Part shown: piece by piece, positions 1-26,095 of the stretch
How positions within the stretch are numbered: the first letter of the stretch is position 1
Layout of the letters: each line of letters starts with the position of its first letter
Source: a virus
Taxonomy: Duplodnaviria > Heunggongvirae > Uroviricota > Caudoviricetes
Reading direction: 5' to 3' (one strand)
Virus record (IMG/VR): IMGVR_UViG_2531839476_000012
Length of the DNA stretch: 26,095 nt
Notes under the pieces: model-generated
The model's input: the letters and a program-made list of their open reading frames with translations, nothing else
The model's database searches: none
What the model was told of the DNA's origin: nothing
Made by a program: the position numbers and the translations under genes

Positions 1-1164
1 TTACGCCTTCTTTATATCCTCCATAATTCCACAGTGGGACATATTTGGGACATTATCACCAAAAATGTCGTCTATTTTCCTTGCATGCTCTGTCAAATGA
101 TTAGGCGCAAGGTGAGCATACCTACGAACCATTTCTATGGACTCCCATCCGCCCATTTCCTGAAGCACAGATAATGGGACGCCTGACTGGATCAGCCAGC
201 TTGCCCAGGTGTGTCTGAGGTCATGGAAACGGAAATCTTCAATTCCTGCACGACGACAAGCTGATAGCCATGATGTCTTGCTGTCGATGCGCATCTTCCT
301 GACCGCAGGCGTTGATGTTCCATCTGCTCGCTTAGCCGCCTTGGTATGTACAAACACCCATTTGTGATGCTTGCCTATTTGATCACGCAACACTTTACAG
401 GCGGTATCGTTCAGCGCCACACCAATGGCGCGGTTTGATTTGCTCTCTTCTGGATTCACCCAGGCAACTCGTCGCTGCATGTCGATTTGTTGCCATTCCA
501 GATTTATGATGTTCGACTTTCTCAGACCAGTTGCCAGCGCAAACTTGACGACAGATTTCAGTGGTTCGGGGCACTCATCAATAAGGCGTTTTGCTTCCTC
601 CTTTTCCAGCCATCTGACTCGCTTGTTTCTGACCGCTGGTATCTTGATGACAGGCGCTTTTTCCAGCCACTTCCAGTCGCGTTCTGCAGCACGGAGAATG
701 GCCTTTATCATGGCAAGATGCTTTGCCTTTGTCTGAGTTGATACTGGCTTTGGTTCATAAACAGGCGGTTCTTTACCTTTCCTGATGGCGGCCTGAACTT
801 TCTGTTTCCATATTTCTTTCGTCTTTCTGTTATGCATTCTGCTTACAGCAGAGTAAATCTTTGCCTCCGAGATATCTTTAAGCCTTATACCCTCAAAATG
901 TTCAAGCCAGAACTCAATCCGGCTTTTATCTGAATCGAGAGATTTTTTATCAGCTTTTTCCTCAAGCCATCTTAGGCAGGCCTCTTCAAAAGTGACATCA
1001 GGTAAATCCCCTAGCTTTTCTACTCGCCAGAGTTCTGCTTTTCGCTTGTCGTGCAACTCCTGAGCTTGCCGCTTGTCCTTTGTGCCAAGAGATTCCTTAA
1101 TTCGTTTCCCGCCCGGGAGCGAATACGAGGCATACCATATTTCATTTCTGCGGAAGAGTGACAT
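1..1164 (-). CDS. int: Phage tyrosine integrase (site-specific recombinase), 387 aa
   Basis: Full-length ORF at the left edge of the prophage; C-terminal catalytic region with conserved tyrosine-recombinase motifs ([19 protein letters not shown]); followed by an xis-like gene. Recalled as resembling DLP12 IntD. Confidence 0.93.
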
Positions 1165-1391
1165 TTTCTTTCCTCTGTTATGCCATCACCCGCGCTCACC
1201 TGGACAGTATGCAGCGGAGACTGAAGCGCCGCAATGCAAGCTTGCCGTGTTGTGAGGTAAGGAGATTTTGGCTTGGTTGGATCTTTACGTGTTGCCTGTA
1301 GGCGGCCTGTTCGTATCCAGTTGGTGGCGGTTGGTCTGGATATCTTAAGAAACTGACAGGCCTCATCGAGTGTGAGGCTGTATGGCTCCAT
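1020..1391 (-). CDS. xis: Excisionase-like (AlpA/Xis-type HTH) protein with an unusually long C-terminal tail overlapping int; possibly degenerate
   Basis: ATG at 1391 overlaps the upstream stop (TAATG coupling). N-terminal ~65 aa ([31 protein letters not shown]...) looks like a small DNA-binding excisionase; the frame then continues 145 nt into the int coding region with low-complexity sequence. Confidence 0.55.
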
Positions 1392-1696
1392 TATTTCACC
1401 TCTTGCTGTGTCATTGTTGAAAAATGGATACCAGCTCGTTGCTGCCAGACGATCCAACCGAGAGTCATATCCCATGCCATGTATTCGTTATCGCCGTTTT
1501 TTACTCTCCGACGATCTACTAAGTCACCGAAACGCTTTTCCATGAATAATTCATAGGCTTCGCGTTCATCTGGCTCTACTTCCAGAGATACGAGTGCGAT
1601 TTCATAAGCACGGCGCTCAATATCGTCTCGAACCTCTAGGCTGCTGATTCGTTCTTTGATTTCTTTAATCAGTTCTTTATTGGTAAATGTGGTCAT
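1391..1696 (-). CDS. yfdT: Hypothetical early protein, 101 aa (YfdT-like by length and position)
   Basis: ORF in operon orientation, translationally coupled on both sides (overlapping stop/start codons at 1696 and 1391). Confidence 0.6.
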   Translation of the reverse strand: MTTFTNKELIKEIKERISSLEVRDDIERRAYEIALVSLEVEPDEREAYELFMEKRFGDLVDRRRVKNGDNEYMAWDMTLGWIVWQQRAGIHFSTMTQQEVK

Positions 1697-2058
1697 TATG
1701 CTCCAGCCTCCGGTGCTTTTGGCATTACTGCCCAGTGAGTGATATTGACGTTTTCAAGGTCCCCGACCTGAAATGTCCACTGCCATTCTCCGGTTTCTTT
1801 TTGTCCCCAGGTGTACCAGAGAGAACGCCAGCCAATCAGCCAGCCTTCTCCATTAGCATCAAATAACAGAACACTTTCATTTGCTGGTGGCAGTTCAGCT
1901 GACACTGGTATTATTTTGTTTTCCAGTGCCGCACATTTAGCTTCAAGCGCGTCGAATTTACGTAACAGGTACTCAGCATTTGTTTCGTTCACTTTCAGAT
2001 CTCGCGGTACACATTTCCCGCGAAGAAACCCTTCCATTTCGAAAACATTCATGCGCAT
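1696..2058 (-). CDS. yfdS: Hypothetical early protein, 120 aa (YfdS-like)
   Basis: ORF in the same leftward operon; length and position match the CPS-53 YfdS pattern as recalled. Confidence 0.6.
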   Translation of the reverse strand: MRMNVFEMEGFLRGKCVPRDLKVNETNAEYLLRKFDALEAKCAALENKIIPVSAELPPANESVLLFDANGEGWLIGWRSLWYTWGQKETGEWQWTFQVGDLENVNITHWAVMPKAPEAGA

Positions 2059-2585
2059 TTGCGTAACTCCGATAAATCGTTAAAACGTTCCATAAACATC
2101 CCGTAGGCATGACCCGGTGCCAGTGGAATCACGTTGAACATCTCTGTTGCCGGGATGCCTTCCAGTACAGGCCAGAAAGAGCCATCATCAAGCCCGAGAT
2201 CGCGGCGTTCGGTTGCCAGCATGATGAGATCGGCATATTTCACGGGTGTACTCATAACTGGGGATAACCCGTATTTCTCACGGATTACGGCGTCTATTTT
2301 TTCTTCCATCCGTTTATAGTCAGGAAGAAGGCGTTTCAGTGGTGCGGGAATGTCCTGGCAATACGCTTCTGTTGCATCATGCATTAACGCTTCAAAAGCA
2401 AATTCCTGCGGCACCAGCTGGCTGCAAAGAACCGCATGTTGGGCGACGCTGTAGAAGTGCGAAAGATGACCGGCAAAGCGACAGATATTTGAAAGGGAAA
2501 CCGCGATATCGTTAATATCGATGTCGTCTTTATTTATCTTGTCATAATAAAAATGCTTCCCGGAAAAAGTTTTAATAAATGACAT
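2049..2585 (-). CDS. yfdR: HD-domain phosphohydrolase (YfdR-like, 178 aa)
   Basis: H...HD metal-binding motif (SVAQHAVLC...ALMHDATEAY); ATG at 2585 preceded by a GGAGA Shine-Dalgarno; the longer GTG-start version in the ORF track is less likely. Confidence 0.8.
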   Translation of the reverse strand: MSFIKTFSGKHFYYDKINKDDIDINDIAVSLSNICRFAGHLSHFYSVAQHAVLCSQLVPQEFAFEALMHDATEAYCQDIPAPLKRLLPDYKRMEEKIDAVIREKYGLSPVMSTPVKYADLIMLATERRDLGLDDGSFWPVLEGIPATEMFNVIPLAPGHAYGMFMERFNDLSELRKCA

Positions 2586-2712
2586 TTTGTTCTCCACGTA
2601 TATGCACTGCACCGCGCTGAATTCTGGTAAAAGGAAGCCCTCACCATCCGGTGATTATTGAGTTAATTACGTTTCCATAAATGCCCCCGCAGGGGCATTT
2701 GCAGTAATGAAA

Positions 2713-3537
2713 TCAGGCGGTGAAAGTACCAATAAAGGTTTCTACTTTGCTGTCTTTGAATTTCTCAACAAGCAGATCACGAAATTCGTTAGCCATTTCT
2801 TCCTGCACCGCTTCCAGCTGAATAATGCGCAGAACCAGTACAGGACGATCGCCAGTGATAATGCTGAGGCGTAATTTAAACGGACGTTCTTTCAGACCTT
2901 CAAACGGAACGCATTTAAATTCAAATGCCACTGGCATAATGTCTTTGGTCTTCGCTTCGACAGACTCCATCAGGGAGCGTTTGCCGCTGAAGTCATTATC
3001 TTCAAAATCAGCGGTCTGGTTTGCTTCAATCGTGATTTTACGGACTGCCGCAGCCGCTTTTGTTGCTTGAATGGCGTCACCATTAGCATCAAAGCCCACA
3101 AGGTAGTCGGCCCAGTCTTCGATCCATTCTGCCAGTGACTTCTGGGAGTTACGCTCGCCGTTAACAGACAACAGAGCAGAGAACGGTGCTGTCTTTTTCA
3201 GTTTGAGAGTGGCAGTGTTATCTGCGTGACCTGGCTCATCAATAGTACCCAGGTTAAGCACACTGACGGCACGCATATTATCGGCATCGATAAAGCAGCG
3301 GGTGCCTTCATCTGCAAGATCTTTAGAATAACGGGTAAAATCATCGATGCTGGCAGTGGAAAGTGCACCACGGAAACGGAAGCGATTTAAATTAAATTTT
3401 TCCAGATCATGAATGCGGAAATTCTCAGGCAATGCCACAGCATCGGCACCAATCTTACTGATAATTTCATTAACACTCTGAGCAGAAATAAGGGCATGGA
3501 TTTGATTAATTGCGGTTGCGTCTAAGTTCTGAGACAT
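2713..3537 (-). CDS. yfdQ: YfdQ-family (DUF2303) prophage protein, 274 aa
   Basis: Full-length ORF; sequence and length recalled as matching the CPS-53 YfdQ family; same operon orientation. Confidence 0.75.
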
Positions 3538-3602
3538 AATAAGTCCTCACTATATAAAGATATTCAGTGATGAGATAAATAATCAGTTTATTACGAACGA
3601 TA

Positions 3603-3965
3603 TTAACGACCTGCTGCGCGGAGTTTTCCGTCAGGTTCACCGGCAAGAGTCAGTAATTGTCCCTGGTCTTCCTGCAGAATAGTCAGGCGACCACCGCGAT
3701 TGACATACATCGGCGTTTCGGTGGTGTCTTCTTCGGAAATTTTCCCGCGGTTAGTTGGGCGAACATATGAGAGTTTGTGTTTGATTTTCACACGGTTCTC
3801 ATCAAACGGTTCGATTTCCAGATTGAGTGAGACCTTCCCTTTGGTTTTCGTGTTCATCACACCGGAAGCGACCTCACTGAGAACTGCGCCGATTTTGGTT
3901 TCAAATACGCCGCCGTCCAGCTCCCCGATAAATGCCTGCACATCAGTACTGCGTTCGCTAGCCAT
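3603..3965 (-). CDS. yfdP: Hypothetical early protein, 120 aa (YfdP-like)
   Basis: Internal ATG at 3965 with a strong GAGGAG Shine-Dalgarno 7 nt upstream; the 175-aa extension in the ORF track lacks an RBS and runs into a structured non-coding region. Confidence 0.7.
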   Translation of the reverse strand: MASERSTDVQAFIGELDGGVFETKIGAVLSEVASGVMNTKTKGKVSLNLEIEPFDENRVKIKHKLSYVRPTNRGKISEEDTTETPMYVNRGGRLTILQEDQGQLLTLAGEPDGKLRAAGR

Positions 3966-4375
3966 TTTGCTGCTCCTCATCATATCGACCCTGCAAGGTC
4001 GGTTGGTTTCTCCACAAAACAGAGAAGAACACCTGCGGTGGCAGCCGCCCGGATGGATTGGGTTATGAGCCCGTCGTCCGGTGATGCTCTTCTCTGTTTT
4101 GCAAAAAAGGACGGTACCAGCCGGAAGCAAGGGTACAAACTGGTACCGCCAGGACTACACACAGCATAAAGTTGTGGTGCCGGGTGCCTCCCGGTGCCTG
4201 GCGAAGGTTGCACACCAGGCGGGTGGGTATCCACAGAAGGTCGACTGTCAGCCTCAACCTTAACCCGCGTGCGCTGAGCCGCATTCACCACAACGCTAAG
4301 GATTCTCTCTGGTTGAAAATACTTAGCTGTTATGTGCCTGCTTTTAGCCACATCAGGCGAGGTGGACCTGGTTAT

Positions 4376-4421
4376 TCCCCAACAACAAGGATTCGGTTAA
4401 TCTGGATATCCCCAACAACAA
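4376..4421 (+). repeat. Two perfect 13-bp direct repeats (TCCCCAACAACAA) spaced 33 bp apart, just upstream of the accessory gene start
   Basis: Copies at 4376-4388 and 4409-4421 read directly from the sequence; candidate regulator-binding sites. Confidence 0.5.
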
Positions 4422-4435
4422 TAAGAGTATTCAAT

Positions 4436-4951
4436 GTGATCGCTGAATTAACGGCAGCAATGACGGCTATTCGTGAAACAGCCCAGATTGCAAAACTAAT
4501 GAACGAGGCAAAAACTCAAGCTGAAGTAAATGCGGCTATTGGTGAGCTGAACTCAAAGCTTGCGTCTATTCAGCGCGAATGCGTGTCTCTCGTTGAACTG
4601 GTGGGCTCTTATCAAGAAATAAATGCTTCTCTCAAAGCTAAAATTGCAGAATTCGAAAACTTTGAGGCTCAGACGGAAGGCTATATCCTTAACCAACTTG
4701 AGTCGGGTACTTTTGTATACTCGAAGGAGGTAATCGTGAACGGTGGCAGCATAACCATGCATCTTTGCCCAAAATGTTTTGGACAAAAGATAGTATCGAT
4801 ACTTCAACCATTCCCGGTTAGCGAAGATGAGCTTTTTCATAAAAGCAGGTGCCTCCACTGTGAAAATAAGTTTCTGATGAATAAAAATCCGGATTACGTA
4901 TCGCCTCCATCCATTGAGGAGTTGTCCAGAAAACTTAACGGCAATCTGTAG
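4436..4951 (+). CDS. Hypothetical accessory protein: N-terminal coiled-coil plus C-terminal CxxC...CxxC zinc-ribbon-like motif (about 165-171 aa)
   Basis: Open frame ending at TAG 4949-4951. Start is GTG 4436 (AAGAG about 9 nt upstream) or ATG 4460. Heptad-like helical N-terminus (AQIAKLMNEAKTQAEVNAAIGELNSKLASIQRE...), then CPKCFGQ...CLHCENKF. Followed by a rho-independent terminator. Opposite in orientation to the flanking cI and early-left genes. Confidence 0.5.
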   Translation: MIAELTAAMTAIRETAQIAKLMNEAKTQAEVNAAIGELNSKLASIQRECVSLVELVGSYQEINASLKAKIAEFENFEAQTEGYILNQLESGTFVYSKEVIVNGGSITMHLCPKCFGQKIVSILQPFPVSEDELFHKSRCLHCENKFLMNKNPDYVSPPSIEELSRKLNGNL

Positions 4952-4990
4952 ATTACTACTGTTGTGGATATCCAGATTGTTAAAGAGCTA

Positions 4991-5014
4991 AGCGTCCTGT
5001 AGGGCGCTTTTTTG
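4991..5014 (+). terminator. Rho-independent terminator for the accessory gene
   Basis: Imperfect GC-rich hairpin AGCGTCC-TGTA-GGGCGCT followed by TTTTTTG. Confidence 0.6.
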
Positions 5015-5099
5015 TTGCTAACGAATCATCCTGGACTTCATATGCCCCAGGCGGCTACTTCGTGGGCGTCCTGCCTGTTCGTTATCTTTGATATAAAAT

Positions 5100-5113
5100 C
5101 TAACTTAACTTAG
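5100..5113. promoter_or_regulatory. Candidate left operator (oL): 14-bp palindrome CTAACTTAACTTAG
   Basis: Same CTAA(C/G)-N4-CTTAG architecture as the two palindromes in the cI-cro intergenic region; lies just downstream of the cI stop. Confidence 0.45.
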
Positions 5114-5178
5114 TTATCATGACAAGAGAAAACACCAAACTTTTCTTGGTTCGGTGCCTTAGTTAGAGAAGAGAGGTC

Positions 5179-5805
5179 TTAGAGTTCGTATTGAACTCCT
5201 TTGACTACACCAATGATAAGGCAATTACCATTGATAGGGATGTTGGGATACCGAGGATTTAATGGCACTAAAAACTTTTGAGGGCCATCGATGACTAATT
5301 TTTTTACTGTAGCTTCGTTTGTTCCATCAAGTCGAGCGATGACTATTTTTCCATGACGAGGTTCTGCATCTGGATCTACAATCACTGTTGCGCCTTCTGG
5401 TATTGTTGGGAGGCCATTAGGGTTAGTCATGGAGTCACCTTTAACCTCTAATGCAAATGAGTTATCACCAACCTTTAATGATGTATCTACCCACTTGTCC
5501 ACTTCACTAAACACTTCTGCTGCCCTGCACTCAGTAAACTGCCCAGCCTGAACCCACGATATTACAGGAACTCTGCGCATGTTTGTGACGAGTTTGCCTT
5601 CAAACTCAGCACCGTAAAGAATGTAATCTATTGACGTATTGAAGAACTTCGCTAATTTCGAAAGTGCCTCCCCGCCAGGGGTATTGATGTCTTTCTCCCA
5701 GTACCCCACAGCAACGTCGCTTACTCCACAAAATTTACCCAATTCTTTCTGGGACGTTCTGGTAACTCTTCTCAGAGCTTTTATACGCTGACCAACCGTT
5801 TCCAT
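5179..5805 (-). CDS. cI: cI-type prophage repressor (HTH plus LexA-like S24 self-cleaving peptidase domain), 208 aa
   Basis: N-terminal HTH (TSQKELGKFCGVSDVAVGYWE); Ala-Gly cleavage site (VQAGQF); catalytic Ser in GDSM and downstream Lys (ATVKKL); divergent from the cro-like gene. Confidence 0.9.
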   Translation of the reverse strand: METVGQRIKALRRVTRTSQKELGKFCGVSDVAVGYWEKDINTPGGEALSKLAKFFNTSIDYILYGAEFEGKLVTNMRRVPVISWVQAGQFTECRAAEVFSEVDKWVDTSLKVGDNSFALEVKGDSMTNPNGLPTIPEGATVIVDPDAEPRHGKIVIARLDGTNEATVKKLVIDGPQKFLVPLNPRYPNIPINGNCLIIGVVKGVQYEL

Positions 5806-5827
5806 AGGAGCACCATTTCTTTAATCG

Positions 5828-5890
5828 CTAAGTAATCTTAGTTTTTATTGACCAAAGATAGATTTGTAATTAGCATCTAACAAAACTTAG
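5828..5890. promoter_or_regulatory. Immunity switch (oR/pR/pRM): two 14-bp operator palindromes flanking a -35-like TTGACC
   Basis: O1 CTAAGTAATCTTAG (5828-5841); O2 CTAACAAAACTTAG (5877-5890); TTGACC at 5848-5853; GGAGGG RBS for cro at 5894-5899. Confidence 0.6.
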
Positions 5891-5902
5891 TTTGGAGGGC
5901 GT

Positions 5903-6103
5903 ATGACAACTGACGATATCGAAAGCTACTTCGGCAGTATTGAGAAAGTTGCTGCTTTTTTCGGCATAACAACTGAAGCCGTTTATCAGTGGCGAAACCG
6001 TCCGGGCCAGTTAATTCCAAAAGGACGTGCAGCAGAAGCTGCATATAGAACTTGCGGACGGTTGCCATTTAAACCTGAGCTTTATGAAAAATCTAATGGA
6101 TAA
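5903..6103 (+). CDS. cro: Cro-like small DNA-binding regulator, 66 aa
   Basis: Divergent from cI across the operator region; GGAGGG Shine-Dalgarno; small basic protein with an HTH-like segment (ITTEAVYQWRNRPGQ). Confidence 0.75.
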   Translation: MTTDDIESYFGSIEKVAAFFGITTEAVYQWRNRPGQLIPKGRAAEAAYRTCGRLPFKPELYEKSNG

Positions 6104-6692
6104 ATCGATTAACAGAAACCACAGAACGATGAGGCTAACCGTGGGTAAGCATCACTGGAAAGTAGAAAAACAGCCTGAGTGGTACGTGAAAGCTGTCAGA
6201 AAAACTATCGCAAAGTTGCCGGGTGGTTACGCTGAAGCAGCTGACTGGCTGGATGTAACAGAGAACGCATTATTTAACCGCCTTCGTGCCGATGGCGATC
6301 AGATTTTCCCGCTGGGATGGGCAATGATTTTGCAACGTGCTGGTGGAACTCACTTCATTGCTGACGCAGTGGCGCAGTCTGCAAATGGCGTCTTTGTGTC
6401 TCTTCCTGACGTCGAGGATGTGGACAACGCCGATATTAACCAGCGCCTGCTGGAAGTCATTGAACAGATCGGCAGTTATTCAAAACAGATTCGTTCAGCA
6501 ATTGAAGACGGTGTAGTGGAACCGCATGAGAAGACAGCAATTAACGACGAGCTGTACCTCTCAATTTCGAAGCTGCAGGAGCATGCAGCACTGGTCTACA
6601 AAATTTTTTGCATTTCAGAAAGTAATGACGCCCGCGAGTGTGCAGCTCCGGGCGCCGTGGCGTGTCGTGACTGTGGAGAAACTAACGCATGA
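6084..6692 (+). CDS. Hypothetical early regulatory protein in the cII position (about 199-202 aa)
   Basis: ORF directly downstream of cro in the rightward operon. Start is ATG 6084 or ATG 6096, both overlapping the cro 3' end. C-terminal CxxC-like motif (CRDCGETNA). Assignment is by position only. Confidence 0.5.
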
Positions 6693-7027
6693 ACAGTTTA
6701 ACAACACACTACCGTCGCTCGCAACTGATTGCGCTTCCTGTACCGGGTGGAAAAGCGAAGGTGGAGTATTGCTATGCAGTAAATGTACCAGGTGACAGGG
6801 AAATTGTAACCCACAGCTTTGCAGAGTGGGCTGTGGGTGATTTCAACCGGCAGAAGGAGACAGTCCTTTGCGACAAGTTAACCGCTGGTTCAAAGATCAC
6901 TACGGAGTGCCCGTCAGAGTCATTCGTTGGGAGCCGGAAACACAACGTGTTATCTACCTCCGCGAAGGCTATGAGCATGAGTGCTTCAGCCCGCTCGAAC
7001 AGTTTCGTCGTAAATTCAGGGAAATAG
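6689..7027 (+). CDS. Hypothetical protein, 112 aa, with a suspect low-complexity C-terminal half (possible frameshifted gene)
   Basis: ATGA start/stop overlap with the upstream gene. The second half is Ser-rich, while an alternative frame over the same DNA reads a more protein-like sequence (see 6868-7047). Confidence 0.35.
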
Positions 7028-7047
7028 AGGTCGGTCATGAGCACTAA
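6868..7047 (+). CDS. Candidate small ORF (59 aa, TTG start) or displaced C-terminus of the preceding gene
   Basis: Perfect AAGGAG Shine-Dalgarno at 6854-6859, 8 nt before TTG 6868. Translation [59 protein letters not shown], ending TAA 7045-7047. Below the ORF-track size cutoff. Confidence 0.35.
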
Positions 7048-7978
7048 ATTAACCGGCTATGTATGGGATGGTTGCGCTGCATCAGGCATGAAATTATCCA
7101 GCGTGGCAATTATGGCCCGCCTGGCTGATTTCAGTAATGACGAAGGTGTGTGCTGGCCATCAATTGAAACCATTGCCCGCCAGATTGGCGCGGGGATGAG
7201 TACCGTCAGAACGGCTATCGCACGGCTGGAAGCAGAAGGCTGGTTAACGCGTAGGGCGCGTCGCCAGGGTAACCGCAATGCGTCGAATGTTTATCAGCTT
7301 AACGTTGCGAAGCTTCAGGCAGCGGCATTTTCTCAACTGTCAGATTCTGACCCGTCAAAATCTGACGCATCAAAATCTGACCCGTCAAAATTTGATGCGT
7401 CGAAATCTGGCAAAAAAGCGGGTTTTCACCCGTCAGAATCTGGTGGGGATCCGTCAGTAAAATCAAAACATGATCCGTCAGATAAAAAAACTTCTCGTCC
7501 GGACGCTTCGCAACCGGACACGCAGACGGCTGAACAGGATTTTTTAACTCGCCATCCTGATGCGGTTGTATTCAGCCCTAAAAAGCGCCAGTGGGGGACG
7601 CAGGATGATTTGACCTGCGCACAGTGGCTCTGGAAAAAAATCATCGCCCTGTACGAGCATGCCGCCGAATGTGACGGCGAGGTGGTTCGTCCCAAAGAAC
7701 CGAACTGGACAGCCTGGGCAAACGAAATTCGCCTGATGTGTGTGCAGGATGGTCGTACTCATAAACAAATCTGCGAGATGTACAGCCGCGTCAGTCGCGA
7801 TCCGTTCTGGTGCCGTAACGTGCTCAGCCCGTCGAAGCTGCGGGAAAAATGGGATGAGCTTTCCCTGCGCTTATCGCCGTCCGTCAGCACGTACACCGAA
7901 AAACGCGAAGACCCGTACTTCAAAGCCAGTTACGACAACGTGGACTACAGCCAGATCCCGGCAGGATTCAGGGGGTGA
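7037..7978 (+). CDS. Replication initiator (O-like; N-terminal winged-helix DNA-binding domain, SD(P/A)SK repeat linker, C-terminal domain), 313 aa
   Basis: N-terminal HTH region (SVAIMARLADFSNDEGVCWPSIETIARQIGAGMSTVRTAIARLEAEGWL); internal tandem 15-bp iterons encode SDPSKSDASKSDPSKFDASKS; position after the cII-like gene mirrors lambda O with its internal ori. Confidence 0.7.
   Translation: MSTKLTGYVWDGCAASGMKLSSVAIMARLADFSNDEGVCWPSIETIARQIGAGMSTVRTAIARLEAEGWLTRRARRQGNRNASNVYQLNVAKLQAAAFSQLSDSDPSKSDASKSDPSKFDASKSGKKAGFHPSESGGDPSVKSKHDPSDKKTSRPDASQPDTQTAEQDFLTRHPDAVVFSPKKRQWGTQDDLTCAQWLWKKIIALYEHAAECDGEVVRPKEPNWTAWANEIRLMCVQDGRTHKQICEMYSRVSRDPFWCRNVLSPSKLREKWDELSLRLSPSVSTYTEKREDPYFKASYDNVDYSQIPAGFRG
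7346..7490. repeat. Putative replication origin: 15-bp tandem iterons with internal dyad CGTCA-N5-TGACG, followed by an A-rich tract
   Basis: TCTGACCCGTCAAAA / TCTGACGCATCAAAA / TCTGACCCGTCAAAA / TTTGATGCGTCGAAA in tandem (7346-7405), further CCGTCAG-containing copies to about 7480, then GATAAAAAAA (7481-7490). Confidence 0.65.
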
Positions 7979-7980
7979 TC

Positions 7981-8469
7981 ATGAGTCTTTTGAATGACGT
8001 TCAGAAATTCATTGAAGCCCATCCGGGGTGTACTTCCGGAGACATTGCGGATGCTTTTGCAGGTTACTCACGACAGCGCGTTCTGCAGTCAGCAAGCAAG
8101 TTACGTCAGAGTGGGCGTGTGGCTCACCGTTGTGAAGGGGATACACGCAGACATTTCCCGCGGCTGACTGAGATACCGCAGGAGCCGGAACCGCAACCAG
8201 TTCGTGAATCCAGACCTGTGCGCAATTTCTATGTCGGCACTAACGATCCCCGGGTGATTTTGTGCCTGACCCGCCAGGCGGAAGAACTGGAGTCCAGGGG
8301 CTTATACCGTCGTGCTGCAACGGTGTGGATGGCGGCATTCCGTGAAAGCCACTCCCAGCAAGAGCGAAACAATTTTCTTGCGCGTCGTGAGCGGTGTTTA
8401 CGGAAAAGCAGCAAGCGCGCTGCATCGGGTGAAGAGTGGTATCTGTCAGGGAATTACGTGGGGGCTTAA
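7981..8469 (+). CDS. Hypothetical protein with a PerC/ANR-like C-terminal motif, 162 aa
   Basis: ATG 7981 with a GGGGG Shine-Dalgarno; C-terminal segment (ELESRGLYRRAATVWMAAFRESHSQQERNNFLARRERCL) recalled as resembling PerC/ANR-family regulators. Confidence 0.5.
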   Translation: MSLLNDVQKFIEAHPGCTSGDIADAFAGYSRQRVLQSASKLRQSGRVAHRCEGDTRRHFPRLTEIPQEPEPQPVRESRPVRNFYVGTNDPRVILCLTRQAEELESRGLYRRAATVWMAAFRESHSQQERNNFLARRERCLRKSSKRAASGEEWYLSGNYVGA

Positions 8470-9122
8470 TGAGTAATAAATATTGCCAGGCGCTGGTGGA
8501 GCTGCGGAACAAACCAGCCCATGAACTGAAGGAAGTGGGCGATCAGTGGCGCACGCCGGACAACATTTTCTGGGGAATTAACACCCTGTTTGGCCCGTTT
8601 GTTCTGGATCTGTTTACTGATGGTGATAACGCCAAATGCGCCGCGTATTACACTGCGGAAGACAACGCGCTGGCGCATGACTGGTCAGAACGTCTTGCGG
8701 AGCTTAAAGGTGCTGCCTTTGGTAATCCCCCGTACAGCCGCGCCAGTCAGCATGAGGGGCAATACATCACCGGCATGCGTTACATCATGAAGCATGCCAG
8801 TGCCATGCGTGATAAAGGCGGGCGCTATGTTTTCCTGATCAAAGCTGCCACCAGCGAAGTTTGGTGGCCGGAAGATGCAGACCATATTGCTTTTATTCGC
8901 GGGCGTATTGGTTTTGAACTGCCAGCCTGGTTTATCCCGAAGGACGAGAAGCAGGTGCCGACAGGCGCTTTCTTCGCTGGTGCTATTGCTGTTTTCGACA
9001 AGACCCGGAAGGGACCGGCAATCAGCTACATCGGGCGCGATGAACTTGAGGCATGTGGTGAGGCCTTTCTGGCGCAGGTTCGCCAGCAGGCGGAAAAACT
9101 GGTCAGGGAGATGGCGGCATGA
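8469..9122 (+). CDS. Phage orphan DNA N6-adenine methyltransferase, 217 aa
   Basis: Catalytic NPPY motif (AFGNPPYSR); TAATG overlap with the upstream stop; no adjacent restriction endonuclease gene. Confidence 0.8.
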   Translation: MSNKYCQALVELRNKPAHELKEVGDQWRTPDNIFWGINTLFGPFVLDLFTDGDNAKCAAYYTAEDNALAHDWSERLAELKGAAFGNPPYSRASQHEGQYITGMRYIMKHASAMRDKGGRYVFLIKAATSEVWWPEDADHIAFIRGRIGFELPAWFIPKDEKQVPTGAFFAGAIAVFDKTRKGPAISYIGRDELEACGEAFLAQVRQQAEKLVREMAA

Positions 9123-9445
9123 CGACGTTAACTCAATGCCAGCAGCAGGTGCTGGATATGCTGATTTCTTACCAGCAAGAACGTGGCTTTCCGCCAACCA
9201 ATCAGGAGGTGGCAACCATGCTGGGATACCGTTCGGTGAATGCAGCGGTGGAGCATCTTCGCGCACTGGAGAAAAAAGGCGTCATCACGATAAAGCGTGG
9301 CGTGGCCCGGGGGATAACTCTTCATACCGCGGTGAAGGACGACGACAGCGAGGCGGTCGGGATTATCCGCGCACTGCTTGCCGGTGAGGAAAACGCCAGG
9401 CTGCGTGCAGCCCACTGGTTACATGAGAGGGGCCTGAAAGTATGA
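9119..9445 (+). CDS. LexA-like protein with the N-terminal DNA-binding domain only (no S24 peptidase domain), 108 aa
   Basis: Clear pattern match to the LexA N-terminal winged-helix domain (LTQCQQQVLDMLISYQQERGFPPTNQEVATMLGYRSVNAAVEHLRALEKKGVITIKRGVARGITL); the protein ends about 40 aa after the domain. Confidence 0.75.
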   Translation: MTTLTQCQQQVLDMLISYQQERGFPPTNQEVATMLGYRSVNAAVEHLRALEKKGVITIKRGVARGITLHTAVKDDDSEAVGIIRALLAGEENARLRAAHWLHERGLKV

Positions 9446-9831
9446 AGCTGATCTTGCCTTTCCCGCCCAGCGTGAACACGTACTGGCGACACCCCAACAA
9501 AGGGGCGTTTGCTGGTAAGAGTCTGATAAGCGCAGCGGGGCGCAAATTCCAGAGCGCGGCGTGCGCAGCAATAGTTGAGCAGTTACGTCGTCTGCCGAAA
9601 CCAACGTCGGCACCTGCTTCAGTGGAGATCGTGTTGTTTCCTCCGGATAACCGGATCCGCGATCTGGACAACTATAACAAGGCGCTGTTTGACGCCCTGA
9701 CCCATGCGGGTGTGTGGGAAGACGACAGTCAGGTGAAAAGAATGCTGGTGGAGTGGGGACCGGTTATCCCGAAAGGGAAGGTCGAGATCACTATCAGTAA
9801 GTACGAGAAAACGGCGGGTGCAGCCGCCTGA
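9442..9831 (+). CDS. rusA: RusA-family Holliday junction resolvase, 129 aa
   Basis: Conserved RusA motifs (LPFPPSVNTYWRH, DLDNYNKALFDALTHAGVWEDDSQV); ATGA overlap with the upstream gene. Confidence 0.85.
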   Translation: MKLILPFPPSVNTYWRHPNKGAFAGKSLISAAGRKFQSAACAAIVEQLRRLPKPTSAPASVEIVLFPPDNRIRDLDNYNKALFDALTHAGVWEDDSQVKRMLVEWGPVIPKGKVEITISKYEKTAGAAA

Positions 9832-9850
9832 TCAAGAGGAGAAACGAAGT

Positions 9851-10456
9851 ATGAATAATCTGATGGTCATTGATGGTATTGAAGTTCGTCGTGATGCTTA
9901 TGGGCGTTACAGCCTGAACGATCTGCATCGCGCAGCAGTAGCATCTGGTGCAAATGCCAGAACCAAGGAGCCGGGAAAGTTTCTTTCCAGCCAACAAACT
10001 GTTGAGCTTGTTCATGAATTGACCAACACCCAGAATTTGGGTGTTGACCCGGTGAGTGTGATTCATGGGGGAAATGAACGGGGAACGTATGTCTGCAAGG
10101 AACTGGTGTATGCCTATGCAATGTGGATCAGCCCGTCATTCCATCTGAAGGTGATCCGTACTTTCGATATGGTAACCAGCGCACCGGAAAAATTATCCGG
10201 ACAGGCTGCTGACAAGATGCAGGCTGGCGTGATCCTGCTGGACTTTATGCGCCGGGAGTTAAACCTGTCTAACTCTTCAGTGCTTGGTGCCTGTCAGAAA
10301 CTCCAGGAGGCTGTTGGCTTACCGAATCTGGCACCGCGCTATGCCATTGATGCTCCTGCTGATGCACACGATGGCTCAAGTCGCCCGACACTGTCACTGA
10401 GTGCACTGCTGAAACAGTATGGTATACGCCTGACGGCTAATCAGGCATATCACTAG
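9851..10456 (+). CDS. KilA-N domain protein, 201 aa
   Basis: ATG 9851 preceded by AGGAGA; N-terminal KilA-N-like region (MNNLMVIDGIEVRRDAYGRYSLNDLHRAA). Confidence 0.7.
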   Translation: MNNLMVIDGIEVRRDAYGRYSLNDLHRAAVASGANARTKEPGKFLSSQQTVELVHELTNTQNLGVDPVSVIHGGNERGTYVCKELVYAYAMWISPSFHLKVIRTFDMVTSAPEKLSGQAADKMQAGVILLDFMRRELNLSNSSVLGACQKLQEAVGLPNLAPRYAIDAPADAHDGSSRPTLSLSALLKQYGIRLTANQAYH

Positions 10457-10660
10457 ATGGTGAAACTGGGGATCGTCGAGCAGCGCGAACGATACAGCCG
10501 TACAGCGATTAACAACATCAAAAAATTCTGGTCGCTGACAGCGAAAGGTTGCATGTTCGGCAAGAACATCACCAGTCCCGCAAATCCGCGCGAGACACAG
10601 CCGCATTTCTTCGAATCCCGATTCCCTGAGCTGTTAAAGCTGCTCGATACCGTTCATTGA
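10457..10660 (+). CDS. Small hypothetical ORF (67 aa) immediately after the KilA-N gene
   Basis: ATG directly follows the upstream TAG stop; no recognisable motif; could be a displaced C-terminal piece of the KilA-N gene. Confidence 0.3.
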   Translation: MVKLGIVEQRERYSRTAINNIKKFWSLTAKGCMFGKNITSPANPRETQPHFFESRFPELLKLLDTVH

Positions 10661-10661
10661 G

Positions 10662-11657
10662 GTGACCGTGAGAGCACTACTGACCCCTGAAATTGCCCCG
10701 CGTATGGGGATCGTATTGTTCAGGCCAGGTTCAGAGCTGATGCCCCTGTTTATGCAGGGGCGTGTCCTGCTGGAGCCTGAGCCGGAGCGTTATTCATCTT
10801 TCGCCAGTGGTGCCGTTCCGGCGGCATCACAACCGCTGGCGGATGATCCTGCCGTTCGGGCCGTGTTCCGCAATGAGGCAGTGATCCGTCGTGCTGGTGG
10901 CGTGGAATGTCTTGAAAGCTGGTTACTTCGTGAAAAAGGCTGCCAGTGGCCTCATTCCGACTGGCACAGCGAGAACATGACCACAATGCGACACGCTCCG
11001 GGTGCAATCCGTCTGTGCTGGCACTGCGATAACCAGCTGCGCGATCAGTTCACGGAACGGCTGGAATCAATGGCAACGGATAACTGTGCCCGCTGGGTGT
11101 TGTCTGTTGTGCGTCGGGATCTCGGTTTTGATGACAGTCACGTTGTGACAATGCCGGAACTGTGCTGGTGGCTGATTCGTAATGATCTGGCGGATGCCTT
11201 ACCGGAAAGTGCAGCCCGTAAGGCACTGAGATTACCGAAGCCTGTTGTGCCGTCTGTTACCCGGGAAAGTGACCTTGTGCCTTCGGTTCCTGCCACCAGC
11301 ATCATCCAGGATAAGGCGAAAAAGGTGCTGGCGCTGAAAGTGGATCCGGAGTCGCCGGAGTCTTTTATGTTACGCCCAAAACGTCGCCGCTGGGTTAATG
11401 AAAAGTACACGCGCAGGGTTAAGACACAGCCGTGTGCATGTTGTGGAAAGCCAGCTGATGATCCGCATCATCTGATAGGCCATGGTCAGGGTGGAATGGG
11501 TACAAAAGCGCATGACCTTTTTGTGCTGCCTTTGTGCAGAAAACACCACGACGAACTGCATGCGGATACCGTGGCATTTGAAGAGAAGTATGGCTCCCAG
11601 CTGGAGCTGATATTTCGTTTTATCGATCGCGCACTGGCGATTGGTGTGCTGGCCTGA
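10662..11657 (+). CDS. DUF968-like prophage protein with a C-terminal HNH/zinc-finger-like motif, 331 aa
   Basis: C-terminal [28 protein letters not shown]...CRKHHDELH has HNH-like Cys/His spacing; GTG start at 10662 right after the upstream stop. Confidence 0.65.
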
Positions 11658-11674
11658 TTTTGTGGAGAAAGTTA

Positions 11675-13249
<1,575 letters not shown>

Positions 13250-13290
13250 CTAATTAATATGCCAATTGTTTACTGAAAGTTATTAAAAAT

Positions 13291-13308
13291 GGGGCGTTGC
13301 AACGCCCC
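13291..13308 (-). terminator. Perfect 18-bp palindrome GGGGCGTTGCAACGCCCC, T-rich on the minus strand side; candidate terminator downstream of the porin gene
   Basis: Perfect 9-bp stem; on the minus strand it is followed by ATTTTTAAT. Confidence 0.45.
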
Positions 13309-13396
13309 CAAAAATAAAGGGTAATATATAACAGAAGGTTTATATAGTTAGAAGCAAGGTTGTGCTCCTAAAGGAAGTGGCTTGAGGGAGTCACTT

Positions 13397-13436
13397 ATAT
13401 GTTGGGGAGGCAACGCCTCCCGCAACATATCTTTTT
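13397..13436 (+). terminator. Long imperfect palindrome followed by a T5 run; candidate plus-strand terminator (possible tR'-like element)
   Basis: ATATGTTGGGGAGGC-AAC-GCCTCCCGCAACATAT then CTTTTTC. Confidence 0.45.
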
Positions 13437-13446
13437 CGTAATCAGA

Positions 13447-14544
13447 TTAGAACTGGTAAACCAGACCTACAGCAACGATGTCATCAGTGCTTACACCGAG
13501 TGCTTTAGTGAAGTCATTTTTGTCAAGCAGGTTGATTTTGTAATCAACGAAAGTAGACATATTTTTGTTGAAGTAATAGGTTGCACCTACATCAACATAT
13601 TTGACTAAGTCCTGATCGCCCCATACTCCAAGATCCTTACCTTTAGATTGCAGGTAAGCAACGGACGGACGCAGACCGAAATCGAACTGATATTGTGCAA
13701 CAGCTTCGAAGTTTTGAGCTTTATTAGCAACGAAGTGATCAGCAAATACAGTCATATTCTGGGTTTCAGAATAGGTAGTGGCCAGGTAAATGTTGTTAGC
13801 GTCATATTTCAGACCTGCGGCCCAAACTTCTGCATTTTTACCGGAAGCAAATACTTCAGGAAGAACTTTCCCTGCATTAACTTGAGTGTCGGTACGATCA
13901 GATTTCGCATAAGTTGCACCGATACCGAATCCTTCGTATTCATAGGTAGCAGAGAAACCGAAGCCATCACCGTTACCTTCGGTGTAGTTATCGAAATCGC
14001 TACGATCGTTTTTGCCTTGGTACTGAGCAGCAAAGTTCAGACCATCAACCAGACCAAAGAAGTCGTTGTTACGATAGGTTGCAACACCAGTGGTGCGACC
14101 AGTCATGAACACATCTGTTTGGGTCCAGGTATCGCCACCGAATTCTGGCAGAACGTCAGTCCACGCACCGATGTCGTATGCTACACCGTAGTTACGGCCG
14201 TAATCGATTGAGCCGTAGTCACCGAATTTCAGGCCTGCAAATGCAAGACGGGTTTTGTCTTTGGAGGAACCTTGAGATTCAGCGCGGTTGCCTTTGAATT
14301 CATATTCCCACTGACCGAAACCAGTCAGCTGATCGTTGATTTGGGTTTCGCCTTTGAAGCCCAGACGAACATAAGTAGTATCACCATCATCTGCATCGTT
14401 AGAGGAAAAGTAGTGCTTGGCATTAACTTTCCCGTACAGATCCAGCTTGTTACTGTCTTTATTATAAATTTCAGCTGCCTGAGCAGACATCGCCATCAGT
14501 ACTGATGCAGCTACAGCAGAAATTGCCACTGTTAATTTTTTCAT
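13447..14544 (-). CDS. nmpC: Outer-membrane general porin of the OmpC/NmpC/Lc family, intact 365-aa precursor
   Basis: Signal peptide [23 protein letters not shown]; porin beta-barrel sequence throughout; C-terminal ...VGLVYQF with terminal Phe; opposite in orientation to the surrounding phage genes. Confidence 0.9.
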
Positions 14545-15132
14545 CGTGAGCCCTTTTTTTTGAACTATTATTAAAAAATGATGTCACTGCGCGATAAATA
14601 TTCATCTAATCAATGTGATTATTTCAAGATGTAAGTTTTAGTTTCTCATTTAATTTGTGAAGTAGATCTCTATTTTTATCTGAACTTTTTCTATCGAAAC
14701 CTATTTATGGCTCTTATTTGAACAAAAATAAATCTATTAGCTAATTTATATTAATGGCTGTTATTTATGGTGGTTCTATAATTCGTCTGTTTAATTTAAA
14801 CCGGCTAAAAATAACACTGGAAATTATTTATTGGTTATTTGTTGAGGTTTTCTTATGTATTTGTTGTGATGTTTTGAACACTCGGTAGCATTCTCATAAA
14901 TATCATTCAGTGGTTTACGTACGTAAAAAATTGGTTATGCTGTTAAGAGTGGTTACTTCGTCACACAGCTTAAACCCGCCGTCGAGCTGGTTTTTCCATT
15001 TTTTGAGTCTCGATATTAGCTGATAACTCAATACCTGAGTTATTCACTGACTCGGAGTCAGTTACGTTTCTGCTTTTTTGCGATACGTTGTATTCCCTCA
15101 ATTTACACCCGCTTTGTCTGCGAGGTGGGGTT

Positions 15133-15348
15133 ATGAAATTCATGGATAAGTTAACAACTGGAGTCGCCTATGGCACCTCAGCAGGTAGTGCCGGTTACTG
15201 GTTTTTACAGCTGCTCGATAAAGTCACTCCCTCACAGTGGGCAGCAATAGGTGTGCTGGGTAGCCTGGTATTTGGCCTGCTGACGTACCTGACAAACCTT
15301 TATTTCAAGATTAAAGAAGATAAGCGCAAGGCTGCGAGAGGTGAATAA
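15133..15348 (+). CDS. essD: Class II holin with dual-start motif (MKFM), 71 aa
   Basis: GAGGTGGGG Shine-Dalgarno; two in-frame ATGs (15133 and 15142); one or two transmembrane helices; stop overlaps the lysozyme start (TAATG). Confidence 0.85.
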
Positions 15349-15845
15349 TGCCTCCATCATTACGAAAAGCCGTTGCTGCTGCTATTGGTGGCGGAGCAAT
15401 TGCTATAGCATCAGTGTTAATCACTGGCCCAAGTGGTAACGATGGTCTGGAAGGTGTCAGCTACATACCATACAAAGATATTGTTGGTGTATGGACTGTA
15501 TGTCACGGACACACCGGAAAAGACATCATGCTCGGTAAAACGTATACCAAAGCAGAATGCAAAGCACTCTTGAATAAAGACCTTGCCACTGTCGCCAGAC
15601 AAATTAACCCGTATATCAAAGTCGATATACCGGAAACAACGCGCGGCGCTCTTTACTCATTCGTTTACAATGTGGGTGCTGGCAATTTTAGAACATCGAC
15701 GCTTCTTCGCAAAATAAACCAGGGCGATATCAAAGGCGCATGTGATCAGCTGCGTCGCTGGACATACGCTGGCGGTAAGCAATGGAAAGGCCTGATGACT
15801 CGTCGTGAGATTGAGCGTGAAGTCTGTTTGTGGGGGCAACAGTGA
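15348..15845 (+). CDS. rrrD: Phage endolysin, 165 aa (lysozyme with an N-terminal signal-anchor-like segment)
   Basis: Hydrophobic N-terminal segment ([18 protein letters not shown]) followed by a lysozyme-like domain; sequence recalled as RrrD/R21-like. Confidence 0.9.
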
Positions 15846-16303
15846 GCAGAGTAACCGCGATTATATCCGCTCTGATTATCTGCATCATCGTCAGCCTGTC
15901 ATGGGCGGTCAATCATTACCGTGATAACGCAATCGCCTACAAAGCCCAGCGCGACAAAAATGCCAGAGAACTGAAGCTAGCGAACGCGGCAATTACTGAC
16001 ATGCAGATGCGTCAGCGTGATGTTGCTGCGCTCGATGCAAAATACACGAAGGAGTTAGCTGATGCGAAAGCTGAAAATGATGCTCTGCGTGATGATGTTG
16101 CCGCTGGTCGTCGTCGGTTGCACATCAAAGCAGTCTGTCAGTCAGTGCGTGAAGCCACCACGGCCTCCGGCGTGGATAATGCAGCCTCCCCCCGACTGGC
16201 AGACACCGCTGAACGGGATTATTTCACCCTCAGAGAGAGGCTGATCACTATGCAAAAACAACTGGAAGGAACCCAGAAGTATATTAATGAGCAGTGCAGA
16301 TAG
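15842..16303 (+). CDS. rzpD: Rz-like inner-membrane spanin, 153 aa
   Basis: GTG start overlapping the lysozyme stop; N-terminal transmembrane helix then a coiled-coil periplasmic domain. Confidence 0.8.
16062..16244 (+). CDS. rzoD: Rz1-like outer-membrane lipoprotein spanin, embedded in another frame of the Rz gene, 60 aa
   Basis: Lipobox LVVVGC; proline-rich mature region ([18 protein letters not shown]); lies entirely within 15842-16303. Confidence 0.75.
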
Positions 16304-16334
16304 AGCTGACCATATCGATGGGCAACTCATGCAA

Positions 16335-16628
16335 TTATTTTGAGCAATACACACGCGCTTCCAGCGGAGTATAAATGCCTAAAGTAATAAAACCGAGCAA
16401 TCCATTTACGAATGTTTGCTGGGTTTCTGTTTTAACAACATTTTCTGCGCCGCCACAAATTTTGGCTGCATCGACAGTTTTCTTCTGCCCAATTCCAGAA
16501 ACGAAGAAATGATGGGTGATGGTTTCCTTTGGTGCTACTGCTGTCTGTTTGTTTTGAACAGTAAACGTCTGTTGAGCACATCCTGTAATAAGCAGGGCCA
16601 GCGCAGTAGCGAGTAGCATTTTTTTCAT
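16335..16628 (-). CDS. bor: Bor lipoprotein (serum-resistance family), 97 aa
   Basis: Signal peptide and lipobox (LLITGC); sequence recalled as lambda Bor-like. Confidence 0.9.
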   Translation of the reverse strand: MKKMLLATALALLITGCAQQTFTVQNKQTAVAPKETITHHFFVSGIGQKKTVDAAKICGGAENVVKTETQQTFVNGLLGFITLGIYTPLEARVYCSK

Positions 16629-16918
16629 GGTGTTATTCCCGATGCTTTTTGAAGTTCGCAGAATCGTATGTGTAGAAAATTAAACAAACCCTAAACAATG
16701 AGTTGAAATTTCATATTGTTAATATTTATTAATGTATGTCAGGTGCGATGAATCGTCATTGTATTCCCGGATTAACTATGTCCACAGCCCTGACGGGGAA
16801 CTTCTCTGCGGGAGTGTCCGGGAATAATTAAAAACGATGCACACAGGGTTTAGCGCGTACACGTATTGCATTATGCCAACGCCCCGGTGCTGACACGGAA
16901 GAAACCGGACGTTATGAT

Positions 16919-17371
16919 TTAGCGTGGAAAGATTTGTGTAGTGTTCTGAATGCTCTCAGTAAATAGTAATGAATTATCAAAGGTATAGTAATATCTTTTA
17001 TGTTCGTGGATATTTGTAACCCATCGGAAAACTCCTGCTTTAGCAAGATTTTCCCTGTATTGCTGAAATGTGATTTCTCTTGATTTCAACCTATCAAAGG
17101 ACGTTTCTATAAGATGCGTATTTCTTGAGAATTTAACATTTACAACCTTTTTAAGTCCTTTTATTAACACAGTGTTATCGTTTTTTAACACAATGTGAAT
17201 ATTATCTGTGGCTAGATAGTAAATATAATGTGAGACATTGTGACGTTTTAGTTCAGAATAAAACAATTCACAGTTTAAATCTTTTCGCACTTGATCGAAT
17301 ATTTCTTTAAAAATGGCAACCTGAGCCATTGGTAAAACCTTCCATGTGATACGAGGGCGCGTAGTTTGCAT
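16919..17371 (-). CDS. ybcV: YbcV-like (DUF1398) prophage protein, 150 aa from ATG 17371 (177 aa if TTG 17452 is used)
   Basis: ORF on the minus strand; the longest start is TTG with no Shine-Dalgarno, so the internal ATG is preferred. Confidence 0.65.
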
Positions 17372-17614
17372 TATCGTTTTTATCGTTTCAATCTGGTCTG
17401 ACCTCTTTGTGTTTTGTTGATGATTTATGTCAAATATTAGGAATGTTTTCAATTAATAGTATTGGTTGTGTAACAAAGTGCGGTCCTGCTGGCATTCTGG
17501 AGGGAAATACAACCGACAGATGTATGTAAGGCCAACGTGCTCAAATCTTCATACAGAAAGATTTGAAGTAATATTTTAACCGCTAGATGAAGAGCAAGCG
17601 CATGGAGCGACAAA

Positions 17615-17821
17615 ATGAATAAAGAACAATCTGCTGATGATCCCTCCGTGGATCTGATTCGTGTAAAAAATATGCTTAATAGCACCATTTCTATGAGTTA
17701 CCCTGATGTTGTAATTGCATGTATAGAACATAAGGTGTCTCTGGAAGCATTCAGGGCAATTGAGGCAGCGTTGGTGAAGCACGATAATAATATGAAGGAT
17801 TATTCCCTGGTGGTTGACTGA
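17615..17821 (+). CDS. ybcW: YbcW-like small hypothetical protein, 68 aa
   Basis: Compact ORF in an AT-rich accessory segment; sequence recalled as DLP12 YbcW-like. Confidence 0.5.
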
Positions 17822-17985
17822 TCACCATAACTGCTAATCATTCAAACTACTTAACCTGTGACAGAGCCAACACGCAGTCTGTCACTGTCAGGAAAGTGGT
17901 AAAACTGCAACTCAATTACTGCAATGCCCTCGTAATTAAGTGAATTTACAATATCGTCCTGTTCGGAGGGAAGAACGCGGGATGT

Positions 17986-18180
17986 TCATTCTTCATCACT
18001 TTTAATTGATGTATATGCTCTCTTTTCTGACGTTAGCCTCCGACGGCAGGCTTCAATGACCCAGGCTGAGAAATTCCCGGACCCTTTTTGATCAAGAGCG
18101 ATGTTAATTTGTTCAATCATTTGGTTAGGAAAGCGGATGTTGCGGGTTGTTGTTCTGCGGGTTCTGTTCTTCGTTGACAT
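17986..18180 (-). CDS. ylcI: YlcI-like small basic protein (possible ribbon-helix-helix fold), 64 aa
   Basis: Arg-rich N-terminus (MSTKNRTRRTTTRNIRFPNQMIEQINIALDQ); located just upstream of cos. Confidence 0.5.
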   Translation of the reverse strand: MSTKNRTRRTTTRNIRFPNQMIEQINIALDQKGSGNFSAWVIEACRRRLTSEKRAYTSIKSDEE

Positions 18181-18379
18181 GAGGTTGCCCCGTATTCAGT
18201 GTCGCTGATTTGTATTGTCTGAAGTTGTTTTTACGTTAAGTTGATGCGGATCAATTAATACGATACCTGCGTCATAATTGATTATTTGACGTGGTTTGAT
18301 GGCGTAGATGCACGTTGTGACATGTAGATGATAATTATTATCATTTTGCGGGTCCTTTCCGGCGATCCGACAGGTTACG

Positions 18380-18391
18380 GGGCGGCGACCT
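18380..18391. other. cos: cosN, the lambda-type cohesive-end site (12-nt GGGCGGCGACCT); cosB lies between here and Nu1
   Basis: Exact match to the lambda 12-nt cohesive end, preceded by ...GATCCGACAGGTTACG; Nu1 starts about 190 bp downstream as in lambda. Confidence 0.85.
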
Positions 18392-18568
18392 CGCGGGTTT
18401 TCGCTATTTATGAAAATTTTCCGGTTTAAGGCGTTTCCGTTCTTCTTCGTCGTAACTTAATGTTTTTATTTAAAATACCCCCTGAAAAGAAAGGAAACGA
18501 CAGGTGCTGAAAACGAACTTTTGGGCCTTTGTCGTTTCCTTTCTCTGTTTTTGGCCGTGGAATGAACA

Positions 18569-19088
18569 ATGGAAGTCAACAAAAAGCAGCTGGCTGACAT
18601 TTTCGGTGCGAGTATCCGTACCATTCAGAACTGGCAGGAACAGGGAATGCCCGTTCTGCGAGGCGGTGGCAAGGGTAATGAGGTGCTTTATGACTCTGCC
18701 GCCGTCATAAAATGGTATGCCGAAAGGGATGCTGAAATTGAGAACGAAAAGCTGCGCCGGGAGGTTGAAGAACTGCGGCAGGCCAGCGAGGCAGATCTCC
18801 AGCCAGGAACTATTGAGTACGAACGCCATCGACTTACGCGTGCGCAGGCCGACGCACAGGAACTGAAGAATGCCAGAGACTCCGCTGAAGTGGTGGAAAC
18901 CGCATTCTGTACTTTCGTGTTGTCGCGGATCGCAGGTGAAATTGCCAGTATTCTCGACGGGCTCCCCCTGTCGGTGCAGCGGCGTTTTCCGGAACTGGAA
19001 AACCGACATGTTGATTTCCTGAAACGGGATATCATCAAAGCCATGAACAAAGCAGCCGCGCTGGATGAACTGATACCGGGGTTGCTGA

Positions 19089-19114
<26 letters not shown>
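18569..19114 (+). CDS. nu1: Terminase small subunit Nu1, 181 aa
   Basis: Protein matches lambda Nu1 as recalled (MEVNKKQLADIFGASIRTIQNWQEQGMPV...); N-terminal winged-HTH; position right after cos. Confidence 0.95.
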
Positions 19115-22790
<3,676 letters not shown>

Positions 22791-22810
<20 letters not shown>

Positions 22811-24110
22811 TCTCCCGCATATTGCCAGCATGGCCTTTAATGAGCCGCTGATGCTTGAACCGCCTATGCGCGGGTTTTCTTTTGTGCGCTTGCAGGCCAG
22901 CTTGGGATCAGCCGCCTGACGGATGCGGTGTCCGGCGACAGCCTGACTGCCCAGGAGGCGCTCGCGACGCTGGCATTATCCGGTGATGATGACGGACCAC
23001 GACAGGCCCGCAGTTATCAGGTCATGAACGGCATCGCCGTGCTGCCGGTGTCCGGCACGCTGGTCAGCCGGACGCGGGCGCTGCAGCCGTACTCGGGGGA
23101 TGACCGGTTACAACGGCATTATCGCCCGTCTGCAACAGGCTGCCAGCGATCCGATGGTGGACGGCATTCTGCTCGATATGGTACACGCCCGGCGGGATGG
23201 TGCGGGGGCATTTGACTGCGCTGACATCATCGCCCGTGTGCGTGACATAAAACCGGTATGGGCGCTTGCCAACGACATGAACTGCAGTGCAGGTCAGTTG
23301 CTTGCCAGTGCCGCCTCCCGGCGTCTGGTCACGCAGACCGCCCGGACAGGCTCCATCGGCGTCATGATGGCTCACAGTAATTACGGTGCTGCGCTGGAGA
23401 AACAGGGTGTGGAAATCACCCTGATTTACAGCGGCAGCCATAAGGTGGATGGCAACCCCTACAGCCATCTTCCGGATGACGTCCGGGAGACACTGCAGTC
23501 CCGGATGGACGCAACCCGCCGGATGTTTGCGCAGAAGGTGTCGGCATATACCGGCCTGTCCGTGCAGGCTGTGCTGGATACCGAGGCTGCAGTGTACAGC
23601 GGTCAGGAGGCCATTGATGCCGGACTGGCTGATGAACTTGTTAACAGCACCGATGCGATCACCGTCATGCGTGATGCACTGGATGCACGTAAATCCCGTC
23701 TCTCAGGAGGGCGAATGACCAAAGAGACTCAATCAACAACTGTTTCAGCCACTGCTTCGCAGGCTGACGTTACTGACGTGGTGCCAGCGACGGAGGGCGA
23801 GAACGCCAGCGCGGCGCAGCCGGACGTGAACGCGCAGATCACCGCAGCGGTTGCGGCAGAAAACAGCCGCATTATGGGGATCCTCAACTGTGAGGAGGCT
23901 CACGGACGCGAAGAACAGGCACGCGTGCTGGCAGAAACCCCCGGTATGACCGTGAAAACGGCCCGCCGCATTCTGGCCGCAGCACCACAGAGTGCACAGG
24001 CGCGCAGTGACACTGCGCTGGATCGTCTGATGCAGGGGGCACCGGCACCGCTGGCTGCAGGTAACCCGGCATCTGATGCCGTTAACGATTTGCTGAACAC
24101 ACCAGTGTAA
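22791..24110 (+). pseudogene. C: Prohead protease/scaffold C (with in-frame Nu3 region), interrupted by several indels
   Basis: GTG start 22791. N-terminus (TAELRNLPHIASMAFNEPLMLEP) in one frame, VSGDSLTAQEALATLALSGDDDGPRQARSYQ... in another (ORF 22928-23215), remainder in ORF 23100-24110. Breaks at CC 22860-22861 and the G-run 23095-23099, plus a compensating pair near 23182 and 23202. Confidence 0.8.
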
Positions 24111-24119
24111 GGGATGTTT

Positions 24120-24452
24120 ATGACGAGCAAAGAAACCTTTACCCATTACCAGCCGCAGGGCAACAGTGACCCGGCTCATACCGCAACCGCGCCCGGCGGA
24201 TTGAGTGCGAAAGCGCCTGCAATGACCCCGCTGATGCTGGACACCTCCAGCCGTAAGCTGGTTGCGTGGGATGGCACCACCGACGGTGCTGCCGTTGGCA
24301 TTCTTGCGGTTGCTGCTGACCAGACCAGCACCACGCTGACGTTCTACAAGTCCGGCACGTTCCGTTATGAGGATGTGCTCTGGCCGGAGGCTGCCAGCGA
24401 CGAGACGAAAAAACGGACCGCGTTTGCCGGAACGGCAATCAGCATCGTTTAA
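24120..24452 (+). CDS. D: Head decoration protein D, 110 aa
   Basis: Intact; matches lambda gpD as recalled ([41 protein letters not shown]...). Confidence 0.92.
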
Positions 24453-24472
24453 CTTTACCCTTCATCACTAAA

Positions 24473-24494
24473 GGCCGCCTGTGCGGCTTTTTTT
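24473..24494 (+). terminator. Hairpin plus T7 run between D and E (terminator-like or attenuator)
   Basis: GCCGC-CTGT-GCGGC followed by TTTTTTT. Confidence 0.5.
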
Positions 24495-24507
24495 ACGGGA
24501 TTTTTTT

Positions 24508-25533
24508 ATGTCGATGTACACAACCGCCCAACTGCTGGCGGCAAATGAGCAGAAATTTAAGTTTGATCCGCTGTTTCTGCGTCTCTTTTTCCGTGAGAGC
24601 TATCCCTTCACCACGGAGAAAGTCTATCTCTCACAAATTCCGGGACTGGTAAACATGGCGCTGTACGTTTCGCCGATTGTTTCCGGTGAGGTTATCCGTT
24701 CCCGTGGCGGCTCCACCTCTGAATTTACGCCGGGATATGTCAAGCCGAAGCATGAAGTGAATCCGCAGATGACCCTGCGTCGCCTGCCGGATGAAGATCC
24801 GCAGAATCTGGCGGACCCGGCTTACCGCCGCCGTCGCATCATCATGCAGAACATGCGTGACGAAGAGCTGGCCATTGCTCAGGTCGAAGAGATGCAGGCA
24901 GTTTCTGCCGTGCTTAAGGGCAAATACACCATGACCGGTGAAGCCTTCGATCCGGTTGAGGTGGATATGGGCCGCAGTGAGGAGAATAACATCACGCAGT
25001 CCGGCGGCACGGAGTGGAGCAAGCGTGACAAGTCCACGTATGACCCGACCGACGATATCGAAGCCTACGCGCTGAACGCCAGCGGTGTGGTGAATATCAT
25101 CGTGTTCGATCCGAAAGGCTGGGCGCTGTTCCGTTCCTTCAAAGCCGTCAAGGAGAAGCTGGATACCCGTCGTGGCTCTAATTCCGAGCTGGAGACAGCG
25201 GTGAAAGACCTAGGTAAAGCGGTGTCCTATAAGGGGATGTATGGCGATGTGGCCATCGTCGTGTATTCCGGACAGTACGTGGAAAACGGCGTCAAAAAGA
25301 ACTTCCTGCCGGACAACACGATGGTGCTGGGGAACACTCAGGCACGCGGTCTGCGCACCTATGGCTGCATTCAGGATGCGGACGCACAGCGCGAAGGCAT
25401 TAACGCCTCTGCCCGTTACCCGAAAAACTGGGTGACCACCGGCGATCCGGCGCGTGAGTTCACCATGATTCAGTCAGCACCGCTGATGCTGCTGGCTGAC
25501 CCTGATGAGTTCGTGTCCGTACAACTGGCGTAA
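24508..25533 (+). CDS. E: Major capsid protein E, 341 aa
   Basis: Intact; matches lambda gpE as recalled (MSMYTTAQLLAANEQKFKFDPLFLRLFFRESYPFTTEKVYL...). Confidence 0.95.
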   Translation: MSMYTTAQLLAANEQKFKFDPLFLRLFFRESYPFTTEKVYLSQIPGLVNMALYVSPIVSGEVIRSRGGSTSEFTPGYVKPKHEVNPQMTLRRLPDEDPQNLADPAYRRRRIIMQNMRDEELAIAQVEEMQAVSAVLKGKYTMTGEAFDPVEVDMGRSEENNITQSGGTEWSKRDKSTYDPTDDIEAYALNASGVVNIIVFDPKGWALFRSFKAVKEKLDTRRGSNSELETAVKDLGKAVSYKGMYGDVAIVVYSGQYVENGVKKNFLPDNTMVLGNTQARGLRTYGCIQDADAQREGINASARYPKNWVTTGDPAREFTMIQSAPLMLLADPDEFVSVQLA

Positions 25534-25574
25534 TCATGGCCCTTCGGGGCCATTGTTTCTCTGTGGAGGAGTCC

Positions 25575-25973
25575 ATGACGAAAGATGAACTGATTGCCCG
25601 TCTCCGCTCGCTGGGTGAACAACTGAACCGTGATGTCAGCCTGACGGGGACGAAAGAAGAACTGGCGCTCCGTGTGGCAGAGCTGGAAGAGGAGCTTGAT
25701 GACACGGATGAAACTGCCGGTCAGGACACCCCTCTCAGCCGGGAAAATGTGCTGACCGGACATGAAAATGAGGTGGGATCAGCGCAGCCGGATACCGTGA
25801 TTCTGGATACGTCTGAACTGGTCACGGTCGTGGCACTGGTGAAGCTGCATACTGATGCACTTCACGCCACGCGGGATGAACCTGTGGCATTTGTGCTGCC
25901 GGGAACGGCGTTTCGTGTCTCTGCCGGTGTGGCAGCCGAAATGACAGAGCGCGGCCTGGCCAGAATGCAATAA
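25575..25973 (+). CDS. FI: DNA packaging protein FI, 132 aa
   Basis: Intact; matches lambda gpFI as recalled (MTKDELIARLRSLGEQLNRDVSLTGTKEELALRVAEL...); GGAGGAG Shine-Dalgarno. Confidence 0.9.
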   Translation: MTKDELIARLRSLGEQLNRDVSLTGTKEELALRVAELEEELDDTDETAGQDTPLSRENVLTGHENEVGSAQPDTVILDTSELVTVVALVKLHTDALHATRDEPVAFVLPGTAFRVSAGVAAEMTERGLARMQ

Positions 25974-25984
25974 CGGGAGGCGCT

Positions 25985-26095
25985 GTGGCTGATTTCGATA
26001 ACCTGTTCGATGCTGCCATTGCCCGCGCCGATGAAACGATACGCGGGTACATGGGAACGTCAGCCACCATTACATCCGGTGAGCAGTCAGGTGCG
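25985..26095 (+). CDS. FII: Head-tail connector FII, 5' part only (runs off the window)
   Basis: GTG start with GGGAGG Shine-Dalgarno; translation (M)ADFDNLFDAAIARADETIRGYMGTSATITSGEQSGA matches the lambda FII N-terminus as recalled. Confidence 0.75.
   Translation, partial: MADFDNLFDAAIARADETIRGYMGTSATITSGEQSGA

Follow-up and report, generated by a model that had tools for sequence, protein, structure and literature searches.

Structured RNA in the early-left leader of a lambdoid prophage: a conserved hairpin next to a small-RNA-like module

The early-left operon considered here lies in a window of 26,095 nucleotides (the whole stretch of phage DNA that was analysed, IMG/VR record IMGVR_UViG_2531839476_000012), and is preceded by a gap that extends from the start codon of yfdP (3965) to the start of a divergent ORF (4435). 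A preliminary description had called attention to two inverted repeats in this gap, leaving the question of what they do and on which strand they act. The gap had been taken for a non-coding leader of about 470 bp, and this is borne out, as it measures 469 bp and no reading frame in it is conserved. Both repeats are present as described. The first (IR1) is a perfect 14-bp repeat (CAAAACAGAGAAGA) at 4015-4028, with its exact complement at 4088-4101, and the 59-nt loop between its arms holds the reported GCGG (4035-4038) and CCGC (4045-4048). The second (IR2) consists of GGTACCAG at 4113-4120 and CTGGTACC at 4140-4147, and is perfect over 9 bp rather than 8 (4112-4120 with 4140-4148). The 14-bp repeat is beyond chance, since the longest perfect repeat with a loop of at most 100 nt measured 9-12 bp in dinucleotide-preserving shuffles of the window and none of the 30 shuffles gave one of 13 bp or longer. 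The window contains two perfect repeats of at least 14 bp with such a loop, the other one being located at 18488-18544.

When G·U pairs are allowed, the repeats extend beyond their reported lengths, and these additional pairs exist only on the minus strand. Folding of both RNA strands, which had been put forward as a check, gave -51.1 kcal/mol (z = -6.7) and a continuous 26-bp helix for the minus strand of 4004-4110, and -46.1 kcal/mol (z = -4.75) for the plus strand. Both repeats are RNA hairpins of the minus-strand transcript, which is the sense strand of the early-left operon running from yfdP to int. In the order in which this transcript is read, the features of the leader and of the sequence upstream of it are as follows:

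5097..5125, minus strand: predicted pL promoter, TTGTCA-17-TAGATT (promoter scan), likely source of the leader transcript
4977..4988, minus strand: rrn-type boxA GCUCUUUAACAA on the pL transcript (sequence), a context for terminator read-through
4103..4324, minus strand: STnc100-like structured RNA module of about 220 nt with a multi-stem core, ending in IR2 (match to Rfam RF02076)
4112..4148, minus strand: IR2 stem-loop of the putative terminator (repeat search; fold of -20.5 kcal/mol, z = -4.3)
4103..4108, minus strand: U6 tract of the putative terminator, which is also the first strand of the basal helix of hairpin 2 (sequence; U5-U8 in relatives)
4008..4108, minus strand: hairpin 2, which contains IR1 (fold and 18-sequence alignment)
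4049..4081, minus strand: stem A (4081-4077 with 4053-4049), carrying the apical hairpin (fold; compensatory changes in 3 of 5 pairs)
4060..4073, minus strand: apex CGGGCUCAUAACCC, a GGG/CCC stem (4072-4070 with 4062-4060) closing the 7-nt loop CUCAUAA (4069-4063) (fold and tRNA comparison)
4035..4048, minus strand: stem B, the GCGG...CCGC dyad (fold; compensatory changes in 2 of 3 counted pairs)
4006..4016, minus strand: near-invariant motif UGUGGAGAAAC, the 3' end of the basal helix, pairing with the U-tract (alignment of relatives)
3986..4001, minus strand: hairpin 3, CGACCU/GGGUCG, directly upstream of the ribosome-binding site (fold)
3963..3978, minus strand: Shine-Dalgarno sequence GAGGAG (3978-3973) and yfdP AUG (3965-3963) (sequence; annotated as YfdP both in RefSeq and in PhiR49_1)

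The strand, the link between IR1 and IR2 through the U-tract, the wide conservation of the structures and the tRNA-fMet-like apex had no place in the preliminary description.

Structure and conservation of hairpin 2

The basal helix of hairpin 2 (4108-4083 with 4033-4008) comprises 26 bp in this phage and is built around a three-way junction that gives the structure a Y-shaped core. Covariation across related prophages, the other check that had been proposed, was assessed for 35 pairs on 18 sequences from about 14 genera: 95.7% of the cells are paired, and 10 of the 35 pairs have changed on both sides in a compensatory manner. None of 500 shuffles reached the observed percentage of pairing or the covariation score, and slid control alignments were 43-62% paired. 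The 23 shared pairs of the basal helix are 99% paired over the 18 sequences, with changes on both sides in five of them. Read as the plus strand, the same alignment is paired in 83.5% of cells, the difference being made by 84 G·U cells; since G·U pairs fit only the minus strand, it is on this strand that hairpin 2 acts.

Conservation within the structure is uneven. Stem B is variable in length in relatives, with insertions of 0-25 nt, and GGAGA is invariant in the 18-sequence alignment, GUGGAGUAAU being present also at the loci of Providencia and Limnobaculum. In 18/18 sequences GGAGA is the pairing partner of the U-tract. As this U-tract belongs to the putative terminator and its partner is the invariant GUGGAGA, the helix of hairpin 2 can form only on read-through transcripts. 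At the position of hairpin 3, relatives carry GGCGG/CCGCC or GGCUG/CAGCC.

Prophages of many Enterobacterales carry hairpin 2 ahead of their first early-left gene, and the gene that follows it varies by prophage, encoding YfdP, an RdgC-like protein, a YfdR-like protein or Xis. The hairpin is dispensable, because it is missing from some relatives: one of them (L020) passes from the terminator directly to the ribosome-binding site, and another (L012) is devoid of both the DicF-like hairpin (see the next section) and hairpin 2. Permissive Rfam scans returned nothing for hairpin 2 itself, and the structure represents a widely conserved and previously undescribed leader element. A search of the window for a second copy of the apex motif found none, and additional GUGGAGAAAC matches in the window are at about chance level.

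The probable IR2 terminator and the STnc100-like module

The stem of IR2 is perfect over 9 bp, reaches 11 bp (GGCGGUACCAG/CUGGUACCGUC) with one G·U pair, and is extended by the predicted fold to at most 13 bp. Read on the minus strand, the stem (11-13 bp) is followed by C and U6, and on the plus strand it has no T-run. In 22/22 related leaders a GC-rich hairpin followed by U5-U8 is found at the same place, built from at least six different stem sequences. Because a GC-rich stem followed by U6 exists on the minus strand only, in a position kept in 22 leaders, IR2 and its U-tract can be read, by their anatomy, as an intrinsic (Rho-independent) terminator, at which transcription would be expected to stop. 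A plus-strand terminator was ruled out, as neither hairpin is followed by a T-run on that strand, and so was a role of hairpin 2 as a second minus-strand terminator, as its helix continues to GGAGA and is followed by A-rich sequence.

Upstream of its terminal hairpin, the module has a core closed by GUUGUGGUG/CACCACAAC (4294-4286 with 4179-4171). A scan of the window found no Rfam family at its gathering score. RF02076 (STnc100) aligns over its whole model (1-206) and scores 40.3 bits, below the gathering score of 47; E is 3.4e-7 when 800 nt are scanned and 1.1e-5 for the entire window. Sub-threshold matches to the same family occur also in SfV, ST64B and e14, and relatives score 29-39.5 bits. 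The consensus fold of STnc100 with its closing helix, the core motifs UGGUGAAU and CACCGGGAGGCACCCGGCACCA, and the terminal terminator (here IR2) are all present in the module. In addition, IR2 resembles the 3' hairpin of DicF; the DicF model (RF00039) has a gathering score of 48 bits, and this phage (15.7 bits), e14 (28.5 bits) and L018 (28.4 bits) all stay below it. Permissive matches to ftsZ-DE, hairpin-ribozyme and snoRNA families were discarded as noise. Judged from its sequence and predicted fold, the module of about 220 nt is small-RNA-like: it is related to STnc100/PasD, small RNAs of prophages, and its 3' hairpin is DicF-like.

These observations bear on the three roles that had been suggested for the repeats. 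A terminator or processing element is upheld, IR2 having the make-up of a terminator and IR1 the anatomy of a processing hairpin, and so is a small RNA, in that IR2 closes a small-RNA-like module. The third suggestion, a nut-like site, is not supported, as there is no N-like gene, the sole boxA-like stretch in the hairpin is paired, and the true boxA lies about 900 nt upstream.

A model for the leader and its precedents

The most probable source of the leader transcript is pL, a promoter predicted from a consensus scan and overlapped by one of three CTAAS-N4-STTAG operator-like sites. A scan for sigma-70-like promoters on the minus strand of 4325-5090 found none, and pL is favoured because the scan gives no other minus-strand promoter before the leader, although a transcript from pL would need to cross orf171 in antisense. 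A weak internal promoter near 4330-4358 is a conceivable alternative source; the conserved CAGGCACATAAC just 5' of the start of the STnc100-like module is, however, devoid of the key -10 bases and failed the promoter scan.

We favour, with a probability of roughly 0.6, a model in which the terminator closes a small-RNA module, and read-through past it builds hairpin 2, whose cleavage by RNase III parts the small RNA from the mRNA. The leftward transcript would start most likely at pL (about 5090) and run for about 1.1 kb to the start of yfdP. Polymerase stopping at IR2 would release the small RNA, while yfdP, yfdT and int would stay silent. Read-through past IR2, probably aided by the boxA and a conserved pL-proximal RNA upstream, would lead to transcription of IR1, whose 3' arm ending in GUGGAGA could fold back over the U-tract. 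The resulting helix of 24-26 bp around the Y-shaped core would be a substrate for RNase III, and after its cleavage the 3' end of the small RNA would lie near that produced by termination. The yfdP message would then begin near hairpin 3 and the ribosome-binding site, which may set its stability and translation.

The assignment of IR1 as a candidate RNase III processing site draws on the length of the basal helix, which matches what the enzyme accommodates, about 22 bp (some two turns) of double-stranded RNA (PMC6212723). The mostly uninterrupted duplex measures 26 bp in the window, with 23 conserved pairs. It draws also on the precedent of the dicBF operon of the prophage Qin, in which DicF is made by termination and by processing with RNase III and RNase E (bioRxiv 10.1101/2023.04.14.536235). 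As in Qin (DicF family RF00039), a small-RNA module stands in an operon leaving the prophage immunity region, and a GGCGG...CCGCC hairpin with a U-tract is followed by a long helix and by the ribosome-binding site of the next gene. In Qin the dicF-dicB spacer opens with this helix, right behind the DicF terminator, and the spacer is a listed RNase III-dependent site. The two systems differ in that the 5' target-pairing part of DicF is not conserved here, that the mapped RNase III cut making a 190-nt species in Qin is upstream of DicF, and that what lies within the helix following DicF is an STnc100-like core, in place of the Y-shaped hairpin 2. A published list of RNase III-dependent sites contains dicF-dicB and nothing in e14, a prophage that is silent under standard growth conditions. 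As for STnc100/PasD (RF02076), the described members are found in the late region, either 3' of stx2 or close to Q and the lysis genes, unlike the early-left leader of this phage, and the family has no hairpin 2.

In the leaders of lambda N and of the E. coli metY-nusA-infB operon, RNase III cuts a long hairpin and thereby changes the fate of the mRNA; the hairpin stands between the first ORF and an upstream RNA, which is nutL in the former and the tRNA-fMet gene metY with its terminators in the latter. Hairpin 2 occupies a similar place between an upstream RNA element and the first ORF, with no sequence kinship to either leader and with a cleavage that is postulated, and those leaders do not have its conserved junction and apex. 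The junction and apex sequences (GAGCAUCACC, GGCUCAUAACCCAAUC and GUGGAGA) are conserved beyond the needs of RNase III, which suggests that the element does more, so that hairpin 2 probably has a function in addition to being a helix for this enzyme.

Rival readings and significance

One rival reading of this region is a protein gene in which the repeats are incidental, be it ymfH of K-12 e14, a 123-aa minus-strand ORF corresponding to 3980-4351, or the small plus-strand ORFs of PhiR49_1 and mEp460, and there are indeed long stop-free stretches as well as RefSeq and GenBank annotations. This reading can very nearly be dismissed: PGAP marks the ORF as frameshifted, relatives with 89-98% identity show 1-nt indels, the open frame shifts between phages, neither insertions nor anchor spacings come in multiples of 3, each of the six frames is interrupted by stops in some homologs, and substitutions follow compensatory pairing. 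Since no reading frame is conserved, "ymfH" of K-12 is probably not a gene; the literature on ymfH and yfdP yielded nothing on a leader RNA. The perfection of the 14-bp repeat in this phage might point instead to DNA, that is, to an operator for a dimeric protein, a cruciform or a recombination site. Such a role is hardly credible given that pairing is maintained for only one of the strands and through G·U, which would be mismatched in DNA, that the arm sequences vary freely among genera while pairing is kept, and that a spacing of 59 bp is atypical of operators. It is very unlikely, too, that hairpin 2 is a cis-acting antitermination element, either nut-like, used by an N-type protein, or put-like, binding RNA polymerase. 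Its location in the left-operon leader, the two stem-loops at its junction, its conserved sequence and a boxA-like UGCUCUU(U) in its 3' arm would agree with this role. Gene N is reported to be absent from the ST64B/LLS group, as it is here, and put-like control has been suggested for these phages (PMC12315714). On the other hand, hairpin 2 is some 1 kb away from pL and follows the leader terminators instead of preceding them. Within 4015-4147 a single boxA-like string occurs; it sits inside a helix and is paired in 18/18 sequences, leaving no single-stranded boxA with a boxB. The operon has no N-like ORF, the interval from pL to yfdP containing no small ORF rich in arginine. The put RNA of HK022 is likewise an element with two stem-loops in the early leader of an N-less lambdoid phage, acting independently of protein; it lies upstream of the terminators that it overrides, and putL is unrelated in sequence to hairpin 2 and to the pL leader save for a shared CAGGAUGA, with no motif match in the HK022 genome. 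The true boxA and a conserved two-stem RNA (5080-5015) adjoin pL, and the latter is better placed than hairpin 2 as a positional analogue of put.

Two other readings also concern hairpin 2. Excised, or stable independently, it might be a trans-acting small RNA of about 95 nt whose single-stranded CUCAUAACCCAAUCC pairs with host or phage targets. Its loop is strongly conserved compared with its stems, the adjoining modules belong to the small-RNA families STnc100/PasD and DicF, and RNase III cuts in the basal helix would free exactly hairpin 2. We consider this quite unlikely, as hairpin 2 has neither a terminator of its own nor a U-tail for Hfq, and a search of the window for a complementary site found none. 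The last reading, unlikely but attractive for what it would mean, makes the apex a working mimic of the anticodon stem-loop of initiator tRNA-fMet, serving as a translational operator or a decoy, with the long helix merely a scaffold. All 14 nt of the apex are identical to positions 28-41 of the anticodon arm of E. coli tRNA-fMet (a sequence verified at 100% identity, with four copies per genome), one match against 0.012 expected. This identity is in the right structural frame, the predicted fold showing as a hairpin the three G-C pairs, the 7-nt loop and CAU. The CAU is retained in 16/18 yfdP-anchored leaders and stays where positions 32 and 33 vary (UUCAUAA, CCCAUAA); it is found also in a set of about 37 hairpin 2 sequences collected by the 3' arm alone, that is, without the apex, save two related variants (L160 and L183). 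The thrS operator, which imitates the anticodon arm of tRNA-Thr, is a precedent for the copying of a tRNA anticodon stem-loop by a hairpin in a leader. The thrS mimic, however, adjoins the ribosome-binding site, and its ligand is the protein encoded by the gene under control, whereas the candidate mimic predicted here copies tRNA-fMet and lies about 100 nt upstream of the start codon, in the 5' leader. Its partner would be the 30S P site with IF3, or an enzyme specific for tRNA-fMet. The VapC/MvpT toxins of Shigella and Salmonella are such enzymes, cleaving the anticodon loop of this tRNA between positions 38 and 39, and the phages that bear the element include Shigella and Salmonella phages. 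Against a working mimic, only three stem pairs are shared, 27/43 and 28/42 being unpaired unlike in the tRNA; in several lineages positions 37-38 read UC or UA; the G-C pairs number only two in four leaders; CAU is lost in e14, L033 and L160; and Providencia versions of hairpin 2 are wholly without the apex. ARAGORN found no tRNA gene in the window and the Rfam tRNA model gave no match at E <=10. A literature search for an initiator-tRNA mimic in an mRNA leader found none, and no precedent in bacterial or phage leaders is known to us. Two further explanations of the apex were set aside: a remnant of a tRNA gene, as ARAGORN was negative and similarity to tRNA-fMet is confined to the 14-nt anticodon arm, and pairing of the loop in cis with the yfdP ribosome-binding site, which by inspection involves 4-5 nt only and is not kept across genera. 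If the mimic is real, it would make expression of the left operon (from yfdP to xis and int) depend on the state of the initiator tRNA or, alternatively, serve as a decoy for a host toxin that cleaves tRNA.

About 57% of complete E. coli genomes (3096/5426) contain the leader or a part of it, as do the phages SfV, SfII, SfIV, ST64B, mEp460, cdtI and Stx2c and prophages of many other Enterobacterales; annotations list it under hypothetical proteins, ymfH of K-12 among them. Viewing it as a succession of RNA modules, namely a small RNA, a terminator and a processing hairpin, corrects these annotations. Such a view also offers a handle on the control of the left operon, with its excision and integration genes, in N-less lambdoid phages, a matter still treated as an open question (PMC12315714). 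Finally, the leader may serve as a model for the release of DicF- and STnc100-type prophage small RNAs from long operon transcripts.

The leader and its distribution

The DNA represents a lambdoid prophage that is all but indistinguishable from Escherichia phage PhiR49_1 (100% across the leader), in which the elements under study and the surrounding genes are arranged as follows.

Genes and hairpins around the leader
1-1164, minus: int
Beyond int, minus: yfdT, an EaE-like gene, yfdR, yfdQ and yfdP
3965, minus: AUG of yfdP
3986-4001, minus: hairpin 3, a short hairpin just upstream of the yfdP ribosome-binding site
4008-4108, minus: hairpin 2, with the perfect 14-bp inverted repeat IR1 (4015-4028/4088-4101) at its base
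4112-4148, minus: inverted repeat IR2
4435-4951, plus: divergent ORF, 171 aa
Right of the divergent ORF, minus: cI; then cro, O, Q, the lysis genes and the head genes

The inverted repeats sit where yfdP and the divergent ORF are separated by 469 bp, in agreement with the preliminary description of some 470 bp free of protein features, and all three repeats noted there (IR1, the GCGG...CCGC dyad that it encloses, and the 8-bp repeat within IR2) were recovered in place. Since the longest perfect inverted repeat with a loop of at most 100 nt reached 9-12 bp when the window was shuffled 30 times with dinucleotides preserved, the 14-bp repeat lies beyond chance. The window holds one other perfect repeat of at least 14 bp with such a loop, at 18488-18544. 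This 15-bp repeat (AGAAAGGAAACGACA / TGTCGTTTCCTTTCT, 18488-18502 / 18530-18544, 27-nt loop), within the terminase large-subunit gene, exceeds every other short-range inverted repeat of the window in length. The O (replication) gene contains two 11-bp perfect inverted repeats (7341-7442), probably part of the replication origin with its iterons.

The leader region is non-coding. The ORF that covers it is flagged as frameshifted by RefSeq itself, the open frame varies from phage to phage, and 1-nt indels separate the window from e14 (four) and from SfV (two). Spacings between conserved anchors are 26, 27, 29, 30, 40, 43, 50, 51 or 52 nt, and stops occur in all six frames, each in some homologs. 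The leader is found, in part or whole, in 3096 of the 5426 complete E. coli genomes, as well as in SfV, SfII, SfIV, ST64B, mEp460, cdtI and Stx2c-converting phages; the K-12 copy lies in the e14 prophage and is annotated there as protein YmfH. K-12 ymfH (4002-4313 of the e14 locus L005), which covers the STnc100-like module together with the terminator and a hairpin 2 with a degenerate apex (UUAAUAA), is probably not a protein-coding gene.

As mEp460 and the Stx2c phages share 3966-4151 only, the yfdP start, hairpin 2 and the terminator travel as one module. A search for YfdP homologs with one genome per species yielded 31 loci, in Mangrovibacter, Buttiauxella, Enterobacter, Atlantibacter, Leclercia, Superficieibacter, Phytobacter, Kosakonia, Scandinavium, Pseudocitrobacter, Providencia, Limnobaculum and others, most of them with the same order: a GC-rich hairpin with U5-8, a long hairpin, GUGGAG(A/U)AA, a short hairpin and a ribosome-binding site. 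Hairpin 2 is a general leader module, independent of yfdP, and in viral contigs the first gene after it encodes YfdP, an RdgC-like protein, a YfdR-like protein or Xis. It is not essential, given that a few relatives (loci L012, L020) lack it. In the Providencia prophages L032 and L034, a CsrA-like ORF (MLILTRR..GE...) lies in the yfdP-homolog leader, ahead of the DicF-like terminator, and is preceded by the GUGGAGUAAU motif also found after hairpin 2.

The minus-strand module and its predicted terminator

Both hairpins belong to minus-strand RNA, the sense strand of the left operon, as indicated by a match to STnc100, by the U-tract and G·U lengthening, and by strand-specific pairing in homologs. 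In a permissive Rfam scan, STnc100 (RF02076) matched 4324-4101 (minus) over its full length with 40.3 bits (E = 3.4e-7), below the gathering score of 47, and the terminal terminator of the model aligns with the GGTACC hairpin and the following UCCUUUUUUGC. A U-tract follows IR2 on the minus strand only (U6, 4108-4103), and only there do G·U pairs extend both helices, so that the 14 bp of IR1 become an uninterrupted helix of 26 bp. Folding of both strands, suggested in the preliminary description, gave -51.1 kcal/mol (z = -6.7) for the minus strand versus -46.1 kcal/mol for the plus strand, and over 18 homologous leaders standard pairs account for 95.7% of the proposed pairs on the minus strand (84 G·U cells) versus 83.5% on the plus strand.

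A hairpin before the U-tract is present in all 22 leaders, while its stem varies (GGCGGUACCAG, GUCGGCGUC, GCGGCGUC, GCGGCACC, GGUGGC or GGCGGG). Conservation of structure and position, not of sequence, argues for terminator function; by its anatomy and conservation IR2 would thus be an ordinary intrinsic terminator, one of the options raised beforehand. Together with the preceding GUAGUC(U/C)UGGCGGUA, the IR2 hairpin resembles DicF; because the DicF model scores 15.7 bits in the window and 28.5 in e14, below its gathering score of 48, it is DicF-like and not a DicF member. The terminator belongs to a prophage small RNA that comes close to membership of the STnc100/PasD and DicF kinds. In many relatives (loci L010, L011, L020, L026, L029, L030, L032, L033, L034 and phage ST64B) the terminator loop reaches at least 40 nt, in which a Shine-Dalgarno-like sequence and a start codon occur along with a conserved GAAGAUAAUGUUCUG (example, AGGAGGAUGAAGAUAGUGUUCUGA), an enlargement that the window lacks; it may encode a leader peptide or represent a conserved RNA motif within the terminator.

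In Phytobacter prophages (L022 2222-2300, L027 1186-1264), a tRNA gene occupies the exact place of the STnc100-like core and shares its flanks GUUGUGG...CCGCAAC; it is a tRNA-Ile gene (anticodon AAU) according to ARAGORN and scores 52.8 bits with the Rfam tRNA model. This replacement marks the core as an exchangeable cassette, and the core itself may be tRNA-like. Further upstream (minus 4334-4365) lies CCACC-N3-GCCUGAUGUGG-N-UAAAAG-N-CAGGCAC, two interleaved inverted repeats of pseudoknot-like arrangement that also occur in e14 and at least seven other loci, where they immediately precede the first leader module, with a compensatory change from GCCUG/CAGGC to GCCGG/CCGGC in locus L028. This motif is a candidate RNA element or promoter/operator.

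Hairpin 2 and its proposed read-through and processing

The RNAalifold consensus of 18 non-redundant leaders (MAFFT alignment A1, pairs counted on this sequence-based alignment) comprises a basal helix, stem A and stem B, the last being the GCGG...CCGC dyad. Standard pairs fill 95.7% of the cells of the 35 pairs counted, as against 43-62% when the 3' partners are slid by 1-3 columns. Covariation across related prophages, another of the checks proposed at the outset, is seen in 10 pairs changed on both sides (31 cells), and 0 of 500 shuffles matched the observed percentage paired or covariation score. The basal helix (23 pairs, 99% paired) starts with the U-tract of the terminator itself, paired to an invariant GGAGA, and varies from ACAGAG/CUCUGU to ACACAC/GUGUGU and ACAUGU/ACAUGU. 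Hairpin 3 covaries too (CGACC/GGUCG, GGCGG/CCGCC, GGCUG/CAGCC), and a second set of about 37 elements, found in viral contigs by their 3' arm only, adopts the same fold. Hairpin 2 has no entry in Rfam, and no description of it was found in the literature.

Between cI and the leader, a promoter scan detected a single promoter-like site on the minus strand (TTGTCA-17-TAGATT, 5125-5097). Of three CTAAS-N4-STTAG sites, one overlaps with it and two lie between cI and cro, which makes it the predicted pL. About 10-15 nt past its predicted start begins a sequence of about 60 nt (minus 5015-5080, ACAGGCAGGACGCCCACGAAGUAGCCGCC...GGAUGAUUCG), which hardly varies among ST64B, SfV, e14 and three other genera and has one covarying stem. 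This candidate RNA antiterminator is like HK022 putL in position and size, in a phage group without N; comparison with putL found no similarity, and no N-like ORF was found in the window. For the ST64B/LLS group, in which N is absent, a put-like RNA antitermination has been guessed at (PMC12315714). Downstream of the predicted pL lies an rrn-type boxA (GCUCUUUAACAA, 4988-4977, minus), immediately after hairpin AAGCGCCCUACAGGACGCUU (both within 4977-5009, minus); on the plus strand this hairpin resembles a terminator of the divergent ORF. The product of this ORF combines a coiled coil with a zinc-ribbon-like part, and the ORF is flanked by inverted copies of AATCTGGATATCC(C/A)CAACA (4399-4421, 4958-4980); together with a 13-nt direct repeat (TTGTTGTTGGGGA, 4376-4388 and 4409-4421), these may mark a cassette boundary or an invertible segment.

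A leader of about 1.1 kb with at least one intrinsic terminator ahead of the first gene (at least two in ST64B) would imply regulated read-through. Anatomy, conservation and analogy are the grounds on which we infer termination, read-through, the choice of promoter, cleavage by RNase III and a role, if any, for the apex. In the lysogen, or under unmodified transcription, the polymerase would halt at IR2, so that the STnc100-like/DicF-like RNA alone would be made and yfdP through int would stay off. Upon read-through, the 3' arm of hairpin 2 would pair back over the U-tract into a duplex of 24-26 bp, in the size range that RNase III takes (about 22 bp; PMC6212723). Once cut, the upstream RNA would be free, with a 3' end much like that from termination, and the mRNA would begin close to hairpin 3 and the ribosome-binding site. 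Among experimentally studied cases the dicBF operon of Qin comes closest: DicF arises there by termination as well as through RNase III and RNase E (bioRxiv 10.1101/2023.04.14.536235), a long helix opens the spacer after the DicF terminator, and the spacer is on a list of RNase III sites. Within the Qin dicF-dicB spacer (L038 2554-2727), a perfect 13-bp helix closes an STnc100-like core (GUGGUGAAUGCGGCUGAGCGCACGCGG...CACCUGGAGGCACCAGGCAC), so the order of the DicF and STnc100-like modules is reversed relative to the window. In its action hairpin 2 would resemble the RNase III hairpins of dicBF and of the lambda N and metY-nusA leaders, to which it is unrelated in sequence; only hairpin 2 has a conserved core.

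The apex and the initiator tRNA

Although RNase III requires merely a helix, the junction and the apex are the most conserved parts of hairpin 2. The apex (CGGGCUCAUAACCC, 4073-4060) is identical to positions 28-41 of E. coli initiator tRNA-fMet, a sequence verified against 5426 genomes (100% identity, median four copies); for this 14-nt string, 0.012 matches are expected in the window. Its predicted fold, a 7-nt loop (CUCAUAA) on a stem of three G-C pairs, is the hallmark of the initiator anticodon arm. CAU is retained in 16 of the 18 yfdP-anchored leaders, and likewise in variants with altered neighbouring loop bases (UUCAUAA, CCCAUAA, CUCAUUC). That the apex functions via the initiation machinery or a tRNA-fMet-specific enzyme is nonetheless improbable. 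A strict mimic would fit poorly with the variability of positions 37-38, with the two G-C pairs of four leaders, with the loss of CAU in e14 and in the related loci L033 and L160, and with Providencia hairpins devoid of the apex; moreover, neither tRNA detector (ARAGORN, the Rfam tRNA model) scores it. No report of such an initiator-tRNA mimic was found in the literature.

Taken as a whole, the leader appears to be a variation on a known type of assembly, in which a small RNA, a terminator and a processing hairpin are combined in a phage operon leader; it is the question of the apex that gives it interest beyond annotation.

What the first reader, a model, noticed from the sequence alone, without database searches (positions are those of the whole stretch)
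4376..5014. Self-contained accessory gene in the immunity region: coiled-coil plus zinc-ribbon protein of unknown function
Between the early-left operon and cI sits a plus-strand gene (4436-4951) in the opposite orientation to both neighbours. It has its own rho-independent terminator (4991-5014) and two perfect 13-bp direct repeats (TCCCCAACAACAA) three helical turns apart just upstream. The protein has a heptad-like helical N-terminus and a C-terminal CPKC...CLHC zinc-ribbon-like motif, and I do not recognise it as a characterised family. In lambdoid phages this exact position (cI-proximal, lysogen-expressed) is where superinfection-exclusion and abortive-infection genes such as rexAB and sieB sit. 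If pL lies at the oL-like palindrome (5100-5113), the early-left transcript would run antisense through this gene, coupling its expression inversely to induction.
Basis: partly seen in the sequence, partly recalled or inferred. Interest (0 to 1): 0.75.

Follow-up and report, generated by a model that had tools for sequence, protein, structure and literature searches.

The report
Rip1-type phage-defence gene in sieB slot
The gene is a real, conserved prophage gene from the recently characterised Rip1 family of pore-forming anti-phage proteins, and it sits behind the same control region that phages lambda and P22 use for their exclusion gene sieB, so it is a new member of a known kind rather than something new.

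Summary
The 171-aa protein is not an orphan. A profile of its homologues matches the solved Rip1 ("ring interacting pore 1") of phage HK446 (PDB 9oox) at E=4e-20 over nearly its full length. A high-confidence AlphaFold model finds only that structure significantly. Rip1 (Patel et al., Nature 2026) is a single-protein abortive-infection defence that assembles around phage small-terminase or portal rings and forms a membrane pore.

The two "direct repeats" belong to the lambda/P22 sieB promoter region. The upstream 100 nt align with lambda sieB, P22 sieB (promoter and RNA start annotated), HK446 Rip1 and HK620 hkaP. A 31-nt element at 4336-4365 heads at least 31 unrelated cargo gene families in other prophages, including SieB. 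So this is the lambdoid sieB slot with a swapped cargo.

The non-coding flanks are about 90% identical across genera, while synonymous sites in the ORF are saturated. A conserved inverted repeat brackets the ORF; its role is unresolved. A leftward pL-like promoter with an operator lies just downstream, so antisense read-through on induction is plausible and has a P22 precedent (sas RNA). Verdict: the defence reading is supported, and the gene is a new member of a known family.

The parts
4336..4365 (+). 31-nt conserved 'head' of the sieB slot (GCCTGCTTTTAGCCACATCAGGCGAGGTGG). It lies upstream of the predicted promoter. Its function is unknown. On the minus strand it reads as a 5-bp hairpin.
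   Evidence: Present upstream of lambda sieB, P22 sieB, HK446 Rip1, HK620/HK630 hkaP, e14 ymfI and all cargo variants. In a truncated scan of viral contigs (more than 120 matches) it is followed by at least 31 unrelated ORF clusters.
4376..4388 (+). Direct repeat 1 (TCCCCAACAACAA). It overlaps the predicted -35 (TTCCCC, 4375-4380).
   Evidence: D7. It aligns with the first ACCCCTACAG repeat of lambda and P22, which lies inside the annotated P22 sieB promoter.
4398..4403 (+). Predicted -10 hexamer TAATCT of the sieB-type promoter. The predicted RNA start is about 4408-4410.
   Evidence: It aligns column for column with P22 TAAACT, 7 nt upstream of the annotated P22 sieB RNA start. This is the most conserved stretch of the cassette (0.98). 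It was not found by the generic sigma-70 scan, so it rests on homology only.
4409..4421 (+). Direct repeat 2 (TCCCCAACAACAA), at the start of the predicted 5' UTR, just before the Shine-Dalgarno AAGAG (4423-4427).
4399..4424 (.). Left arm of the inverted repeat that brackets the ORF (core AATCTGGATATCC).
   Evidence: I1. The core is conserved in 17 of 20 distinct cassettes. The long-range stem appears in the MFE and centroid folds of both strands.
4436..4951 (+). Rip1-family gene (171 aa): N-terminal long helices plus a C-terminal 4-Cys beta domain.
4953..4978 (.). Right arm of the inverted repeat (core GGATATCCAGATT).
4979..5014 (+). Conserved GTTAAAGAGC box plus an intrinsic terminator (stem 4990-5009, T run).
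   Evidence: The 3' block has a median 90% nt identity across genera. It is shared with ECs1072-family and other cargos.
5097..5125 (-). pL-like leftward promoter (TTGTCA-17-TAGATT) overlapping the operator CTAACTTAACTTAG (5100-5113). Its transcript would run antisense through the gene.
   Evidence: D1. The function is inferred.
5179..5805 (-). cI-type (LexA/S24 family) repressor, convergent with the Rip1-like gene (context).
   Evidence: A repressor-like gene lies 200-350 nt downstream on the opposite strand in at least 15 of 20 diverse loci.
4101..4324 (-). STnc100/PasD-like prophage sRNA candidate with its own minus-strand terminator. It forms the left border of the slot (context).
   Evidence: Rfam RF02076, 40.3 bits (gathering score 47), E=1e-6, full-length model match. 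Family background is in bioRxiv 10.64898/2026.05.13.724894.

Best explanation
The ORF at 4436-4951 encodes a member of the Rip1 (ring interacting pore 1) family. Rip1 is a prophage-encoded, single-protein abortive-infection defence.

Proposed mechanism:
- In the lysogen the gene is transcribed rightward from a lambda/P22 sieB-type promoter (predicted -35 at 4375-4380, -10 at 4398-4403, RNA start about 4408). Transcription ends at its own terminator (4990-5014).
- The protein is expected to be harmless on its own.
- When an infecting phage makes its ring-shaped small terminase or portal, the C-terminal 4-Cys domain binds the outside of the ring.
- About 12 copies assemble, and their N-terminal amphipathic helices form a membrane pore.
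- The cell lyses or dies before progeny mature.

The gene occupies the lambdoid sieB slot, between the pL/cI end and the early-left genes. This slot is a hot spot where many unrelated cargo genes sit behind one conserved upstream element. On induction, leftward transcription from the pL-like promoter at 5097-5125 would run antisense through the gene. That would probably lower its expression and help the prophage avoid killing itself.

Shown here: family membership, slot homology and cassette conservation. Inferred: promoter use, trigger, pore activity and antisense control.
For: Family membership:
- Profile of 46 homologues against the PDB: 9oox_L 'ring interacting pore 1 (Rip1)' of phage HK446, E=3.9e-20, profile 5-152 to chain 15-160, including both CxxC motifs. 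The single sequence gives E=2.7e-7.
[quoted passage not shown] It is 29% identical to the window protein (E=9e-20) and matches HK446 Rip1 at E=1.5e-19.
- The Rip1 mechanism is taken from the review PMC13434031, section 5, which summarises Patel et al., Nature 651:1060, and from PMC13601566.
- The family is large and uniform in length: 2744 representatives at 50% identity, about 145-180 aa. dN/dS is 0.13-0.29.

Slot and promoter:
- HK446 Rip1 and HK620/HK630 hkaP sit on the + strand inside the pL operon, where lambda and P22 have sieB.
- The upstream alignment includes the annotated P22 sieB promoter and RNA start.
- SieB (PF14163) and at least 29 other cargo clusters sit behind the same element.
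- The slot is variable in otherwise near-identical E. coli prophages.

Antisense control:
- pL-like promoter and operator.
Against: - No experiment exists on this protein. It shares only about 28% identity with the characterised HK446 Rip1 and 29% with JBD30 gp30, so the trigger specificity is unknown and the activity could differ.
- I could not read the primary Rip1 paper. Its content comes from a review, a citing paper and the PDB title.
- An older secondary citation (PMC11445458) attributes 'blocking genome injection' to JBD30 gp30, which conflicts with the pore model.
- The predicted promoter is weak (6 of 12 consensus positions) and was not called by the generic scan.
- The large terminase and portal of this prophage are split into several ORFs. 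The prophage may be defective, which makes the self-immunity argument moot here.
Confidence: 0.8

Rival explanations
1. The protein is a coiled-coil plus zinc-ribbon regulator of the CT398 / HP0958 (FlgZ) type. On this reading it would be an RNA- or sigma-factor-binding chaperone rather than a defence effector.
Against: - Neither Foldseek nor the sequence-profile search of the PDB lists CT398 among its hits, whereas Rip1 is significant in all three searches.
- The gene context is a prophage exclusion slot, not a flagellar or secretion locus.
Confidence: 0.03
2. The protein is a DNA-binding autoregulator. It would bind the two upstream direct repeats and the inverted copy downstream, and it would control its own or neighbouring genes.
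For: Three copies of a related motif flank the gene: two direct and one inverted. Zinc ribbons often bind nucleic acid.
Against: - The same repeats, inverted-repeat core and 3' block flank unrelated cargos (ECs1072 family; the L115-type membrane protein).
- Equivalent repeats (ACCCCTACAG) flank the promoter of lambda and P22 sieB, whose product is a membrane protein.
- The motifs therefore belong to the slot, not to this protein.
Confidence: 0.04
3. It is a Rip1-family protein with a diverged job. Examples would be classical superinfection exclusion at the membrane (blocking DNA entry), or a role in the prophage's own lysis or assembly, rather than a ring-triggered abortive pore.
For: Identity to the characterised members is only 28-29%. 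One paper cites Tsao et al. 2018 for JBD30 gp30 'blocking phage genome injection'.
Against: - Full-length collinear homology, with all four Cys and the conserved G91/V94/Y95 and L123/P125 positions retained.
- Same slot and same orientation as HK446 Rip1.
- No transmembrane segment or signal peptide that would place it at the entry site.
Confidence: 0.12

Closest known systems
Rip1 (ring interacting pore 1) of phage HK446 (HK446_037, PDB 9oox) and of Pseudomonas Casadabanvirus prophages (Patel et al., Nature 2026)
   Same: Homologous over the full length. Same two-part fold (long N-terminal helices plus a 4-Cys beta domain), same size (164 versus 171 aa), prophage-encoded, with its own promoter, and antisense inside a lytic operon. 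In HK446 it sits in the same sieB slot behind the same 31-nt element.
   Different: Only about 28% identity. Here the gene lies directly between pL and the early-left genes, with no N gene in between. It carries a CA-rich leader (CCCCAACAACAA rather than CCCCTACAG repeats), a 3' inverted-repeat arm and its own terminator, all of which HK446, lambda and P22 lack. The trigger and phenotype are untested.
SieB / Esc locus of lambda and P22, including the antisense sas RNA made from the pL transcript (Ranade and Poteete 1993; recalled from my own knowledge, papers not retrievable here)
   Same: Same genomic slot. Homologous upstream region (31-nt element, two 33-bp-spaced repeats, -10 TAAxCT). Rightward transcription against the pL operon. 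Abortive-infection role in the lysogen.
   Different: The protein is unrelated (no PF14163 match, no membrane segments). No internal Esc-type start is evident. Whether a sas-like antisense RNA exists here is unknown.
HK620 / HK629 / HK630 HkaP
   Same: Same protein family (28% identity) and same slot. The 2001 GenBank note already reads 'putative superinfection exclusion protein'.
   Different: Never characterised. It has a lambda/P22-type leader rather than the CA-rich leader with a 3' block.
Tab (tail assembly blocker) of Pseudomonas phage JBD26
   Same: A prophage moron in the same inter-terminase slot that holds Rip1 homologues in JBD30 and DMS3. It is antisense to the late operon and blocks a late step of infection.
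   Different: An unrelated 83-aa protein. It targets the tape measure protein and has a dedicated anti-Tab partner. No partner gene is seen here.
hok/sok-type fold-back (5'-3' pairing) mRNAs, and RNase III processing stems that bracket rRNA genes
   Same: A conserved inverted repeat brackets a whole gene and is predicted to close it in a long-range stem.
   Different: If the RNA start is as in P22, the conserved 13-bp core lies upstream of the mRNA start. The full stem could then form only in the leftward (antisense) transcript. No covariation proof and no toxin-antitoxin logic has been shown.

Membership tests
Rip1 (ring interacting pore 1) anti-phage defence | Significant sequence homology to an experimentally characterised Rip1 | tested here: met
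   A2 profile against 9oox_L: E=3.9e-20 over profile 5-152. Single sequence: E=2.7e-7. Against JBD30 gp30: E=9e-20.
Rip1 (ring interacting pore 1) anti-phage defence | Fold: N-terminal long (amphipathic) helices plus a C-terminal ring-binding domain | tested here: met
Rip1 (ring interacting pore 1) anti-phage defence | Single small gene in a prophage, with its own expression signals, not in an operon with partners | tested here: met
Rip1 (ring interacting pore 1) anti-phage defence | Activated by oligomeric phage rings (small terminase or portal); forms a roughly 12-mer around the ring | not testable with these tools
   Needs co-expression, pull-down or cryo-EM. The resident Nu1-like small terminase (18569-19111) is not the family present in 9oox.
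Rip1 (ring interacting pore 1) anti-phage defence | Membrane permeabilisation and abortive infection that protects the population | not testable with these tools
   Needs plaque, lysis-curve and dye-release assays.
SieB (PF14163) superinfection exclusion | Protein homology to SieB (membrane protein of about 190 aa) | tested here: not met
   No PF14163 hit for the window protein, whereas SieB cargos from the same slot score E=1e-25 to 1e-30.
SieB (PF14163) superinfection exclusion | Genomic slot and upstream control region of sieB | tested here: met
   Alignment with lambda and P22 sieB upstream regions. Same orientation against pL.
Site-specific invertible segment (shufflon / Gin-Hin type) | Both orientations of the segment between the inverted repeats occur in a population | tested here: not met
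   An inverted-junction query found 0 of 5426 E. coli genomes covering 80% or more of the query. No recombinase lies adjacent.
CT398 / HP0958 coiled-coil zinc-ribbon proteins | Sequence or specific fold similarity beyond the coiled coil | tested here: not met
STnc100 / PasD prophage sRNA (neighbouring element, 4101-4324 minus strand) | Rfam RF02076 gathering score | tested here: inconclusive
   40.3 bits against a cut-off of 47, E=1e-6, full-length match with a terminator.

The most novel reading that the evidence does not exclude
The sieB slot of enterobacterial lambdoid prophages may be a portable expression-and-silencing cassette.

Its proposed parts are:
- a conserved 31-nt head;
- a promoter with two repeats;
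- in one sub-type, a 3' box whose inverted repeat pairs with the promoter/leader region only in the leftward pL transcript.

On induction, or on infection by a phage carrying the same cassette, the pL read-through RNA would fold into a 26-bp stem around the antisense cargo. It would then be processed (RNase III is the obvious candidate) into a sas-like antisense RNA. That RNA would shut off whichever abortive-infection cargo is installed (Rip1, SieB, ECs1072-family or others).

The roughly 90% conservation of the flanks, against saturated synonymous sites in the ORF, would then reflect selection for a shared 'password' among related phages.
Probability: 0.2. Interest if true: 0.65.

Novelty: new member of a known kind. 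Interest (0 to 1): 0.38.

Why it matters
The gene, or a near-identical copy, is in about 13% of complete E. coli genomes (697 of 5426) and is annotated only as 'hypothetical protein'. Recognising it as a Rip1-family abortive-infection gene gives it a testable function. That function is relevant to phage therapy host range and to prophage-mediated immunity in E. coli, including O157:H7 and O55:H7 strains.

The locus also shows that the classical sieB position is a cargo-swapping hot spot marked by a short conserved element. That element could be used as a simple handle to harvest candidate defence genes; at least 31 families follow it, and most have no annotation.

The unusually conserved flanks and the gene-bracketing inverted repeat point to regulation that has not been described for Rip1.

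Tried and rejected
- **Family libraries.** Pfam, NCBIfam and PADLOC gave no family for the protein, only chance coiled-coil or zinc-ribbon hits. PHROGs gave phrog_1244, 'unknown function'.
- **Literature.** A search for HkaP and for the ECOR phage names found nothing useful. Tsao 2018, Bondy-Denomy 2016, Patel 2026 and Ranade and Poteete 1993 are not held.
- **Tab (JBD26).** Considered because of the shared Pseudomonas slot. Rejected: it is an 83-aa unrelated protein.
- **Invertible segment.** Rejected: no inverted junction in 5426 genomes.
- **MITE or transposon with terminal inverted repeats.** Rejected: the homology between contexts runs 4328-4988, about 70 nt beyond the left arm.
- **Structured cis-regulatory leader RNA.** Not supported: the consensus fold is only -5.5 kcal/mol with no compensatory pairs. 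There is no Rfam match apart from the STnc100-like element.
- **Covariation test of the 5'-3' stem.** Inconclusive. The 13-bp core is nearly invariant. Compensatory changes come mainly from one lineage with a different cargo (L007). A slid control scores as high. Identical half-sites would also fit a protein-binding inverted repeat.
- **G-U bias favouring the minus strand.** Seen, but it can also be explained by stronger constraint on the 5' arm.
- **The 31-nt element as part of the mRNA leader.** Dropped after alignment with P22, where the annotated RNA start lies about 43 nt downstream of it.
- **Resident small terminase as the partner in 9oox.** Rejected: it is a Nu1 type, whereas 9oox holds the T6 small terminase.

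Full report
**Context**

The window is the left half of an E. coli lambdoid prophage of the CPS-53/e14 type. It is integrated next to tRNA-Thr (thrW) and is 100% identical to strain CREC-629 over the tested stretch. The layout is:
- integrase at 1-1164 (-);
- xis and the yfdT/R/Q/P-like early-left genes (-) up to about 3965;
- a non-coding stretch;
- the target ORF at 4436-4951 (+);
- a LexA/S24-type cI at 5179-5805 (-);
- cro at 5903-6103 (+);
- replication, Q, lysis and head genes.

**Observation**

- The ORF is 171 aa from GTG 4436. RefSeq calls the same CDS (WP_000559922.1, 'hypothetical protein').
- The terminator has an 8-bp stem at 4990-5009 plus a T run.
- The two perfect 13-mers TCCCCAACAACAA lie at 4376-4388 and 4409-4421 and are unique in the window.
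- The operator-like palindrome at 5100-5113 recurs twice between cI and cro. It overlaps a leftward promoter-like site, TTGTCA-17-TAGATT.
- The protein model is confident (pLDDT 90.9): helices 2-24 and 28-79, then a beta-rich domain whose four cysteines are invariant in 46 homologues.
- The gene is under purifying selection, with dN/dS 0.13-0.29.

**What the protein is**

The domain libraries were silent (Pfam, NCBIfam, PADLOC). PHROGs placed the protein in phrog_1244, 'unknown function'. tblastn against phages found three groups of homologues, each on the strand opposite to its neighbours:
- 99% copies in ECOR-derived phages;
- HkaP of HK620/HK629/HK630 at 28% identity, carrying the GenBank note 'putative superinfection exclusion protein';
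- a gene in Pseudomonas Mu-like phages (DMS3, JBD30 gp30, D3112) at 29% identity.

An exhaustive profile search found 2744 cluster representatives, nearly all 145-180 aa.

The decisive result came from solved structures.
- A profile of 46 homologues matches chain L of PDB 9oox, 'ring interacting pore 1 (Rip1)' of phage HK446, at E=3.9e-20 over almost the whole length, including both CxxC motifs.
- The single sequence gives E=2.7e-7, and JBD30 gp30 gives E=1.5e-19.
- In Foldseek against the PDB, the two Rip1 chains of 9oox are the only significant hits (E about 6e-7, probability 1.0, TM 0.53-0.71, 28% identity). The entry title is 'HK446 Rip1 in complex with phage T6 small terminase'.

**What Rip1 does**

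This part comes from the literature, not from tests here. A 2026 review summarises Patel et al., Nature 651:1060.
- Rip1 is a prophage protein encoded between the terminase genes of a P. aeruginosa prophage.
- It is not toxic alone.
- Escape mutants map to the portal (Pseudomonas phages) or to the small terminase (E. coli phages).
- Twelve Rip1 copies form a ring around an 11-mer small-terminase ring. The C-terminal half contacts the ring, and the N-terminal amphipathic helix forms a pore.
- The pore releases dye from liposomes and lyses the infected cell prematurely.
- Homologues are widespread in proteobacterial prophages.

The window protein fits the sequence-level expectations. It has no TM segment, moderately amphipathic N-terminal helices and a conserved C-terminal domain. 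Trigger, oligomer and pore cannot be tested with these tools.

One older secondary citation says JBD30 gp30 'blocks genome injection'. I could not read the source, and I treat the later structural work as superseding it.

**The slot**

HK446 Rip1 (HK446_037) lies on the + strand inside the pL operon between N and cIII. HkaP does the same in HK620 and HK630. That is where lambda and P22 carry sieB.

The homology goes beyond position. Lambda and P22 have, upstream of sieB, the same 31-nt element (GCCTGTCTTTTAACCAC(A/G)TCAGGCTCGGTGG). It is followed by two ACCCCTACAG repeats 33 nt apart. The window's upstream 100 nt align with them column for column.

In the richly annotated P22 record, the sieB promoter spans the first repeat and a TAAACT -10, and the RNA start lies just before the second repeat. 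Transferred by alignment, the window's promoter would be TTCCCC (4375-4380) - 17 nt - TAATCT (4398-4403), with a start at about 4408. This promoter is weak by consensus and was not called by the generic scan. It rests on homology to a mapped promoter.

**A cargo hot spot**

In otherwise near-identical E. coli prophages the slot holds different genes:
- an ECs1072-family gene;
- an unrelated 170-aa gene;
- an unannotated 81-aa ORF;
- ymfI/ymfJ in e14.

The same Rip1-like cassette (window 4328-4988, 94% identity) also sits in a different prophage of O55:H7 and O157:H7, between dicB and another repressor.

My ORF-clustering script found at least 31 unrelated cargo clusters starting 35-170 nt downstream. 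They include two SieB (PF14163) clusters, the ECs1072 family and Rip1 homologues. None is in PADLOC.

Across 20 diverse Rip1-like loci from other genera, a repressor-like gene lies 200-350 nt downstream on the other strand in at least 15. A Klebsiella example shows the same layout with called genes.

**Unusually conserved flanks**

I compared the window with 19 loci from Citrobacter, Kosakonia, Klebsiella, Edwardsiella, Symbiopectobacterium and other genera. Median nucleotide identity is 91% for the 5' block and 90% for the 3' block. It is 69% for the ORF (55% at protein level) and about 58% further upstream.

The boundaries are sharp, at about 4330 and about 5014. Third codon positions are at 0.45 throughout the ORF, and dS is 1-2.6. 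The flanks are therefore under strong constraint or are repeatedly homogenised.

The leader does not look like a structured RNA. Its consensus fold is -5.5 kcal/mol with no compensatory pairs.

**The inverted repeat**

A 26-nt inverted repeat brackets the ORF. Its 13-nt core, AATCTGGATATCC / GGATATCCAGATT, is the best-conserved part of both blocks. Folding 4335-5014 puts this long-range stem in the MFE and centroid structures on both strands, with z=-2.8 for the plus strand and z=-4.7 for the minus strand.

Evidence on what the repeat does is mixed.
- Two cassettes with other cargos show matching changes in both arms (L007: GACT/AGTC; L006: position 8).
- The formal count is inconclusive. The core is nearly invariant, and one slid control scores as high.
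- Mismatches are mostly G-U in the minus-strand reading. This could also reflect tighter constraint on the 5' arm.
- If the RNA start is as in P22, most of the left core lies upstream of the mRNA. The full stem could then form only in the leftward pL transcript.
- The segment is not invertible: 0 of 5426 genomes carry the inverted junction.
- It is not a transposon delimited by the repeats.

Its role remains open. The most interesting possibility is processing of the pL read-through RNA into an antisense regulator. From my own knowledge, the P22 pL transcript yields the sas RNA that switches translation of sieB/esc (Ranade and Poteete 1993). I could not retrieve those papers.

**Conclusion**

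The gene is not an orphan. It is an unannotated member of the Rip1 family installed in the lambdoid sieB slot.

I rate membership as very likely. The Rip1-type mechanism in this prophage is likely but untested. The antisense and processing control is plausible but unproven.

The locus is common, present in 697 of 5426 complete E. coli genomes.

The parts that may go beyond published work are these:
- the slot-marking 31-nt element with its many cargos;
- the strongly conserved flanks;
- the gene-bracketing inverted repeat.

Noticed in passing
window 4101-4324 (- strand): A full-length but sub-threshold match to the prophage sRNA family STnc100 (RF02076; 40.3 bits against a gathering score of 47; E=1e-6). 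It ends in a minus-strand terminator (stem about 4107-4150). RefSeq annotates this stretch as a 'frameshifted hypothetical protein', and in e14 as ymfH. A 2026 preprint links STnc100 to the PasD sRNAs.
   Followed up: partly
window 4015-4101: A large hairpin (24-nt arms, 83% complementary, 39-nt loop) lies between the sRNA-like element and the first early-left gene. Its function is unknown.
   Followed up: no
window 4336-4365; also L234 1398-1428 (lambda), L236 2155-2185 (P22), L113 2865-2895 (HK446): A 31-nt element that is near-identical from lambda and P22 to this prophage. It always lies upstream of the rightward gene in the sieB slot. At least 31 unrelated ORF families follow it in a truncated sample of viral contigs. 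It lies upstream of the annotated P22 sieB promoter, so it is not simply the promoter.
   Followed up: partly
L008 about 1940-2185 and L009 about 1906-2150 (E. coli ACN002, VE-T9): An 81-aa ORF (MTFDEKELDNAINKII...) with a good Shine-Dalgarno sequence directly follows the 31-nt element. It is not annotated in RefSeq. It is the second most common cargo in the sample (11 contigs).
   Followed up: no
window 19089-21052 and 21212-22551: The lambda-A-like large terminase is split into two ORFs (216 + 439 aa). The portal is also split into at least two ORFs (135 + 312 aa). This suggests frameshifts, so the prophage may be defective or the sequence may carry errors.
   Followed up: no
L005 4237-4965 (phage PhiR49_1, PV340568): The deposited annotation extends the Rip1-like ORF upstream to a 729-nt CDS that runs through the promoter region. 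The conserved N-terminus of homologues argues for the 516-nt CDS.
   Followed up: partly
L006 1969-2403 and related loci: The ECs1072-family gene (144-148 aa; no Pfam or PADLOC match) uses the same leader, inverted-repeat core, 3' box and terminator as the Rip1-like gene. It was the most frequent cargo in the sample (14 contigs), which makes it a candidate defence gene by association.
   Followed up: partly
window 5442-5467: A 73% copy of the operator-containing 26-mer lies inside the cI coding region. It is probably chance but was not examined.
   Followed up: no
L004 3001-3495 (JBD30 gp30) and DMS3 / D3112 orf25: The Pseudomonas Rip1 homologues occupy the same inter-terminase moron slot that holds the unrelated Tab/anti-Tab pair in JBD26. 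That slot is therefore also a cargo-swapping site.
   Followed up: partly

Follow-up and report, generated by a model that had tools for sequence, protein, structure and literature searches.

An out-of-frame overlap between ymfM and a DUF4222 gene in e14-like prophages, and its probable link to the downstream replication gene

Introduction

When the same stretch of phage DNA is open in two reading frames, it may hold one damaged gene, one gene with a chance frame behind it, or two genes that share their bases. The early region of an e14-like prophage raises this question in a compact form. The window analysed here is the whole of the viral record IMGVR_UViG_2531839476_000012, 26,095 nt long. 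A first-pass annotation, made from the letters alone, described a 112-aa open reading frame with a Ser-rich second half, overlapped by a second open frame that carries an in-frame TTG behind a Shine-Dalgarno sequence AAGGAG. Each of these elements lies where it was placed. Two readings were offered: a 1-bp indel near 6845-6860 that has split a single gene of about 115 aa, or a 59-aa TTG-initiated gene that had been missed. The annotation did not consider two real frames with a conserved overlap.

Organization of the locus

Positions 5179-9100 of the window belong to an e14-like prophage of the lambdoid kind and make up its immunity and early-right region. A LexA-family cI-like repressor gene on the minus strand (5179-5805) is followed by cro (5903-6103), which lies upstream of ymfL (6141-6692, plus strand). 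The ymfL product is a CII/CP76-like regulator (Pfam PF06892, E=1.7e-13), and its PGAP annotation was transferred from L001. The ymfL stop codon TGA (6690-6692) overlaps the ymfM start codon ATG (6689-6691) as ATGA.

The ymfM frame, the counterpart of b1148 in K-12 e14, occupies 6689-7027 on the plus strand and encodes 112 aa, from the ATG at 6689 to a TAG at 7025-7027. Stand-alone homologues and omega values delimit an N-terminal domain of about 55-59 aa (6689-6865, plus strand), here called the N-domain. Residues 60-112 (6866-7024, plus strand) make up a Ser-rich tail, with 12 Ser among the 52 residues from 61 to 112, and this tail is the +1 frame of the second gene. That gene, a member of the DUF4222 family, encodes 59 aa from TTG 6868 to 7047 on the plus strand, with its AAGGAG Shine-Dalgarno at 6854-6859 on the same strand, 8 nt 5' of the TTG. 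Its frame is -1 (equivalently +2) relative to ymfM and is open from 6841 to a TAA at 7045-7047, a TGA at 6838-6840 closing the 5' side. The stretch open in both frames measures 187 nt (6841-7027), and the true overlap of the two genes 160 nt (6868-7027).

The next gene (7037-7978, plus strand) encodes an O-like replication initiator of the HTH_36 type (Pfam PF13730, E=4.2e-11), labelled 'DNA replication protein O' or 'primosomal protein' in related phages. The DUF4222 stop comes 8 nt after the ATG of this gene, and the ymfM stop 12 nt 5' of the same ATG and in the replication gene's frame. The ymfM stop shares one base with the replication gene's GAGG Shine-Dalgarno (7027-7030) in the plus-strand string TAGAGG (7025-7030). 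Inside the O-like gene, 4.3 copies of an iteron-like 15-bp repeat (7346-7409) mark a probable replication origin. A promoter and terminator scan finds neither within 6689-7047 on the plus strand, and an Rfam scan of 5800-8000 returns only a sub-threshold miRNA-model match, located on the iterons.

Identity and annotation of the two genes

The translation of the second frame matches the DUF4222 profile PF13973 at 67.3 bits (cut-off 27; E=8.6e-19) over profile positions 3-52 of 53, so this open frame is not a product of chance. It also matches phrog_1343, and it has the traits of its family, being a small stand-alone protein (about 55-75 aa) with a start signal of its own. The start codon is ATG in nearly all relatives and TTG in the e14 group, and a purine-rich, Shine-Dalgarno-like sequence precedes it in the relatives. 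The proposed 59-aa gene is thus a real DUF4222 member whose Shine-Dalgarno and start are conserved.

The 112-aa frame is equally recognizable. It matches phrog_1170 over its full length (E=4.6e-70), and its product is identical to K-12 YmfM at 109 of 112 residues, with three differences. The window and K-12 e14 also agree in gene order (cI-like, cro, ymfL, ymfM, O-like). Searches of the 112-aa frame against Pfam and NCBIfam give no match, nor does either frame match anything in NCBIfam or PADLOC.

Annotation of the locus is divided. Its DNA is present in 2647 of 5426 complete E. coli genomes, where the PGAP labels read ymfL, DUF4222 domain-containing protein and helix-turn-helix protein. In E. 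coli strain A15, WP_001250269.1 maps exactly to 6868-7047, and 6693-6867 is unannotated. The curated K-12 MG1655 record lists only ymfM (b1148, 'cell division inhibitor YmfM') and omits the DUF4222 gene. Several phage records omit it too, and some call neither gene, or an antisense ORF. The suggestion that the 59-aa gene had been missed therefore holds for the curated K-12 record and these phage records but not for PGAP, which annotates it. None of the records examined annotates ymfM and DUF4222 together. Each gene is already catalogued; what is new here is the evidence of a maintained overlap, its likely reason, and the difficulty it creates for attributing a published phenotype. The conflict between K-12, which lists only ymfM, and PGAP genomes, which list only DUF4222, should be settled by annotating both.

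Amino-acid constraint in the overlap

The tblastn comparison suggested by the first-pass annotation separates the two frames clearly. Against Klebsiella phages, which stand at about 75% nucleotide identity to this region of the window, the DUF4222 product retains 88% identity over 100% of its length, versus 57% over 79% (the first 88 residues) for YmfM, which makes DUF4222 the better conserved frame. Pairwise Nei-Gojobori (NG86) estimates among five lineages agree. Omega is 0.03-0.19 for DUF4222, with saturated dS (1-2) similar to that of the N-terminus of the non-overlapped O gene, 0.17-0.56 for the N-domain, and an apparent 0.9-11 for the tail read in the ymfM frame. Within the overlap the tail shows no amino-acid purifying selection, and the N-domain is the only part of ymfM under such selection.

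Variation between close relatives has the same pattern. Five nucleotides differ between the window and K-12: two in the N-domain, both at ymfM codon position 3, and three in the overlap, all at DUF4222 position 3 (position 2 of the ymfM codon). A group of 29 closely related haplotypes has 15 variable sites in the overlap, and 11 of them fall at DUF4222 position 3; this set, taken for polymorphism counts from a viral-contig scan with an N-domain alignment, holds near-identical loci only, and its N-domain counts are biased because the choice of loci favours identical N-domains.

Structural models point the same way. AlphaFold2 predicts DUF4222 (pLDDT 82) as a small five-stranded beta-barrel followed by a short helix. 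In the YmfM model the N-domain reaches pLDDT 58-74 with a beta-beta-beta-alpha pattern, and residues 68-112 stay below 50, the tail being predicted disordered. A Foldseek search with the DUF4222 model returns only generic small barrels of SH3, KOW, Tudor or DUF1653 type (E >= 0.005), and a PDB sequence search finds nothing. Taken together, the tblastn identity, the omega values, the polymorphism at DUF4222 position 3 and the models identify DUF4222 as the amino-acid-constrained frame in the overlap, and the Ser-rich tail is its out-of-frame shadow. The first-pass annotation had named a 112-aa frame conserved to its end, beside an unconserved second frame, as the outcome that would count against its proposals. 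Homologues do keep the 112-aa frame open to the end, yet it is the alternative frame that is conserved more strongly.

Two modules rather than a split gene

Searches with the 112-aa frame show that it is a composite. In tblastn against phages only its first part reaches distant genomes: residues 1-52 match Citrobacter phage phiNP, residues 4-56 Hafnia phage yong2 and residues 1-75 a Providencia phage. In phiNP and in the Hafnia and Providencia phages the N-domain homologue is a stand-alone protein of 59-65 aa encoded directly 3' of a cII-like gene; with the Yersinia phages included, the stand-alone forms span 53-65 aa. PHROGs holds a separate 63-aa family for the N-domain (phrog_20047), and a search of a representative library recovers a small family of 56 clusters, whose members are about 59-77 or 111-117 aa long. 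Weak multi-stretch matches of the N-domain to Flg_new and DUF7507 repeat proteins were set aside as compositional or beta-repeat noise.

The two modules also occur in varied arrangements. Hafnia phage yong2 and Providencia phage PSTRCR_117lys carry the N-domain alone, its stop overlapping the start of the gene that follows. In Citrobacter phage phiNP a Rha gene separates the N-domain from DUF4222, and DUF4222 alone sits just 5' of the replication gene. Yersinia phage YeP2 has a 53-aa N-domain gene that stops at the DUF4222 start codon as ATGA. In Serratia phage BZS1, EKP1 and CharmingMan, DUF4222 precedes the replication gene without an N-domain.

This modularity bears directly on the idea that a 1-bp indel near 6845-6860 broke up an ancestral gene of about 115 aa and left its halves in two frames. 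A single continuous frame does exist elsewhere, as that idea would have it: in a few database proteins, 102-152 aa long, the YmfM N-terminus continues in frame into DUF4222 (P0030, P0052, P0059, P0065 and P0090). However, the junction differs from one to the next and each has few members, a pattern that fits occasional frameshift errors or mutations, and the unfused 112-aa form is far commoner, with thousands of members (1295 in P0007 alone). The locus occurs in 2647 E. coli genomes, the arrangement is stable down to 44% identity of the DUF4222 core, both modules are stand-alone genes in several phages, and DUF4222 keeps a conserved Shine-Dalgarno and start codon. Given the differing junctions, the scarcity of fusions beside the abundant 112-aa form, and the stand-alone modules, the indel reading is rejected; we give it hardly any credence.

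A programmed -1 ribosomal frameshift joining the N-domain to DUF4222, with the fusion as the physiological product, fares scarcely better and is very improbable. Frameshifting is common among phage genes, and the DUF4222 frame is indeed the -1 frame of ymfM. Yet no X XXY YYZ heptamer occurs anywhere in the ymfM frame (6689-7027), a TGA closes the DUF4222 frame just 9 codons 5' of its start, and the gene retains its own conserved Shine-Dalgarno and start. A 6-bp hairpin in the window pairs AAGGAG with the TTG region, but it is marginal (z = -1.94) and is not conserved in relatives. As a general mechanism this hairpin was dropped, being absent from relatives, which use ATG.

Selection against stops in the ymfM frame

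If the tail carries no constraint on its amino acids, its openness calls for explanation. In 34 species-representative genomes with DUF4222, together with related phages, the ymfM (+1) frame is free of stops from the upstream N-domain-type region through DUF4222 to its codon 52-55. These loci include at least three divergent N-domain sequence types, and the +2 frame of DUF4222 in the same genomes contains 3-10 stops; no sequence has a +2 frame free of them.

An extended sample of 103 distinct DUF4222 cores, 43 codons each, provides an internal control. All 55 cores with a contiguous in-frame N-domain upstream lack a +1 stop, with core identity down to 44%. Among the other 48, 26 carry one to four +1 stops and 22 are open.

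Codon choice within DUF4222 steers clear of stops in the ymfM frame. The low chance of openness under synonymous resampling, given below, is one sign of this. Purine-ending NTN codons are absent before a codon starting with A or G (0 of 320), versus 60 of 222 before a codon starting with C or T. Leu at an at-risk column is written only CTT or CTC; before a C-starting codon it is CTG in 25 of 40 sequences. Neighbouring codons covary: GTA and GTG occur only before CGN or CAG, ATA only before CGC, and the codon in front of AGR or AAA is in every case GTC or ATC. Three columns are always at risk; the 17 third-base changes inferred there on a neighbour-joining tree are without exception T<->C, and purines are involved in most changes at safe columns; both the parsimony and the covariation counts are small. 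Since the sequences are related by descent, the raw Fisher p-values (2e-23 and 2e-11) should be taken as upper bounds on significance. The separate lines of evidence agree with one another.

These signatures weigh against the view that the overlap is functional for DUF4222 only and that the ymfM tail is a neutral accident of chance openness. That view draws on real observations: the tail is unconstrained in sequence and predicted disordered, stand-alone N-domain proteins of 53-65 aa need no tail, and synonymous resampling with local codon usage leaves the frame open in a median 7% (0.07) of trials per sequence, and openness once present would be inherited. Inheritance, however, would have had to survive saturation, since synonymous sites of DUF4222 have changed often enough for drift to have brought in stops. 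It does not account for the difference between linked cores (55 of 55 open) and unlinked ones (22 of 48), for the absence of purine-ending codons exactly where a stop would arise when they are common elsewhere in the same gene, or for the compensatory codon pairs. Nor does it account for the end of the frame: in 34 of 37 sequences a rare DUF4222 NTA codon (ATA, TTA, GTA or CTA), with an A or G following, stands exactly where the frame does stop. A neutral tail is accordingly improbable.

The internal controls speak for selection as the source of openness, and against inheritance or composition. Both frames are under selection, DUF4222 on its amino acids and the tail on the absence of stops; each shows selection beyond what the other frame imposes. 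From these signatures in the DNA we infer that both frames are translated.

Stop placement and a proposed coupling to the replication gene

The position at which the ymfM frame ends is conserved too. Measured from the ATG of the replication gene that follows, the ymfM stop falls between -12 and +8 nt in 50 of 52 linked loci. The spacing is kept although the replication proteins have at least six unrelated N-termini and the frames are arranged in two different ways. The DUF4222 stop ranges from -2 to +89 nt relative to the same ATG. In a DUF4222 subfamily with swapped frames, the DUF4222 stop overlaps the ATG and the ymfM stop falls 8 nt after it. The junction thus has what a coupled junction would show: an upstream stop near the downstream start or Shine-Dalgarno, and conserved placement.

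The reading that we consider likely is that ymfM and DUF4222 are two genuine genes with a conserved out-of-frame overlap, in which the tail carries ymfM ribosomes across DUF4222 to the replication-gene start. The tail would be a read-through extension of ymfM, overprinted across DUF4222. Ribosomes that began on ymfL-ymfM would cross DUF4222 and terminate at the replication gene's ribosome-binding site, and the replication gene would thereby be kept translationally coupled to the upstream cistrons. Stand-alone N-domain genes would reach the same end by an ATGA overlap with the next gene. The ymfL/ymfM ATGA, the ATGA of stand-alone N-domain genes and the placement of the ymfM stop together suggest selection for ribosome delivery. 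The coupling role is suggested by where the stop lies; at the many loci where the DUF4222 stop adjoins the replication ATG, DUF4222 alone could supply the coupling.

A tail whose function was set by length or composition, not by sequence, would leave the same signatures. The tail might accordingly be a functional segment of YmfM, disordered and Ser/Thr-rich, that serves division inhibition, turnover or localisation; on this reading the constraint falls on length and composition rather than sequence. Its near-constant length of 52-55 codons, the protection of its frame from stops and the use of a full-length 112-aa ORF fragment to show filamentation are all compatible with such a role. Yet its amino-acid identity changes as fast as the synonymous sites of DUF4222 permit, the DUF4222 codons dictate its composition, tailless N-domain homologues persist in other phages, and the stop follows the replication-gene ATG even under different frame relationships. 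A functional tail is possible but on the unlikely side.

The functional-tail and coupling readings are compatible, and both could hold. In relatives of the SfV, ST64B and Stx-phage type, the ymfM frame has no stop here and runs into an Ash/Rha ORF; this run-on is explained by neither the coupling proposal nor the length-or-composition idea.

Implications for SfiC and for gene annotation

The overlap also affects a published phenotype. According to the main text of a preprint by Ansari et al. (bioRxiv 10.1101/2020.11.19.390815), ymfM is the e14 gene for the SOS-inducible division inhibitor SfiC. There, the ymfM ORF expressed from pBAD24 is reported to block Z rings and produce filaments, independently of MinC, SlmA and SulA, and deletion of ymfM to lower SOS filamentation in a sulA background. 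The original library clone is described as spanning ymfL(142-185), ymfM and ymfN(1-92). The same deletion has been reused in later papers. The preprint's main text treats the 112-aa product only, with no embedded DUF4222 gene and no frame-specific mutant, and a literature search returned no paper that connects ymfM with DUF4222 or with ribosome profiling.

The ymfM ORF contains the Shine-Dalgarno, the TTG start and codons 1-53 of the DUF4222 gene, which amount to its whole Pfam domain, and a ymfM deletion takes out most of DUF4222 as well. The published clone and deletion each also affect DUF4222, and the products are not separated by them. Because both hit the second gene, the phenotype could come from the N-domain, the tail or DUF4222. 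SfiC activity may belong, in whole or in part, to the embedded 59-aa DUF4222 protein, an attribution we put forward tentatively and regard as somewhat doubtful. If true, it would give the DUF4222 family its first function, that of a small predicted beta-barrel blocking host Z-ring assembly, and would place such an inhibitor beside the replication initiator gene in many temperate phages. The SfiC literature is confounded in any case, since the identifying clone and the deletion both touch a second, strongly conserved gene.

The locus has a wider lesson. A frame that is kept open with a fixed end point while its amino acids drift suggests selection on the act of translation, for instance on bringing ribosomes to the replication gene, and not on the peptide; it is also a caution for methods that judge 'coding or not' by amino-acid conservation alone.

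Comparison with known systems

The closest counterpart is K-12 e14, where ymfM is the same ORF in the same place, 3' of ymfL and 5' of an O-like gene. The window prophage differs in its O-like gene, which looks intact; K-12 carries the chimeric ymfN instead. Among DUF4222 relatives (BZS1, YeP2, EKP1 and CharmingMan), the gene lies directly 5' of a replication-initiator gene and overlaps it, as in the window. In the window and most enterobacterial relatives the upstream gene additionally reads through DUF4222 in a second frame, which is not the case for distant DUF4222 members. To our knowledge, no function has been described for the family.

Kil of lambda and Rac and DicB of Qin are small proteins from prophage early regions whose expression blocks Z-ring formation. 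They have no sequence or family relationship with the N-domain or DUF4222 in Pfam, PHROGs or NCBIfam. Like them, YmfM is a small product of a prophage early region for which the preprint's main text reports a Z-ring block on expression.

Overprinted phage genes offer a second comparison. Lambda Rz/Rz1 and the phiX174 genes B within A and E within D are familiar cases. As in these, the DNA of the window is read in two frames, and an older, well-folded product (DUF4222) is overlapped by a younger, compositionally biased and disordered one (the ymfM tail). Unlike them, the younger reading does not form a gene by itself but extends an existing one at its C-terminus, and the selection it shows is confined to openness and stop position and does not reach its amino-acid sequence.

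Translational coupling, in which termination takes place beside a downstream start, often with an overlapping stop and start such as ATGA, is found in bacterial and phage operons alike. The window has both forms of junction, an ATGA between ymfL and ymfM and a ymfM stop at the Shine-Dalgarno of the replication gene. We know of no described precedent for a bridging reading frame of this kind. If coupling is the reason for it, the locus departs from ordinary coupled operons in keeping about 52 codons open across another gene.

Extended frames across DUF4222

The ymfM frame, which is the +1 frame of DUF4222, runs on without a stop at the end of DUF4222 in three related phages: Salmonella phage ST64B (sb41, L123:1658-2815), phage SfV (orf37, L124:1652-2488) and a Stx2a phage (L125). 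In all three, the long ORF continues into an Ash-family domain (PF10554); the ORFs of ST64B and the Stx2a phage additionally contain a Rha domain (PF09669). The annotated proteins that result are 278-385 aa long. The DUF4222 frame remains intact inside these long ORFs, with about 63% identity to the DUF4222 of the window, and is unannotated there. The long ORFs may represent true fusions, or else artefacts of gene calling in which a GTG or ATG inside the ORF is the actual start.

In IMG/VR contigs L154-L170, DUF4222 lies at 1201-1380 and belongs to a distinct subfamily (YTDWRGVQVHVIRWDR...). Its +1 frame is likewise stop-free, extending 65-116 codons upstream and 16-31 codons beyond the DUF4222 core; the conserved N-terminal domain of ymfM was not detected in this frame of the contigs. 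The open frame may reflect a second, independent read-through arrangement, or else an effect of composition.

In Klebsiella phage ST101-KPC2phi6.3 (MK416017.1), the record annotates a hypothetical protein antisense to DUF4222 (L004:1335-1622), and neither ymfM nor DUF4222 is called. Its window equivalent is a 90-aa ORF on the minus strand (6772-7044). This antisense protein is probably a mis-call, brought about by a sequence that is doubly coding and poor in stops.

DUF4222 initiation and the upstream genes

At window 6854-6870, the AAGGAG Shine-Dalgarno sequence can pair with UCCUUU, forming a 6-bp stem with a 5-nt loop (z = -1.9), and the pairing partner takes in the first two bases of the DUF4222 TTG start. 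In the window lineage, this predicted hairpin could make DUF4222 initiation dependent on ribosomes translating ymfM. The pairing is absent in relatives with an ATG-started DUF4222.

In a full-library phmmer search, residues ~14-52 of the ymfM N-terminal domain (6689-6865) gave weak, multi-stretch matches to large repeat proteins carrying Listeria-Bacteroides Flg_new repeats or DUF7507 (P0213, P0230, P0231 and P0245), which may be noise or a clue to the type of beta-rich fold that this domain has.

Further upstream, the longest ymfL ORF, which begins with a GTG at 6027, shares 77 nt with cro (5903-6103); PGAP places the ymfL start at the position equivalent to window 6141, downstream of 6027-6140.

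The replication gene

Around the replication-gene start, the sequence (…GGACGACCATGAGC… or …GAGGTCGGTCATGAGC…) is nearly constant in the window (7020-7047) and its equivalents in records L009-L042. Downstream of it lie the beginnings of at least six replication-protein types that are unrelated to one another, all starting Met-Ser except one Met-Asn variant (L013). This stretch resembles a fixed joint for recombination between modules of the early region. Within the O-like replication gene, four-and-a-bit copies of a 15-bp repeat (TCTGACCCGTCAAAA; 7346-7409) encode a SDPSKSDASKSDPSK stretch of the protein. Their sole match in Rfam was a sub-threshold miRNA model, and they look like lambdoid origin iterons.

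Follow-up and report, generated by a model that had tools for sequence, protein, structure and literature searches.

The window analysed here, a stretch of viral DNA of 26,095 nucleotides (26 kb), contains a tandem array of 15-bp repeats that lies inside an open reading frame and is translated as a peptide repeat, which raises the question of what the array is conserved for. The initial annotation had proposed a replication origin embedded in the initiator gene, with the array doubling as a protein linker. This proposal is supported computationally by conservation of the DNA, covariation of the array with the N-terminal domain, the position of an AT-rich segment, a linker predicted to be disordered and a C-terminal domain related to that of lambda O. 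We consider it highly probable that vegetative replication of this SfII/SfIV-type lambdoid prophage starts from an origin at 7338-7495, inside its own initiator gene at 7037-7978.

The initiator gene and its domains

The gene and its parts, with the evidence used to define them, are as follows.

7037-7978, + strand: replication initiator gene, 313 aa, hybrid lambda-O-class "initiator-solo" (PHROG 391, homologs)
7037-7336, + strand: N-terminal winged-helix DNA-binding domain, aa 1-100 (Pfam HTH_36, AF2, Foldseek)
7520-7876, + strand: C-terminal domain, aa 162-280 (BLASTP to lambda O and phi80 gp15; AF2)
7949-7975, + strand: C-terminal tail SQIPAGFRG (8/9 residues identical to those at the very C-terminal end of E. 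coli DnaT)

Over its full length, the initiator matched PHROG 391, "replication initiation O-like" (5.5e-135), and the gene is 98-99% identical to its annotated counterparts in SfII, SfIV, and related phages. In the N-domain, Pfam searches identified HTH_36 at aa 23-70 (4.2e-11), the other Pfam matches being only of the GntR and MarR types. The AF2 model of this domain is folded (pLDDT 70-89), with MarR- and TFE-type winged helices as the best Foldseek matches. Phage_rep_O (PF04492) was not detected in the N-domain by Pfam, and in BLASTP comparisons the N-terminal part resembled neither lambda O nor phi80 gp15. The C-domain is similar to both lambda O (3e-26, 31% identity) and phi80 gp15 (4e-25, 35% identity) in BLASTP searches, and PHROG 277 and 9773, also "replication initiation O-like", match aa 143-278. 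It is modeled by AF2 with pLDDT 84-96 and has no Pfam match even at E = 10. A PDB sequence search with the initiator returned weak MarR matches to the N-domain only, and the winged-helix matches obtained with Foldseek against PDB were likewise confined to the N-domain. The designation of the gene as O-like therefore holds for the C-domain, which is homologous to that of lambda O, but not for the HTH_36 N-domain, and no P-like loader gene accompanies it. The name "Replication protein 15" suggested phi80 as a close relative, a possibility that was rejected as the C-domain alone is shared.

The linker between the two domains (aa 102-160) is predicted to be disordered, with AF2 pLDDT <50 and no secondary structure. 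Assignment to the pentapeptide-repeat family (PF00805, a beta-helix with the repeat A(D/N)LXX) was rejected on the same grounds, the linker having no Pfam match.

Structure of the iteron array

When TRF was run on the whole window, the top-scoring tandem repeat was found at 7346-7409, with a period of 15, 4.3 copies, 81% matches and the consensus TCTGACCCGTCAAAA; an alternative period of 30 gave 2.1 copies and 88%. A repeat search added degenerate copies at 7418-7447, 7448-7462, and 7472-7486, so that the further copies placed up to about 7480 in the initial annotation could be traced as far as 7486, and the A-rich tract noted at 7481-7490 reads GATAAAAAAA. The proposed 15-bp tandem iterons with an internal dyad were confirmed: the exact form CGTCA-N5-TGACG occurs a single time, at 7353-7367, with a one-mismatch copy in the array at 7383-7397, and the looser form GTCA-N5-TGAC is found at 15-bp intervals, at 7339, 7354, 7369, 7384, and 7399, and once more at ~7431. 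Both motif searches of the whole 26 kb led back to this region, with 7/7 matches to TCAAAATCTGAC (two mismatches or fewer) within 7339-7411 and 4/4 exact matches to the core GAYCCGTCA within 7349-7480. The following features were defined.

7338-7412, no strand assigned: five abutting 15-bp iterons, unit TCTGAC-NCR-TCAAAA (TRF, repeat search, motif search)
7427-7445, no strand assigned: sixth iteron copy CACCCGTCAGAATCTGGTG, in the nearly invariant block TTTSACCCGYCAGAATCTGG (third-position conservation, frame-shifted relatives)
7448-7486, no strand assigned: two GATCCGTCAG(W)(W)AAA repeats, 24 bp apart, with one Dam (GATC) site each (repeat search, homolog conservation)
7454-7495, no strand assigned: AT-rich segment, candidate DNA-unwinding element, with an A7 run at 7484-7490 (72% AT)

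In the five abutting iterons, a GTCA-N5-TGAC dyad is found at each unit junction. The unit of 15 bp corresponds to five codons, and the array is therefore translated as (S-D-x-S-K)n, forming the disordered linker between the folded domains; in the reading frame of ORF 7037-7978 the array codons give SDPSKSDASKSDPSKFDASKS, which bears out the claim that the iterons encode a peptide repeat. The two GATCCGTCAG(W)(W)AAA repeats are conserved at 0.87-1.00 among 71 unique homologs, and the most distant relatives keep both. The DnaA box TTWTNCACA is absent from the entire 26-kb window, and GATC sites are not enriched in it (88 sites vs ~102 expected).

Directly 3' of the iterons, 7454-7495 forms the most AT-rich 40 bp of the gene. 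This position is conserved, as in 65 of 76 homologs the AT-richest 40 bp begin 0-8 nt past the first GATCC. The corresponding stretch of lambda has 78-80% AT, whereas the candidate element is shorter and less AT-rich.

Conservation of the array at the DNA level

Conservation was compared among about 80 homologs (81 in the codon-bias count) from many Enterobacterales genera. In the repeats of these homologs, the first Ser is encoded by TCT in 85% of cases (background 9%), the next codon is GAC in 81%, Ser4 is encoded by TCA in 86% (background 16%), and Lys by AAA in 199/200 (background 62%), whereas the third ("spacer") codon of each iteron unit varies freely. The major-codon frequency was 0.93 in the adjoining block, and for 60 conserved columns taken from the N-domain in this set of sequences it was 0.55 (Mann-Whitney p = 2.6e-7). 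Within the block TTTSACCCGYCAGAATCTGG, third codon positions are 0.94-1.00 conserved, and a Ser/Pro codon varies at its first base. The one GGN codon within the block has diverged to the extent seen in the N-domain (0.49), so the block is not simply of recent origin.

The DNA motif is also retained when its reading frame changes. In phiP27 the iteron motif is spaced 15, 15, 33, and 32 bp, and the other frame yields an unrelated peptide. At the locus L162, GTTTTCACCCGTCAGAWTCTGAC is read two ways, as GFHPSDSD and VFTRQNLT, and at the Klebsiella prophage locus L176, TTTTGACCCGTCAGAATCTGG is retained and read as VLTRQNLG instead of FDPSESGG.

Codon identity within the array is inflated by slippage, which homogenises tandem repeats, but conservation across genera is not explained in this way. 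The distinction bears on the reading in which the array is a low-complexity peptide linker generated by replication slippage, the DNA being functionless and the codon identity a result of recent duplication and concerted evolution. Copy-number changes of whole units among near-identical alleles are what slippage would give, and the region is predicted to be disordered. However, synonymous sites are fixed across genera in the array while those of the N-domain are near saturation, codons with an invariant third base accept non-synonymous change, other frames of the same DNA give unrelated peptides, and spacings that are not multiples of three occur with other N-domains (23 bp in mEp460_4F5; 20, 24, and 23 bp in lambda). 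Taken together, these observations make a functionless slippage product very improbable.

Judged from these sequences, selection in the array acts on the DNA, and the peptide appears to be mostly a passenger that would need only to remain open and unstructured. That the peptide repeats every five residues follows simply from the 15-bp length of the DNA unit. Of the dual constraint originally proposed, the part concerning DNA is upheld by near-fixed codons and independence of frame; the part concerning the peptide is for the most part not, given the free spacer codon and the unrelated peptides encoded in other frames.

Copy number and mosaic structure

The initial annotation had suggested comparing iteron number among relatives. 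Among alleles that are ~99% identical, the number ranges from 3 to 6 and changes in 15-bp steps. Sequence, and not number, is therefore the plausible determinant of specificity, and the earlier suggestion that iteron number and sequence together set replicon specificity is retained here for sequence only.

BLAST boundaries placed a mosaic junction just 3' of the array.

7482-7519, no strand assigned: mosaic junction between an "N-domain plus origin" module and an exchangeable C-domain (BLAST boundaries)

Positions 1-483 of the gene query are common to phiNP, LLS, Eeyore, and Phi06_2987, and positions 446-942 are common to mEp460_4F5, whose N-domain and repeats differ. With the breakpoint in this position, the array is co-inherited with the N-domain. 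Diverged N-domains are accompanied by altered iteron units, and in mEp460_4F5 the same C-domain is joined to an unrelated N-domain, together with six 23-bp repeats that are read in all three frames. No free-standing copies of the block, e.g., in satellites, were identified, as 114/114 evaluable exact copies in IMG/VR lie in such genes or in 5'-truncated remnants of them.

The junction and the palindromic nature of the array could also point to a structural role, as an mRNA hairpin, a DNA cruciform or a recombination hotspot at the mosaic boundary, rather than to a protein-binding origin. The predicted RNA folding is far above that of shuffled controls (-49.5 kcal/mol, z = -4.9), and an imperfect inverted repeat of 35 nt is found over 7338-7412. 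On the other hand, it is the primary sequence that is conserved, including loop and spacer A-tracts; compensatory pairing changes were not seen, and the gain and loss of units ignores any global hairpin. The junction at 7482-7519 lies downstream of the array and not inside it. An Rfam scan of 6000-9000 gave nothing but a spurious miRNA match on the palindromic array, below threshold (30.7 bits vs a gathering score of 97). RNA folding was rejected as the primary explanation, since the z-score is expected from stacked dyads in any case and a covariation signal is absent, and we regard a structural or hotspot function as having very little probability. A terminator-like hairpin on the minus strand (7432-7419) was also discarded, as it is not conserved in KpF5.

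Comparison with known origins

In lambda, ori-lambda lies in gene O and consists of four 18-bp dyad iterons and an AT-rich region; the Stx phages 933W and P27 have six iterons. GenBank places the lambda iterons at codons 117-145 of 299, with the AT-rich stretch after them, and the present array occupies codons 101-150 of 313. In both cases the origin (here putative) is located centrally in the initiator gene, where the inter-domain linker is encoded, with an AT-rich stretch on its 3' side and homologous C-domains. The dyads are in both cases arranged around a CAAAA-type centre (TCCCTCAAAACGAGGGA in lambda, CGTCAAAATCTGACG in the present array). The present system differs from lambda in having an HTH_36 N-domain instead of Phage_rep_O, another iteron sequence and no P gene following the initiator gene. 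Moreover, its units abut at 15 bp and are read in a single frame, whereas lambda spacings of 20, 24, and 23 bp lead to three frames, and its protein ends in a DnaT-like tail where lambda O has NTDWIYGVDL. The product of lambda-type O genes is lengthened by extra iterons, and replication is lost when the iterons carry synonymous mutations (PMC7466680).

Iterons that also serve as a peptide repeat have a direct precedent in phi80, whose origin in gene 15 (JX871397) has four annotated gp15-binding sites at codons 122-147. The 21-bp iterons are in frame and give the heptapeptide repeat FPKTGKS / FPKSGIT / FPKTV in the linker, 21 bp being a multiple of 3. This system differs from the present one in its lambda-type N-domain, its iterons TTCCCGAAAACGGGAA and the P-like gene 14 downstream. 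Gene 18 of P22 contains four internal repeats of ~20 bp, and gene 18 of phage L six 11-bp repeats (PMC8022706). These are distantly related origin-binding initiators that, as in the present case, have their own repeats in the coding region; they differ in protein family, in repeat sequence and in their partner, a phage DnaB-type helicase (gp12). Theta plasmids (pSC101, R6K, RK2, F, P1) similarly have direct-repeat initiator sites beside an AT-rich unwinding element and a winged-helix initiator, but their iterons lie outside the rep gene, usually together with DnaA boxes, and Rep consists of tandem winged-helix domains. An origin of the plasmid type was rejected, as the present array is intragenic and TTWTNCACA does not occur in the window.

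These comparisons also bear on whether the repeats bind the initiator purely for regulation (autoregulation, titration/handcuffing or transcriptional roadblock), with replication starting elsewhere in the genome. Conservation at the DNA level and covariation with the N-domain indicate a DNA-binding target, not origin firing, and at 72% AT the adjoining segment is modest. However, the proven lambda and phi80 origins show the same order, iterons followed by an AT-rich stretch, at the place where an O-class gene encodes its linker; the motif forms no other repeat cluster in the 26-kb window, a DnaA box is absent, and the AT-rich maximum keeps its place beside the array. A purely regulatory role is therefore considered unlikely, and an origin at 7338-7495 remains the preferred interpretation.

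Literature searches, in which the SfV genome paper (PMC134923) was not covered, found no published description of the origin of this initiator family. The arrangement is the textbook "ori inside O" design of lambda, phi80, and P22, and represents an ordinary, well-supported new example with nothing conceptually beyond lambda and phi80.

Proposed mechanism and the DnaT-like tail

By analogy with lambda, phi80, and P22, we infer a sequence of iteron binding, AT-rich unwinding and helicase loading. The N-terminal winged helix would bind the dyad-symmetric 15-bp iterons, probably as dimers, its targets being the five copies at 7338-7412, the sixth at 7427-7445 and the two GATCCGTCAG repeats at 7448-7486. 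The bound initiator may then form an O-some-like nucleoprotein complex, upon which the adjoining AT-rich stretch at 7454-7495 would open. Finally, the lambda-O-type C-domain and the C-terminal tail would bring in the host DnaB-DnaC helicase complex in a phage without a P-like or DnaC-like loader. This last step is a conjecture, because the loader gene is absent: downstream of the initiator, the genes encode PerC-like, Dam, repressor, RusA, KilA-N-like, HNH, and Q-like proteins.

The protein can be described as an "initiator-solo", having no phage loader gene nearby and terminating in the C-terminal motif of the host DnaT. The DnaT-like tail is common to initiators with differing C-domains and is associated with the absence of a downstream loader, as just 2 of the 51 homologs ending in this tail have a loader of any kind within 1.5 kb. 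Domain homology is not implied by the name "primosomal protein I" given by RAST, since the alignment of the family profile to DnaT by hhalign is limited to the last 17 residues. A tentative possibility, to which we assign less than even probability, is an initiator-solo lambdoid replicon in which the intragenic array is the sole phage-specific cis element and the DnaT motif (…SQIP(A/P)GFRG) recruits DnaB-DnaC or PriA/PriB, thereby replacing the loader. The two conserved GATC sites in the origin core, beside a phage Dam gene, might provide methylation control.

Distribution and significance

Of 5426 complete E. coli genomes, 1580 carry the initiator gene at near full length. Its distribution extends to SfII and SfIV, phages that convert the serotype of Shigella, and more widely through the Enterobacterales, and the K-12 prophage CPS-53 carries a 5'-truncated copy. 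Matches in plasmid databases were chromosomes mislabelled as plasmids, prophages in large plasmids, and phage-sized circles without a typed replicon, and are suggestive but no proof.

The origin coordinates offer a target for replicon typing of SfII/SfIV-type prophages and an aid both to interpreting coverage peaks after induction and to predicting replicon incompatibility or cross-activation of co-resident prophages, and they show engineers which bases not to recode. The case further illustrates that a "protein repeat" can be the imprint of an element in the DNA. A new question could arise from the group of loader-less initiators sharing the DnaT tail; if the replicon outlined above is real, the tail would mark the contact through which DnaT passes on the helicase.

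The initiator gene and its product

The replication origin of this phage very probably lies inside its own initiator gene, at 7338-7495 of the window. The gene and the predicted regions of its product are as follows.

7037-7978, + strand: replication initiator gene, 313 aa; annotated as a replication gene in SfII/SfIV-type lambdoid phages
aa 1-100: winged-helix N-domain, folded in the AlphaFold2 model
aa 102-160: unstructured segment, AlphaFold2 pLDDT below 50
aa 162-280: helical C-domain, confidently modelled (AlphaFold2 pLDDT 84-96)

The ORF shares 98-99% DNA identity with SfIV gp41, the SfII "O protein family protein" and genes of several E. coli phages, and near full-length copies were identified in 1580 of 5426 complete E. 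coli genomes. Pfam places an HTH_36 domain at aa 23-70, and PHROGs assigns the whole protein to "replication initiation O-like". Because the AlphaFold2 model, built on 47 homologs, predicts three regions, the repeats (aa 101-150) encode exactly the inter-domain linker. Foldseek matches were confined to the N-domain (MarR- and TFE-type winged helices). The C-domain is homologous to those of lambda O (31% identity over 216 aa, E = 3e-26) and phi80 gp15 (35% identity, E = 4e-25), whereas the N-domain is unrelated to the N-domains of either protein.

The repeat array and its resemblance to proven origins

Tandem-repeat, motif and dyad searches of the window confirmed the repeats described in the initial annotation. 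Tandem Repeats Finder resolved 7346-7409, the top tandem repeat across the 26 kb, into 4.3 copies of TCTGACCCGTCAAAA (81% matches) or, as 30-bp units, into 2.1 copies (88%). A further repeat search extended the family to 7418-7447 and added the following pair.

7448-7462 and 7472-7486: two copies of GATCCGTCAG(W)(W)AAA

All seven matches to TCAAAATCTGAC at up to two mismatches fall within 7339-7411, and the core GAYCCGTCA matches exactly at four places, all within 7349-7480. The A-rich tract was present as described, and the linker reads SDPSKSDASKSDPSKFDASKS, in agreement with the proposed peptide repeat. The proposed dyad CGTCA-N5-TGACG is found in exact form once (7353-7367), but a looser GTCA-N5-TGAC recurs at every unit junction. 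The region also folds well as RNA (z = -4.9), as an RNA, cruciform or recombination element might; stacked dyads would, however, give the same folding, the sole Rfam match was spurious, and an element of this kind is highly improbable.

An origin inside the initiator gene is a textbook design (lambda, phi80, 82, P22), and iterons that double as a peptide repeat have a precedent in phi80.

Layout of the array compared with the lambda and phi80 origins
Lambda: four 18-bp iterons (GenBank-annotated); O codons 117-145 of 299; spacing 20, 24, 23 bp, hence three frames and no peptide repeat; following AT-rich segment 78-80% AT
Phi80: four gp15-binding sites (GenBank-annotated); codons 122-147; spacing 21 bp, in frame; peptide repeat FPKTGKS / FPKSGIT / FPKTV
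Window: five abutting 15-bp units, one further copy and two GATCCGTCAG repeats; codons 101-150 of 313; spacing 15 bp, in frame; peptide repeat (S-D-x-S-K)n; following AT-rich segment 7454-7495, 72% AT

The dyad CGTCAAAATCTGACG is built like TCCCTCAAAACGAGGGA of lambda, with short inverted arms and a CAAAA centre. AT content within the gene peaks in segment 7454-7495, and in 65 of 76 homologs the most AT-rich 40-bp gene window begins 0-8 nt past the first GATCC. [quoted passage not shown] Gene 18 of P22 and of L contains internal repeats of its own (PMC8022706). Our literature searches found no published description of the origin of this HTH_36-type initiator family, and the SfIV genome paper names a "replication module" with nothing further on the origin.

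Conservation of the array as DNA

Codon usage was compared across 81 homologous genes, taken from phage records and one genome per species across Enterobacterales (N-domain identity 51-99%).

Codons of the S-D-x-S-K unit, repeats versus background
Ser 1: TCT, 85% versus 9%
Asp 2: GAC, 81% versus 46%
Codon 3: free (GCA, CCG, ACA, GCG, ACG, GCC, GGG and others)
Ser 4: TCA, 86% versus 16%
Lys 5: AAA, 199/200 versus 62%

The block adjoining the array reads T TTT SAC CCG YCA GAA TCT GGN GGG GAT CCG TCA GTA AAx TCA … GAT CCA TCA in 71 unique sequences, with conservation of 0.93-1.00 at third codon positions; one Ser/Pro codon varies at its first base, and in one GGN codon the third position has diverged as far as neutral sites (0.49). 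Mean major-codon frequency was 0.93 in the block versus 0.55 in 60 conserved amino-acid columns of the N-domain, which served as internal control in the same sequences (Mann-Whitney p = 2.6e-7).

The motifs are also kept out of frame. Their spacings in phiP27 are 15, 15, 33 and 32 bp. In the homologous Citrobacter locus L162, one copy of GTTTTCACCCGTCAGAWTCTGAC reads GFHPSDSD and another VFTRQNLT, and TTTTGACCCGTCAGAATCTGG, retained at the orthologous place in a Klebsiella prophage (P0056, locus L176), reads VLTRQNLG, not FDPSESGG; the third reading frame contains TGA. To judge from these sequences, frame independence is the most direct evidence for a DNA element over a peptide element, and a slippage product of significance for its peptide only is very improbable. 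Of the dual constraint originally proposed, that on the DNA is upheld by codon bias and frame shifts, but the peptide has only to stay open and unstructured, the conserved entity being the DNA.

Linkage to the DNA-binding domain and copy number

BLAST boundaries define a mosaic junction at 7482-7519. Gene bases 1-483, comprising N-domain and array, are common to phiNP, LLS, Eeyore and Phi06_2987, whose C-domain differs, while bases 446-942 are common to mEp460_4F5, whose N-domain is unrelated. The mEp460_4F5 linker (locus L010, 1626-1764) carries six 23-bp repeats of its own (CATCGGGTCAAAATGNCC…), spread over all three frames, which seem to represent a second kind of iteron of this design, as yet undescribed. 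Altered units accompany diverged N-domains: GTTGACCCGTCAAAT in L177, TCTGAACCKTCARAA in phiP27 and L162, and CCTCCAGAATCTGGA in L163, L169 and L171. All 114 evaluable exact block matches in IMG/VR lie inside such initiator genes or 5'-truncated remnants. An origin within the initiator gene, as first proposed, is borne out as the best explanation of the DNA-level conservation, the N-domain linkage and the lambda/phi80-like layout; that the array consists of regulatory binding sites, with the origin elsewhere, is unlikely.

Comparison among relatives, suggested in the initial annotation, showed that alleles ~99% identical carry between 3 and 6 iterons (allele lengths in E. coli genomes are 912, 927 and 972 bp), and number is therefore unlikely to set replicon specificity as had been supposed.

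5'-truncated gene copies occur in the E. coli K-12 prophage CPS-53/KplE1 and at loci L256 and L292. These copies (query 234-942, 98.4% identity; yfdO position, adjoining yfdN) retain the iteron array with most of the DNA-binding domain gone, and the initiator of a related superinfecting phage might bind these chromosomal iterons. Two circular, phage-sized E. coli "plasmids" in PLSDB with no replicon type given, NZ_CP081716.1 (37.7 kb) and CP085522.1 (41.5 kb), contain an initiator and array related to those of the window at 85-90% identity and are probably excised phage genomes assembled as episomes.

Neighbouring genes, Dam sites and a DnaT-like tail

The early region of the window contains no gene for a P-like or DnaC-like protein, a helicase or a primase. 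The initiator gene is followed by PerC-like, Dam, repressor, RusA, KilA-N-like regulator, HNH and Q-like genes, the PerC-like gene standing where lambda has gene P.

7448-7451 and 7472-7475: conserved GATC (Dam) sites, one within each of the two best-conserved repeats of the origin
7949-7975: DnaT-like tail SQIPAGFRG, aa 305-313 (SQIPPGFRG in E. coli DnaT)
7975-8469: PerC-family (yfdN-like) regulator gene; GTG start overlaps the initiator stop codon
8436-9122: phage Dam gene, 3' of the initiator gene
12087-13103: IS-type transposase ORF (PHROG 3598, 3.8e-175), inserted directly 3' of the Q-like antiterminator gene

Both GATC sites are retained by the most distant relatives. Here, and at about half of the 81 related loci, the 1.5 kb downstream of the initiator includes a gene for a Dam-type methylase. 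There was no overall GATC enrichment. Methylation control of the origin through its two GATC sites is possible.

The initiator C-terminus (…VDYSQIPAGFRG) and that of E. coli DnaT (…EPDSQIPPGFRG) are identical at eight of the last nine residues, and hhalign against DnaT aligns the tail alone. A …P.GF[RK] ending, at most three residues from the C-terminus, is found in 51 of 81 homologs irrespective of their C-domain type; the tail was seen at the 3' ends of initiator genes in loci L002-L011 and L093-L172. Over the final 76 nt of the gene (7903-7978), SfV, mEp460, cdtI, 2H10 and many Stx2a/Stx2c phages show 97-99% identity, although no other part of their initiator genes aligns with this one as DNA. 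A second mosaic module boundary lies here and carries the tail motif; the tail is mobile and widespread. Loader genes were sought within 1.5 kb downstream of the 81 initiators.

Tail type and downstream helicase-loader gene
GFRG-type: 51 initiators, loader in 2
IWKE-type: 20 initiators, loader in 0
Other: 10 initiators, loader in 7

Initiators with a GFRG-type tail tend to lack a downstream phage gene for a helicase loader, and the tail may be a host-factor-recruiting motif; how DnaT itself recruits DnaB-DnaC is stated to be unknown (PMC4132743, PMC13377028). By homology and analogy, initiator dimers would bind the iterons via the winged helix, the adjoining AT-rich DNA would then open, and the lambda-O-type C-domain would then recruit the helicase, which must be that of the host because the phage encodes no loader.

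Follow-up and report, generated by a model that had tools for sequence, protein, structure and literature searches.

In the repressors BlaI and MecI an N-terminal winged helix is joined to a small helical C-terminal module, which mediates dimerisation. In LexA the C-terminal part is an S24 domain with a catalytic Ser119/Lys156 dyad; this domain also forms the dimer, and the protein is cleaved at Ala84-Gly85, in a strand-loop region. The LexA residues in contact with the DNA are Ser39, Asn41, Ala42, Glu44 and Glu45 (PMC3091678), and two LexA N-terminal domains on operator DNA share an extensive interface that is synergistic with binding (PMC3159453). A truncated LexA homologue with the DNA-binding domain only has been described in the Bacillus thuringiensis tectivirus GIL01. 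This protein, gp6, activates the late promoter P3 and binds GaCACAnnTGTGaC, its own palindrome distinct from the LexA box, at nanomolar concentrations (PMC6182141). In the ninR region of phage lambda a small dsDNA-binding protein, NinH, is encoded beside the Rap resolvase (PMC4118853).

The window analysed here, the whole stretch of 26,095 nucleotides, carries a prophage in which an open reading frame starts at ATG 9119 and stops at TGA 9443-9445, as seen from the ORF list and the sequence. Its 108-aa product was divided as follows.

9119 to 9445, plus strand: LexA-domain gene, 108 aa, PHROG 362 (ORF list, sequence, PF01726, PHROG 362, dN/dS).
9119 to 9313, plus strand: LexA-type winged helix-turn-helix, codons 1-65 (Pfam 1-65/65, AlphaFold model, allele variants).
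9233 to 9274, plus strand: recognition helix III, SVNAAVEHLRALEK, codons 39-52 (alignments, the contacts of PMC3091678, variants, position-44 counts).
9329 to 9343, plus strand: acidic linker AVKDD, codons 71-75, of low confidence (pLDDT below 50, indels in relatives).
9344 to 9442, plus strand: predicted two-helix hairpin, codons 76-108, in the place of the S24 domain (AF2, conservation).

The Pfam family LexA_DNA_bind (PF01726) matched residues 1-65 over the full profile (1-65/65, E 2.6e-19, 69 bits with the cutoff at 23.7), and the NCBIfam lexA equivalog TIGR00498 was covered at profile positions 1-91/203 only, with 70 bits below the cutoff of 111. No match to the S24 peptidase family PF00717 was returned for the 108-aa protein in the Pfam search. 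BLASTP against E. coli LexA gave 43% identity over residues 1-90 (E 2e-21), and phmmer against the PDB matched the E. coli LexA structures 1lea, 1jhh and 3jso with E about 1e-15. The AlphaFold model of the protein had a pLDDT of 82 and superposed on the LexA-DNA structure 3jso with 1.0-1.1 Å over 67-68 residues, at 50% identity. In the DNA-binding domain the AF2 secondary structure consisted of helices 6-22, 28-35 and 40-52 and strands 56-58 and 66-68, and the alignments showed that the wing motif RGI of LexA was kept. We concluded that the 108-aa protein is a LexA DNA-binding domain without the S24 self-cleavage domain. The original prediction, which had described a homologue of the LexA N-terminal domain ending before the peptidase, was thereby confirmed by the full-length Pfam match, the sub-threshold equivalog score and the superposition on 3jso.

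Behind this domain the linker differed in length between relatives, as indels in the alignment. The residues that follow were modelled as two helices, 76-87 and 93-103, and this hairpin was conserved down to 39-50% identity, with L86/L87-type residues, A97 and L101 kept in distant homologues. Judged from a monomer model together with sequence conservation, the hairpin is probably a dimerisation module. The motif LLAGE aligned with the LexA cleavage site VAAGE and was placed at the hairpin turn by AF2. The Ala-Gly pair of this motif was unconserved, and relatives with AN, VG, ER, TR, SG, DD, AE, AD or AC at this place were found. The idea that S24 peptidases might cut LLAGE in trans, or that LLAGE might act on them as a pseudo-substrate, was rejected, because the Ala-Gly pair is unconserved and a helical structure is predicted for the segment. 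RecA*-stimulated autocleavage is impossible because the S24 protease and a conserved Ala-Gly site are both absent. Thus RecA is very probably unable to inactivate the 108-aa protein, in agreement with the earlier claim that RecA cannot cleave it.

At the positions where LexA contacts DNA the alignments placed S39, N41, A42, V44 and E45 in the phage protein, i.e. four of the five residues were kept and Glu44 was replaced by Val. Glu at position 44 was present in 26 of the 28 true LexA-like proteins retrieved, compared with 0 of 52 tail-bearing family members. Among distant family members helix III occurred as 11 different sequences. The four loci of the N-extended clade with canonical TACTGT-N8-ACAGTA boxes had the helices NAAAEH, NAVLLH, NTVFIH and YAAYEH. 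Wherever SOS boxes were seen it was one canonical box, despite the differing helices at these loci, which argues against a family-wide constraint to read this box. Recognition of SOS boxes had been suggested originally, together with an alignment to LexA as a check on the recognition helix. The identity of S39, N41, A42 and E45 upheld this suggestion in part, whereas the substitution of Glu44, its absence throughout the family, the 11 helices and the lack of a box in the window spoke against it. Taken together, the sequence evidence tilts away from a simple LexA mimicry at host SOS sites. For the clade found in E. coli an overlap with SOS-box binding is possible, judging from the four retained contacts.

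One alternative explanation is that the protein is a RecA-proof LexA surrogate, a dimer of which would bind CTGT-N8-ACAG and again repress the SOS-box genes of host and prophage during lytic growth, after LexA has been cleaved. We consider this conceivable although rather unlikely. [quoted passage not shown] Near-identical copies of the gene were found in phages with strong SOS boxes: of 80 close loci, 40 had such a box within 5 kb of the gene, and this box lay within cI or where a methyltransferase gene behind Q begins. In the distant, N-extended clade a strong SOS box was located 440-760 bp upstream of the gene at 4/4 loci. However, it is precisely these four clade members, directly behind canonical boxes, whose recognition helices are among the widely varying ones, and Val44, the family-wide lack of Glu at this position and the replacement of the C-terminal dimer of LexA by an unrelated hairpin also count against a surrogate. 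So does the absence of an SOS box from the window. A 20-bp position weight matrix, trained on E. coli SOS boxes, reached a best score of 8.9 in the 26-kb window; the training sites themselves scored 12.9-26.9, and the maxima of shuffled sequence averaged 11.3. CTGT-N8-ACAG with at most one mismatch matched 9 times in the same window, with 8.8 matches expected, and thus gave no SOS site. A more specific form of the explanation, in which common E. coli and Shigella prophages including those of the Stx2a/Stx2c type make a RecA-proof stand-in for LexA after induction, and Val44 and the hairpin still allow binding to SOS boxes, is in our judgement unlikely. If it were true, the host SOS regulon as well as the LexA-controlled genes and antirepressors of co-resident prophages would be silenced again while LexA is destroyed, and SOS mutagenesis, prophage competition and possibly Shiga-toxin output would be reshaped.

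Inverted-repeat scans, dyad enumeration and a listing of intergenic palindromes gave no operator attributable to the LexA-domain protein. In relatives the inverted-repeat and dyad scans recovered ori-like iterons, cI-type operators and canonical SOS boxes. CTG-N10-CAG, present 12 times in the window with 6.7 expected and with four of the sites clustered in the KilA-N gene, was rejected as an operator. The spacings 9, 11 and 12 gave 18-29 matches, and the excess was attributed to codon usage, because CTG and CAG codons are frequent and N10 was the lowest of the four spacings. A distant clade has a GCTGG-N9-CCAGC dyad shortly before the gene; it is an unlikely operator, because L009 and L093 share the dyad and differ in the recognition helix.

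The genes around the LexA-domain gene, together with the repressor of the prophage, were assigned as follows.

5179 to 5805, minus strand: cI-type prophage repressor with its own S24 domain (HTH_3 and Peptidase_S24 matches).
8469 to 9122, plus strand: Dam, phage N6-adenine DNA methyltransferase, the upstream gene (PF05869, E 2.6e-44; PADLOC MTase_II, residues 12-228).
9442 to 9831, plus strand: RusA Holliday-junction resolvase, the downstream gene (PF05866, E 6.6e-15).
9818 to 10660, plus strand: KilA-N domain gene, interrupted by a stop codon in frame, 10454-10456 (PF04383; read-through translation).
10662 to 11657, plus strand: DUF968 protein, Orf/NinB-like domain and HNH nuclease (PF06147, E 4.5e-79; HNHc_6; family description in PMC4118853).
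11660 to 12082, plus strand: antiterminator Q, the end of the early-right block (PF06530, E 1.5e-53).

The dam frame was listed from GTG 8436, with ATG 8469 as its likely start. Past the stop in the KilA-N gene a 67-aa ORF matched the C-terminal end of PHROG 129. An IS element lies after Q in this prophage. Stop and start codons overlap on both sides of the LexA-domain gene, with dam in an ATGA at 9119-9122 and with rusA in an ATGA at 9442-9445. All three genes are on one strand, and no terminator-like site was detected on the plus strand within 8436-9831. These observations support co-transcription with rusA, to which the gene is also coupled in translation. The earlier placement of the gene in a nin-like region was correct; it lies in the early-right block. 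The cI-type repressor is the RecA-sensitive switch of the prophage. Because the LexA-domain gene belongs to the cI-repressed early-right operon, its protein would not normally be made in the quiescent lysogen. The earlier idea that it might damp prophage induction could therefore not hold for the initial decision of its own prophage; an effect, if there is one, would fall after induction or infection.

The gene order was also stable among relatives. The rusA gene followed in 80/80 close loci; among the distant clades (39-50% identity) 8 of 9 had it no more than two genes away, and the stop/start overlap recurred in several clades. DUF968 lay downstream in every distant clade whose contig reaches that far, and the antiterminator gene followed likewise. 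Such constancy would suit an accessory DNA-binding protein of a recombination block, acting with RusA and/or DUF968, for example by binding or bending junctions or by restraining a nuclease. A database protein, P0148, in which an N-terminal LexA-type domain is fused to the HNH part of DUF968, points in the same direction, although it may be a deletion artefact, and NinH beside the resolvase gene in lambda ninR offers a parallel (PMC4118853). On the other hand, the order may reflect vertical inheritance of one module, and clade L092 has the LexA-domain gene and DUF968 without rusA. Lambdoid elements with RusA, for example phage 82 and DLP12, are not known to carry a LexA-domain gene, which counts against this explanation. 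Furthermore, a recognition helix that is strongly conserved yet variable between lineages is a trait of a sequence-specific regulator and not of a structure-specific binder. We therefore regard an accessory role in recombination as improbable.

The 324-nt frame was intact in all 83 further close copies (84 with the window), and the mean dN/dS against the window allele was about 0.07 (51 alleles). Among 52 alleles, codons 1-70 contained 33 synonymous and 2 amino-acid variants, helix III 9 and 0, and codons 76-108 16 and 10, respectively. Strong purifying selection acts on the gene, above all on the DNA-binding domain. It is accordingly very hard to reconcile these data with a captured lexA that is decaying and has no present function. 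The protein does resemble a truncated lexA product, and decay is visible elsewhere in the prophage, in the in-frame stop of the KilA-N gene and in the IS element after Q. However, beside the intact frame and the low dN/dS, a specific C-terminal hairpin conserved to 39-50% identity and the presence of the gene in viable phages, including cdtI, SfV and mEp460, leave this explanation with a very low probability.

The gene was present in 2233 of 5426 complete E. coli genomes (about 41%) and in the phages cdtI, SfV, SfII, SfIV and mEp460 as well as in Stx2a/Stx2c phages. Protein identity was 100% for phage cdtI and 95-98% for SfV, SfII, SfIV and mEp460. In a tblastn search of 50,697 phage records, 61 records were matched at E <= 1e-5, and these were from enterobacterial phages only. 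A profile search of viral contigs returned only copies of 98-100% identity, and a profile search of genome contigs with the close alignment returned mostly true lexA genes. The PHROG 362 profile was matched by residues 1-108 at positions 1-106/106 (E 2.6e-59); this family is annotated as 'LexA family transcriptional regulator' or 'transcriptional repressor'. The gene is thus real, conserved and annotated before, and its family belongs to a known group of truncated phage LexA homologues. Full-text literature searches found no functional study or experimental characterisation of the family. For the LexA-domain protein the PADLOC defence models gave nothing beyond a weak match of a generic winged-helix kind (CARF3, E 4.7e-4); for its neighbours they gave only the methyltransferase models and a single weak match, that of KilA-N to the candidate family PDC-S22 (E 1.2e-5). 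Membership in a defence system was rejected, since no PADLOC system was matched.

We favour, with a probability of roughly one half, the explanation that the protein is a RecA-insensitive, sequence-specific regulator with its own DNA target, comparable to GIL01 gp6. It would derive from the N-terminal domain of a proteobacterial LexA, with the flexible linker and the conserved two-helix hairpin taking the place of the LexA C-terminal domain. The hairpin would dimerise the protein and thereby set two winged helices on a dyad-symmetric site. The gene, which lies after the replication genes and before Q, would be translated along with its neighbours dam and rusA from a transcript of the early-right (PR) type. 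The protein would then be absent from the quiescent lysogen and appear only after induction or infection. The putative target is most likely an operator of its own, related to the SOS box without being identical to it. An own operator is preferred over the SOS box because Glu44 is replaced family-wide and phage lineages have come to differ in the recognition helix.

The gene is carried by medically relevant Stx-converting and Shigella serotype-converting phages. Binding to SOS boxes, if it occurs, would give phages a widespread means of turning the SOS response back off independently of RecA, with a bearing on mutagenesis, antibiotic tolerance, prophage cross-induction and toxin release. In the case of an own operator, to which the evidence points, the delayed-early programme of a major lambdoid lineage would include a regulator that has gone unrecognised. 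[quoted passage not shown]

Compared with the known systems, the protein does not differ in substance from PHROG 362, the LexA_DNA_bind-only proteins of about 106 aa, which are the same family with the same dam and rusA neighbours. With E. coli LexA it shares the winged-helix fold, about 50% identity in the domain, S39/N41/A42/E45 and the wing RGI. LexA, in contrast, has the S24 peptidase/dimerisation domain and the Ala-Gly site where the phage protein has the hairpin, and the latter has Val44 and is encoded by a phage-borne gene in an early lytic operon. NinH has a different, Fis-like fold. Its gene resembles the LexA-domain gene: each encodes a small DNA-binding protein and lies beside the gene of a Holliday-junction resolvase, in the interval from the replication genes to Q, but ninH comes after rap whereas the LexA-domain gene comes before rusA. 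The overall architecture is that of the BlaI/MecI-type repressors, which is an analogy of design and not family membership, as there is no sequence relationship and the structural matches were weak (1sd7 and 2g9w, E 0.015-0.04, TM about 0.5, rmsd 7-9 Å). GIL01 gp6 is likewise expressed as an early gene. It differs in consisting of the winged helix only, with no two-helix tail (PMC6182141), and it is not close by sequence, as no Bacillus tectivirus was among the 61 phage records at E <= 1e-5. Host, phage type and late-gene control are also different, the late genes here being under Q antitermination.

The LexA-domain gene is an intact open reading frame of 108 codons at 9119-9445 on the + strand (ATG at 9119, TGA at 9443-9445). 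Residues 1-65 of its product form a complete LexA_DNA_bind domain in Pfam (profile positions 1-65 of 65, E 2.6e-19). The NCBIfam lexA equivalog was matched over its first 91 of 203 positions only, with 70 bits, below the cutoff of 111 bits, and no S24 peptidase domain was found in the 108-aa protein. The nearest solved structures were those of E. coli LexA (1lea, 1jhh and 3jso; E about 1e-15). BLASTP against an E. coli LexA sequence consistent with the PDB alignments gave 43% identity over residues 1-90. In an AlphaFold model computed with 12 family sequences as input (mean pLDDT 82), a winged helix (helices 6-22, 28-35 and 40-52; two-strand wing 56-58 and 66-68) was followed by a low-confidence linker (71-75) and two C-terminal helices (76-87 and 93-103). 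The modelled winged helix superimposed on the LexA-DNA crystal structure with 1.0-1.1 Å over 67-68 residues at 50% identity. The Pfam match, the partial equivalog match and the superposition confirmed the original prediction of a LexA N-terminal domain without an S24 domain. The predicted lack of RecA-stimulated self-cleavage is likewise supported, since the domain for cleavage is missing.

The 324-nt frame was unbroken in every one of the 83 additional close copies (80 IMG/VR loci with a near-identical gene, plus phage and genome hits; 84 copies including the window). Measured against the window allele, 51 distinct alleles diverged on average by 0.092 at synonymous and 0.006 at nonsynonymous sites, a ratio of about 0.07. 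Codons 1-70 carried 33 extra synonymous codon variants against 2 amino-acid variants; the recognition helix (codons 39-52) had 9 synonymous and no amino-acid variants, and the C-terminal tail 16 and 10, respectively. We concluded that the gene is real and constrained, most strongly so in the DNA-binding domain; that it is a functionless remnant is very improbable.

The window is a lambdoid prophage, in which the gene is placed as follows.

Genes around the LexA-domain gene
5179-5805, - strand, cI-type repressor with its own S24 domain
6027-6692, + strand, CII-like gene
7037-7978, + strand, replication-initiator-like gene
7975-8469, + strand, PerC-like gene
8469-9122, + strand, Dam methyltransferase
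9119-9445, + strand, LexA-domain gene
9442-9831, + strand, RusA
9818-10456, + strand, KilA-N gene
10662-11657, + strand, DUF968 (Orf-like plus HNH) gene
11660-12082, + strand, antiterminator Q

The LexA-domain gene starts within an ATGA (9119-9122) that also contains the stop of dam, and a second ATGA (9442-9445) holds its stop codon together with the start of rusA. No terminator-like site was found on the + strand between dam and rusA. The gene is therefore placed in the early-right, nin-like block, with its translation coupled to that of rusA, in agreement with the predicted cotranscription. Judging from lambdoid gene organisation, the protein should be present only after induction or on infection, because cI represses the operon in the lysogen. 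Repeated dyads on either side of the cI-type repressor gene (types CTAAG-N4-CTTAG, ATCTAAC-N4-CTTAGTT and TAGAT-N11-ATCTA, at 5098-5116, 5828-5841 and 5859-5892) probably serve this prophage as immunity operators.

Several other features of the window were recorded. A cluster of near-perfect dyads or iterons at 7339-7401 within the initiator-like gene (GTCAGATTCTGAC, GTCAAAATCTGAC and GACGCATCAAAATCTGAC/GTCAAAATTTGATGCGTC) looks like an origin within an initiator gene, by analogy with lambda O. The KilA-N gene (region 9818-10660) is split, since an in-frame TAA stop at 10454-10456 is followed by a 67-aa ORF (10457-10660) matching the C-terminal end of PHROG 129 (positions 206-269 of 273). An IS-type DDE transposase gene (12087-13103) lies directly after Q, and a porin gene (13447-14544, - strand) separates it from the genes for lysis (lysozyme at 15348-15845, Rz at 15830-16303). 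Since the IS may cut Q off from the late operon, the prophage may be defective.

When 1.84 billion representative proteins were searched with a profile, about a dozen more distant clusters were found, at 39-50% identity. They retain the entire architecture of winged helix, linker and two-helix tail, and the hydrophobic pattern of the tail (equivalents of I83, L86/L87, A97 and L101) is kept across the family. We interpret the tail as a small putative module for dimerisation, which would take the place of the LexA C-terminal dimer. The tail segment LLAGE aligned to the LexA cleavage site VAAGE, and was considered as a trans-cleavable site or pseudo-substrate. We rejected this, because the Ala-Gly pair is AN, VG, ER, TR, SG, DD, AE, AD or AC in relatives and the segment is a turn between two predicted helices, not a strand-loop. 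Many of the representative proteins (among them P0127, P0129, P0135, P0136, P0138, P0142, P0143, P0149, P0173, P0174 and P0176) carry a tandem pair of LexA_DNA_bind domains but lack S24; they resemble single-chain pseudo-dimers, another route to an uncleavable LexA-domain DNA binder.

The gene neighbourhood was also conserved. rusA lies directly downstream in 80 of 80 close loci, and within two genes downstream in eight of nine distant clades, the clade of locus L092 having DUF968 and no rusA. Wherever the distant contigs extend far enough, they continue with DUF968 and an antiterminator gene of Q-type or Antiterm-type, and six distant clades have a DNA methyltransferase gene upstream. DUF968 proteins are fusions of an Orf/NinB-like domain with an HNH nuclease, and lambda ninR encodes a small dsDNA-binding protein, NinH, next to a resolvase (PMC4118853). 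The linkage may come from the inheritance of a module, or it may be a functional tie to recombination, with the protein as an accessory factor; the latter is a minor rival that we regard as improbable. In one 240-aa database protein, P0148, a LexA-domain N-terminus of the tail family runs straight into the HNH part from the C-terminus of a DUF968 protein. This would be a natural fusion or a deletion spanning the tail-rusA-DUF968 interval, or else an artefact of assembly.

LexA contacts DNA through Ser39, Asn41, Ala42, Glu44 and Glu45 (PMC3091678). The window protein has S39, N41, A42 and E45, four of the five, but Val at position 44. Glu occupied this position in 26 of 28 retrieved sequences with a LexA-type G-x-VAAG cleavage motif and in none of 52 tail-bearing members (Val 41, Ala 5, Phe 3, Leu 1, Thr 1, Tyr 1). 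Helix III was strictly conserved inside each clade, and 11 versions were found in the tail family (VNAAVEH, VNSAVEH, PNAAAEH, SNAVLLH, GNAAFEH, ANGAFEH, PNAATDM, VNTIAGH, PYAAYEH, QNTVFIH and PNAAATV). Such a family-wide change of a helix that is fixed per clade fits lineage-specific operators; the family would not be kept to an invariant host operator, as that job would be expected to preserve the LexA helix. The predicted recognition of SOS boxes is possible given the four retained contacts, but disfavoured by the recognition helix.

No SOS box was found in the window: CTGT-N8-ACAG with at most one mismatch occurred only at chance level, and the top score with a PWM built on E. coli SOS boxes was 8.9, versus 12.9-26.9 for the training sites. 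Half of the 80 near-identical loci have a strong SOS box within 5 kb, which speaks for a canonical SOS-box surrogate. The boxes at box-carrying loci are of the E. coli type TACTGT-N8-ACAGTA (PWM scores 20-27), and those of the close loci lie either within cI or where a methyltransferase gene begins after Q. The first kind, TACTGTTTTTATATACAGTA or TACTGTTTTTACATACAGTA (perfect-looking, PWM about 25; L019:2095-2114, L001:5265-5284 and about 20 of 80 close loci), lies in the coding sequence for the HTH-S24 linker of the cI-type S24 repressor; the window cI is of a different type, without an internal box. The second, TACTGTAAAAATAAACAGTG (L012:9086-9105, L009:7739-7758 and about 26 of 80 close loci), lies across the start codon region of a gene for a 350-aa N6/N4 DNA methyltransferase, which suggests a LexA-controlled phage methyltransferase in these relatives. 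In the window, the IS and porin genes stand in place of this region.

Also in favour of a surrogate, LexA N-terminal domains form an extensive interface on the operator, synergistic with DNA binding (PMC3159453), so that a tethered domain-only dimer could use LexA spacing. In a distant clade with an N-terminal extension, a strong box was found 440-760 bp upstream of the gene in four of four loci, a further point for SOS recognition. Against it, the recognition helices of these four proteins all differ strongly although the box before them is practically identical, which argues that they would not read it. With Glu44 absent throughout the tail family, we consider this explanation doubtful.

In the same clade the box is followed by small ORFs (L008:4540-5010, L009:4540-5010, L093:4225-5010, L092:495-1030), among them dinI in L092 and, directly before the gene in all four, a conserved PHROG 1813 ORF of 75-82 aa. 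A conserved extended -10-like TGATATAAT comes next, just upstream of the gene, in L008, L009, L093 and L094. It is followed by a dyad, GCTGG-N9-CCAGC in L009, L093 and L094 and GTAGG-N9-CCTGC, a symmetric change, in L008. The loop of the hairpin, CCTGAACAA, recalls a boxB-type element.

We favour a dimeric, LexA-derived regulator that would act on its own putative target, with a probability of about 0.5. The family is already catalogued, very common and uncharacterised. The whole length of the protein matched PHROG 362 ("transcriptional repressor"; E 2.6e-59). At the DNA level, many sequenced phages, among them PhiR29, mEp460 and Stx2a/Stx2c-converting phages, have the gene with 97-99.7% identity; the phage cdtI protein is 100% identical, and those of SfV, SfII, SfIV and mEp460 95-98%. 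The gene was present in 2233 of 5426 complete E. coli genomes, with a maximum of four copies per genome, annotated as "LexA family transcriptional regulator". Stx-phage genomics gives such genes by domain only (PMC8136144), the "LexA family" repressors of PMC8044961 are immunity repressors, and no functional study of the family was found in the full-text literature, a coverage that excludes most subscription journals. Its prevalence in prophages of pathogenic E. coli and Shigella makes a binding experiment worthwhile.

The closest precedent is GIL01 gp6, a phage-encoded truncated LexA homologue that binds to a palindrome of its own, GaCACAnnTGTGaC, and switches on the late promoter P3, which host LexA represses (PMC6182141). 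A LexA-domain-only protein is thus able to bind a dyad tightly and with new specificity. The tail family differs from gp6 in having an additional helical tail, and the two show no close sequence kinship.

Follow-up and report, generated by a model that had tools for sequence, protein, structure and literature searches.

The closest described counterpart of the locus studied here is gene C of phage lambda, which encodes the gpC-type S49 head protease/scaffold and contains the nested scaffold gene Nu3. The locus lies at 22791-24110 on the + strand of a 26,095-nt stretch of viral DNA (IMG/VR record IMGVR_UViG_2531839476_000012), which is called the window throughout. It shares with lambda C/Nu3 its place in the operon (Nu1-A-W-B-C/Nu3-D-E-FI), the GTG start, the length of 1320 nt, and an intact Nu3 ORF, and the DNA is 99.3% identical to lambda 4326-5827. 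In contrast to lambda gene C, the ORF in the window is broken by four single-base indels and the residues DTPGG read VHARR. In the records searched, lambda and phage 434 included, neither the breaks nor VHARR was found. Programmed ribosomal frameshifting, as in lambda G/GT, was considered and ruled out because the C ORF is uninterrupted in all relatives.

Single-base indel errors, mainly in homopolymers, are a known feature of draft and long-read assemblies. Like the changes described below, they are private to one assembly, indel-heavy, and located mostly in mononucleotide runs, and they lead to the deposition of split ORFs. The changes in the window differ from typical assembly indel errors in that they all fall within 3.8 kb instead of being scattered, and in that they also affect runs of 2-3 nt and one site outside any run. 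Since the gene C breaks are part of a burst of changes that no other sequenced genome carries in full, an error of sequencing or assembly is almost certain, and we put the probability that these breaks are a local consensus error in the draft assembly at about 0.88.

The source of the window is the draft WGS contig AKNI01000011.1 of E. coli EPEC C342-62 (assembly GCA_000268205.1). On this 62,873-nt record, the window covers positions 36779-62873, so that adding 36778 to a window coordinate gives the record coordinate. The window contains a lambda-type prophage at the argU/intD site. Positions 18380-26095 are collinear with lambda 1-7722 at 99.6% identity and comprise cos (window 18380 is lambda position 1), Nu1, A, W, B, C/Nu3, D, E, FI, and the start of FII. 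The 3' limit of the window at 26095 coincides with the end of AKNI01000011.1. This point is inside FII, 2.9 kb past the last difference, and the contig presumably ends there because the assembler halted at tail genes common to other prophages. An Rfam scan of the window found no RNA family.

To place the indels in gene C, the sequence was aligned base by base with lambda, phage 434, and six prophage relatives. At 22860-22861, one base has been lost from a run that is CCC in all relatives and CC here, which pushes the next 78 codons into frame 2. At 23095-23099, the G4 of all relatives has become G5; this +1 change puts the reading back in frame 0 and compensates the -1 at 22860. A T has been inserted at 23182, between ATGG and ACACG. 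At 23202, GG has become G, so that GGTGGCGGGGG in the relatives reads GGTGCGGGGG in the window; the motif here is TGGCGGG. All four changes are given for the + strand. A preliminary description of this DNA, made from the letters alone, had put indels at these four places, and the alignments agree with it exactly. Its segment lengths of 24 and 78 codons are correct by translation. It had also assigned the gene to three frames, and while the 78 codons are indeed displaced, the N-terminal 24 codons and the remainder share frame 0. Displacement affects only the 78 codons, which are in frame 2, and 19 nt that are in frame 1.

Since the N-terminus and the remainder are in one frame, the four indels amount to two compensating pairs, one with a spacing of 235 nt and the other of 20 nt, and the wild-type length is kept. 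The wide pair (22860/23095) fails to rescue translation because there is a frame 0 stop 18 codons past the -1. As deposited, translation from the start therefore ends after 42 codons rather than continuing through 439 codons. The narrow pair does restore the frame over about 20 bp, as had been proposed, but it rewrites seven codons and not about eight: DTPGGMV becomes VHARRDG at 23181-23201 (+ strand). In wild-type DMDTPGG, the residues DTPGG align to the conserved NSPGG of the SppA structures 3RST and 3BF0. The x(S/T)PGG motif of the S49/SppA fold is missing from the gene as deposited, which reads DMVHARRDG, and it returns once the +1/-1 pair is undone. The rewrite therefore destroys the conserved S49 motif, which argues against selective maintenance of the frame. 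The segment with the serine nucleophile, where MNCSAGQ of gpC aligns to MAASGGY of SppA, is left alone by the indels.

When the four indels are undone, translation gives a 439-aa protein without a single amino-acid difference from the gene C product of the near-clonal genome FDAARGOS_1059, for which RefSeq records an unbroken 'S49 family peptidase'. Lambda gpC and the repaired protein are different at 3 residues. Peptidase_S49 (PF01343) is detected both in the repaired protein (E=5.6e-44) and in the deposited 336-aa ORF (E=3.7e-44). All relatives have an unbroken C ORF, which overlaps the end of B and precedes D. The nested Nu3 scaffold ORF (23505-24110, + strand), which corresponds to lambda nu3 5132-5737, is in frame with the C-terminal third of C and is located 3' of all the changes, and it matches the relatives without a difference past 23420. 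Alignment to lambda C/Nu3, which the preliminary description had proposed as a check, thus shows all four indels and an intact Nu3. The true gene of the strain is most likely an intact gene for a 439-aa gpC-type S49 protease with nested Nu3.

The complete genomes FDAARGOS_1059 and O111:H2 strain 12A carry essentially the same prophage and served as near-clonal references. Over window positions 1-12054, there are no differences from FDAARGOS_1059 and one from 12A; over 13250-19609, one and none, respectively; and over 23421-26095, none and one. Thus, about 21 kb of the ~25-kb prophage is identical to each reference or one base off. The segment from 19610 to 23420 (+ strand; AKNI01000011.1 56388-60198) differs from both at 13 sites, comprising nine single-base indels and four substitutions. 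By chance, all 13 differences would be found together in a span this long with a probability of approximately 4e-8. The draft contig AIHC01000040.1 gives the same result, as it equals the window over 19,180 aligned nt save for exactly these 13 sites.

The indels of this burst are at 19610, 20966, 21463, 22512, 22738, 22860, 23095, 23182, and 23202. Terminase gene A has two of them, portal gene B three, and C four, while W (21009-21215) is free of changes. The substitutions are G19752, G21000, G22960, and C23420, and three of the four are A->G. The inserted T at 23182 is the sole indel outside a homopolymer; the other eight affect runs of 2-6 identical bases, and seven of the nine are deletions. 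The left edge of the burst is 1.2 kb to the right of cos. Overall, the density is 3.4 changes per kb, and it climbs rightward to 9 differences in the 909 nt between 22512 and 23420, or ~1%, which is about the order of a raw single-read error rate. The gene C indels make up the right-hand, densest end of the burst. Past 23420, the density drops to zero, and D, E, and FI, which share the operon and composition of the burst genes, have no changes. As a separate observation, the G deletions at 19610 and 23202 share a local motif (TGGCGGG -> TGCGGG), which hints at a sequence-specific miscall rather than random loss.

The same haplotype, with 0-7 substitutions per 12.85 kb, was found in at least nine other assemblies. 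Six same-haplotype assemblies are free of indels: FDAARGOS_1059, 12A, the draft AIHC01000040.1 (L118), L124, L125, and L127. Another five, L119-L123 (UGCP01, UGBS01, UGEA01, UGEB01, and UGFE01), each have 2-7 single-base indels at scattered positions specific to the assembly. Two IMG/VR loci resemble the burst in A-W-B, one with 4 single-base indels within 825 nt (L079, UViG_2531839476_000010) and one with 3 within 21 nt (L048, UViG_2600254997_000009). In these genes, single-base indels are thus a frequent trait of particular assemblies and not of lineages. L119-L123 are large-contig assemblies, and their indels amount to 12 insertions and 5 deletions spread over the porin gene, A, B, C, D, and E. 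Many of the 'pseudogenes' of this prophage in public data are probably artefacts.

To look for the burst elsewhere, an allele probe of 641 nt was built from 12 segments, each centred on one allele, such that wild-type DNA cannot give the 28-nt seed. The probe gave no matches in six wild-type relatives, while each of its 12 segments matched the window. In a search of 5,426 complete E. coli genomes, 14 records matched, 13 of which match only the segment with the portal T-run. The remaining record matches the 19610 segment over 54 record bases versus 53 query bases, which means that the extra base is retained there. There were no matches to the probe in 50,697 phage records. Twelve of the 13 alleles were therefore not found in these complete genomes or phage records, and these include the C-gene alleles, the compensating pair, and the four substitutions. 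Exact matches to a 45-mer across the compensating pair are lacking from GTDB species representatives, IMG/VR, and JGI metagenome contigs, whereas the wild-type 45-mer has 97 matches in IMG/VR.

Protein look-ups gave a similar picture. The ORF at 23100-24110 (336 aa) is EIQ72513.1, residue for residue, and it is known from a single contig among ~15 billion proteins. The frameshift products EIQ72507, -08, -10, -11, -12, and -13 are on one contig each, from NCBI only. Neither a hypothetical intact A protein with Q->R nor a hypothetical C protein with only the heptapeptide rewritten was present in the exact-protein look-up. Of the frameshift products checked, none is reproduced by an independent assembly apart from a 135-aa portal fragment. 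With the same exception, none of the frameshift products of the window is recorded from Logan, a weak negative because the region may be fragmented there. Changes that are reproduced independently or common to relatives, as in a pseudogene, were not seen, T6->T5 in the portal gene excepted.

This portal allele (21463-21467, + strand; T5 where the relatives have T6) was identified with the allele probe and the protein look-up and is the sole burst allele found elsewhere. It occurs in 9-13 complete genomes. Its product, the 135-aa N-terminal portal fragment, was traced to at least 27 contigs, some of them from Logan assemblies of public runs. T6->T5 is thus a recurrent portal frameshift, and the deletion in the window yields the same 135-aa fragment. 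In the Logan assemblies L135-L137, T6->T5 is the only portal break, with A and C intact, whereas in the window another 12 changes accompany it. In L119, this portal run is T7. The T-run appears to be a true hot spot of slippage in portal genes of the lambda type, and T6->T5 in the window is possibly a genuine variant.

Another difference from the near-clonal relatives is not part of the burst. An IS5 of 1195 bp, with a CTAA target duplication, is inserted at 12055-13249 (+ strand) in quuD, the gene for the late antiterminator. It interrupts the last codon and swaps the terminal N of the protein for KEGANKSLI. The near-clonal relatives do not have quuD::IS5. The Logan contig SRR060744_214 (L117) is 100% identical to window 1675-12079, and it breaks off after the first 25 nt of the IS5. 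Since the left junction is reproduced in the SRR060744 assembly, reads from the strain are public. An identical junction is present in three unrelated complete genomes, MLI110, MB06021, and C600, which suggests an insertion hot spot. We used the junction to look for a resequenced genome of the same strain, and MLI110 was rejected as such because its junction is in an unrelated chromosomal context.

The types of change in the burst were compared with those from natural variation and mutation. The burst has indels and substitutions at 9:4. Across the A-C region of 97 IMG/VR loci (361 kb aligned), there are 12 gap openings and 5,162 mismatches, or ~1:430. E. coli mutation-accumulation lines gave 37 indels and 147 substitutions, and earlier E. 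coli rates, as cited in that paper, give a ratio of ~1:11 (PMC5289635). Under these proportions, the probability of at least nine indels among 13 changes is 2e-4 to 1e-7. By contrast, errors in raw reads from flow-based platforms are mostly indels. For example, raw 454 Titanium reads contain 0.54% insertions, 0.36% deletions, and 0.09% mismatches (PMC3116506); these figures illustrate a flow-based platform only and are not taken to identify the platform of this assembly.

If the changes were real, they could have arisen by strain-private decay, with frameshifts piling up in A, B, and C once the prophage had become silent in the C342-62 lineage, for example through IS5 in quuD. The IS5 is real and private, is located at the 3' end of the late antiterminator gene, and has a junction in an independent assembly, so some relaxed selection on the late genes is conceivable. 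T6->T5 is the only portal break in other strains, and the clone already has shared pseudogenes. One of these is a KilA-N gene (~9850-10660), for which RefSeq annotates an internal stop in both 12A and FDAARGOS_1059 and which is split into gene calls of 201 and 67 aa on AKNI01000011.1. A defect common to the clone has the look of real decay, unlike the private burst. Decay of a silent late operon would also be expected to leave neutral changes throughout it, yet all 13 changes are within 3.8 kb and none is in ~15 kb of flanking prophage; D, E, and FI are untouched. Spread changes with substitutions at least as frequent as indels, as in a pseudogene, are not what was found, and 9:4 compares with an expected ~1:4 to 1:11. 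Alleles other than T6->T5 were seen in no other genome. We regard such decay as unlikely. The segment might instead have recombined in from a paralogous, decayed lambdoid prophage, or the consensus might combine reads from paralogous copies into a chimera. This deserves consideration since lambdoid prophages are often multi-copy in E. coli, and a 12.8-kb query matches 5-6 places in near-clonal genomes. However, A-W-B and C are each found at one place in FDAARGOS_1059, and A-W-B at one place in 12A. No donor is known, as neither the four substitutions nor eight of the nine indels were found in any of the complete E. coli genomes or phage records searched. An imported segment should also bring 1-4% natural synonymous polymorphism, as in LF82, and none is present. 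Since the four substitutions are private too, the burst is not an imported block of natural alleles, and we consider an import or chimera extremely improbable. Neither ordinary decay nor recombination fits the 9:4 spectrum, the clustering, and the lack of further natural polymorphism.

In another reading, all 13 changes would be real and would have arisen together in a localised mutation shower in single-copy prophage DNA. One candidate mechanism is an error-prone repair tract near cos, formed after terminase cut a non-excising prophage in situ, which would leave behind -1 frameshifts and transitions. The burst starts 1.2 kb right of cos, consists mostly of -1 deletions in short runs, and has its A->G excess among the substitutions, all of which would suit this mechanism. 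Other noisy assemblies have similar indels at different places, though, and a technical cause is simpler. A density of 3.4 changes per kb would be orders of magnitude above the expectation for a single error-prone repair tract, and we know of no precedent for a mutation shower at such density in bacteria. A shower of this kind is quite improbable.

Local consensus error fits the alleles best, as they are private to one assembly, indel-dominated, and associated with homopolymers. The preliminary description had favoured technical error over selection as the source of the compensating indels, and private, clustered, indel-heavy alleles in a draft contig support this view. The deposited consensus would then be locally unreliable in 3.8 kb of single-copy DNA, from terminase A to the first half of C. 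The cause may be low read support or poor consensus at 19610-23420, through depth, read quality, or a merge of contig ends. The compensating pairs would be a coincidence of close-set errors and not the result of selection for frame. Some findings count against consensus error. The stretch is single copy, and its GC and homopolymer density are as in the clean flank, so the usual causes of a collapse in quality are unsupported. Repeat collapse and failed polishing were rejected on the single-copy state of A-W-B and C in the reference genomes, and a composition effect was rejected because GC is 57.2% in the burst and 57.5% in the clean D-E-FI flank, with the same homopolymer density. In addition, errors at runs of 2-3 bases are unusual in a well-covered consensus.

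The submitter's annotation contains the fragments that result from the burst. EIQ72507-EIQ72513 (window 19089-24110) include terminase fragments of 216 and 422 aa and portal fragments of 91 and 312 aa. Also deposited are a 117-aa B'-C' fusion named 'head-tail preconnector gp5' and the 336-aa 'S49 peptidase' with the corrupted motif. Six or seven GenBank proteins are thus fragments made by the burst, and both nr and protein clusters now include them. Regions of this kind will be picked up by scans for pseudogenes, prophage decay, or 'compensated frameshifts'. Comparison with near-clonal genomes quickly tells such cases from real decay, since the burst is private, tightly clustered, and made up mainly of indels. 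If the mutation shower were true, it would give bacteria a counterpart of clustered mutagenesis, at a density that has not been reported so far. Otherwise, the biological weight of the breaks is small: the gene is an ordinary lambda-type head protease/scaffold that is very probably intact in the strain.
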